Assembly: GCA_024404735.1 (NCBI GenBank)
Contig: JAKSPP010000001.1
Span: 1 to 35,069 of the forward strand
DNA length: 35,069 bases
Direction: 5' to 3'
Source of the DNA: Oscillospiraceae bacterium
GTDB taxonomy: Bacteria > Bacillota > Clostridia > Oscillospirales > Oscillospiraceae
The notes below the pieces were generated by a model, which was not told the DNA's origin, did no database searches, and saw only the letters and a list, made by a program, of their open reading frames with translations. Made by a program: the position numbers and the translations under genes. Below are positions 1 through 35,069 of this stretch, one piece after another (position 1 is the stretch's first letter; every line of letters begins with the position of its first letter).

Positions 1-507
1 CATTATCTCCTTGCAGATGCATGTGAGGTATCTGGGCTGGGATGCAAATACAATCGCACCTTCGCTGTCGTAGCCGTAGTAAAGCGGGCGAATACCGATG
101 GGGTCTCTTGCGGCAATAAACTCATTCTCAAGTCCGTCGTAAATGATAAGAGCGTACTCTGCATCCAGCATCTTAAACATTTCACAGCCGTACTGCTCAT
201 AAAGGGGAAGAAGGATTTCGCAGTCGCTGTCGCTCTTAAAGCAATATCCCTTGTCCTTAAGCTCCTGTCTCATAGACTCAAAGCCGTAAATCTCGCCGTT
301 GCAGATTACGTAGCTTCCGTTTCTCTCAAAGGGCTGCATTCCTTCCGGATGAAGTCCCATAATAGAAAGACGGTGAAAGCCCAGCAGCCCTCCGGAGATT
401 CTTATTATCCGGCTGTCATCGGGACCTCTGGACACCGTTTCTTCAAATCCTTTTGTAAATAACTCTATATCTGCTCTCGGAGAGCAGTAACCCATTATCG
501 AACACAT
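1..507 (-). CDS. asnB: Asparagine synthase (glutamine-hydrolysing), N-terminal class-II amidotransferase part; the 3' end runs off the window
   Basis: My own minus-strand translation from the ATG at 507. The frame stays open to base 1, so it is missing from the ORF track. Sequence: MCSIMGYCSPRADIELF..HRLSIMGLHPEGMQPF..VICNGEIYGFESMRQELKDKGYCFKSDSDCEILLPLYEQYG..IAARDPIGIRPLYYGY. The Met-Cys N-terminus, CNGEIY and RDPxGxxPLYYG are AsnB hallmarks. The track ORF 3..200 is in another frame. Confidence 0.8.
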   Translation of the reverse strand, partial: MCSIMGYCSPRADIELFTKGFEETVSRGPDDSRIIRISGGLLGFHRLSIMGLHPEGMQPFERNGSYVICNGEIYGFESMRQELKDKGYCFKSDSDCEILLPLYEQYGCEMFKMLDAEYALIIYDGLENEFIAARDPIGIRPLYYGYDSEGAIVFASQPRYLTCICKEIM

Positions 508-540
508 TTTTTCCTCTCAATCTGCCATTTCATGGCTTAT

Positions 541-574
541 GGGAAGCGGCAAAATGCCGCTTCCCTCTTTTTTA
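541..574. terminator. GC-rich hairpin between the amt-PII stop and the asnB start
   Basis: GGGAAGCGGC (541-550) pairs perfectly with GCCGCTTCCC (556-565) around the loop AAAAT. The T-tract (566-574) is on the + strand, and an A-tract precedes the hairpin in the minus-strand reading. It probably acts as a weak or partial terminator for the minus-strand operon. Confidence 0.4.
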
Positions 575-585
575 TTTAAGCTATT

Positions 586-2310
586 TTATTCAACATCCTG
601 AAGGGCGTCGAAGCCTTCTTCACCGGTTCTTACCTTGACGACATTCTCAACATCGTAAACGAATATCTTGCCGTCGCCGATATGGCCTGTGTAAAGCGTC
701 TTCTTTGCGGTTTCAATGACATCCCTGACGGGAATTGCGCTGACAACGATGTCAACCTGAACCTTGGGAAGGAGGTTCGTTTCAACGGCAACACCACGGT
801 AGTATTCGGGCTTGCCTCCCTGAACACCGCAGCCAAGAACGTGGCTTACGGTCATTCCGGTGATTCCGAGCTTCATCATTGCGTTCTTGAGAGAATCAAG
901 ACGGGCTTCCTTGCAGATGATTTCGACCTTTGTAAACTTGGGTCCTGTACCCTCTGCGAAGGTGGGGACTGCCTTGACGGGGATTGCCTCTGCGGGAGGT
1001 GTCTCACCGGTGACGGCAACAACCTCTTCACCGTAGGAGGTGAACTTGTCAACTGCGGGCATGAAGTCTGCATATGCAGAGGGAAGACCGTGCTCGGAAA
1101 TATCCAGACCGGTGATTTCCTCTTCAACTGTGCAGCGAAGACCGTGGATCTTCTTAATAAGAAGGAATACGATAATCATCATAATTGCGGCATATGCTGC
1201 AACGGTGACAAAGCCTAAAAGCTGAATTCCGAGAAGCTTGAAGGAGCCTGTGTAGAAGAGACCCTCAAGTCCTGCAGGAGCATCGGGGTTAGCGAAAAGG
1301 CCGACTGCGATTGTACCCCAGATACCGTTTGCACAGTGAACACCGACTGCACCGACGGGGTCGTCGATATGAAGCTTAAGGTCAAGAAGCTCAACAACCC
1401 AGACAACCAGGAAGCCGGAAACGAGACCGATTGCAGCTGCGCCGATTGCATCAACGGCATCGCAGGGAGCGGTAATTGCAACGAGTCCGGCGAGAGAAGC
1501 GTTCAGACACATTGAAACATCGGGCTTGCCGTTGCGAATCCAGGTGTAAATCATTGTAGTGCAGGTTGCAACAGCGGGAGCAATGGTGGTAGTAAGGAAG
1601 ATGGAGCTGAGCTCGGAAACGCTGGTTGCTGCGGCGCCGTTAAAGCCGTACCAGCCGAGCCAGAGAATGAATACGCCCAGTGCGCCGAGGGTAATGGAGT
1701 GGCCGGGAATAGCGTTTACCTTTGTGACCTTGCCGTCTTTATCCTTAATATACTTGCCGACGCGGGGTCCGAGAATAGTTGCACCAACAAGTGCTGCGAT
1801 ACCGCCTACCATATGAATTGCGGTGGAGCCTGCGTAATCGTGGAAGCCAATCTGAGAGAGCCAGCCGCCGCCCCAGATCCAGTGGGCCTCGATGGGGTAA
1901 ACGAAGAGGGAGATAACTGCGGAGTAGATGCAGTAGGAGGAGAACTTGGTTCTTTCAGCCATGGAGCCTGAAACGATGGTTGCGGTGGTTGCACAGAAAA
2001 CGAGGTTGAATACGAAGGTGGAGGCTCCGGTGAAGCTGCCGTCACCGGGGGAAGCGATAAAATCCTTGAAGCTTGCGAAAAGCTGCATGTTGGGCTTTCC
2101 GATGAGACCGAAGAGTGTATCCTCGCCCATCATAATGGTGTAGCCCAGGAGTGTGAAGACAACTGTTCCGATACAGAAGTCCATAAGGTTCTTCATTATA
2201 ATGTTACCGGCGTTCTTTGCTCTGGTAAAGCCTGTTTCAACCATTGCAAATCCGGCCTGCATCCAGAAAACAAGGGCAGCGCCTATTAAAAACCAAAATT
2301 CTACTGTCAT
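586..2310 (-). CDS. amtB: Ammonium transporter (Amt/MEP family) fused to a C-terminal PII (GlnK/GlnB-like) signal-transduction domain
   Basis: 574-aa ORF. The N-terminal ~410 aa are typical Amt (FWMQAGFAMVETG, multiple TM helices). The last ~118 aa (nt ~589-942) read KVEIICKEARLDSLKNAMMKLGITGMTVSHVLGCGVQGGKPEYYRGV..LPKVQVDIVV..GHIGDGKIFVYDVENVVKVRTGE, a full PII fold signature with T-loop and the GDGKIF B-loop. Confidence 0.9.
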   Translation of the reverse strand: MTVEFWFLIGAALVFWMQAGFAMVETGFTRAKNAGNIIMKNLMDFCIGTVVFTLLGYTIMMGEDTLFGLIGKPNMQLFASFKDFIASPGDGSFTGASTFVFNLVFCATTATIVSGSMAERTKFSSYCIYSAVISLFVYPIEAHWIWGGGWLSQIGFHDYAGSTAIHMVGGIAALVGATILGPRVGKYIKDKDGKVTKVNAIPGHSITLGALGVFILWLGWYGFNGAAATSVSELSSIFLTTTIAPAVATCTTMIYTWIRNGKPDVSMCLNASLAGLVAITAPCDAVDAIGAAAIGLVSGFLVVWVVELLDLKLHIDDPVGAVGVHCANGIWGTIAVGLFANPDAPAGLEGLFYTGSFKLLGIQLLGFVTVAAYAAIMMIIVFLLIKKIHGLRCTVEEEITGLDISEHGLPSAYADFMPAVDKFTSYGEEVVAVTGETPPAEAIPVKAVPTFAEGTGPKFTKVEIICKEARLDSLKNAMMKLGITGMTVSHVLGCGVQGGKPEYYRGVAVETNLLPKVQVDIVVSAIPVRDVIETAKKTLYTGHIGDGKIFVYDVENVVKVRTGEEGFDALQDVE

Positions 2311-2381
2311 TTGTAAGTCACTTCTTTCTTCTAAAATAAATATATACTTAAATGTCGGGGAAATTGAGATATAGCTATTAA

Positions 2382-4475
2382 TTACTTAACAGAGAAAAGC
2401 ATGTCTGCATAGGAGGGAACGGGCCAGTAGCCGACGGAGGTCATGACCTCTGCTTCATCGGTTGCCTTTCTGAGGGCCTGCATTGCGGGAATAACACGGT
2501 CAAGAATCATTCCGGCCTCTTCTGTTATGTTGGCTGCGGTTCCCAGGGCTGCAAGTGCTTCTTCAAGCTTCTCGGTTTCGCTGTCCATGGTGTCGAGAAG
2601 GGCAGAGAGCTTCTCAATGCGCTTTGTCTCGAAACGGGTGGATGCACCGGGTACGGCGGAGAGCTTTGCTGCCATAGAGGATGCAAGAGAACTGATATAC
2701 TCCTCAACAGCGTCGAGGTACATTGTCTTTTCCATGCTTATCATTGTGGAGGCTTCAATGGAAACTGTCTTGCAGTAGTTTTCCATCTGAATTTCGTAAC
2801 GGCTTAAAAGCTCGGACTCGGAGAATACCTTCTGTGCCATAAGCATATCCATATTCTTCTTATCAAGAAGCTTTGCCATTGCCTCGGGAGTTGTGCGGAG
2901 ATTTGAAAGACCTCTGGACTCGGCCTCGACAATCCAGGAATCGTCGTATCCGTTTCCGTTAAAGAGAATGCGCTTGTGCTCGCTTATTGTGCTCTTGATA
3001 AGGTCGTGCAGTGCAGAGCTGAAATCAGATGCCCCTTCAAGCTTTCCTGCAAACTCTTCGAGAACGGAGGCGACTGCTGCGTTCAGCATGATGTTTGCGC
3101 AGGCGATGGAGTTGGAGGAGCCGAGCATACGGAACTCGAACTTGTTTCCTGTAAATGCAAAGGGAGAAGTACGGTTGCGGTCTGTTGTATCAATGTTAAA
3201 GCGGGGAAGAACATCAACGCCCAGCTTCATGAGCTTGCGCTCAGTTCCGGCATAGGGCTTGTCCTCATCGATAGCTTCGAGAACAGCGGCCAGCTCGTCT
3301 CCGAGGAATATGGAAACAACGGCGGGAGGAGCTTCGTTTGCTCCGAGTCTGTGGTCGTTTCCGGCGGTTGCAACGGAGAGACGGAGAAGATCCTGATAAT
3401 CATCAACTGCCTTGATTACGGCAACGAGGAAGAGAAGGAACTGTGCATTCTCGTAGGGAGTCTCACCGGGGGAGAGAAGATTTATGCCGGTATCGGTTGC
3501 AATGGACCAGTTGTTGTGCTTTCCGCTTCCGTTAACGCCTGCAAAGGGCTTCTCGTGGAGAAGACATACAAGACCGTGCTTCTGTGCAACCTTCTGCATA
3601 AGCTCCATGGTGAGCTGGTTGTGGTCTGCGGCTATATTAGTGGTTGCGTAAATGGGGGCCAGCTCGTGCTGAGCGGGTGCAACCTCGTTATGCTCTGTCT
3701 TGGCCAGAATTCCCAGCTTCCAGAGCTCCTCGTTCAGCTCTTCCATAAAGGCTGCTATGCGGGGCTTGATTACTCCGAAGTAGTGGTCGTCCATTTCCTG
3801 ACCCTTGGGGGGCTTTGCTCCGAAAAGTGTTCTGCCGGTGTAGCAGAGGTCGGGGCGCTGCTCATACATTTCCTTTGTAATAAGGAAGTACTCCTGCTCG
3901 GGGCCGACGCTGGAGCGTACACATCTGACATCGTCTCTTCCGAAGAGCTTCAGAATGCGGATTGCCTGCTTGTTCAGGGCCTGCATGCTTCGGAGAAGGG
4001 GAGTCTTCTTGTCCAGAGCCTCACCGCCGTAGGAGCAGAAGGCTGTGGGAATGCAAAGGGTCTTGCCCTTGATGAATGCATAGCTTGTGGGGTCCCAGGC
4101 CGTGTAGCCTCTTGCCTCGAAGGTAGCACGAAGGCCGCCGGAGGGGAAGGAGGATGCATCGGGTTCGCCTCTTATCAGCTCCTTGCCGGAGAACTCCATT
4201 ATGACTCCGCCGTCGGGAGCGGGAGCAATGAAGCTGTCATGCTTTTCTGCGGTAACTCCGGTGAGAGGCTGGAACCAGTGTGTGAAGTGGGTTGCTCCCT
4301 TGGAAACCGCCCAGTCCTTCATGGCAGCAGCAACAGCGTCGGCAACATTCTTGTCCAGACGGGAGCCCTCGTCGATGGTCTTCTTAAGAGAATTGTAAAC
4401 ATCGGCCGAGAGATTTGCCTTCATAACTCTGTCATCAAATACATTACATCCAAAAAATTCGGGGACGGTCTTCAT
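2382..4475 (-). CDS. glnN: Glutamine synthetase, type III
   Basis: 697-aa ORF. The length and the N-terminal motif [24 protein letters not shown] are characteristic of GSIII (GlnN). The catalytic region contains NEVAPAQHE and [21 protein letters not shown] precedes the ATG at 4475. The gap to amt is 71 nt with no hairpin, so co-transcription is likely. Confidence 0.9.
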
Positions 4476-4507
4476 AATTAATTTCCTTCTTTCTTACCGC
4501 ATTTTAT

Positions 4508-4575
4508 TAAACGAAAAGGGCGCCTTCCACGCTCCGGCCTATGCTACGGCCAACGTGAAAGACGCCCTTGCCTTT
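4508..4575 (-). promoter_or_regulatory. glnN 5' leader: terminator-like hairpin 2 (distal), preceded by an AAGGCAAG motif
   Basis: Minus strand: AAGGCAAG-GGGCGTCTTTCACG..(inner GGCC/GGCC hairpin)..CGTGGAAGGCGCCC-TTTTCGTTT. The outer stem is 14 bp (2 G-U) followed by a U-rich tract. It lies between the glnN promoter and the RBS. Confidence 0.55.
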
Positions 4576-4611
4576 CGTTCTATGCGAATTTATTTTTTGT
4601 TTTTGAAAATC

Positions 4612-4657
4612 AAAAAAGCGCCTCCGAGAGTGACCCTCTCGAAGACGCCATTGCCTT
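4612..4657 (-). promoter_or_regulatory. glnN 5' leader: terminator-like hairpin 1 (promoter-proximal), preceded by an AAGGCAAT motif
   Basis: Minus strand: AAGGCAAT-GGCGTCTTCGAGAG-GGTCA-CTCTCGGAGGCGC-TTTTTTG. The stem is 13 bp (2 G-U) followed by U6. It starts within ~10-20 nt of the predicted TSS. Confidence 0.55.
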
Positions 4658-4667
4658 GATGTGTGGG

Positions 4668-4696
4668 ATGATACTACCGTAAGACGAATTTGTCAA
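4668..4696 (-). promoter_or_regulatory. SigA-type promoter of glnN
   Basis: Minus strand: TTGACA (4696-4691), a 17-nt spacer, then TATCAT (4673-4668). Confidence 0.6.
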
Positions 4697-4714
4697 GTAC
4701 TTTTTCAGAAAAAT
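4691..4714. promoter_or_regulatory. Candidate operator overlapping the glnN -35 (GlnR/TnrA-like and CodY-like palindromes)
   Basis: TGTCAAGTACTTTTTCA (4691-4707) differs at one position from TGTNAN7TNACA. The overlapping CTTTTTCAGAAAAAT (4700-4714) matches 12 of 15 positions of the CodY box AATTTTCWGAAAATT. Confidence 0.3.
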
Positions 4715-4742
4715 CCGAAATTAATTTTTTTATTTTGGGGGC

Positions 4743-4772
4743 TTGACAAAAAAACGGTTTTGGGTGTATAAA
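4743..4772 (+). promoter_or_regulatory. SigA-type promoter of the glutamate synthase operon
   Basis: TTGACA (4743-4748), an 18-nt spacer ending in TG, then TATAAA (4767-4772). Confidence 0.55.
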
Positions 4773-4787
4773 AAATGACAATATGAG

Positions 4788-4877
4788 CAAAGGCGTTCAT
4801 TTCGGATTGTCCTCCCGGCTGCGGGAGAAGGCAAAGGTCCGGGGTGAGCGCTTTTTCTTTTTATTTTTATCGTAACT
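4788..4877 (+). promoter_or_regulatory. Glutamate synthase operon 5' leader: long interrupted terminator-like hairpin
   Basis: GCAAAGGCGTTCA-T-TTCGGA-TTGTC-CTCCCG-GCTG-CGGGAG-AAGGCAAAGG-TCCGGG-G-TGAGCGC, followed by TTTTTCTTTTTATTTTT. There are three stacked helices (7, 6 and 6 bp) and a U-rich tract that runs up to the RBS. Confidence 0.5.
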
Positions 4878-4895
4878 ATGAAAGGATGGCAGTAG

Positions 4896-5990
4896 ATGAA
4901 GCTTGAAGGAGAAGTGCGTATCCCTTCGGGATGTGCAATAGCAGCGCTTATTTCAAAGGATGGAAAAAGGGTAAGCGGTGAAACAATAATAAAAGCCATG
5001 CTGCCGATGCACGATCGCTCCAATGGTCTGGGCGGAGGCTTTGCGGCATACGGAATCTACCCCGAATATAAGGAGTATTACGCTCTGCATATGTTTTTTG
5101 ACAGCAGAGATACAAGAAAAGCCTGCGAGGTTTTTCTTAAGGAGCGCTTTGAAATAGTCAAGTCCGAGCTCCTTCCCACAAGGAAAATCCCTCAGATAAC
5201 GGATGAGCCCATTATCTGGCGCTATTTTGTCGCACCTCTTAAGAGCGTGCTTGAGAGCATGCAGCTTGAAGAAAAAGAATATGTAATGCGTACCGTTATG
5301 AAGATAAACACGGAAATGAAGGGCGCATATGTTTTTTCAAGCGGCAAGAATATGGGAACCTTCAAGGCAGTCGGCTTCCCGGAGGATGTCGGAGTATTCT
5401 ACAGACTGGATGAATATGAGGGCTACTCCTGGACGGCACACGGAAGATATCCTACTAACACCCCCGGCTGGTGGGGCGGTGCTCATCCCTTTACATTGCT
5501 TGATTATTCAATAGTACACAACGGTGAAATATCCTCCTATGACGCAAACCGCCGTTTTATTGAAATGTTCGGATATAAATGCAATCTTCAGACGGATACA
5601 GAGGTCATTACATACATAATGGACTATCTGCTCAGAATTCAGGGACTTTCTCTGGAGGAAGCTTCAAGTGTTGTCGCCGCCCCCTTCTGGAGTGTTATCG
5701 AGAATATGCCGGAGAAGGAAAAGAATAAGCTCAAATATCTCCGCACGGTTTTTCCCTCCCTTCTGATAACAGGCCCCTTCTCGATTATCCTCGGCTTTGA
5801 AGGCGGACTTATGGCACTTAATGACAGACTCAAGCTCCGCAGTATGGTTGTCGGAGAAAAGGACGATAAGGTGTTTATCGCCAGTGAGGAGGCTGCAATC
5901 CGTATGATGGAGCCCGATGCCGAAAACATCTGGTCTCCCGATGGCGGTGAGCCCGTAATAATCCAGGTAAAGGATGGTGTCCAGCTGTGA
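4896..5990 (+). CDS. Glutamate synthase, class-II glutamine amidotransferase domain subunit (split/archaeal type)
   Basis: 364 aa. The sequence IPSG-CAIAALIS suggests a pro-peptide ahead of the Ntn catalytic Cys. It also contains HDRSNGLGGGFA and HNGEISSY motifs typical of the GltB amidotransferase domain. The stop overlaps the next gene (GTGA). Confidence 0.8.
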   Translation: MKLEGEVRIPSGCAIAALISKDGKRVSGETIIKAMLPMHDRSNGLGGGFAAYGIYPEYKEYYALHMFFDSRDTRKACEVFLKERFEIVKSELLPTRKIPQITDEPIIWRYFVAPLKSVLESMQLEEKEYVMRTVMKINTEMKGAYVFSSGKNMGTFKAVGFPEDVGVFYRLDEYEGYSWTAHGRYPTNTPGWWGGAHPFTLLDYSIVHNGEISSYDANRRFIEMFGYKCNLQTDTEVITYIMDYLLRIQGLSLEEASSVVAAPFWSVIENMPEKEKNKLKYLRTVFPSLLITGPFSIILGFEGGLMALNDRLKLRSMVVGEKDDKVFIASEEAAIRMMEPDAENIWSPDGGEPVIIQVKDGVQL

Positions 5991-7492
5991 GTGTAGATTT
6001 TATATACCCCGAATTTGAGGTTGTCCGTAATGAAAGCAGATGCATAGCCTGCAGAGTCTGTGAGAGACAGTGCTCAAATGAGGTTCATTATTATGATGAC
6101 GAAAGAGGCCTTATGGTTTCCGATGAGAGCAAGTGCGTTAACTGCCAGCGCTGTGTGTCTCTCTGTCCCACAAGAGCCCTTAAAATAAGGGAAAGTGACT
6201 GCACCTTCCGTAAAAATGCAAACTGGCAGGGTCAGACCATTAAGGAGATTTACAAGCAGGCCTCAACAGGCGGTGTCCTCCTTTCCTCAATGGGTAACCC
6301 CACTCCTCTGCCTGTATACTGGGATAAGATTTTAATCAATGCATCTCAGGTTACAAACCCGTCCATTGACCCTCTCCGTGAGCCTATGGAAACAAAGGTC
6401 TTCCTCGGAAAGAAGCCGAATATTATCGGAAAAAACGAAGACGGAAGCCTTAAGTGTGAGCTCCCTCCCCAGCTTGAGCTCAGCCTTCCCGTTATGTTCT
6501 CCGCTATGAGCTACGGCTCAATAAGCTATAACGCCCATGCCTCCCTTGCAAGAGCCGCAACTGCAATGGGCACATATTATAACACAGGTGAGGGCGGACT
6601 CCACGAGGACTTCTATGTTTACGGTCCCAACACAGTCGTTCAGGTTGCATCCGGTCGTTTCGGTGTCCATGAGGATTATCTCTCTGCAGGTGCCGCAATC
6701 GAAATCAAGATGGGTCAGGGCGCAAAGCCCGGCATAGGCGGACATCTTCCCGGTGCAAAAATCGTCGGAGATGTCTCCAGAACAAGAATGATTCCCGAGG
6801 GCTCCGATGCAATTTCTCCGGCTCCTCACCACGATATCTATTCAATTGAAGATCTGCGTCAGCTTGTTTTCTCTCTTAAGGAGGCAACGGCCTATTCAAA
6901 GCCTGTTATAGTTAAGGTTGCCGCAGTTCATAATATTGCCGCCATTGCCAGCGGTATTGCAAGGTCCGGTGCGGATATTATCGCAATAGATGGTTTCCGC
7001 GGAGGTACCGGTGCTGCACCCACCAGAATAAGGGATAACGTCGGTATCCCCATTGAGCTTGCTCTTGCCGCAGTCGATTCCCGCCTCCGTGAGGAAGGTA
7101 TCAGAAACAACGTTTCTCTTGTTGTGGGCGGCTCAATCAGAAGTGCCTCCGATGTTGTTAAGGCCGTAGCTCTCGGTGCGGATGCCTGCTATATTGCAAC
7201 TGCAGCCGTTCTTGCCCTTGGCTGTCATCTTTGCAGAACCTGTCAGACGGGTAAGTGCAACTGGGGTATTGCAACCCAGCGCCCCGATCTTGTTAAGCGC
7301 CTGAATCCCGATATAGGCTCCGAGAGACTCATTAATCTTCTCACAGCCTGGCAGCACGAGATAAAGGAGCTTATGGGCGGTATGGGCATCAATTCCATTG
7401 AAGCCCTCAGAGGCAACCGCCTGATGCTCAGAGGCGTTGGCCTTAATGAGAAAGAACTGGAAATTCTCGGAATTTCCTATGCGGGAGAGTGA
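5987..7492 (+). CDS. Glutamate synthase FMN-binding (GltB central/synthase) domain subunit with an N-terminal 2x[4Fe-4S] ferredoxin module
   Basis: 501 aa. Two CxxCxxCxxxCP-type motifs sit at the N-terminus (CIACRVCERQC, CVNCQRCVSLCP). These are followed by LPVMFSAMSYGSIS, IKMGQGAKPGIGGHLPG and DGFRGGTGAAP, all GltS FMN-domain signatures. Confidence 0.85.
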   Translation: MSVDFIYPEFEVVRNESRCIACRVCERQCSNEVHYYDDERGLMVSDESKCVNCQRCVSLCPTRALKIRESDCTFRKNANWQGQTIKEIYKQASTGGVLLSSMGNPTPLPVYWDKILINASQVTNPSIDPLREPMETKVFLGKKPNIIGKNEDGSLKCELPPQLELSLPVMFSAMSYGSISYNAHASLARAATAMGTYYNTGEGGLHEDFYVYGPNTVVQVASGRFGVHEDYLSAGAAIEIKMGQGAKPGIGGHLPGAKIVGDVSRTRMIPEGSDAISPAPHHDIYSIEDLRQLVFSLKEATAYSKPVIVKVAAVHNIAAIASGIARSGADIIAIDGFRGGTGAAPTRIRDNVGIPIELALAAVDSRLREEGIRNNVSLVVGGSIRSASDVVKAVALGADACYIATAAVLALGCHLCRTCQTGKCNWGIATQRPDLVKRLNPDIGSERLINLLTAWQHEIKELMGGMGINSIEALRGNRLMLRGVGLNEKELEILGISYAGE

Positions 7493-7498
7493 TGAATT

Positions 7499-7927
7499 AT
7501 GAAGCGAGTATACGTTAAAGAAGAATGGTGCCTTGGCTGTCATCTCTGTGAATATAACTGTGCCTTTGCCAATTCCGGAAAAAGAGATATGTCCTCGGCC
7601 CTAAAGGGAAAACCCATATTCCCCCGTATTCATATCGAATCCGATGATAAAATAACCTATGCGGTTTCCTGCCGTCATTGTGAAGATCCCATGTGCATTA
7701 AAAGCTGTATTGCGGGTGCTATATCCAAAAAGGACGGAAGAGTCTGCATTGACAGAAGCAAGTGCGTGGGCTGTCTTACCTGCGTAATGGTCTGCCCCTA
7801 TGGCGCTCTTGCCCCCGGTGAAAACGGCACTATGCAGAAGTGTGAGCTGTGCCTTGAAAATTCCTGCGGTGCTCCGGCCTGTGTTACGGGCTGCCCCAAC
7901 AGGGCAATTGTATACGAAGAGAGGTGA
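7499..7927 (+). CDS. 4Fe-4S dicluster ferredoxin-like protein
   Basis: 142 aa with four Cys clusters (CLGCHLCEYNC, CRHCEDPMC, CVGCLTCVMVCP, CELC..C..CP). Confidence 0.75.
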   Translation: MKRVYVKEEWCLGCHLCEYNCAFANSGKRDMSSALKGKPIFPRIHIESDDKITYAVSCRHCEDPMCIKSCIAGAISKKDGRVCIDRSKCVGCLTCVMVCPYGALAPGENGTMQKCELCLENSCGAPACVTGCPNRAIVYEER

Positions 7928-9171
7928 GAGGCTTGAAGCATTATGTCATAATCGGAAACGGTATTGCCGCTGTAGGCTGTATCGAAGGCATTCGTAGTAA
8001 GGATGCCGTAAATCCCATTACAGTTGTATCCTCCGAGCCCTTCCCGGCCTACGGCCGTCCTCTTATATCCTACTATCTGGCAGGAAAAACAAATATCAAG
8101 AAGATGATTTACAGGCCCGAGGATTTTTATGAGAGCAACGGCGTTAAGGTTCTTTACGGCAAAAGCGCAAAGAGCTTTGACCCCGCAGCAAAAACCGTTC
8201 TCCTTTCGGACGGTGAAGAGCTTTCCTATTCCGAGCTCCTTATTGCAACAGGCTCCGTTCCCTTTGTTCCCAGATTTCAGGGCATTGAAACCGTAAAAAA
8301 CAAGTCCTGCTTTATGACAATTGAGGACAGCCTTTCTGTTGAAGAGAGCCTTTCTCCCGAGGCTAAGGTCCTTATAATAGGCGCCGGCTTTATCGGTCTA
8401 AAGTGTGCCGAAGGAATAAAGGGCAGGGCAAAGAGCATAATGGTTGCCGACCTTGCAGGACATATTCTTCCCAGCATCCTTGATGATGACAGTGCTCCCT
8501 ATATGGAGAAGATTCTCACTGATAACGAAATCGAGCTTCTTCTGGGCGATACCGCCCTCCGTTTTGACGGCAACAGAGCATATATGCAGAGCGGAAAGGT
8601 AATCGATTTTGATTATCTTGTTCTTGCAGTGGGTGTAAGACCCGCAGCAACACTGTTTTCCGAGGCAGGCGGTGCAATGGGTAAGGGAATAACCATTAAT
8701 GAAAAAGGGGAAACCTCCCTTCCCTCTGTCTATGCTGCCGGTGACTGTACCGAAAGTATGGATATTTCCTGCGGAGAAATCTCCGTAACCGCAAACCTCC
8801 CCTCCGCTTATATGCAGGGCCGCACCGCAGGTGTTAATATGGCAGGCGGAATAGAGTGCTATGACAAGGGAATAAAAATGAATTCCATTGGTTTCTTCGG
8901 CCTCCATGTTATTTCCGCAGGCACAAGGACCGATGAAACCCTTGTATATGAAGCAAAGAGCGATTCTTCCCTTAAGAAGCTCTATGCAAAGGACGGAGTA
9001 CTGACGGGCTATATGCTGGTCGGAGATGTTGAGAGAGCAGGTGTATATACTGCCCTTATCAGAAACAGAACGCCTCTTGATTCCTTTGATTTTGAAAAAA
9101 TGAAGCAAATTCCCTCCCTCGCTCCCTTTGGCAGTGAGGCAAGAAGAAATATGCTCGGAGGTGTGGTGTGA
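7924..9171 (+). CDS. FAD/NAD(P)-dependent pyridine nucleotide-disulfide-type oxidoreductase (probable electron-input subunit)
   Basis: 415 aa. It has an N-terminal VIIGNGIAAVG dinucleotide fold, a second Rossmann motif VLIIGAGFIGLKCAE, and AAGDC. The start could be GTG 7924 (overlap) or TTG 7933. Confidence 0.75.
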   Translation: MRGLKHYVIIGNGIAAVGCIEGIRSKDAVNPITVVSSEPFPAYGRPLISYYLAGKTNIKKMIYRPEDFYESNGVKVLYGKSAKSFDPAAKTVLLSDGEELSYSELLIATGSVPFVPRFQGIETVKNKSCFMTIEDSLSVEESLSPEAKVLIIGAGFIGLKCAEGIKGRAKSIMVADLAGHILPSILDDDSAPYMEKILTDNEIELLLGDTALRFDGNRAYMQSGKVIDFDYLVLAVGVRPAATLFSEAGGAMGKGITINEKGETSLPSVYAAGDCTESMDISCGEISVTANLPSAYMQGRTAGVNMAGGIECYDKGIKMNSIGFFGLHVISAGTRTDETLVYEAKSDSSLKKLYAKDGVLTGYMLVGDVERAGVYTALIRNRTPLDSFDFEKMKQIPSLAPFGSEARRNMLGGVV

Positions 9172-9893
9172 TGCTGCGTGATGCTAAGTGTATGGATTAT
9201 TCAAGGCTTAATGCCATTGTAAGAGAAGCCGGCGAAGACGTTGTGCTTAAAAATGTCTGCGGCCAGCGCTTCATAGGTGCAGGACTTTCGGGAAGAAAAA
9301 TCGAAATTGACGGGGTCCCCGGCAATGCACTTGGCGCTTATCTTAACGGTGCGGAGATAACCGTTAACGGCAATGCACAGGATGCCGTGGGCGATACAAT
9401 GAATGACGGCGAAATCGTAATAAACGGAAGCATCGGCGATGCCGCAGGCTACGCAATGAGAGGCGGCGCCATGTACGTCAGAGGCGGCGCAGGCTACAGG
9501 GCCGGCATTCATATGAAGGAGTATAAGGAGAAGGTTCCCGCTCTTATCATAGGTGGCTGTGCGGGCAGCTTTCTCGGCGAGTATCAGGCAGGCGGTATTA
9601 TTGCCGTACTCGGTCTTGATAAAAAGGATGACACTCCTCTTATCGGCAACTTCCCCTGCACGGGAATGCACGGCGGAAAGCTTTATTTAAGAGGAAGCAT
9701 CGAAGGACTGCATTTTCCCAATCAGGTTAATGTAAAGAAGGCAGATGCAGAGGATATGGAAAAGCTTCTCCCTTATCTTTCGCGCTTTGCCTCTGTTTTC
9801 GGCATTTCTCTTGATAGTCTTAAGAATGATGAATATACCGTTGTAACTCCCGATAACGCAAACCCCTATAAGCAGCTTTATGCCGCAAACTGA
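9168..9893 (+). CDS. Glutamate synthase GXGXG-repeat (GltB C-terminal) domain subunit
   Basis: 241 aa with repeated beta-helix motifs (GQRFIGAGL, EIDGVPGNALGAY, VNGNAQDAVGDTM, INGSIGDAAGYAMRGG, VRGGAGYRAG). The start overlaps the upstream stop. Confidence 0.8.
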   Translation: MMLRDAKCMDYSRLNAIVREAGEDVVLKNVCGQRFIGAGLSGRKIEIDGVPGNALGAYLNGAEITVNGNAQDAVGDTMNDGEIVINGSIGDAAGYAMRGGAMYVRGGAGYRAGIHMKEYKEKVPALIIGGCAGSFLGEYQAGGIIAVLGLDKKDDTPLIGNFPCTGMHGGKLYLRGSIEGLHFPNQVNVKKADAEDMEKLLPYLSRFASVFGISLDSLKNDEYTVVTPDNANPYKQLYAAN

Positions 9894-9914
9894 AACAGCT
9901 ATAAAATTATAAGA

Positions 9915-9955
9915 AAAATGACGGGTCTTATTCCGAATAAGGCCCGTCATTTATT
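9915..9955. terminator. Bidirectional intrinsic terminator between the convergent glutamate synthase operon and ridA
   Basis: GACGGGTCTTATT / AATAAGGCCCGTC forms a 13-bp stem with T-rich runs on both strands. Confidence 0.7.
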
Positions 9956-9971
9956 ATCTGAGTTATAATTA

Positions 9972-10349
9972 TTACTCGGCTGCTATTGCCTCAATCTCAA
10001 CAAGAGCACCCTTGGGAAGGGCTGCAACCTCAACTGCGGCTCTTGCGGGGCAGTCACCGCAGAAGTACTCTGCATAAACCTCGTTCATTGCGGCAAAATC
10101 GCCCATATTCTTAAGAAATACGGTTGTTTTGCATACGTTCTCAAGACCGAGGCCTGCCTCTTCAAGAACAGCCTTAACATTCATAATGGACTGCTTTGTC
10201 TGAGCTTTTATGTCCTCTCCTGCAAAGGCACCGGTTGCGGGGTCAATGGGAATCTGGCCGGAAACGAAAACAAAACCGTTTGCGGCTATGCCCTGTGAAT
10301 AGGGGCCGATTGCCCCGGGTGCTTTTTCTGTCGCAATAATCTTTTTCAT
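9972..10349 (-). CDS. ridA: RidA family reactive enamine/imine deaminase
   Basis: [58 protein letters not shown] matches the YjgF/RidA family. The track ORF starts at 10355. The GAGAGG RBS spacing favours the second ATG at 10349. Confidence 0.85.
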
Positions 10350-10390
10350 ATTCATAACCTCTCGTAATTACAAAATTGGATTATGGAAGA

Positions 10391-10419
10391 ATAATAAACC
10401 CAAAAGGAACAATAGTCAA
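10391..10419 (-). promoter_or_regulatory. SigA-type promoter of ridA
   Basis: Minus strand: TTGACT, a 17-nt spacer, then TATTAT. Confidence 0.5.
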
Positions 10420-10425
10420 TAATGT

Positions 10426-10467
10426 AAATGCACTCCGATTACGGCTTTCGCCCATCGGAGTGCATTT
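10426..10467 (-). terminator. Terminator hairpin at the end of the opp operon
   Basis: AAATGCACTCCGAT (10426-10439) pairs perfectly with ATCGGAGTGCATTT (10454-10467), giving a 14-bp stem. Flanks are A/T-rich. It sits directly after the small ORF stop at 10475. Confidence 0.6.
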
Positions 10468-10474
10468 ATATTTA

Positions 10475-10735
10475 TCATGTTAAAAGACATATTGCAGCGA
10501 TGACAAGACCGATGCCGACTATAAAAACAAGTCCTATAAGCATTGCCGCAGCCATTGCGCCCAGCATGGCTCCTCTCTGTCCCTCCGGGCTTATTTCAAA
10601 GCCCTTTCTATCCTCGCTTTTCCCCGGAAATATTTTCCTTCGGCCGGTTTCGGGAGAACGGGCTTCGGGTGAGGAGAACATACTCATATCCGCAATGCTG
10701 TGTCCGTCATCATCGTCGTATTTTTTTCGTGCCAT
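10475..10735 (-). CDS. Small (86 aa) C-terminally anchored membrane protein, hypothetical
   Basis: The internal ATG at 10735 lies 4 nt after the oppF stop: MARKKYDDDDGHSIADMSMF..GAMLGAMAAAMLIGLVFIVGIGLVIAAICLLT. It lies upstream of the operon terminator. The longer 141-aa track ORF overlaps oppF out of frame. The RBS is weak. Confidence 0.4.
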   Translation of the reverse strand: MARKKYDDDDGHSIADMSMFSSPEARSPETGRRKIFPGKSEDRKGFEISPEGQRGAMLGAMAAAMLIGLVFIVGIGLVIAAICLLT

Positions 10736-10739
10736 GGCT

Positions 10740-11756
10740 TTATTTATCGTAAAGATGGCATACAACGTAATGTCCGGGCTCAACCTCTCTCTGTACGGGA
10801 GCCTCCTGCTTGCAGCGCTCTGTGCATCTTGCACAGCGTGTGTGGAACTTGCAGCCCTTGGGGGGATTTGCGGGGGAGGGGATGGAGCCCTCAAGGACAA
10901 TTCTGTTCATCTTTGCAGTGGGGTCGGGTACGGGAATGGCGGAGAAAAGAGCCTCTGTGTAGGGGTGAAGAGGATTATTGAAGATATCCTCGGTTGCGCC
11001 GTACTCAACAAGATTTCCAAGATACATAACGCCGACGGTATCGGAGATATGCTCAACAACGGAAAGGTCGTGGGAGATGAAGAGGTAGGTGAGGCTGTGC
11101 TTCTCCTTAAGTTCGTTGAGGAGGTTAATAATCTGTGCCTGAATGGAAACATCCAGTGCGGAAACAGGCTCGTCACATACGATGAATTCGGGATTAAGGG
11201 CAAGGGCTCTTGCAATGCAGATTCTCTGTCTCTGTCCGCCGGAGAACTCGTGGGGATAACGGTTTTTGTGGAAGGACTGCAGTCCGCAGTTGTCCATAAC
11301 CTCGTCAATATAGTCATTGTACTCGTTTGCGGGTACGATGTTATGTTCTCTTACAGCCTCGCCGATGATTTCGCCGACATGAAGTCTGGGTGAAAGGGAG
11401 GAGAAGGGGTCCTGGAAAATAATCTGCATTTTGGGGCGCAGGGCTCTCATTTCCTTTGCAGAGAGGTCATAAACATCTTTTCCGTTAAAGAGAACCTGAC
11501 CGCTTGTTTTCTCGCCTGCAAGGCGGAGAATGGTTCTTCCTGTGGTGGTCTTGCCGCAGCCGGATTCACCAACAAGGCCCATTGTTGTTCCACGCTTCAG
11601 GTTGAAGGTAACTCCGTCAACGGCCTTGACATGTCCGACGGTCTTTCCGAAAAAGCCACCCTTAATGGGGAAATACTTCTTCAGGGAATTTACCTGAAGA
11701 ACATACTGAGGGTCATAGCTTACGGGAGTGAAATCGTCCTTGATTACTTCGCTCAT
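10740..11756 (-). CDS. oppF: Oligopeptide/dipeptide ABC transporter ATP-binding protein (OppF type)
   Basis: 338 aa with Walker [10 protein letters not shown], signature FSGGQRQR and Walker [13 protein letters not shown]. The C-terminal Cys-containing oligopeptide-transporter tail is present. Confidence 0.9.
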
Positions 11757-11758
11757 TT

Positions 11759-12910
11759 TTACTTGCCCTCCTTCTCATCATAGTAGCGGTAGCAGGAAAC
11801 ATAGTGGGTATCCGAAAGCTTTATCATGCCGGGGTACTCACCGCTGCACCGGGAAACGCACATTTCGCAGCGGTCCTTGAAATAGCAGTAGTCGGGCATG
11901 TTAACGGGATTGGGAACCTTTCCGGGAATGGAGTAAAGCTTTTCGGCTTTCTTTCCGACAACAGGCTTTGATGCCATAAGTCCTATTGTGTAGGGATGTG
12001 AGGGATGTGCGAAAATCTCAAGGGCGGTGCCCTTTTCGACAACTCTTCCCGCATACATTACAACGACATAATCTGCCATCTCGGCAATAACGCCGAGGTC
12101 ATGGGTAATGAACATAATGGAGGAGTTAATCTTATCCTTCAGATTTCTGAGAAGGTCGAGAATCTGTGCCTGAATTGTAACGTCAAGGGCTGTGGTGGGC
12201 TCGTCTGCAATAATGATTTTGGGGCTGCATGCAAGGGCCATTGCAATCATAACACGCTGGCGCATACCGCCGGAAAGCTCGTGGGGGTACATTTTGTACA
12301 CACCCTCGGAGTTTGCAATGCCGACCATTTCAAGAAGCTCTATTGTACGCTCCTTTATGCTTTCATCGCTCTTGCCCTCGTCATCGTGAAGGGCAATAAC
12401 CTCGTTAATCTGCTCGCCGATGCGGAAAACAGGATTAAGTGCGGTCATAGGCTCCTGGAAAATCATGGAGATGAAATTTCCGCGGAGCTTCTGCATAACC
12501 TTTTCGGGAGTCTTTGTTATATCGTAGGCCTTGCCGTTGCCCAGATTAAGGCGAATGGAGCCGGATACAATCTGACCCTGAGGACGCTGAAGAAGCTGCA
12601 TAAGAGAAAGGGAGGTAACCGATTTGCCGCAGCCGGACTCACCGACAACGCCTACGGTCTTTCCCAGAGGAACGTCAAAGGAAATTCCGTCAACGGAGTG
12701 AACGGTTCCCACATCCGTAAAGAAGTAAGTGTGAAGGTCCTCAAACTCAACTGCGTTACCGGGGTCCTTCATTGTGGTAAGGTATTCGGATTCGGGGACA
12801 TTTTTGCGCTTGCGCTTTTTCTCAAGCTCGTTTGTGGTTTTGCGGTTCTGTCTTGAGATTCTTCTTGTCTCCGCTGCGGAGAGATAACCGTCATTATTCT
12901 TTTTTGCCAT
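11759..12910 (-). CDS. oppD: Oligopeptide/dipeptide ABC transporter ATP-binding protein (OppD type) with a basic N-terminal extension
   Basis: 383 aa with [16 protein letters not shown] and [13 protein letters not shown] strong RBS (AAAGGAGAG) lies 8 nt before the ATG at 12910, which supports the long form. Confidence 0.85.
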
Positions 12911-12929
12911 AATGCTTACTCTCCTTTCA

Positions 12930-14492
12930 TCAGCGCTTCATCTTGGGGTCGAAGGCATCGCGGAGACCGTCGCCGACAAGGTTGAAGGCGAGAACGGTTG
13001 CAAGAAGGAGAACGCCTGCGGGAATCCAGATGAACCAGTATGTTGTAAGAACAAAGGTGTTGTTAACGTCATTTATTATGTTACCCCAGGATGCGAAGGG
13101 GAACTTGATTCCGAGACCGAGGAAGCTGAGGGTTGCCTCGGTGATGATTGTTCCGCCGACACCCATGGTGAAGGAAACAATAAGCTGAGGAATAACATTG
13201 GGAACAAGATGCTTGAAAATTCGGGAGCTTACCTTAAGACCGGAGGACTCCGTTGCCGTCATAAACTCCTGCTCACGGAGGGAGAGAATCTGACCTCTGA
13301 CCATTCTCGCAATTCCAGGCCAGCCGAGGATTCCGAGGATGAGCATAAGGTAAATCATTCTGATTTTCGGGTCAACTCTCATTGCATCCATGGCAGCGCC
13401 GAGAATGATGATGATAGGTGTGGAGGGTATGCAGTAGAAAATATCGACTATTCTCATTACGAGGTTGTCAACCCATTTTCCGAAGTAGCCTGCAATACCG
13501 CCGAGGATAACACCGATAAGAGTTGCAATAACTTCGACGATAAATCCGATAAGAAGTGAAACTCTTCCGCCGTACATAAGACGGGTAAGCATATCCATTC
13601 CGTTTCGGTCGGTTCCCAGCCAGTGGGCCTTGCTGGGAGAAGCATAGGTATCGTAAATACGGGATTCTGTCTGCTGCTTTACTGACCAGTTCTTGGTTGC
13701 GGGGTTATAGGAAACGGTGTATTCATGCTGTACGCCGTCGGTATCCGTGAAGTAAAAATCATCGTTGCCCGCATCAAGGGACTCTGCCAGCTCCTCCTTG
13801 AAGGCACGGGTAATAAATACGTCGGCCATTACGCTGCTGACGACATAACGGCTTATATAAGCAATTTCGTTATCGCCCTCGAAAACAACTCCGCCGTCGG
13901 AAATTGTGTACTGCTTTCCGTCGGCCTCGAAGCTGTCCGCTCCTGTGGAGTGAGCCTTAAGTGCGTTGTACTTGAGGGAGAAGGGAATATCCGCACCCTC
14001 AATACTTGAGGAGACGATATCCTTGTATGCAATGCCTATCATTGTTCCGTCCTCAAGAGATACGGAATAAAAATCCTCGCCCTCTGTTGTAATGCTGTAG
14101 TCAACCTTCTTGAAGCTGAAGGTGTCCTTGCCCTTCTGAAGGGCCATTACAAGCTGAGCCTGAATGACGGTGTCGAAGCTCTGCCCGTCTGCTACTGCAT
14201 AACGGAGCTCCTCGTTCTTTACAACACCGGCATATTCCTTGTTAAGGTACTCGTAGCGGTAGAAAAGCTGATTCTCTTTATAGGGGGAGATAAGTCCTCC
14301 GATAAAGGAGAAGACGAACATAAAAACGAGAATTACAAGGCCGACAAGGGCTATTCTGTTTCTGAAGAAACGCTTGGCAACAAGTGCGCCGGGAGAAAGG
14401 GTCTTAACACGGCGGTCATCGTTAAGGGAAAGCTCCTCGTTTTCAGCCTCTGCAGAGGTGTTTTCTCTGATTTCATTTGAATTATTGCTCAT
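12930..14492 (-). CDS. oppC: Oligopeptide ABC transporter permease (OppC type) with a large extracytoplasmic insertion
   Basis: 520 aa. TM1 is followed by ~210 extra residues and then the canonical HWLGTDRNGMDMLTRL motif and a BPD-transporter core. Confidence 0.85.
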   Translation of the reverse strand: MSNNSNEIRENTSAEAENEELSLNDDRRVKTLSPGALVAKRFFRNRIALVGLVILVFMFVFSFIGGLISPYKENQLFYRYEYLNKEYAGVVKNEELRYAVADGQSFDTVIQAQLVMALQKGKDTFSFKKVDYSITTEGEDFYSVSLEDGTMIGIAYKDIVSSSIEGADIPFSLKYNALKAHSTGADSFEADGKQYTISDGGVVFEGDNEIAYISRYVVSSVMADVFITRAFKEELAESLDAGNDDFYFTDTDGVQHEYTVSYNPATKNWSVKQQTESRIYDTYASPSKAHWLGTDRNGMDMLTRLMYGGRVSLLIGFIVEVIATLIGVILGGIAGYFGKWVDNLVMRIVDIFYCIPSTPIIIILGAAMDAMRVDPKIRMIYLMLILGILGWPGIARMVRGQILSLREQEFMTATESSGLKVSSRIFKHLVPNVIPQLIVSFTMGVGGTIITEATLSFLGLGIKFPFASWGNIINDVNNTFVLTTYWFIWIPAGVLLLATVLAFNLVGDGLRDAFDPKMKR

Positions 14493-14510
14493 TGTTACGT
14501 CCCCCGTTCC

Positions 14511-15497
14511 TCAGGAAATACGTACGCGGGGGTCAACCACAGCGTACAGAATATCGGAAATAAGATTTCCGGCAAGAGTCAGAATGGACAGGAAGGTTAG
14601 ATAGAACATGGAGAAGGGAATATCTCCGCCGACCATTGCGTGATAGGAGGTAAAGCCTATTCCGGGGATGGAGAAGAGGGTCTCCGTGATAAGAGCTCCG
14701 GAGAAAAGTCCGGGAAGAGAACCGCCGATAATAGTAACAAGAGGAATAAGAGTGTTGCGGAATGCGTGATGATAAATGACCTTTCCCTCGGGCAGACCCT
14801 TTGCTCTTGCGGTGCGGATGTAATCGGAGTTCAGAACCTCCAGCATATTGGTTCTTGTGTAACGCATAAGAGAGCCGATGGAAAGAACAACAAGAACAAT
14901 AATGGGCATAACAAGATGGTTTGCCTTGTCAAGGAACTGTCCCCAGGGGGAGAGCTGGTCATGGATTCTTCCGACGAGGCCGAAAAGGTCAAACCAGCCA
15001 AGCTTAACCGCAAAAACAAGCTTCATAAGAGAGGCAAAGAAGAATGTAGGAAGGGATATACCGGCCAGTGCAACAACAGTAATGGTGTAGTCTGTTCTTG
15101 AGTACTGCTTTGTGGCGGCAAGAACTCCGAGAGGAATTGCGATTGCCAGCTCAAAGAACATGGAAACCGCGCCCATAACGAAGCTGAGCCATACGGTATC
15201 GTTAAACTTTTCAATAACGGGAACAGTGTAATACCAGCTGTCTCCAAACTCGCCTTGGAGCATCTGCCCCCACCACGAGATAAAGCCGGGAATAATTCCT
15301 TTGTCCATATTATACATAGCCTCAAGCTGGGTCATCCACTCCTCGAAGCTTTTGGAGCCGGGCTGCATGGATTTTTGCCTTGCTATGTTTTCGATGTAGG
15401 ATGTTGGCAGGCAGCGCATAACTGCATAAATTATGAGCGTCACAAAAAACAGGATGACGATACTCAAAAGTATGCGCTTAATGATGAATTTGGTCAC
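14511..15497 (-). CDS. oppB: Oligopeptide ABC transporter permease (OppB type)
   Basis: The start FIIKRILLSIVILFF is typical of OppB, and the EAA-loop region reads YIRTARAKGLPEGKVIYHHAFRN. The track start (TTG 15515) overlaps the GGAGGAG RBS (15507-15513). GTG at 15497, 9 nt downstream of the RBS, is the more likely start. Confidence 0.85.
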   Translation of the reverse strand: MTKFIIKRILLSIVILFFVTLIIYAVMRCLPTSYIENIARQKSMQPGSKSFEEWMTQLEAMYNMDKGIIPGFISWWGQMLQGEFGDSWYYTVPVIEKFNDTVWLSFVMGAVSMFFELAIAIPLGVLAATKQYSRTDYTITVVALAGISLPTFFFASLMKLVFAVKLGWFDLFGLVGRIHDQLSPWGQFLDKANHLVMPIIVLVVLSIGSLMRYTRTNMLEVLNSDYIRTARAKGLPEGKVIYHHAFRNTLIPLVTIIGGSLPGLFSGALITETLFSIPGIGFTSYHAMVGGDIPFSMFYLTFLSILTLAGNLISDILYAVVDPRVRIS

Positions 15498-15571
15498 GGA
15501 TACTGTCTCCTCCAATCCGATATTGTTGTAAATGCCTGGGGGAAAATTTTGTCGCCGCAGAAAATAAGCCT

Positions 15572-15688
15572 CTGCGCACGAAGCAGCGTCTTTGCCCTTC
15601 GTGGGAATTCCCTTGAACTTGCGGTAAAGGCGCTGCTTCGTATGCAGCGGTATTATCCCGCAGCCCCGGAGGGCTTTGGGATAATACC
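15572..15688 (-). promoter_or_regulatory. Two strong adjacent hairpins in the oppA-oppB intergenic region (probable mRNA processing/stability or partial-termination element)
   Basis: ACGAAGCAGCG (15578-15588) pairs with CGCTGCTTCGT (15631-15641), an 11-bp perfect stem that encloses a GGGAATTCCC palindrome. GGTATTATCCC (15649-15659) pairs with GGGATAATACC (15678-15688), another 11-bp perfect stem, which encloses a GCCC-CGGA-GGGC mini-hairpin. Neither has a U-tract. Confidence 0.5.
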
Positions 15689-15731
15689 GTTAAAAATTAC
15701 GGTAAACTGAATAATCTCTTAAACCGTGAGA

Positions 15732-18116
15732 TTACTGCATAACAGTGTTCTCAATCTCGCTCATCCAGCCGTAGAAGGTGGTGATGTCGGGAGTGATGGT
15801 GGAGAGGTTTACACGCTCGGAGGAGAAGATGATGGCGTTCTGACGCTGGTATACGGGAATCTCAACTGCCCAGTCGATAACTATGTCAAGGGCTGCCTTG
15901 TACATAAGCTTTCTGTAAGCCTGGTCGGTGGAAGCTCTTGCAGCGAGAATAATCTCATCAAGCTCTTCGTCCTGAATGTTGTAGTGGTTGGAGCCGGTGG
16001 AGCCGGGGAGACCTACAACGTTGGTGGAGTGATAAATCTGGTACATGTCGGGATCGACGGTTGCGCCCCATGCAGCACACCACATATCAACGGTGTCGGC
16101 ATCCAGACCATCCCAGAGGTCTGCGGAGTTGGAGAGGTCCTTAACAACGAGCTTGAAGCCGATGGACTCGAGAGCAGCGGCAGCCTCGGTGATAACCATG
16201 AAGGAGGGGTGATCGCCGATACCGTCAGCGGGAATCCAGCACTCGTACTCGAGCTTGGCTCCCTCGGGAGCAGCGGTGACCTTGCCGTTTTCAACGGTGT
16301 AGCCTGCAGCCTCGAAGTAACCGAGAGCGGCCTCGAGAGCAGCGGCGTACTTCTCTTCGGCACCCATTGCGGAGGTGTAGATATCGTTGCCGTTAACGTC
16401 AACGGAGAAGGCTACCTTGTAGCCGTCGTCTGTGGACTGGGGAGCAGCCCAGGAGGTGTTGGAGATGGGGTAGTTGATGATGGCAGCGCGGTCGCCGTAG
16501 TAGGACTCAACGCCCAGGTTACGGTAAACAGAGATAACGGTTGCAATAGCCTTGCGGAGGTTCTTGGAAGCATCGGAATCCTTTTCGCCGACATTTACGC
16601 GGGAAGCGGAGATGCCGATGTAGCCGTAGCCGAGGTTGTCAACAGTGTTAACGGTAACAACGGAGCCGTTAAGCTCGCCGCCGTTGGCCTTCTCAATAGC
16701 AGCGATGCTATCGTTGGAGAAGGAAGGATCGGAGATATCGATGTTGCCGGTGATAACGCCGTTGAGCTTATCTTCGTCGGCGGTGCACTCCTGGAACTGA
16801 ACATACTTGGTGAGGGGGCAGCCCTTGAAGTAGTACTCGTTAGCTTCGTAGTAAACAACGCCGTTCTCGAACTTAACGAACTTGTAGGGGCCTGCGCCGA
16901 GAGGCTGGGTGGTCTTTGCACGAACAGAGCTCAGGTCGCCCTTGGCAAAGCCGAAGCAGTTGTTGTCGTAATCGTAGGAAGCCTTGTCACCGTAGTAGTG
17001 AAGAGGAGTGATGGAGAGAGAAAGCTGGTAGATAGCGGTTGCATCAAGCTCGGTGAGGATAACGCGGAGGCTGTTTTCTCCGGTCTTCTGAATACCTGCA
17101 ATGTTTGCAGCGGACTCACCGGTCTGAACACCGGCAACATACTCCTCGCCGAGAGCTGCGATAGTGAGAGAAACGAGGTCGGAGCCTGCGGTTTCTGTGG
17201 CTACAGCGGTATCAATATCGCCTTCATAAGCCTCAACGATAGCGTTCCAGAAGGCTTCGGCATCTGCGCCATCTTCGAGCTCAAAGCCCCAGAGGCCGGC
17301 AGCACCGGTAACGTCGGATACGCCGTAAGCAGCGCCGTAATTGGCAATGACATAGTCTACGATTTCCTGAGCAAAGTCAATGCCGGCCTGGGTGTTGTAA
17401 TAGTTCCAGAAAGCATTGTACTGTTCCTCAGTGTAGAGGTCTGTCTCTGTGTAGCCGTCGGGGCCGGCTGCAAGGATAACATTTGCACGGGTATCCATAC
17501 CGCTGCGGTACTCTTTCATACCGAGGATGGGCTGTGCGTAAAGGGTGGAGGCTCCGTCATAGGTGGGGTCACAGAGAACATACATGGAGAAGATAACGTC
17601 ATCAATGGTGAGGTCTTCGCCATCGGAGAACTTGAGGCCGTCTGCAAGAGTGAAATCATAGTAAACGGTGCCGTCGGCATTCTCGGTGATAACGCAGTCT
17701 GCAGGTCCGTTGTAGGTGTAATCGGTGCCGTTGTAAGCGATGGTCTCGCCCTCAATACCGTTGAGAATCATAGCGCCGGTACGGTCGGAGGTGAGAAGTC
17801 CAAGCTGAGTCATTGCGGCAGCATCCTGGTCATAAGCAGACTCTGCGAAGAAGGGAGAGAACTTGCTGCTGAAGGATGAGTAACCGATAACAAGAGGACG
17901 GTTGGGGTCGGAAGCAACGGGCTTCTCCTCGGGCTGAGCGTCGGGAGTAGTGTCGGGCTCGGTTGTGCCCTCGTTGCCTGTGGTGTCTGCGGGGGTTGTT
18001 GCTTCGGTGTTATTGGTTTCGGTCTGTGCGTTGTCGGTGGTATTGGTCTTGCCACATGCCGCAAAAACGCTGAGACACATAACAACAGCAAGAAGCAGTG
18101 CGATTGTCTTTTTCAT
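15732..18116 (-). CDS. oppA: Peptide-binding lipoprotein, ABC solute-binding protein family 5 (OppA type), oversized
   Basis: The start is reset to the ATG at 18116, where an AAGGAGGA RBS lies 8 nt upstream. The signal peptide and lipobox read MKKTIALLLAVVMCLSVFAAC. A T/P/E-rich linker follows, then family-5 SBP sequence (LKFSDGEDLTIDDV, PLGAGPYKF). Confidence 0.85.
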   Translation of the reverse strand: MKKTIALLLAVVMCLSVFAACGKTNTTDNAQTETNNTEATTPADTTGNEGTTEPDTTPDAQPEEKPVASDPNRPLVIGYSSFSSKFSPFFAESAYDQDAAAMTQLGLLTSDRTGAMILNGIEGETIAYNGTDYTYNGPADCVITENADGTVYYDFTLADGLKFSDGEDLTIDDVIFSMYVLCDPTYDGASTLYAQPILGMKEYRSGMDTRANVILAAGPDGYTETDLYTEEQYNAFWNYYNTQAGIDFAQEIVDYVIANYGAAYGVSDVTGAAGLWGFELEDGADAEAFWNAIVEAYEGDIDTAVATETAGSDLVSLTIAALGEEYVAGVQTGESAANIAGIQKTGENSLRVILTELDATAIYQLSLSITPLHYYGDKASYDYDNNCFGFAKGDLSSVRAKTTQPLGAGPYKFVKFENGVVYYEANEYYFKGCPLTKYVQFQECTADEDKLNGVITGNIDISDPSFSNDSIAAIEKANGGELNGSVVTVNTVDNLGYGYIGISASRVNVGEKDSDASKNLRKAIATVISVYRNLGVESYYGDRAAIINYPISNTSWAAPQSTDDGYKVAFSVDVNGNDIYTSAMGAEEKYAAALEAALGYFEAAGYTVENGKVTAAPEGAKLEYECWIPADGIGDHPSFMVITEAAAALESIGFKLVVKDLSNSADLWDGLDADTVDMWCAAWGATVDPDMYQIYHSTNVVGLPGSTGSNHYNIQDEELDEIILAARASTDQAYRKLMYKAALDIVIDWAVEIPVYQRQNAIIFSSERVNLSTITPDITTFYGWMSEIENTVMQ

Positions 18117-18165
18117 TTTTGAATTTTCCTCCTTATAGAAAAATTTTTGTTTGGCTAACAATCGT

Positions 18166-18187
18166 AAAAAGGGTTTCCCCTTTTTAT
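18166..18187 (-). terminator. Weak hairpin after pepF (possible partial terminator)
   Basis: Minus strand: AAAAAGGGGAAACCCTTTTT. The stem is short, so read-through into oppA is likely. Confidence 0.3.
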
Positions 18188-18193
18188 ACTGAA

Positions 18194-19897
18194 TTAATGG
18201 ATAGAGCTTAAATCAAAGCTCTTAAGGAAGCTGTCTGCCTCCTCGCATACGCCCTTAAGGCATTTCTCCTCAAAGGGAGTATCAAGGCCGGCATTTTTAA
18301 GAAGCTCGGTAAAGGTACGGCTGCCGCCCTGAACGGTGTATGCCATATATGTCTCCCATGCCTTTTTAAGGTCCTTGCGGATTCTTGCCCAAAACTGAAG
18401 GGAAACTGTCTGTGCAAGGCAGTAATCTATGTAATAGAAAGGAGAGGAATAAATATGGTGCTGTCTCTGCCAGCCCTCGCCCTCGGAGTAGAAGGGAATA
18501 TCTCCGTCAAGCTTCATCCAGGGCATATAAATTCCAAGAAGCTCCTTCCATACGCCGTGGCGCTCTGCGGGGCTCATCTCCGGCTTTTCGTAAACGATGT
18601 GCTGGAAATGGTCAACCATCGTGCCGTAGGGGATGAAGGTGAGAGCACCGGAAAGATGGCTGTAGCGGAATTTGTCGGCATCCTTACCGAAGAAGCCTTC
18701 ACTCCAGCCCTCTGCGAAGAATTCCATACTCATTGAGTGAACCTCGCAGCCTTCAAGAGAGGGCCATGCATAGGAGGCGGGAATTCTCTTTCTGTTCATC
18801 CATCCGGCAAAGGCGTGGCCTGCCTCGTGGGTGACAACCTCAACGTCGTGCTGAGTGCCGTTGAAGTTTGCGAAAATGAAGGGTACCTCATAATCGGCGA
18901 TATCGGTGCAGTAGCCGCCGCCGGATTTTCCTTCTGTTGAAAGAACATCGAGAAGCTCACCCTCAAGCATTGTGCGGAAAAACTCGCTTGTCTCGGGGGA
19001 GAGCTCATCATAGAACTTCTTGCCCATGGCGAGAATATCATCGGCCTCGCCTGCGGGGCGGGGATTTCCGGAGCGGAACTCAAGGGCTGCATCCGCAAAG
19101 CTCAGGGGATACTCCTTGCCGAGGCGCTTTGCCTGCTCCTTGTAGATTTCGGAGGCAACGGGAACAAGATATTTCTGTACGGCCTCTCTGAAGGCGGCAA
19201 CATCGTTCTTGTCGTAGCAGTTTCTCTGCATACGGTAATAGCCGAGCTCCGTGTAGCCGTCGTAGCCGAGCTTTCTGCCCATTTTATCGCGAAGCTTAAC
19301 AAGCTTGTCGTAAATCTCGTCGGTCTTTGCCTGATTGTCCTTGTACCACTGTCCCTCTGCCTTCCAGGCTGCCAGTCTTCTCTCATCGTCTGAATCGGTC
19401 TTGAAGGGAGTCATCTGGGAGATGGTGTATTCCTTGCCCTCAAAGGGGATTTTTGCGGATGCAAGAAGGTCCTCGTACTCTCTTGCAAGCTTGTTTTCCT
19501 CCTGAAGCTCGGGAATGATTTCCGGTGAGAAGGTCTTAAGGGCAATCTCTCCGTTCAGGAACATAAGGTCGCCGTATTCTGCGGAAAAGTCGGGACGGAA
19601 GGGGCTCTCCAGCATGGTCTTTTCCCATACCTGCTCGAATTCCTCAAGCTCGGGGCTTGCCTCATTCCAGAACTCAACCTCTTTTGTGTAAAATTCGATG
19701 CGTGTGTCGATATCGTGGCGGATGTTTGCAAGAACGCTCATTGTGGAAACGTGCTTGCTTGCCTTCTCATGGCGAAGGAAAACCTCTTTTGCCTCTTCAT
19801 AGCTTGAGGAGTTCTTCTGGGTCGCGTTCAGCTCCCTTGCCTCTGCCTTTACCGCCTCAATATCGGGGCGCTCGTATTTCATCTCGGAAAATTTCAC
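18194..19897 (-). CDS. pepF: M3B family oligoendopeptidase (PepF-like)
   Basis: 567 aa with the zinc motif VVTHEAGHAF (HEXXH) and an N-terminus MKFSEMKYERPD typical of this family. It uses a GTG start with a GGAGAA RBS. Confidence 0.85.
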   Translation of the reverse strand: MKFSEMKYERPDIEAVKAEARELNATQKNSSSYEEAKEVFLRHEKASKHVSTMSVLANIRHDIDTRIEFYTKEVEFWNEASPELEEFEQVWEKTMLESPFRPDFSAEYGDLMFLNGEIALKTFSPEIIPELQEENKLAREYEDLLASAKIPFEGKEYTISQMTPFKTDSDDERRLAAWKAEGQWYKDNQAKTDEIYDKLVKLRDKMGRKLGYDGYTELGYYRMQRNCYDKNDVAAFREAVQKYLVPVASEIYKEQAKRLGKEYPLSFADAALEFRSGNPRPAGEADDILAMGKKFYDELSPETSEFFRTMLEGELLDVLSTEGKSGGGYCTDIADYEVPFIFANFNGTQHDVEVVTHEAGHAFAGWMNRKRIPASYAWPSLEGCEVHSMSMEFFAEGWSEGFFGKDADKFRYSHLSGALTFIPYGTMVDHFQHIVYEKPEMSPAERHGVWKELLGIYMPWMKLDGDIPFYSEGEGWQRQHHIYSSPFYYIDYCLAQTVSLQFWARIRKDLKKAWETYMAYTVQGGSRTFTELLKNAGLDTPFEEKCLKGVCEEADSFLKSFDLSSIH

Positions 19898-20086
19898 TTT
19901 TATATTTCTCCTCGAAATGAATAATTATTGGATATATTCAGCTTTATTTAAGAATAATACCGATTTAATGAATAATAATTCAAATGCTATACAAATGGTG
20001 TTAACGCAACAGAAGACAGTACCGTTTCGGATAATAAGCGCTTGTGCGGCTTTTTCCGTACTCGATACCATCTCCTGAAGAAAGCC

Positions 20087-20114
20087 CGGAATTTCGGGAA
20101 AAACCCGAAATCCG
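20087..20114 (-). terminator. Terminator of yebC
   Basis: Minus strand: CGGATTTCGGG-TTTTT-CCCGAAATTCCG followed by GGCTTTCTTC. The hairpin has one bulged base. Confidence 0.5.
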
Positions 20115-20149
20115 TGCCGAAATCAATCATAAATGAGGGAAGAGGATAA

Positions 20150-20887
20150 TTATTCCTGCTCCCAGTTGTGCCAGACGTTCTGAACGTCGTCGTTGTCCTC
20201 GAACATATCAAGCATCTTACTCATGTTCTTGATATCGTCCTCGTTTGTGAGCCTTATGTATCCGTTCTGGGGAATCATCTCAACCTGAGCGGAGAGAAGG
20301 GGATAGCCCTTTGCGGTGAGAGCCTCGGAAACGGAGGCAACGGCGTCTGTCTCTGTGTAAACGGTGAAGGCACCCTCGTCGGGCTCAAAGTCAGAAGCTC
20401 CGCAGTCAAGAGCATCCATCATTACCTCATCCTCATCGTAATCGCCGTCCTCGTTGTCGATGACGATAACGCCCTTGCGGTCGAAGGACCAGGAAACGCA
20501 GTTGGATGCGCCCAGATTTCCGCCGTACTTATCGAAGTAATGACGAACCTCGGATGCGGTACGGTTGCGGTTGTCGGTCATTGTCTCAACGATAACGGCA
20601 ACACCGCAGGGGCCGTAGCCCTCGTAGGTAACATTTTCCCAGTTGGAAGTATCGCCTGCTCCGAGAGCCTTGTCGATGGTACGCTTGATGTTGTCGTTGG
20701 GCATGTTTGCAGCCTTTGCCTTGGCAATAACGGTTGCAAGACGGGAGTTGTTTGCAGGGTCACCGCTGCCGCCTTCCTTAACGGCAACTATCATTTCTCT
20801 GGCAATCTTTGTGAAGGCCTGAGCGCGCTTTGCATCGGCAGCGCCCTTGGTCTTCTGTATGTTATGCCATTTGGAATGTCCGGACAT
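20150..20887 (-). CDS. yebC: YebC/PmpR family DNA-binding transcriptional regulator
   Basis: The start is reset to the ATG at 20887: MSGHSKWHNIQKTKGAADAKRAQAFTK..EGYGPCGVAVIVE..DNRNRT. The 42-codon upstream extension in the track ORF has no homology-like character. Confidence 0.9.
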   Translation of the reverse strand: MSGHSKWHNIQKTKGAADAKRAQAFTKIAREMIVAVKEGGSGDPANNSRLATVIAKAKAANMPNDNIKRTIDKALGAGDTSNWENVTYEGYGPCGVAVIVETMTDNRNRTASEVRHYFDKYGGNLGASNCVSWSFDRKGVIVIDNEDGDYDEDEVMMDALDCGASDFEPDEGAFTVYTETDAVASVSEALTAKGYPLLSAQVEMIPQNGYIRLTNEDDIKNMSKMLDMFEDNDDVQNVWHNWEQE

Positions 20888-21016
20888 AATGAAAACCTCT
20901 CTATAGTATATAGTGTTTTGCGGAAGCTTCAGGACCGTAAACCGGGTCTTGAAATCTGCATAATATATGGTATAATAGCCACTGCAGGGAAAGAAATCCC
21001 CCGTACAGGGCACAAT

Positions 21017-21045
21017 ATATTACCATATTTTCGTCCCATTGGCAA
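21017..21045 (-). promoter_or_regulatory. Candidate promoter of yebC
   Basis: Minus strand: TTGCCA, a 17-nt spacer ending in TG, then TAATAT. Confidence 0.45.
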
Positions 21046-21116
21046 GTAAAAATAACCATGATTTATTATCTTTTTTTATAATTGTAAAAATTTTCTTTGT
21101 TTTCGGAAAATAATAC

Positions 21117-21145
21117 TTGACAAAGCTTCTTTAATCTGTTATCTT
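21117..21145 (+). promoter_or_regulatory. Promoter of rplJ-rplL
   Basis: TTGACA (21117-21122), a 17-nt spacer ending in TGT, then TATCTT (21140-21145), which gives an extended -10. Confidence 0.55.
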
Positions 21146-21151
21146 ATCTGA

Positions 21152-21316
21152 GCGCTCTGAAGACAGCAGGTGGCCCTAAAGGCCGTAAGTCCTGCCGAGG
21201 AAGGCTTCGTAAATTCCATTGCGGAACTTAAAGTTGCTTTTTTACTGTCTTCGTGCTTAGGCTGCACGGAGGCTTTTCTTTTCTGTGGGCGTGACAAATA
21301 TCCCGGAGGTGAAACA
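21152..21316 (+). promoter_or_regulatory. Structured rplJ 5' leader (L10-leader-type autoregulatory RNA, probable)
   Basis: A ~165-nt UTR. GAAGACAG (21159-21166) makes a long-range pairing with CTGTCTTC (21245-21252). Nested helices are GCAGG/CCTGC around a GGCC..GGCC hairpin. A CGTGC..GCACG hairpin is followed by a T-rich run ahead of the GGAGGTG RBS. Confidence 0.55.
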
Positions 21317-21838
21317 ATGCCTAACCAGAAAGTTCTCAGCGAGAAACAGGCAATAGTCGCCGCTCTTACCGAGCGTATCAAGAATGCTTCTTCCGGTGTT
21401 TTCGTAGACTACAAGGGAATCAACGTTGCTCAGGATAACGAGCTCCGTAACGAGCTCCGTGATAACGGTGTTGAGTATTCCGTAGTTAAGAACACACTCA
21501 CAAGATTCGCAGTCAAGGATTGCGGTCTCGAGGCTCTTGATCCCGTTCTCAACGGCACTACCTCTCTCGCAACCAGCGCTGGCGATCCCATCGCACCCTT
21601 CCGCGTAATCACAGGTTATGCAAAGAAGCTTGACGGTATCTTCACCATCAAGGCTGCTTTCATGGACGGAAAGATTCTTTCCGAGCAGGAAGTTGCAGAA
21701 ATTTCCGCACTTCCTTCCAAGGACGCTCTTTACAGCCAGGTATTCGGAACACTCCTTGCTCCCATTACCTCTCTTGCAGTCGTTCTCAACCAGATTTGCG
21801 AGCAGAAGGGCGGCGCACCCGCTCCCGCAGCAGAATAA
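21317..21838 (+). CDS. rplJ: 50S ribosomal protein L10
   Basis: The start is reset to the ATG at 21317, after a GGAGGTG RBS: MPNQKVLSEKQAIVAALTERIKNASSGVFVDYKGINVAQDNELRNELR..VVKNTL. Confidence 0.9.
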   Translation: MPNQKVLSEKQAIVAALTERIKNASSGVFVDYKGINVAQDNELRNELRDNGVEYSVVKNTLTRFAVKDCGLEALDPVLNGTTSLATSAGDPIAPFRVITGYAKKLDGIFTIKAAFMDGKILSEQEVAEISALPSKDALYSQVFGTLLAPITSLAVVLNQICEQKGGAPAPAAE

Positions 21839-21885
21839 TTTATTCTGCGTAAGTATCTATCTAAATTATTTGGAGGAATTTAATT

Positions 21886-22260
21886 ATGGCAAGCGAAAAA
21901 GTAAATGCTCTTATTGAAGAAGTAAAGGCTCTCACCGTTCTCGAGCTTTCCGAGCTCGTACACGCTCTTGAGGAGGCTTTCGGTGTATCCGCTGCTGCTG
22001 CTGTTGCAGCTGCTCCTGTAGCCGGCGAAGCTGCTGCTGCTGAGGAGAAGACCGAGTTCGATGTCGTTATGACCGACTTCGGCGCAGAGAAGATCAAGGT
22101 TATCAAGGAAGTTCGTGGCATCACCGGCCTCGGCCTCGCAGAGGCAAAGGCAAAGGTCGAGACCGTTCCCGCAGTTATCAAGGAAGCCTGCTCCAAGGAA
22201 GAGGCCGAGGAGATCAAGGGCAAGCTCGAGGCTGTTGGCGCAAAGGTCGAGCTCAAGTAA
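21886..22260 (+). CDS. rplL: 50S ribosomal protein L7/L12
   Basis: 124 aa: [23 protein letters not shown], an Ala-rich hinge, then [31 protein letters not shown]. Confidence 0.95.
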
Positions 22261-22286
22261 GTTTAACCCTTACATCTGCTTTATTC

Positions 22287-22323
22287 ATAACCCGTTCTCC
22301 TTTTGGGAGCGGGTTATTTTTTA
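22287..22323 (+). terminator. Intrinsic terminator after rplL
   Basis: ATAACCCGTTCTCC-TTTT-GGGAGCGGGTTAT followed by TTTTTT. Confidence 0.75.
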
Positions 22324-22394
22324 TTGCTTATTGCACAACAACAAAGTATCACTTTAATGCGATAATGTGCATATTCCCGTTTTCAAAAAAATAC

Positions 22395-22423
22395 TTGCAT
22401 TTGCGGTTTTAATGAATTAAAAT
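22395..22423 (+). promoter_or_regulatory. Candidate promoter of the AGCS transporter gene
   Basis: TTGCAT, a 17-nt spacer, then TAAAAT. Confidence 0.45.
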
Positions 22424-22493
22424 AGCGCATATTTTATTTTTCTTAAAATCGGGAGAAATATTATATAAATATGTATGAGGAGAAAAGAAAGAA

Positions 22494-23900
22494 ATGATTA
22501 ACTTTCTGACAGGCACACTGAACACTGTCGCATGGCTCTACATCTTCCTCCCCTGTGCTATCATCGGAGGACTGTTCCTGACCATTCGCTGCGGTGGAAT
22601 TCAGTTCAGACACTTCATCTATGCCATGAAGAATACTCTCGGCAAGATGTTCAAAAAGTCCTCTGCAGGTGACGGCGCAGTTACCCCCCTTCAGGCTGTT
22701 ACAACGGCTCTTGCCGCTACAGTCGGAACAGGTAACATTGTCGGTACCTCACAGGCTATCGCAATGGGCGGCTACGGTGCTGTTTTCTGGCTCTGGGTTG
22801 CTGCTCTTCTCGGTATGGTAATCAAGTACTCCGAGGTCGTTCTCTCCATTAATTATCGTGAGCGTGACGCAAAGGGCGACTGGGTCGGCGGTCCTATGTA
22901 CTACATCACCAAGGGCCTCGGCAAGGGCTGGAAGTGGCTTGCTGCTCTCTTTGCCGTATTTGCTGTTCTCGCATCCTTCGGTATCGGCAATATGTCCCAG
23001 GTTAACTCCATTACAGGCTCCATCCTCGGTGCTATCGGCTCCTTCACAAGCGCCGGTGCTGTAAGCGCAACTGCCGAGACTGTTATCAAGTGGATTCTCG
23101 GTGTTGCAATTGCAATCATTGTTGCTCTTGTTCTTCTCGGCGGTATCAAGCGTATCGGTTCCGTTACCGAAAAGCTTATCCCCGTTATGAGTGTTCTCTA
23201 CATCATCTTCACTCTTATCATTATCTGCACCAACATCTCCGGTATCGGTGCTGCCTTCGGCAAGATTTTCAAGTATGCCTTCAATGCAAAGGCTGTCCTC
23301 GGCGGTGCAACAGGTTACGCTCTCAAGCAGTGTGTTGTCTGGGGTCTTCGCCGCTCCGCCTTCTCCAATGAGGCAGGTCTCGGCTCTGCAGGTATGGCTC
23401 ATGCCGCTGCTGAAACTCCCTCTCCCGTTCATCAGGGTCTTTACGGTATCTTTGAAGTATTTATGGATACCATCGTTATCTGCACACTCACCTCTCTTAC
23501 CATCATCATCTCCGGTGTTGACATCTCCTTCGGCGTAAAGCCCGGCAGTGAGCTTATCACCTCTGCTTTTGCAAGCGTATTCGGCGGTAAGATTGCATCC
23601 CTCTTCATTGCAATTGCTCTTGTTCTCTTTGCCTTCTCCACTGTTCTCGGCTGGGCTCTTTACGGTACACGCTGCGTTCAGTACCTCTTCGGCATGAAGG
23701 CCATCAGAGTTTACCAGATTATCTTCGCAATCGTTATCGTTATCGGCTGCGTATCTCCCATTGACGTTGTATGGGACCTCTCCGATACCTTCAACGGCCT
23801 TATGGCAATCCCCAACTTCGTTGCTCTCTTCGGACTCTCCGGTGTTGTTGCAAAGCTCACAAAGGAGCACTTTGCCAATAAGAACGGTCTCCGCAAGTAA
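22494..23900 (+). CDS. Alanine/glycine:cation symporter (AGCS family)
   Basis: 468 aa, polytopic. TPLQAVTTALAATVGTGNIVGTSQAIAMGGYGAVFWLWVAALLGM and FSNEAGLGSAGMAHAAA are AGCS signatures. Confidence 0.85.
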   Translation: MINFLTGTLNTVAWLYIFLPCAIIGGLFLTIRCGGIQFRHFIYAMKNTLGKMFKKSSAGDGAVTPLQAVTTALAATVGTGNIVGTSQAIAMGGYGAVFWLWVAALLGMVIKYSEVVLSINYRERDAKGDWVGGPMYYITKGLGKGWKWLAALFAVFAVLASFGIGNMSQVNSITGSILGAIGSFTSAGAVSATAETVIKWILGVAIAIIVALVLLGGIKRIGSVTEKLIPVMSVLYIIFTLIIICTNISGIGAAFGKIFKYAFNAKAVLGGATGYALKQCVVWGLRRSAFSNEAGLGSAGMAHAAAETPSPVHQGLYGIFEVFMDTIVICTLTSLTIIISGVDISFGVKPGSELITSAFASVFGGKIASLFIAIALVLFAFSTVLGWALYGTRCVQYLFGMKAIRVYQIIFAIVIVIGCVSPIDVVWDLSDTFNGLMAIPNFVALFGLSGVVAKLTKEHFANKNGLRK

Positions 23901-23927
23901 GCTGCATTTCCCCGAAAATAATAATTT

Positions 23928-23963
23928 TCTCCTCCGGTTTTCAGACCGGGGGAGATTTTTTTT
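23928..23963 (+). terminator. Intrinsic terminator after the AGCS gene
   Basis: TCTCCTCCGGT-TTTCAG-ACCGGGGGAGA followed by T8. Confidence 0.75.
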
Positions 23964-24147
23964 ACGGATTTTTCCTTTAGTGAAACATATTTTGGTTTTT
24001 GCCGTCTAAATATAATGCGGTGCCGGAGAAGGAAAATATACCTTCCCTTCGGAATAATATACAAAAATGCTACAACAGAGTATTAGACTGTGCATTACTT
24101 TAAGGTATTATGCGCCGAATATCAATATCCTATGGAGGAATGACAAT

Positions 24148-26682
24148 ATGACAAAAACAGGATTAAAGAGGTTTATGTGCCTGCTTCTTGCCGGACTTAT
24201 GCTTCTGTCTCTTTGCGCCTGCGGTAAGGGCGGGGACGATGGAAAGCCTTCAAAAACAGACGGCAAGGGAGAAAAAACCGAAAACACCACGGAAAACGAG
24301 GAAAATCTTGACCCCAACCGCCTCGTTTACACTGCTTCCTATACACCCGTAAAGTTCCCGGAGCAGCTCGGCGGTATGAATTATGTGAATTTCCGTACTG
24401 TAATAAACGGCAAAATGCTTGTAAGCTCTTATGGCGTTGTTGCCGATAATACCCCCGAGGGAGTTACCCCGGAATATGAGGGCGAGTACTGGGAGTACGG
24501 CGATGTTTATTACCTCATCTCCGCTGACGGTACAGTCGAGCCCTTTGAGATGAAGCCGTATAAGTATGAAGGCATTCCCGATAATGCCGAGTACTCCGGC
24601 TGCTATCTCAACACAAGTGCCTTTGCCGATGATGGTACAAGATACGAGTCATATAATGTTTACTGGGAAATCTACACCGGTAAGAGAAATCCCGATGGCT
24701 CTCTTCCCGATGATGCCTGGAATTATATGGATTATCACGATTTCACCATTCTCCGCATAACCGCCCCCGATGGAACCGAGAATGTAATAGACCTCTGTGA
24801 AGCTCTTGACCTCGATTACTGCTATATTAATTCGATTGTTGCCGATGATAATGGAAATGCATATTTCTGCTTTGACACTTCCCTAGTTATGGTAAAATCC
24901 GACGGAACTGCCGCAGTGATTGACGCAGGCGGCGGCTGGGTCGAAGGTCTTATGATGCTTAATGGAAAGCTTGCGGTTTTCTTATACGAAGATTCGGGAA
25001 TGGTTTGCAAATATTATGATGCTGAAAAGGGTACCTTCTCCGACCCCGTAAAGATTCCGAATGATGCCTACAATGCTATTCCCGGAGCAGGCGAGTATGA
25101 TATGTTCATTCAGAACGGAACCAGCTTCTACGGCTATAAGATTGAAACCGGTGAGAAGGATAAAATATTCTCCTGGATGAGCCTTGATGTCGATCCCTAC
25201 AGTGTAGGCAGTATTGTTCCTCAGGAGGACGGAAGCTTTATAACATTCTCTTCTTCCTGGGATGACGATGCAAACGGCGGCAATGGCGGTTACTCTGCCG
25301 ATCTTATCAAAGTTTATCAGTGCCCCGCATCACAGCTTAAGCTTAAAAAATCCATTACCTATGCCTGCAATTATCTCAATTACAGTATTCGTGAAGCAAT
25401 CTTTAAGTTCAATAAGACCAATCCCGATTACAGAATTGAAGTTATAGATTACTCCGAGTACAACACGGATGAGGACTATACCTACGGCATCACCAAGCTC
25501 AAGACGGAAATTATGGCGGGCAAGGTTCCCGATATTATCCAGCTTGATAATCTCCCTGTTTCCACTTTTGAGGACAAGGGCATTCTTGCCGACCTCTATG
25601 AGTTTATGGAAAACGATGCTGAGGTAAACAGGGATACTCTTGTTGCCGATGTCCTTGCCCATCTTGAAAACGACGGACATCTTTACAAAATCTCTCCCGA
25701 CTTCTCTGTCCGTGTATTCTACGGACTTAAAAAGGTTGTCGGCGATAAGCCCGGCTGGTCATATGCAGACTTTGCCGCTGCTTACAGAAAACTCCCCGCA
25801 GGCGCCAATCCTCTGACCAACTGGTACACAAAATTTGATGCATGGCCTCTTATCCTCAATGCAAATATGGCAAAGCTTCTTGATGACGGAACCGGTAAGT
25901 GTGCTTTCGATTCTCAGCTTTATAAAGATACCCTCTCTTTTGTTTCCATGTTCCCCGAAATTTATGACTGGAGCACTGCGGATGGTGTCTACTACGACAA
26001 TGACGTAGATTTCCTCAGGGAAGGAAAGCAGCTTCTCCTTGAACAGCGCTTTTATGATACATGGAGCTATGAGTACTTCATGGCTCAGGCCGGCGATGAA
26101 ATCTGCCCCGTCGGTATCCCCGTATCCGAGGGTGTCGGAAACTTCATTGAGATAAGCAACGGACTTCTCGGCATTTCCGCAGCCTCTCCCTCCAAGGATG
26201 CAGCCTGGGAGTTTGTAAGAAGCCTTCTTACCTACGATTACCAGAGAAGAAATATCTGGAATCTTCCTCTGAATGCCCAGTATTTTGAGGAGAATCTCGA
26301 GCAGCTTACAAGAGTTGATTACGAAATTAATTACGAAACAGGCGAATATCTCCGAGATGAGAACGGTGAGCTTGTAAAAGTTCCCCATGGTTATATCTGG
26401 AATCGCGGTTCCGGAAGCATCGGAATAATGAGAGACGGCGGCATCGACAGTGGAGAGGGTGAAAACATCCCGTATTACGAGATGAGTGCCGAGCAGGTTC
26501 AGGCATTCCGCGATATCATAAAGAATGCCTACGGCCTCTATAACGGCTATATCGATAACGACGAAATCGCAGCCATGATTATGAATGACTCTGCTCCTTA
26601 CTTCGACGGAAGCAAGTCTCTTGACGAAATCGCAAAGATTCTTCAGAGCAAGATGAGCATTTATCTTGCCGAGCAGGAATAA
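24148..26682 (+). CDS. Large lipoprotein: unknown N-terminal domain (~370 aa) fused to an ABC family-1 extracellular solute-binding domain
   Basis: The start is reset to the ATG at 24148, with a GGAGGAA RBS. The lipobox reads LLAGLMLLSLCAC. From nt ~25350 the C-terminal ~440 aa show SBP_bac_1-like motifs (FNKTNPDYRIEVIDYSEY, AGKVPDIIQLDNLPVSTFEDKGILADL). I do not recognise the N-terminal half. Confidence 0.75.
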   Translation: MTKTGLKRFMCLLLAGLMLLSLCACGKGGDDGKPSKTDGKGEKTENTTENEENLDPNRLVYTASYTPVKFPEQLGGMNYVNFRTVINGKMLVSSYGVVADNTPEGVTPEYEGEYWEYGDVYYLISADGTVEPFEMKPYKYEGIPDNAEYSGCYLNTSAFADDGTRYESYNVYWEIYTGKRNPDGSLPDDAWNYMDYHDFTILRITAPDGTENVIDLCEALDLDYCYINSIVADDNGNAYFCFDTSLVMVKSDGTAAVIDAGGGWVEGLMMLNGKLAVFLYEDSGMVCKYYDAEKGTFSDPVKIPNDAYNAIPGAGEYDMFIQNGTSFYGYKIETGEKDKIFSWMSLDVDPYSVGSIVPQEDGSFITFSSSWDDDANGGNGGYSADLIKVYQCPASQLKLKKSITYACNYLNYSIREAIFKFNKTNPDYRIEVIDYSEYNTDEDYTYGITKLKTEIMAGKVPDIIQLDNLPVSTFEDKGILADLYEFMENDAEVNRDTLVADVLAHLENDGHLYKISPDFSVRVFYGLKKVVGDKPGWSYADFAAAYRKLPAGANPLTNWYTKFDAWPLILNANMAKLLDDGTGKCAFDSQLYKDTLSFVSMFPEIYDWSTADGVYYDNDVDFLREGKQLLLEQRFYDTWSYEYFMAQAGDEICPVGIPVSEGVGNFIEISNGLLGISAASPSKDAAWEFVRSLLTYDYQRRNIWNLPLNAQYFEENLEQLTRVDYEINYETGEYLRDENGELVKVPHGYIWNRGSGSIGIMRDGGIDSGEGENIPYYEMSAEQVQAFRDIIKNAYGLYNGYIDNDEIAAMIMNDSAPYFDGSKSLDEIAKILQSKMSIYLAEQE

Positions 26683-26719
26683 TTAATTATTATCAATAAT
26701 AATCTACAATAATGTTTTT

Positions 26720-26758
26720 CTTCACTCAGAAGGCAAAAGCTTTGCCTTCTGAGTGAAG
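26720..26758 (+). promoter_or_regulatory. Perfect 18-bp hairpin after the binding-protein gene (mRNA stabiliser / partial terminator)
   Basis: CTTCACTCAGAAGGCAAA-AGC-TTTGCCTTCTGAGTGAAG. No downstream T-tract. Confidence 0.5.
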
Positions 26759-26805
26759 TGGCGTTACTCCCGAAGGGAAAAATACTTGAAAGGAAGAAAA
26801 GCACA

Positions 26806-27699
26806 ATGGAAAAGAAACTTAAAAGTGCAAAACTGAAAACAAAGCTTCTCGATTATTTCCGAAGTGTCTGCTTCCTTTTTCCCTCTCTTGCGGGAGTGCT
26901 TGTTTTCTTTATTGCCCCCTTTATTGTTGTTGTCTATTATTCCTTGATAGACAACGTAACGGATGGCAGCTTTGTCGGACTGTATAATTTCACAAAGCTC
27001 TTTTCGAATTATGCCTTCCGTCTGGCTGCGAAAAACACACTTCTCTTTTCCGCAACAGCCGTCCCGGCTGCGGTAATTCTTGCAATTGTTCTGGCCCTCA
27101 TGCTTGAGTGCCGTATCCCCTTAAAAAGCTATTTCAGAACCTTCTTTTTAAGCCCCATGATGGTCCCCGTTGCCTCCATTGTTCTTATCTGGCAGGTGCT
27201 TTTCAACAAATACGGAACCGTCAACGAAATTATGCTCCTTTTCGGAAAGGAGCAGATTGACTGGCTCAACAGCGAGTACTGCAGGCTCGTTGTTGTGCTT
27301 CTGTTTCTCTGGAAAAATCTTGGCTATAATATGATTCTTTTCATGGCGGCCATTTCAAATATACCGAAGGAGCTTCTTGAGGTTGCCGATGTTGAAGGAG
27401 CCTCCGGTCTTTACAAATTCTTTCAGATAAAGCTCCGCTATCTCTCACCGACCATTCTCTTCGTTACAATCCTCTCGCTTATAAACTCCTTCAAAATATA
27501 CAGGGAGGTATATCAGCTCTGCGGTGCCTATCCCTATGAGGGTCTTTACACCCTCCAGCACTTTATGAACAATACCTTCTCCTCCCTTGATTATCAGAAG
27601 CTTTCGGCGGCCGCCGTTATTATGGCAATAGCCATGGTAATCATAATCGGCCTTCTCTTCATCGTCGAAAACGCCTTCGGAAAGGATGTGGAGGGATGA
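26806..27699 (+). CDS. ABC transporter permease, MalF/CUT1 type
   Basis: The start is reset to the ATG at 26806. It has six predicted TM segments. The EAA loop reads LEVADVEGASGLYKFFQIKLRYLSP. Confidence 0.85.
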   Translation: MEKKLKSAKLKTKLLDYFRSVCFLFPSLAGVLVFFIAPFIVVVYYSLIDNVTDGSFVGLYNFTKLFSNYAFRLAAKNTLLFSATAVPAAVILAIVLALMLECRIPLKSYFRTFFLSPMMVPVASIVLIWQVLFNKYGTVNEIMLLFGKEQIDWLNSEYCRLVVVLLFLWKNLGYNMILFMAAISNIPKELLEVADVEGASGLYKFFQIKLRYLSPTILFVTILSLINSFKIYREVYQLCGAYPYEGLYTLQHFMNNTFSSLDYQKLSAAAVIMAIAMVIIIGLLFIVENAFGKDVEG

Positions 27700-28571
27700 A
27701 AAAGAAAAGATATTTCGGCAGGGGCGTTATGTTCCTTCTCTGCCTGATTTTCGCCGTAATATTTCTCCTGCCAACGGTGCTGACCATTACAAACTCCTTT
27801 ATGGAGGAGAGCGAAATAAAGTCCAATTACGGAATGATTTTCGGTGCCTCCGGAGGCGGCTATGTCTCCGAGAAGGTTAATCTTAAATTCATCCCCGATA
27901 AGGTAACCCTGAAGCAGTATATGACGGGACTTATTACAACCCCCGATTATCTTCTTAAGTTCTGGAACAGTATTAAACTGACTGTTCCCATAGTAATTTT
28001 CCAGATAGTTATAGCCTCCGTTGCGGCCTACAGCTTCACCCGCTGGAGGGGCAAGGTTCGAAGCTTCCTGTTCTTCTTCTATGTTATTCTGATGCTTATG
28101 CCCTATCAGGTAACTCTTGTTCCGAACTATCTGATAAGCCAGAAGCTGAATATTCTGAATACAGTATGGGCAATTATTCTTCCGGGTATTTTCGCCCCGT
28201 TTTCTGTTTTTCTGCTGACGAAATTTATGAGGCGAATTCCCTATTCCCTTATTGAGGCGGCTATGACAGACGGTGCAAGTGAGGCAAGAATATTCTTCTC
28301 CATCTGTCTTCCCCAGTGCCGCAGTGCAATATTCTCCATCGCAATTCTCGTTTTCGTAGATTACTGGAATATGGTAGAGCAGCCCGTTGTTCTCCTTGAA
28401 AATGCGGAGATGCAGCCCCTTTCCGTATTCCTCTCATCGATAAATCAGTCCGAAATAGGCCTTGCCTTTGCAATGGCAACGGTCTATATGATACCGTCCA
28501 TTCTCATCTTCCTGAAGGGTGAGGCTTACCTCGTTGAGGGTATTGCCCATTCCGGAAGTGTCAAGGGCTAA
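27696..28571 (+). CDS. ABC transporter permease, MalG/CUT1 type
   Basis: 291 aa with an ATGA overlap to the upstream gene. The EAA loop reads LIEAAMTDGASEARIFFSICLPQ. Confidence 0.85.
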   Translation: MKKKRYFGRGVMFLLCLIFAVIFLLPTVLTITNSFMEESEIKSNYGMIFGASGGGYVSEKVNLKFIPDKVTLKQYMTGLITTPDYLLKFWNSIKLTVPIVIFQIVIASVAAYSFTRWRGKVRSFLFFFYVILMLMPYQVTLVPNYLISQKLNILNTVWAIILPGIFAPFSVFLLTKFMRRIPYSLIEAAMTDGASEARIFFSICLPQCRSAIFSIAILVFVDYWNMVEQPVVLLENAEMQPLSVFLSSINQSEIGLAFAMATVYMIPSILIFLKGEAYLVEGIAHSGSVKG

Positions 28572-28598
28572 TGAAAATAAGCTAAAAGGAAGTGCAAA

Positions 28599-30962
28599 AT
28601 GCAGGAAAAAGTAGGAAAAAGAAGCTGGGTTAATATTGTAATCATAGTCTTCCTTATTATTTTGCTTGTCTTAACCTTTTTTTCAAATACAATCCGTAAT
28701 CGTAATCTCTCCGAGTGCACAACCGCAACCGTAGGCTACGGTACCATCGACAGTAAGGTCCGTGGCTCCGGTACAGTTTCCGCAAAGGAGAGCTATGAGC
28801 TCAAGGCCTCCGATACCCGCAAGGTAAAGAGCGTTCTTGTAAATAACGGACAGACTGTCACTGCCGGTGAGGTCCTTCTTGTTCTCGAGGCAGGGGAATC
28901 TTCCGAGCTTGCCGAGGAGGAAGAAACTCTCCGCCAGATGCAGCTTGCCTATCAGCGCTCCGTCATCTCCGCCTTTTCCGCAGACTACACCGTTCAGAAC
29001 AGAGCAATTGAGGAGACCCAGACGGCAATAGACGAGGCCGTGGCCGCCCGCGATGCTATGGATTACCGCCCCGAGTCTGTCTCCGAGCACAAGACAAATC
29101 TTGATAACTCCATCGCAACCAGGGATAAAGCGCAGAATGAGTACGATGCCGCCCAAAGAAAGGTTGATGAGTTTGACCTCCAGATAGGAAGCGAGGGTGA
29201 TGACGGCCTTTATGATATGTGGCAGAAGGCAAAAAAAGAACTCGAAATCGCAAAGCACGAATATGGTGCAGATTATGATGAATTAAAAGAACTTGCCAAA
29301 GACAGAGTATATATTGACGAAGCCAAAACCATAAGCAACTATAAAACCGAAGCTGCTAAGGATAGTTATGCTGCCGGAAAGCTTGATATTTATCTCCCGA
29401 TAGTAGCAAAGGAATTCGTCAATAATACTATTCATCCTTACTATGCTGCATATCTCAATGTTAAGGATGCTCGCGAAGGAAAAACAGATTCAACAGAGGA
29501 AGCTTTAAGAGAGAATTTGACTGATGCAGAAAATGCTCTTTCAGATTATTTGGATTCGAAAGACTACAATGATCTTTTGGCATATGTAAGAGATACTATT
29601 GCCGATAACAAGGAAGAATACGGTATCGATGTTGGGAGCTTAGAAGGAGAAGAACGCGATAAATATCTTGATACTTTTGTTCCCGACTATATTGACGAAA
29701 TAGCCAAATCCGCAATACTCAGTGCGTCAACAAAAAAATACTATGATTCTTATACTGCTTGGAAAGAACTTGAAAAGAAAGTAGCGGATTGTAAGCAAAA
29801 AATAGACGACTTAAATAACAGCACTTCTTCTGTTTCTTCAGCGGAAAGCAATCAGAATTACATTAAACTTGTAAAATTAGCTGAGTCCAGAATGGCAAGA
29901 AAAGGCGATACAGAGGGTGACCTCGAGAAATATATCGAAGCAGAAGCCAAACTGTACAGCAAGGATTATTCTACTGTTTATATAGAAATGTCATCCGCCG
30001 AGTCTGCCGTTGAAAATGCAAGGGACAGCTACTACAACACTATTTCTCCAAGTAACTCCGGTGAGTATAAAAAACTAAAGTCTGCCGCCGATGCAAAAAG
30101 AGCCGTTCTCGATACAGCCACAAGGGATGTCGAGACAAAGCAGACTGCTTACGATAAGGCCGTAGAGACAAAAGAAGAGTATGACGGCTATGTGGCAACG
30201 ATAACCCAGCTGCAGAAGACTCTTGAGGACCAGATTTTCAATCTTGAGCAGCAGCAGAAGGCCGACGGAAAGACTCAGACCCTTGAATGGCTGGATATCA
30301 ATGAGCAGAAGCGTAAGATTGATGAGCAGCAGGCCAAGGTTGATGAGCTTAAGGCCGCCGAAGGTGAGGAAGGGGAAACAGAGATTAAGGCCCCTGTTTC
30401 CGGTGTAATCAGAGAGATTTCCATAGCCCCAGGCAACAAGACAAGCCCCGATGGTATTATTCTCAAGATAGAAATCAAGGATATGGGCTACAGCCTTTCC
30501 TTCAGCGTAACCAATGAGCAGGCCAAGCTCATCCGCAAGGGTGATACCGGTGAACTCACCAATATGTGGTGGGGCGGCAATATATATGCCGAGGTAACGG
30601 ATATAAAGTCCGATCCCCAGAATCCCAGAACAAACAAGATGATTTACTTCTCTGTAACGGGTGATGTTTCCGATGGTGAAACTCTCGACCTCTCCGTTGG
30701 CAGAAGGTCTGCCGAATTTGATTCCGTAGTACCGAAAGCGGCCCTCAAGAGCGATAATAACGGTGATTTCGTCTATGTATGCACACTGAAATCATCTCCT
30801 CTCGGAAACCGCTATATTGCCGAGAGAGTCAGTGTTGAGGTTATTGCCCGTGATGACAGGAACGTTGCAGTATCCGGTGCGCTTGATTACGGTGCCTATG
30901 TTATTGTAAACTCCTCTCTTCCCATTTCAAACGGAAGTCAGGTCCGCCTTGCGGGACAGTAA
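28599..30962 (+). CDS. HlyD/membrane-fusion-protein-family adaptor with an exceptionally long alpha-helical region
   Basis: 787 aa. There is an N-terminal TM (WVNIVIIVFLIILLVLTFF). The split lipoyl-like halves are SYELKASDTRKVKSVLVNNGQTVTAGEVLLVLE and EIKAPVSGVIREISIAPGNK, separated by ~490 residues rich in E/K/A/D/L. A C-terminal beta-barrel-like region follows. Confidence 0.7.
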   Translation: MQEKVGKRSWVNIVIIVFLIILLVLTFFSNTIRNRNLSECTTATVGYGTIDSKVRGSGTVSAKESYELKASDTRKVKSVLVNNGQTVTAGEVLLVLEAGESSELAEEEETLRQMQLAYQRSVISAFSADYTVQNRAIEETQTAIDEAVAARDAMDYRPESVSEHKTNLDNSIATRDKAQNEYDAAQRKVDEFDLQIGSEGDDGLYDMWQKAKKELEIAKHEYGADYDELKELAKDRVYIDEAKTISNYKTEAAKDSYAAGKLDIYLPIVAKEFVNNTIHPYYAAYLNVKDAREGKTDSTEEALRENLTDAENALSDYLDSKDYNDLLAYVRDTIADNKEEYGIDVGSLEGEERDKYLDTFVPDYIDEIAKSAILSASTKKYYDSYTAWKELEKKVADCKQKIDDLNNSTSSVSSAESNQNYIKLVKLAESRMARKGDTEGDLEKYIEAEAKLYSKDYSTVYIEMSSAESAVENARDSYYNTISPSNSGEYKKLKSAADAKRAVLDTATRDVETKQTAYDKAVETKEEYDGYVATITQLQKTLEDQIFNLEQQQKADGKTQTLEWLDINEQKRKIDEQQAKVDELKAAEGEEGETEIKAPVSGVIREISIAPGNKTSPDGIILKIEIKDMGYSLSFSVTNEQAKLIRKGDTGELTNMWWGGNIYAEVTDIKSDPQNPRTNKMIYFSVTGDVSDGETLDLSVGRRSAEFDSVVPKAALKSDNNGDFVYVCTLKSSPLGNRYIAERVSVEVIARDDRNVAVSGALDYGAYVIVNSSLPISNGSQVRLAGQ

Positions 30963-30991
30963 TAAAAATATTTGATTAAGAGCTGATTAAT

Positions 30992-31990
30992 ATGAAGAAA
31001 TTCCCCGTAAAACTTCAGATTGTATCGGGAATCCTGATTATTGCCGCCCTTGTGCTTGTTTATGTGAGAGGAGGCCTCAGCCTTCCCTCAATAACAGCGG
31101 CAGAGCGCTGGAAGGGAGAAAGTGAAAAAGCTTTTTCCCAGATGGCGGTATATTTCCATGAAGGTCTCGGCCCGGATATTCAGGAACTGTATACCTTCCG
31201 CGTTAATCTCGACTCGGAGTACAGTGATAAAAGTGTTGAGGCGGGGGAGAACGAGCGCCTTTACAATGACGCCTGGTGCACCTTCGGGAAAATGACGCTG
31301 TTTTCCGAAAAGGATAAGGTTGAGGCAAGTGTCACCGCCTGCGGAGGAGATTTCTTCTTTTTTCACCCCTATGAGCTTCTTTCGGGTGGCTATTTTTCCG
31401 ATGAGGAACTGTCAAGGGATCTGGTTGTCCTTGATGAGGACCTCGCCTGGCGCCTCTTCGGAGGAGTTGACATTGCCGGGCAGAATGTTATAATAGGCAA
31501 CGATGTTTTTGTTGTTTCCGGCGTAATAAGGCGCGAGGAGGACAAGGCATCAAAGCTCAGCTATGACGGTGGAATGGGCTTCTATATGTCCTATGAGGCC
31601 TACAGGGCAAGAACGGAAGGCTGCAGGGCCGATTGCTATGAGATAGTAATGCATGAGGTGGTCGAGGGCTTTGCCGAAGGCTTCCTTAAGGATAAATTCT
31701 CCTCCGGGCAGGTAATAAACAATTCCGAAAGGCTCTCCTTTTCCGCAGGTGTTAAAACGGCAAAGGCCTTCGGAACCCGTTCGGCTCAGGTCGGAGGAAT
31801 AAGGCTTCCCTACTGGGAGAACGCCGCCCGTTATACCGAGGACTATAACGCCCTGTATTCCGTCCTCATAATTGCTTTGTTTGTTATCCCTGTCCTGACG
31901 GTTCTTTTCGATATTGTTTTCTTTATTGTTCTCGGCTGGAGAAAGGTGAAGACGGCAGTGCGCAGCAGGATAATAGATATTGACTACTGA
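30992..31990 (+). CDS. MacB/FtsX-type periplasmic core domain protein with only two TM helices (no FtsX 4-TM bundle)
   Basis: 332 aa with an N-terminal TM. The segment GGDFFFFHPYELLSGGYFSDEELSRDLVVLDEDLAWRLFGGVDIAGQNVIIGNDVFVVSGVI resembles the MacB_PCD signature. A single C-terminal TM (LYSVLIIALFVIPVLTVLFDIVFFIVLGW) is followed soon by the stop. Confidence 0.55.
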   Translation: MKKFPVKLQIVSGILIIAALVLVYVRGGLSLPSITAAERWKGESEKAFSQMAVYFHEGLGPDIQELYTFRVNLDSEYSDKSVEAGENERLYNDAWCTFGKMTLFSEKDKVEASVTACGGDFFFFHPYELLSGGYFSDEELSRDLVVLDEDLAWRLFGGVDIAGQNVIIGNDVFVVSGVIRREEDKASKLSYDGGMGFYMSYEAYRARTEGCRADCYEIVMHEVVEGFAEGFLKDKFSSGQVINNSERLSFSAGVKTAKAFGTRSAQVGGIRLPYWENAARYTEDYNALYSVLIIALFVIPVLTVLFDIVFFIVLGWRKVKTAVRSRIIDIDY

Positions 31991-32008
31991 TTTTCGGAGC
32001 ATATTGAT

Positions 32009-32713
32009 ATGATTGCAGTAATAGTAAACACGATAACGGTACTCATAGGCGGCTGCCTCGGCCTCTTTCTTCGAAACAAAATTAAAGAGAACATAGTAAA
32101 ATCGGTTATCTGCGCCCTTGCAACCGTTACGATAGTAATAGGCGTTCAGAGTGCAATAAAAAGCTCGGACACTCTCTGCACAATCATTTCAATAGCCTTC
32201 GGAACCATAATCGGTGAACTCATTAAGCTTGATGACTTTTTTGCCTCTGCCGGAGATTTGATTAAGGCGAAGGTTTTAAGGGGCAAAAATGCAGGAGGCC
32301 GTTTCACAGAGGGCTTCGTTTCCGCCTGCATCCTTTTCTGCGTGGGCTCAATGACAATAATGGGCTCCTTTGAGGCAGGCATTAATAAGAACTATGACAT
32401 AATCTTTGCAAAGAGCACTCTGGACTTCTTCTCCTCCACGATGTTCGGCGCTGCTATGGGAGTCGGTGTTCCCTTTGCGGCGGTTTTCGTTCTTGTTTTT
32501 CAGGGCGCCCTTACTCTCCTTGCCGGAACCCTTTCCGGCGTGCTCAGTCCCGAAGTTGTAATCGAAATGAGCGCCGTCGGCGGATGTATTCTCATTGCAA
32601 TGGGAATCAATATGTTTGAATTGTCGGACAGAAGAATTAAGGTTGCGAATATGCTCCCCGGTGTATTCATGCCCCTTATTTATCTGCCCATTGCAAAGCT
32701 CCTCGGCGCATAA
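32009..32713 (+). CDS. DUF554 (YqgA/YdfK-like) integral membrane protein
   Basis: 234 aa, polytopic. The start MIAVIVNTITVLIGGCLGLFLRNKI and the GS.T..G..EAG pattern are typical of DUF554. Confidence 0.7.
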   Translation: MIAVIVNTITVLIGGCLGLFLRNKIKENIVKSVICALATVTIVIGVQSAIKSSDTLCTIISIAFGTIIGELIKLDDFFASAGDLIKAKVLRGKNAGGRFTEGFVSACILFCVGSMTIMGSFEAGINKNYDIIFAKSTLDFFSSTMFGAAMGVGVPFAAVFVLVFQGALTLLAGTLSGVLSPEVVIEMSAVGGCILIAMGINMFELSDRRIKVANMLPGVFMPLIYLPIAKLLGA

Positions 32714-32730
32714 AATTTGCTTAAATAGAA

Positions 32731-32764
32731 GCACTCTGCAGTAAAACCGCAGGGTGCTTTTTTA
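32731..32764 (+). terminator. Intrinsic terminator closing the 24148-32713 gene block
   Basis: GCACTCTGC..GCAGGGTGC forms a 9-bp stem followed by T7. Confidence 0.65.
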
Positions 32765-32780
32765 TAAAAAACATAATAAT

Positions 32781-32809
32781 TTGACAAAGGCTTTCTGAAG
32801 TATTATAAT
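32781..32809 (+). promoter_or_regulatory. Perfect-consensus SigA promoter
   Basis: TTGACA (32781-32786), exactly 17 nt, then TATAAT (32804-32809). Confidence 0.7.
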
Positions 32810-32880
32810 GATTTCGCATTTTTTAAAAAAGTAAAATCGAGGGGGAATACCCTTCAAAAATAATAATTGGAGGAAATGAT

Positions 32881-34569
32881 ATGAAAAAAGCATTATCCGT
32901 ACTGCTTGTTCTTGTGATGCTCCTTTCTCTGTGTGCCTGCGGCTCCGGTTCCAATGGCTCATCTGCCAAGGGCTCAAATGACAGCGATGATGAAAACCTC
33001 GGCGTTTATGAAATTAAAAAGGCTGTCAAGGGTGAAATATCCGTTGATGTTGATGACCTTTTTGAAGACGGTTTTACCATTGAGCTCAAGGCCAAGGGCA
33101 AGTGCAAGATGAACATCGACGGTCAGGAAGGCAAGGGCGAATGGGAGCTTAACGGAAAGAAAATCGAGATTTCCGGCAGCGGAGTTGAGTTCTCCGGTAC
33201 TCTCAAGAAGGGTATCATGACTCTCACCGACATTGAAGATTCCGGTATTGACATCATCCTTGTTCTTGATGGCGTTGACTATGAGGACGAAGACGCCCCC
33301 GCAAAGAAGGATGATAAGGACGGCAAGGATAAGGGCGAGACCCCTGCTGTTGCCGAGGAATCTATCGAGGGCACCTACGTCTTTACAGCTCTCGGCGAGG
33401 ATTACGAAGGCGTTCTTACACCTGATGCCATGGAGGAATTATTCGGTTCCGACGATTATGTCGATGCACGCATTGTTCTGAACAGTGACGGTACCGGTAC
33501 ATTCTCATTCGATGGCGAAGATGCCGATCTTGAATGGGATGAGACCAGCATTATTGTCGATGACGACCCCGCAGAATATGAAGTCAGAGGCAATGACCTC
33601 ATCCTTACCATCGATGATATGTTCATGGTATTCACCAAAGAAGGCAAGAAGAGCAAGCTTGATCTCATTGCTTACTTTGATGAGCTTGGCTACACATGGG
33701 ATGAGGATATTTATGAGTTTGTTGTAAATGGAGTTTCTCCCTTCACAGGAAGCAACACCAATCCCTCTTCCGGCACAACAACCGAAGGTCCCGCAGTTAC
33801 TTTCCAGGAGTATGTTGTTGTTGACAATGACAAGTGCACCGTCAAGATTACAGGCTTCGATCCCGCAGCAGGCTACTCCGGAAATCAAGTTGAGGTCAAG
33901 GTATATCTTGAGAACAAGACCTCCGATATGACTCTCAGATTCTCCACAGACTACTCCGCACTGAATGGTGTCAGCTCTTACTCCTCTCTTTACGAAGACG
34001 TTACCGCAGGCAAGAAAGCCAATGCAACTATTTCCTTCTGGGATACCGATGTCCTTCGTGAGAACGGAATGGACCTTTTCACCATCGTTGAAATCGGCCT
34101 CCGCGTCAGAGAAGCCGATAATTACAGCGCCGATCCTATTTTCGTCGGAAGCGCAACAATTTATCCCTATGGTGAGTCTGCCGCAAAGAAGTTTGAGAGA
34201 ATTCCCAATGCAAACGACCTTCTTCTCATTGACGAGGCCGGTTATTCCGTAACCATTCTCGACTTTGTCGAAAACGACTGGGGCGACATGGCCCTCGGTG
34301 TTTATGTTGAGAACAACACAGACAAAACACTCTATTTCACTACCGATAATGACGCACTTAACGGCTATATGGTAGATCCTTACTGGGGAGTTGAGGTAGC
34401 ACCCGGCCTGTCTGCATTCTCCGAAATCAGCTTTGATGAGGATGACCTTGCAGAGCTTAATATTAATTCCTACGCCGATATTGAAGAGTATGAGGCCACA
34501 TGGCGCATTATTGACGACAATACATGGACAGACCTTTACAAGGATGTCTGGACAATTACCTTCTCCTGA
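32881..34569 (+). CDS. Lipoprotein of unknown function with two pairs of internally duplicated domains
   Basis: 562 aa with a GGAGGAAA RBS and lipobox MLLSLCAC. The duplicated C-terminal modules align as VKVYLENKTSDMTLRFSTDYSALNG versus LGVYVENNTDKTLYFTTDNDALNG. Confidence 0.75.
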   Translation: MKKALSVLLVLVMLLSLCACGSGSNGSSAKGSNDSDDENLGVYEIKKAVKGEISVDVDDLFEDGFTIELKAKGKCKMNIDGQEGKGEWELNGKKIEISGSGVEFSGTLKKGIMTLTDIEDSGIDIILVLDGVDYEDEDAPAKKDDKDGKDKGETPAVAEESIEGTYVFTALGEDYEGVLTPDAMEELFGSDDYVDARIVLNSDGTGTFSFDGEDADLEWDETSIIVDDDPAEYEVRGNDLILTIDDMFMVFTKEGKKSKLDLIAYFDELGYTWDEDIYEFVVNGVSPFTGSNTNPSSGTTTEGPAVTFQEYVVVDNDKCTVKITGFDPAAGYSGNQVEVKVYLENKTSDMTLRFSTDYSALNGVSSYSSLYEDVTAGKKANATISFWDTDVLRENGMDLFTIVEIGLRVREADNYSADPIFVGSATIYPYGESAAKKFERIPNANDLLLIDEAGYSVTILDFVENDWGDMALGVYVENNTDKTLYFTTDNDALNGYMVDPYWGVEVAPGLSAFSEISFDEDDLAELNINSYADIEEYEATWRIIDDNTWTDLYKDVWTITFS

Positions 34570-34610
34570 TATCGCATAAGCTTATTTGAAACTGCATAGA
34601 CAATATAAAG

Positions 34611-34640
34611 CATCCCCCGCAGGAATACCTGCGGGGGATG
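34611..34640. terminator. Bidirectional terminator between convergent genes
   Basis: CATCCCCCGCAGG-AATA-CCTGCGGGGGATG forms a 13-bp perfect stem with T-rich flanks on both strands. Confidence 0.7.
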
Positions 34641-34672
34641 TTATTATAATATCGCTTTTTTAAGGGCTTAAA

Positions 34673-35069
34673 TCAGGGGAAAAGATTTCCGTAGCCGTAG
34701 CCATAGCTTCCGCCGTTACCAAAACTGTTCCCACGGTTTTCGCTTTGCTGGTTCTGCTGACTCTGGCGGTTCTGAGTATCTCCTTCAGAGGGAATCTCTT
34801 CATCGAAGATAACGGTAAAATCCATTTCAACTCCGCTTCTGTTAACCCTGATAACAGCTGAATCACCTGCCGAGTAGTTTTTCTTTGCGGCAATCAGGTC
34901 GGACATTGTAAGGGTTTCGGTGTCATCGATGGAAATGATGATATCACCGACCTTAAGACCGCATACCTCCGCACATGAGCCTTCTGTTATTCTGTTGATA
35001 TAAACGCCCTGAACCATATTGTAGTAGGAAGCGGCGCTCTTGCTTACTGTAACGGCCTCAATTCCCAGG
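34673..35069 (-). CDS. htrA: HtrA/DegP-like serine protease, C-terminal PDZ domain part (the 5' end lies outside the window)
   Basis: The frame is open to the window edge: LGIEAVTVSKSAASYYNMVQGVYINRITEGSCAEVCGLKVGDIIISIDD..AGDSAVIRVNRSGVEMDFTVIF. This is a PDZ pattern typical of HtrA. It ends in a Q/N- and G/Y-rich tail. Confidence 0.7.
   Translation of the reverse strand, partial: LGIEAVTVSKSAASYYNMVQGVYINRITEGSCAEVCGLKVGDIIISIDDTETLTMSDLIAAKKNYSAGDSAVIRVNRSGVEMDFTVIFDEEIPSEGDTQNRQSQQNQQSENRGNSFGNGGSYGYGYGNLFP

Follow-up and report, generated by a model that had tools for sequence, protein, structure and literature searches.

Probable ANTAR-type antiterminator/terminator modules in an Oscillospiraceae bacterium, two in series in the glnN leader and a third in the divergent glutamate synthase leader

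The glnN leader of an Oscillospiraceae bacterium probably holds two antiterminator/terminator modules in succession, both of ANTAR (NitR/GnfR) type, and the leader of the divergent glutamate synthase (GOGAT) operon a third. The elements were found in a stretch of 35,069 nucleotides, referred to below as the window, and we would file them as GnfR/NitR-like ANTAR antiterminators with a single-hexaloop layout, not as textbook dual-hexaloop targets. We infer the existence of an ANTAR protein in this genome, its binding to the hairpins and nitrogen limitation as the signal.

The minus strand carries every feature of the glnN leader, including the promoter, the hairpins and the terminators. The genes, the promoter and the two terminators are as follows:

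2382–4475, minus strand: glnN, encoding a type III glutamine synthetase (GSIII) of 697 aa, with the Pfam domains GSIII_N, Gln-synt_C and Gln-synt_C-ter
586–2310, minus strand: amt-PII, an ammonium transporter–PII fusion of 574 aa in a single ORF, with the Pfam domains Ammonium_transp and P-II
4668–4696, minus strand: sigma-70-type promoter of the glnN-amt/PII operon, with TTGACA at 4696–4691, a 17 nt spacer and TATCAT at 4673–4668 (11 of 12 matches)
4607–4649, minus strand: intrinsic terminator 1, with a stem at 4649–4618 and the U tract UUUUUUGAUUU from 4617 (−24.6 kcal/mol, z −5.8)
4509–4567, minus strand: intrinsic terminator 2, with a long bulged stem at 4567–4518 followed by UUUUCGUUU at 4517–4509 (−37 kcal/mol, z −6.4)

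The preliminary description of this DNA had placed two tandem terminator-like hairpins, sharing a near-identical 16-mer, between a near-consensus promoter and the RBS of glnN. The promoter match and the fold energies given above confirm this arrangement, and both copies of the 16-mer were recovered on the minus strand, namely AAGGCAATGGCGTCTT at 4657–4642 and AAGGCAAGGGCGTCTT at 4574–4559. Terminator 1 was found by the terminator scan; terminator 2 was missed by the simple scan owing to the bulge in its stem, and it is visible in both folds. The fold of the whole glnN leader has a z of −8.0 against shuffles, and both terminators open with AAGGCAAnGGCGTCTT. The repeated motif exceeds chance in the window, where AAGGCAANGG occurs 35 times at ≤1 mismatch against 10.6 expected. 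The 71-nt spacer between glnN and amt-PII was searched for a terminator, a hairpin or the motif and none was found, so the two genes are probably co-transcribed. The same amt-PII fusion lies 3′ of glnN, or behind a hexaloop–terminator leader of its own, in loci L019, L058 and L074.

The 16-mer is a hairpin in itself, a small hexaloop RNA hairpin with a 5-bp stem (AAGGC/GUCUU) and the hexaloop AAnGGC, in which loop position 1 is A and position 4 is G. The glnN leader holds two of these putative antiterminators and no other A..G.. hexaloop hairpin:

4642–4657, minus strand: predicted antiterminator hairpin 1, AAGGC-AAUGGC-GUCUU, a 5-bp stem with a hexaloop, 10 nt 3′ of the −10 box (−2.6 kcal/mol alone; covariance model score 24.4 bits)
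4557–4576, minus strand: predicted antiterminator hairpin 2, GAAAGGC-AAGGGC-GUCUUUC, a 7-bp stem with a hexaloop (−6.4 kcal/mol; 23.6 bits)

The start-to-start distance of the two hairpins is 81 nt, with a full terminator in between. The terminator 5′ arm starts with bases that also belong to the small hairpin, namely GGC from the end of the loop and GUCUU from the 3′ arm, and the 5′ arm of terminator 2 likewise takes in bases of both the loop and the 3′ arm of its hairpin; because of these shared bases, the small hairpin and the terminator are mutually exclusive. In the minimum-energy fold of both modules, the 3′ half of the loop and the 3′ arm lie in the terminator stem abutting the U tract, and since they make up the 5′ arm of the terminator, the small hairpin is predicted to act as an antiterminator. 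The terminators (−24.6 and −37 kcal/mol) are far more stable than the hairpins (−2.6 and −6.4 kcal/mol), which supports termination as the predicted default state of both modules, and with hairpins so weak and terminators so strong, a protein would be needed to favour the hairpin. The same energies lend support to the earlier proposal that expression of glnN and amt-PII would need regulated antitermination. When the 16–20 nt were held as the hairpin, the leftover stem in the fold stopped 7–9 nt short of the U tract. An intrinsic terminator needs its stem close to the U tract, and a gap of 7–9 nt is too far.

A third copy of the hairpin was located in the divergent GOGAT leader, which makes the GOGAT operon the second regulated unit of the window under the proposed reading. 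Its features, all on the plus strand, are as follows:

4743–4772, plus strand: divergent promoter of the GOGAT operon, with TTGACA at 4743–4748, 18 nt and TATAAA at 4767–4772, read from the sequence and not reported by the promoter scan
4783–4800, plus strand: predicted antiterminator hairpin 3 of the GOGAT leader, AUGAGC-AAAGGC-GUUCAU, 10 nt 3′ of the −10 box (−4.3 kcal/mol; 20.1 bits)
4793–4862, plus strand: intrinsic terminator 3, with a stem at 4793–4851 and a U tract at 4852–4862 (−36 kcal/mol), overlapping hairpin 3
4896–9893, plus strand: five-gene split glutamate synthase operon, with the Pfam domains GATase_2, Glu_synthase, Fer4, Pyr_redox_2 and GXGXG

A hairpin covariance model was seeded solely with glnN-leader hairpins, including window copies 1 and 2. 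Its top two matches in the window were these two seed members, and the third-best was hairpin 3, which is not in the seed (E = 0.0015). The fourth match, at 13043–13068 on the plus strand (15.4 bits, E 0.037), lies antisense in an oligopeptide permease gene and is probably a chance match. The sequence of hairpin 3 is also present ahead of the GOGAT GATase gene in L005, L007, L009, L011, L015, L051, L052, L060 and L069.

For comparison, we collected 80 loci encoding GSIII proteins 62–75% identical to that of the window. Nearly all of them come from Clostridia metagenome-assembled genomes, many of Oscillospiraceae or Ruminococcaceae, with a small number of isolates, among them Pseudoflavonifractor phocaeensis (L012, which carries the loop variant GACGGC). 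A search for the core CAANGGYG within 350 nt upstream of glnN, run without a stem filter, returned 43 cores from 35 of the 80 related loci and the window. At the four positions flanking the closing C-G, pairing was observed in 41, 40, 39 and 29 of the 43 cores, and it fell to chance level farther out. In the alignment of these cores, 89% of stem cells were paired against 28–56% for slid-partner controls, and the covariation score was 0.53 against 0.07–0.16 for slid partners, with none of 500 shuffles attaining the observed values. The stem types differ on both sides, with AAGGC/GUCUU, ACAGC/GCUGU, GCGGC/GUCGC, UAGC/GCUA and AAGC/GCUU all being present, and G-U pairs are frequent (20 of 43 at one position), which argues for RNA, and not DNA, as the conserved element. 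The motif is also strand-specific: in every case it reads in the sense direction of the gene that follows. Among the 80 GSIII loci, then, the hairpin is a recurrent element ahead of glnN and shows clear covariation.

The layout of the module was also conserved. In a crude fold test, 28 of the 43 instances had the 3′ half of the loop paired, together with the 3′ arm, into a terminator stem abutting a U run; this figure is an undercount, since internal U runs confuse the test. A near-consensus promoter ends 7–14 nt ahead of the stem in 27 of 36 related leaders, from which it follows that the hairpin starts within a few bases of the transcript 5′ end, about 2–6 nt past the predicted transcription start. 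Tandem modules like those of the window lie ahead of glnN in L001, L006, L007, L009 and L040; in L061, they precede asnB and pyrG. With the pattern GCAA.GG[CT], the motif was found in 33 of the 80 loci, and the true motif-bearing fraction is higher, because in at least 10 others the hairpin upstream of glnN has a variant loop, for example AUUGGC, GACGGC or AAUGAC. The variant-loop loci, where the hairpin lies at most some 120 nt ahead of the glnN start, are L003, L004, L012, L013, L022, L036, L041–L043 and L065, and the variants seen were GAUGAC, AUUGGC, GACGGC, AAUGAC, AAUGGA, AAUGGG, AAGGGG and AAAGAU, with G4 constant throughout. Elsewhere among the loci, glnN lacks a separate leader, and the upstream gene (probably pyrG, asnB or asnA) ends just ahead of it.

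The hairpin is not confined to glnN. A total of 113 hairpin matches were obtained in 1.41 Mb of fetched sequence, against 32 in the reversed sequence, and control loop patterns not overlapping the motif gave 3–52 matches in the same 1.41 Mb. The hairpin followed by a U run was detected ahead of glnN, split GOGAT, large gltB, amt-PII and GSI-like glnA-ANTAR genes, and also ahead of pyrG, asnB, asnA, guaA, carA, nadE and purA; nearly all of the genes preceded by it encode ammonia- or glutamine-consuming enzymes. This distribution points to a broad regulon of ammonia- and glutamine-consuming enzymes that the hairpin may mark in the relatives. Sites of asnB, pyrG, guaA, carA, gltB, nadE, asnA and purA are located in L061 (216–275 and 7408–7474), L009 (15691) and L014 (4978, 10867 and 15566), with more sites of the same gene set in L050 (1759–1772 and 9737–9750), L051 (8832), L062 (8882) and L067 (9707–9722).

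Concerning the regulator, a Pfam scan of the 28 long ORFs revealed no ANTAR or other RNA-binding regulator gene within the 35-kb window. Two ORFs of the window, both on the plus strand, have no Pfam match at all (10428–11393, 321 aa, and 32881–34569, 562 aa). Among the relatives, an ANTAR protein of 178–207 aa is encoded within 10 kb of glnN in 16 loci. Four of these 16 proteins were checked against Pfam and gave ANTAR matches with E values of 1e-14 to 1e-17, with a weak receiver-domain match in one, and the closest solved structure to a linked ANTAR protein was the ANTAR regulator Rv1626 (E 1.6e-16), with AmiR and EutV matching too. In 12 of the 16 loci, the ANTAR gene lies directly 3′ of a GSI-like gene (399–485 aa as called, mostly about 400), and the pair often closes the divergent GOGAT operon. 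The pairs of a GSI-like gene and a gene for an ANTAR protein of about 195 aa are located as follows:

L007, 2805–4635: GSI-like and ANTAR pair
L010, 6747–8576: GSI-like and ANTAR pair
L012, 7815–9923: GSI-like and ANTAR pair
L003, L009, L013, L016, L022, L026, L049, L069 and L075: GSI-like and ANTAR pair in each

Most of the linked ANTAR proteins have no Asp at the phospho-acceptor position, where Asn is the commonest residue. All twelve paired proteins have a receiver-like N-terminal region without Asp at this position, the residue being Asn in 10 of the 12, so that in sequence the linked ANTAR proteins look like pseudo-receivers. AmiR is itself a pseudo-receiver ANTAR protein. The conserved GSI-like/ANTAR pair suggests control by a partner protein instead of phosphorylation.

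Among the closest known counterparts of the window motif is the target of GnfR, the ANTAR response regulator of the GnfK/GnfR system of Geobacter sulfurreducens, which in its phosphorylated form (GnfR~P) binds RNA carrying CAGGCAAGGGCGCC in vitro (Ueki and Lovley 2010, PMC2995071). The GnfR site CAGGCAANGGCGCC, which overlaps the terminators of the nifH, nifEN and glnK-amtB leaders in Geobacter (PMC2995071), is nearly identical to AAGGCAA(U/G)GGCGUC of the window. Window copies 1 and 2 each match it at 11 of the 13 specified positions; of the two mismatches, one replaces a G-C pair by G-U. Although its authors described the site as a sequence motif and not as a hairpin (PMC2995071), our fold of the GnfR-bound 48-nt nifH RNA of that study shows a lone hexaloop hairpin of the A1/G4 kind, GGC-AAGGGC-GCC, whose loop is also that of window hairpin 2. 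In the window, as in the Geobacter leaders, the sequence precedes an intrinsic terminator, with which it overlaps, and the genes behind these leaders are nitrogen genes, amt and PII genes among them. However, GnfR is a true phosphorylated response regulator acting with sigma-54 promoters in a deltaproteobacterium, whereas the window promoters are of the sigma-70 type, the ANTAR proteins of the relatives mostly have no phospho-acceptor Asp, and the window stem is longer and contains G-U pairs.

A second counterpart is found within the Clostridia. According to the accounts given in PMC6316151 and PMC4676874, which cite Stutz et al. 2007, the ANTAR protein NitR is encoded 3′ of glnA in Clostridium saccharobutylicum and reportedly switches on GS/GOGAT genes when nitrogen is limiting. 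As far as these accounts go, the window and its relatives share with this system the class Clostridia, control of GS/GOGAT genes (there the glnA-nitR-gltAB cluster) by an ANTAR antiterminator, proposed in the case of the window, and the order of glnA followed by an ANTAR gene, as in 12 of the 16 ANTAR-carrying related loci; the likeness concerns the genes, and the window target differs in being GSIII (glnN) with amt-PII and a split, archaeal-type GOGAT.

Ramesh et al. (2012, PMC3369931) require of an ANTAR target two short A1/G4 hexaloop hairpins, the second overlapping a terminator; among their predicted sites are some that precede genes for GS, GOGAT, amt and PII, both in Clostridia and elsewhere among bacteria. 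Later work showed ANTAR dimers to engage hexaloops singly, and redefined the minimal binding site as a single hexaloop; antitermination by EutV still requires two closely spaced hairpins, and a longer linker abolishes it (Walshe et al. 2022, PMC8934654). The window hairpins, with the loops AAUGGC, AAGGGC and AAAGGC on stems of 5–7 bp, agree with the ANTAR hairpin definition (a stem of at least 3 bp and an A1/G4 hexaloop), and each overlaps and excludes an intrinsic terminator. They share with the dual-hexaloop targets of EutV, NasR and AmiR the short stem, the A1/G4 hexaloop, the mutual exclusion with a terminator, the association with nitrogen metabolism and the presence of several regulated terminators per locus. 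They depart from these targets in having a single hexaloop hairpin for each terminator, without the P1 recruitment hairpin and hence with no P1/P2 pair with a short linker anywhere in the window, in the position of the hairpin at the extreme 5′ end of the transcript, and in a loop that is far more constrained (AAnGGY closed by C-G, against the rule ANNGNN).

This layout is repeated in the relatives. In the 45 nt upstream of the motif, another A..G.. hexaloop hairpin was present in 5 of the 43 instances against 4.9 expected, and one downstream in 11 against 4.5 expected, with no consistent position. There is no room for P1, because the −10 box ends 7–14 nt ahead of the stem. The comparison suggests that ANTAR targets of the nitrogen class as a rule carry a single, 5′-terminal hexaloop hairpin. 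The preliminary description was literally right in seeing no ANTAR dual-hexaloop pattern, as there is one hexaloop per terminator, but this led it to dismiss the right family. Its further statement that no characterised nitrogen-control mechanism matches the motif was mistaken: the A1/G4 hexaloop is the ANTAR recognition signature (PMC3369931), the motif is nearly identical to the GnfR site over the nif, glnK and amtB terminators (PMC2995071), ANTAR genes lie near glnN in 16 related loci, and NitR control of GS/GOGAT in Clostridium, so far as PMC6316151 and PMC4676874 relate it, is a further instance of such a mechanism.

Other explanations of the leaders were weighed against ANTAR control. 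A metabolite-sensing riboswitch, for instance one for glutamine or 2-oxoglutarate acting without a protein, would suit the regulated genes, which are those of nitrogen assimilation, and glutamine riboswitches are known elsewhere. We nevertheless regard it as extremely unlikely: only a hairpin of about 16 nt, a few bases from the predicted 5′ end, is conserved together with a variable terminator, which is too little for a ligand pocket, and a free hairpin of −2.6 to −6.4 kcal/mol cannot outcompete the terminators. Rfam also gave no riboswitch family. At the gathering score, the whole window has no match but an unrelated L10 leader, and at E≤10 the region 4400–4900 has no T-box, glutamine riboswitch (glnA RNA, Downstream-peptide) or ANTAR-target family, a result that supports the earlier statement that no T-box or glutamine riboswitch is present. 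The lack of an ANTAR-target match in the window or the leader, in turn, tells against the ANTAR assignment. Weak matches of the leader (mir-281, trpB motif and others) were far below thresholds and reflect only generic hairpins. The L10 leader itself is a ribosomal protein leader (RF00557, 57.5 bits) at 21139–21288 on the plus strand, upstream of rplJ-rplL at 21170–22260. It is likewise very improbable that the 16-mer is the DNA operator of a repressor, or that the leader consists of unregulated, leaky attenuators whose shared sequence stems from duplication. The motif does sit just downstream of the promoter, a frequent operator location, and the two modules could be a tandem duplication, but a DNA element is at odds with stem covariation that includes G-U pairs and is strand-specific and with a second copy about 95 nt from the promoter, and neither form of this explanation fits the fusion of the motif to a terminator before many unlinked nitrogen genes in different genomes.

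A protein-dependent antiterminator whose protein is not of the ANTAR family, such as a PII-family or GSI-like protein acting directly on RNA, is unlikely, albeit with several observations in its favour, since no ANTAR gene was found in the window, canonical ANTAR targets have two hexaloops where these modules have a single hairpin, and a GSI-like gene accompanies the ANTAR gene in the relatives (directly 5′ in 12 of 16 loci). Against it, the loop obeys the ANTAR A1/G4 rule and the same sequence is bound by GnfR (PMC2995071), 16 of the related loci have an ANTAR gene linked to glnN, and no other RNA-binding family is consistently linked to glnN.

Under ANTAR-type antitermination, each module would by default terminate transcription through its far more stable long terminator hairpin. 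Upon nitrogen limitation, an ANTAR-domain protein encoded outside the window would bind the hexaloop hairpin (AAnGGC, closed by C-G) while the transcript 5′ end is emerging. The bound hairpin would lock away the GGC and GUCUU needed as the terminator 5′ arm, the leftover stem would end 7–9 nt ahead of the U tract, and the polymerase would read into the glnN-amt/PII and GOGAT genes. With two such modules one behind the other, the off-state would be multiplied and the response made sharper.

More tentatively, and as a reading that we consider possible rather than probable, the AAnGGY hairpins may constitute a separate subclass of ANTAR targets, in which one hexaloop at the 5′ end suffices without P1. 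The pseudo-receiver ANTAR regulator would be controlled by a partner, for which the GSI-like protein encoded upstream is a candidate as a glutamine/nitrogen sensor, comparable with AmiC-AmiR or GS-TnrA, and the switch would govern a broad regulon in gut and rumen Clostridia.

The mechanism is already known, and the window provides a new example of a known nitrogen-control switch. The motif, comprising the stem, the AAnGGY loop and the terminator, is simple enough for automatic annotation. The relatives add comparative evidence that ANTAR control can use single hexaloop hairpins, which bears on the debate on the minimal ANTAR target. For this group of uncultured Clostridia, the proposed modules offer an account of how GSIII, the amt-PII fusion and glutamate synthase may be switched on jointly.

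Follow-up and report, generated by a model that had tools for sequence, protein, structure and literature searches.

Gene content and boundaries of the locus

Six open reading frames make up the cluster on the + strand of the window, by which we mean the whole 35-kb stretch of DNA analysed (35,069 nt): g1 (24067/24148–26682), g2 (26758/26806–27699), g3 (27696–28571), g4 (28599–30962), g5 (30992–31990) and g6 (32009–32713). The coordinates, spacers and domain calls given for these genes by an earlier sequence-only reading all proved right on recheck. More specifically, the stop codon of g2 and the start codon of g3 overlap in an ATGA at 27696–27699, the last four genes (g3–g6) are separated by short spacers of 27, 29 and 18 nt, and the spacer between g1 and g2 measures 123 nt, provided that g2 starts at ATG 26806, the start chosen by the gene caller for g2 in L085, a 95%-identical relative.

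The transcription unit is bounded on the left by an intrinsic terminator (23928–23955, + strand) that belongs to the preceding gene, for a Na+/alanine symporter, and consists of a 12-bp stem with 7 GC pairs followed by T8. At the other end, the strong terminator claimed at 32731 was found as a fold at 32727–32761 on the + strand (−19.6 kcal/mol, z = −4.5) followed by UUUUUU; its loop length had caused the consensus terminator scan to overlook it. The next gene downstream has a perfect promoter at 32781–32809, beyond this terminator. Between these boundaries, terminator-like matches are about as frequent as chance would give (13, with 9.6 ± 3.0 expected), in line with the claim that the cluster has no internal terminator signal. 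The hairpin reported in the spacer after g1 is a perfect 18-bp stem at 26720–26758 (+ strand, z = −5.7) without a U-tract. This spacer has a minimum free energy of −39.2 kcal/mol, none of 200 shuffles (0/200) folded equally well, and the hairpin had no match in Rfam; it probably serves in the stability or processing of the mRNA and not in termination.

The last gene, g6 (32009–32713, + strand), encodes a DUF554 membrane protein (Pfam DUF554, E = 3e-68). It had been proposed as part of the same assembly, which our results do not bear out. A tblastn search of the 83 related loci surveyed below gave DUF554 in none of them (0/83); L085, which is nearly identical to the window, is the only genome found to share it. 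In addition, g5 contains a consensus promoter upstream of the DUF554 gene. This perfect sigma-70-type promoter-like site (31467–31494, + strand; TTGACA-16-TATAAT with TG before it, 12/12 matches) falls within conserved coding sequence, 515 nt ahead of the start of DUF554, and both of its hexamers are intact in L085, at 10476–10503. By our own estimate, about 0.003 perfect promoter sites would be expected by chance in the surrounding region. The sequence of the site makes an internal promoter ahead of DUF554 likely, and the gene is probably transcribed from it. DUF554 is a lineage-specific passenger, a co-oriented neighbour outside the conserved module.

The first three genes encode importer-type components

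The first gene, g1 (24148–26682, + strand), encodes an 844-aa lipoprotein in which Pfam and profile searches against the PDB identify a PQQ-like beta-propeller and a CUT1-type solute-binding domain. Its start at 24148 is backed by a ribosome-binding site (GGAGGA, 24134–24139) and by a lipoprotein signal peptide with the lipobox LSLCAC|G. The Pfam family SBP_bac_1 scores 40.5 bits (cutoff 26) and spans only aa 442–726 of the 871-aa open reading frame. When a profile of 21 orthologues is compared with the PDB, this part matches CbpC (7x0o, E = 3e-23) and Lmo0181 (5f7v), and the N-terminal part matches the PQQ propeller 3hxj (E = 4e-8) and the designed 'Cake' propellers. The propeller occupies about aa 60–400 (~350 aa) and comes as an addition to what is otherwise the family-1 solute-binding protein (SBP) of CUT1 importers.

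The next two genes encode CUT1 permeases, MalF/UgpA-like in the case of g2 (26806–27699, + strand, 297 aa) and MalG/UgpE-like in the case of g3 (27696–28571, + strand, 291 aa), with Pfam BPD_transp_1 scores of 53.5 and 52.3 bits, respectively, against a cutoff of 26.4. Both carry the EAA coupling loop, as is typical of paired CUT1 permeases; in g2 the motif can be read in the translation as EVADVEGASG...L.P. The nearest NCBIfam families are UgpA and GlcT for g2, and GlcU, UgpE and MalG for g3, all of them far below the equivalog cutoffs.

An adaptor and a two-TM MacB-domain protein follow the permeases

The fourth gene, g4 (28599–30962, + strand), encodes a 787-aa membrane-anchored adaptor (MFP/PAP; Pfam HlyD_3, Biotin_lipoyl and HlyD_D23) that combines a TM helix (aa 9–34) and a helical region of ~490 aa with lipoyl, beta-barrel and YknX_C-type membrane-proximal domains. 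HlyD_3 scores 31.3 bits (cutoff 22.2), YknX_C and BSH_CzcB are also among the precomputed Pfam matches, and TIGR01730 reaches 70.7 bits, under its cutoff of 94.9. The AF2 model has low global confidence (pLDDT 68.8, pTM 0.35); it places helices at 102–589 and beta domains at 594–760, and its best Foldseek matches are EmrA, MacA, BesA, AcrA and Spr0693. With the domain order and anchor of an MFP, g4 is a MacA/EmrA/YknX-like protein. Membrane-proximal domains occur only in adaptors whose transporter partners have large periplasmic domains (PMC4446572), which fits the pairing of g4 with g5.

The product of g5 (30992–31990, + strand, 332 aa) has two TM helices, and a MacB-type extracytoplasmic domain (Porter+Sabre) is inserted between TM1 and TM2, as it is in MacB and FtsX proteins. 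MacB_PCD is its sole Pfam match (38.5 bits, cutoff 27). The AF2 model (pLDDT 90.4, pTM 0.84) is matched by Foldseek to the MacB PCD (3ftj, E = 1e-11), 5nik_J, Spr0695, the YknZ ECD and LolC/E, with TM-scores of 0.63–0.69 on target length against isolated MacB domains. No FtsX fold is matched by Pfam, and neither TM3–4 nor a coupling helix is present in the model or in an alignment of 25 sequences; both show TM1, the extracytoplasmic domain, TM2, a short tail and nothing more. At E ≤ 1e-30, the family falls into 675 clusters (50% identity), almost all with lengths of 330–450 aa; it is encoded in at least 522 species-level genomes and has the invariant motifs GGDFFxFHP, LAWRLFG and PYWENAAR.

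As the sequence-only reading had noted, no FtsX domain or ABC ATPase is found in the cluster or adjoining it in the 35-kb window. The only ABC ATPases of the window are those of an Opp operon (10.7–12.9 kb, opposite strand), and none is a dedicated MacB/LolD/FtsE-type enzyme, fused or adjacent. The window also has no MalK/UgpC-type ATPase, which in this genome would have to be encoded elsewhere.

The five genes form a conserved module

To place the cluster in context, we surveyed 83 non-redundant loci from different species, gathered through the PCD protein (the g5 family), and counted each gene over the loci in which it was testable. Permease, permease, adaptor and PCD genes stand in identical order and close spacing in 63/63 loci with enough upstream DNA, with median gaps of 30 nt between g3 and g4 (n = 69) and about 22 nt between g4 and g5 (n = 83). 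Counted singly, g4 is present in 72/72, g3 in 68/68 and g2 in 63/63 loci; a g1-type SBP lipoprotein gene lies upstream of the permeases, at the head of the cluster, in 49/55 (89%), often as two to three tandem paralogues. Six of the 55 loci have no adjacent SBP gene and still have the permease-permease-adaptor-PCD core, and three loci have two adaptor genes. The genomic surroundings of the module vary from locus to locus. All three loci sampled independently, through the adaptor, contained the module as well (3/3).

A UgpC/MalK-type ATPase gene follows the PCD gene directly in 24 of 68 loci, with a median gap of 2 nt, and the linked enzyme passes the UgpC subfamily cutoff (485 bits against 432). 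The adaptor/PCD pair thus sits inside an importer gene set. MalK-type is the only ATPase type that recurs, and no FtsX/MacB engine recurs in the flanks of the 83 loci. Weak ABC matches at two loci (L081 and L049) belong to unrelated ABC-2-type systems.

The sole recurrent regulator is a VanRS/OmpR-like two-component system, present at about 23 loci; such systems are commoner in envelope and antimicrobial responses than in sugar uptake. No glycoside hydrolase, sugar regulator or sugar-catabolic gene is conserved near the module at the surveyed loci. Together with the six loci of 55 that lack an adjacent SBP gene, these two observations run against reading the system as an importer.

The survey bears directly on the possibility that a CUT1 importer and an orphan adaptor/PCD pair, unrelated to each other, merely share a transcript, an explanation that draws on the fact that the component families are otherwise known from differing transporter types. 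If the adjacency to the CUT1 genes were unique to this genome, that explanation would gain weight; instead, it is shared by all 63 PCD-sampled and all three adaptor-sampled loci, and we therefore reject the two-module alternative for g1–g5. The collinearity is maintained at 36–48% PCD identity and in unrelated genomic contexts, an importer-type ATPase gene can follow the PCD gene, and an FtsX or MacB-type ATPase never recurs in the flanks, all of which render a mere shared transcript very improbable. The original interpretation thus stands in its domain calls, in the lack of an FtsX bundle and of a MacB-type ATPase, and in the first of its two readings, that the SBP fusion, the permeases, the adaptor and the PCD-only protein belong together, with DUF554 as the member that has to be removed. 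On this comparative evidence, g1–g5 are best described as a single conserved ABC transport system found across hundreds of gut and rumen Clostridia. We found no published description of importer-type parts joined to an adaptor and a MacB-type PCD protein, two kinds of envelope protein for which MacAB-type efflux pumps are the only other known setting.

Divergence is concentrated outside the membrane

Among relatives, the permeases retain 63–82% identity (g2 63–81% and g3 64–82% across genera), compared with 25–36% for the SBP and 36–48% for the PCD protein. Within the adaptor family, mean conservation is highest in the TM helix (0.84), amounts to 0.63–0.74 in the beta domains and is lowest in the distal helices (0.19). 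Between the window and L085, which differ by a backbone dS of 0.03–0.06 and have 100% identical g2 proteins, the SBP is 78% identical with a dS of 0.89, and aa 201–520 of the adaptor are only 53–65% identical, with indels. Other close pairs give the same ranking, among them L076/L078, with the middle of the adaptor at 29% versus 88% at its ends. In close relatives, divergence is confined to extracytoplasmic parts. A wall-spanning conduit coupled to uptake fits the length of the helical region (490 residues), the hypervariability of the distal helices and the near-invariance of the membrane parts.

The same pattern can be read in another way, namely that g4 and g5 help to assemble or position the giant SBP lipoprotein and take no part in the transport cycle. 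The PCD would then hold or orient the lipid-anchored SBP in a LolC/E-like manner, and the adaptor would act as a spacer keeping wall material off the docking site. Consistent with this, the periplasmic domains of LolC/LolE are among the structural neighbours of g5, the SBP and the outer part of the adaptor diverge jointly between close relatives, and one PCD family member (P0341) continues by read-through into an SBP lipoprotein of the g1 type, with the lipobox preserved, although this fusion may be an assembly or gene-calling artefact. However, the permease-permease-adaptor-PCD core persists at loci without an adjacent SBP gene, and the extreme conservation of the adaptor TM helix points to a partner in the membrane rather than to the SBP. 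We consider a pure positioning role quite improbable.

A proposed CUT1-type system with a MacAB-derived superstructure

Taken together, the reading we favour, and regard as reasonably probable, is that g1–g5 encode one dedicated CUT1-type ABC system with a MacAB-derived superstructure made of g4 and g5, and that it serves the uptake of an oligosaccharide-like ligand. In this model, the importer core would comprise the propeller-SBP lipoprotein g1 and the MalF/MalG-like permease pair g2/g3 with its EAA loops, powered by a UgpC/MalK/MsmX-type ATPase, the gene for which immediately follows g5 in roughly one third of relatives and would lie elsewhere in this genome. The read-through of P0341 into an SBP lipoprotein also speaks for this model. 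As two derivatives of MacAB-type pumps, g4 and g5 would be permanently attached to this core. The gene set, folds, topology and conservation pattern are observed, and we infer the substrate, the direction of transport and the physical assembly. In this assembly, the membrane-proximal and barrel domains of the adaptor would be seated on the g5 domain as MacA is on MacB, its nearly invariant TM helix would pack against the nearly invariant permeases, and its long hypervariable helical extension would reach through the wall zone to the cell surface. The superstructure probably spans the wall, where it could act as a scaffold or funnel for capture or delivery, with SBP-dependent uptake as the most likely function. 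A closed adaptor hexamer over the transporter would sterically bar docking of the 844-aa SBP, and the MacAB geometry is therefore not simply transferable.

Known CUT1 importers (TC 3.A.1.1), such as MalEFGK2, UgpBAEC and the MsmX/MsmK-energised sugar importers of Firmicutes, share with the module a pair of EAA-loop permeases (BPD_transp_1), a lipoprotein receptor of the SBP_bac_1 type and a stem-loop between the SBP and permease genes. Relatives of this locus have the corresponding UgpC/MalK-type ATPase with OB/TOBE domains, the gene for which, as for shared MsmX-type ATPases, is often unlinked from the importer genes. Unlike these importers, the module has two obligatory extra envelope subunits (the MFP and the PCD-only protein), a beta-propeller of ~350 aa on its SBP and permeases that are unusually conserved across genera (63–82%), and it lacks linked glycoside hydrolases and sugar regulators.

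The direction of transport could also be the opposite. The system would then be a hybrid machine for mechanotransmission or efflux, in which the FtsX/MacB engine has given way to the type I permease pair with a MalK-type ATPase, and ATP-driven movements of the permeases would reach the adaptor and the g5 domain by way of the g5 stalk and the invariant TM helix of the adaptor. The adaptor tube would serve to expel or extract a cargo, for instance an antimicrobial peptide, a lipid-linked molecule or a wall component, from the wall zone or the outer leaflet, with the SBP as acceptor, sensor or donor rather than nutrient receptor. All characterised pairs of a MacB-PCD and an MFP work in export or extraction, Spr0693-0695 being an example (PMC5768738), and the Foldseek neighbours of g4 and g5 do likewise. 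The stalk has an invariant motif, PYWENAAR, at the surface of the membrane, the VanRS/OmpR-like system flanks the module at about 23 loci, sugar-catabolic genes are not conserved nearby, and there are loci without an adjacent SBP gene (six of 55) or with two adaptor genes (three); each of these points the same way. On the other side, we know of no type I (BPD_transp_1) ABC system that exports, and g5 lacks the coupling helix and TM3–4 through which MacB receives force. The SBP gene is moreover present in 89% of loci, often as two to three tandem paralogues as in nutrient-uptake loci, and its SBP domain is nearest to oligosaccharide binders. On balance, efflux appears unlikely.

A bolder reading, possible though doubtful, is that these monoderm gut Clostridia have a class of ABC machine not described before, its type I importer core being mechanically and structurally coupled to the MacAB-derived superstructure. 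Coupling would run through the invariant adaptor TM helix and the two-TM MacB-domain protein, and a hypervariable helical mast of up to about 490 residues would cross the wall and be exposed at the surface. Mast and propeller-SBP would co-diversify by recombination because both contact the outside (ligand, phage, host immunity), and the ATP-driven core would pull in large surface-captured substrates or do mechanical work in the wall.

Relation to known adaptor and MacB-domain systems

The closest known parallels to g4 and g5 are in Spr0693-0694-0695 of S. pneumoniae (PMC5768738) and YknWXYZ of Bacillus (PMC4887032), likewise from monoderm hosts, which have a TM-anchored adaptor with lipoyl, beta-barrel, membrane-proximal (YknX_C) and helical domains and a partner with a Porter/Sabre domain between TM1 and TM2. 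For the Spr0693 hexamer, a reach of about 154 Å from the membrane in the direction of the peptidoglycan has been proposed (PMC5768738); its hairpin barrel measures 56 Å, in contrast to the hypervariable helical region of about 490 aa in g4. The module further differs in that g5 has two TM helices only, without the FtsX TM3–4 and coupling helix, in that there is no MacB/LolD-type ATPase and no YknW, and in that the genetic partner of g4/g5 is an importer-type ABC core.

FtsEX with EnvC, PcsB or RipC offers a second parallel, joining a MacB-type extracytoplasmic domain to a long coiled-coil protein in the wall zone, and moves no substrate across the membrane (PMC10694151). Unlike g5, FtsX spans the membrane with four TM helices and has a dedicated ATPase, FtsE. 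The FtsEX partners control peptidoglycan hydrolases, whereas g4 carries the beta domains of an adaptor and was found to contain neither a hydrolase domain nor one that binds hydrolases.

Adaptors and MacB-type domains are textbook exporter parts, and type I ABC systems are textbook importers. That the two are strictly joined in abundant gut and rumen Clostridia, across at least 522 species-level genomes, calls this division between exporters and importers into question. The module makes two questions testable: the role of adaptors in bacteria without an outer membrane, and the passage of large ligands or mechanical signals across a thick cell wall. It is tractable, with few components, a high-confidence model of the PCD protein and a conservation pattern that hints at interface positions. 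Furthermore, the hypervariability of its mast and SBP makes the system a likely target, exposed at the cell surface, for phages or host immunity.

Gene content and boundaries of the locus

The sequence-only reading had described a composite operon of six genes at 24148-32713, and all six ORFs are found at those positions on the plus strand. The first, g1 (24148-26682), is a long ORF matching the solute-binding protein (SBP) family SBP_bac_1 of Pfam only at aa 442-726. It is followed by two ORFs with BPD_transp_1, g2 (26806-27699) and g3 (27696-28571), by g4 (28599-30962; HlyD_3, Biotin_lipoyl and HlyD_D23), by g5 (30992-31990; MacB_PCD alone) and by g6 (32009-32713; DUF554). The g2 and g3 genes overlap by ATGA, the subsequent gaps (g3-g4, g4-g5 and g5-g6) measure 27, 29 and 18 nt, and the 123-nt spacer between g1 and g2 contains a perfect 18-bp hairpin without a U-tract (z = -5.7). 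Plus-strand terminators form the left boundary (23928-23955) and the right boundary (32727-32761; -19.6 kcal/mol, then U6). Alternative starts at 24067 for g1 and 26758 for g2 were dropped for 24148 and 26806, based on the ribosome-binding site, signal peptide and the gene calls of L085, the closest relative; the retained g1 start has a GGAGGA ribosome-binding site and a lipoprotein signal peptide. No riboswitch or leader was detected by Rfam across 23.8-33.0 kb, and no ABC ATPase or FtsX domain is encoded within or beside the g1-g6 cluster.

The remaining window is ordinary chromosome, comprising Amt-PII, GS-III, glutamate synthase, an Opp operon, rplJL and a Na/Ala symporter. The ammonium transporter carries a fused C-terminal P-II domain (574 aa; 586-2310, minus strand), and its gene adjoins a type III glutamine synthetase and a split glutamate synthase cluster. 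The Opp-type ABC operon (10740-18161, minus strand) encodes oversized parts, an OppC-like permease of 520 aa and an SBP_bac_5 protein of 809 aa whose N-terminus is of low complexity. An antisense ORF of 717 aa without family, which overlaps the Opp SBP gene in the GC-rich 16-18 kb region, is probably spurious. A 562-aa lipoprotein without Pfam family is encoded at 32881-34569 (plus strand), with a perfect consensus promoter at 32781-32809 and a signal peptide, LLSLCACG, nearly matching that of g1. Its identity to L085 drops to 77-82% in a patch (33300-33900) surrounded by 98-100%, and the gene is not kept beside the module in other loci.

Architecture of the encoded proteins

The domain calls made from the sequence alone, namely an HlyD adaptor, a PCD-only protein (PCD, the MacB-type extracytoplasmic domain), MalF/MalG-like permeases and a fused binding lipoprotein, are borne out by Pfam and Foldseek; g1, g5 and g6 are not covered by any NCBIfam model. 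More specifically, g1 is a lipoprotein in which a PQQ-like β-propeller precedes a CUT1 binding domain nearest to CbpC and Lmo0181, and g2 and g3 are UgpAE/GlcTU/MalFG-like permeases carrying EAA loops.

The AF2 model of g5 is of high confidence (pLDDT 90.4, pTM 0.84) and consists of TM1, a mixed α/β domain and a single 58-residue helix that forms stalk and TM2, ending in a short basic tail. Foldseek groups the domain with MacB 3ftj (E=1e-11), the MacB chain of MacAB-TolC, Spr0695, the YknZ ECD and LolC/E. Because g5 is devoid of TM3-4 and the coupling helix, it is no MacB/FtsX transporter. Its invariant motifs include GGDFFxFHP, LAWRLFG and PYWENAAR, the last at the membrane surface.

In the adaptor g4, a TM helix (aa 9-34) precedes the lipoyl strands; helices, one of them 106 residues long, then occupy aa 102-589 and are followed by a β-barrel and lastly by a membrane-proximal domain of YknX_C type. 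The structural neighbours of g4 are EmrA, MacA, BesA, AcrA and Spr0693. Because its global model reaches a pTM of 0.35, it was taken for domain order and local matches alone and excluded from geometry. Relatives of g4 range from 504 to 767 aa, with length differences confined to the helical region.

Conservation of the gene neighbourhood

When one genome was scanned for each species, at least 522 genomes proved to encode a relative of g5, nearly all of them Oscillospiraceae-type Clostridia from gut and rumen. The homologues number in the hundreds, all have MacB_PCD alone (about 330-450 aa), and clustering at 50% identity divides the members with E ≤ 1e-30 into 675 groups.

Neighbourhoods were surveyed in 83 non-redundant loci, that is the best 80 together with earlier ones, from families (PCD and adaptor) of roughly 1,600 members, and genes were counted only where upstream DNA sufficed. 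The adaptor gene g4 is present in 72/72 loci, the permease genes g3 and g2 in 68/68 and 63/63, and g1 in 49/55. Module genes are collinear and on the same strand in all surveyed loci, the median gap being 30 nt between g3 and g4 and about 22 nt between g4 and g5. Independent entry via three adaptor homologues led to the identical module in 3/3, and three distant g5 homologues (38-42% identity, on long contigs) show the order SBP(~800 aa)-permease-permease-adaptor-PCD in unrelated surroundings.

Clustering of all flanking ORFs revealed just two further recurrent neighbours. One is a UgpC/MalK-type ATPase gene (ABC_tran+OB_MalK+TOBE_2) directly 3' of g5 in 24/68 loci, at a median distance of 2 nt; the ATPase scores 485 bits relative to a 432-bit UgpC-type cutoff, and the adaptor and PCD genes of these loci thus lie inside an importer gene set. 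The other is a VanRS/OmpR-like two-component system, which is not in the window and lies directly beside the SBP gene, divergent or co-directional, in about 23 loci (for example, minus strand 1340-3371 in L001 and plus strand 1-1836 in L087). No recurrent FtsX, MacB-type ATPase or glycoside hydrolase was found among the clustered flanking ORFs of the surveyed loci. A hidden MacB engine was also rejected, weak ABC-ATPase matches 3' of g5 in L081 and L049 being ABC-2-type or unrelated, as was a sugar-utilisation locus, since the clustered flanks hold no recurrent glycoside hydrolase or sugar regulator.

The proposal that importer module and adaptor/PCD genes belong together therefore holds, the order g2-g3-g4-g5 being kept wherever testable (63/63 for g2). 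Judged by gene neighbourhood, they are one system, and mere co-transcription of two modules, the other reading offered at the outset, is highly improbable.

This unity covers g1-g5; g6, included in the original six-gene operon, falls outside. DUF554 occurs in 0/83 related loci, which rules it out as a module member, and its only other occurrence is in the near-identical genome L085. The operon description is further corrected by a perfect sigma-70-type site within the g5 coding sequence, TTGACA-16-TATAAT with an upstream TG, at 31467-31494 (plus strand), 515 nt 5' of DUF554. The site is intact in L085 (10476-10503) and may give DUF554 its own transcript. Directly 3' of the PCD gene, L027 (11110-11817) and L035 (7361-8068) carry a 235-aa ORF without Pfam family, DUF554-sized yet not similar to DUF554.

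Variant loci

Six loci have no adjacent SBP gene, and their flanks are unrelated (UDP-glucose dehydrogenase, MatE, DUF969/979, GcpE, P-type ATPase, LytR and PMT-type glycosyltransferase); either the SBP is unlinked or none is used. Tandem adaptor genes (about 600 aa and 411-431 aa) lie between the permease and PCD genes in three SBP-less modules (L022, 6849-9968; L027, 6728-9933; L035, 2960-6190). In P0341, a metagenomic member of the g5 family (1089 aa), the PCD protein reads directly into a g1-type propeller-SBP lipoprotein with the lipobox LTGC kept after TM2, possibly representing an alternative PCD-to-SBP gene order or a true fusion, or else a missed stop codon.

Loci that lack a neighbouring SBP gene, together with the nearby two-component system and the lack of sugar genes, would suit a hybrid in which a type I motor powers MacB-like work in the wall zone. 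This is the main rival to SBP-dependent uptake, but g5 has no coupling helix and we know of no type I ABC system that exports; we consider the hybrid unlikely.

Conservation and allele divergence within the module

Across genera, identity to the window protein is 63-82% for the permeases g2 and g3, 36-48% for the PCD protein g5 and 25-36% for the SBP g1. Within the adaptor family, conservation peaks in the TM helix (mean commonest-residue frequency 0.84) and is lower in the β domains (0.63-0.74) and the distal helices (0.19, with 54% gaps); by the same measure the g5 TM helices reach only 0.42-0.44 and the stalk 0.77. This suggests a specific intramembrane contact of the adaptor TM helix, presumably with the permeases, no other membrane partner being comparably frozen.

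Compared to L085, the backbone of the window is about 99-100% identical (dS 0.03-0.06), with g2 at 100%. The g1 protein is 78% identical with a dS of 0.89, and identity returns abruptly to 100% at 26700. In the adaptor, identity falls from 98-99% over aa 1-200 to 53-65% over aa 201-520, a stretch with indels of 31 and 16 aa and a dS of 1.0-1.7; the 5' half of g5 has about 90% nucleotide identity. At the nucleotide level, the whole SBP gene (24148-26682) and the portion of the adaptor gene that encodes the distal helices (29200-30200) are 69-85% identical, with indels and a dS of 0.9-1.7. Because high dS accompanies high dN, this divergence looks like recombinational allele replacement. Other close pairs diverge, from most to least, in adaptor middle, SBP, PCD, adaptor ends and permeases, the adaptor middle being 29% identical versus 88% for the ends in L076/L078, and 82% versus 99% in L013/L016. 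Imported-allele divergence of this kind is typical of proteins that diversify while exposed at the surface; the pattern favours, without proving, a location of both the adaptor tip and the SBP on the outside of the cell.

A proposed uptake system with a wall-spanning accessory

The module is a single conserved gene set with an importer-type core and MacAB-type accessory folds, and both large accessory domains are extramembrane. We hypothesize a MacAB-like arrangement in which the g5 domain carries the membrane-proximal and barrel domains of the adaptor. Membrane-proximal domains are found only in adaptors whose transporters bear large periplasmic domains (PMC4446572), a rule that fits this arrangement. 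The adaptor TM helix would touch the permeases and the helical region of g4 would extend through the wall; the much shorter Spr0693 assembly has an estimated reach of about 154 Å from the membrane (PMC5768738).

We favour SBP-dependent uptake combined with a wall-spanning scaffold or funnel, and regard this package as reasonably probable: all features tested in the core are of importer type, and SBP genes accompany it, frequently as tandem copies. That g4 and g5 instead handle the SBP lipoprotein appears quite improbable.

Relative to known systems, the core groups with CUT1 importers by its permease pair and SBP, its ATPase not being within the window. The module borrows the outer domain and adaptor of the MacB/FtsX family, but differs from it in having neither the four-TM fold nor a dedicated ATPase. 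No description of an importer with a membrane fusion protein (MFP) or MacB_PCD partner was found in the full-text literature searched, which does not in itself prove novelty; in an adaptor review, the sole mention of CUT1 concerns ATPase regulatory domains. The module may also, though this is rather improbable, be a wall-spanning ABC machine of a type of its own. The combination of an importer with an MFP/PCD pair is real, widespread and, within the reach of the tools and literature searched, previously undescribed.
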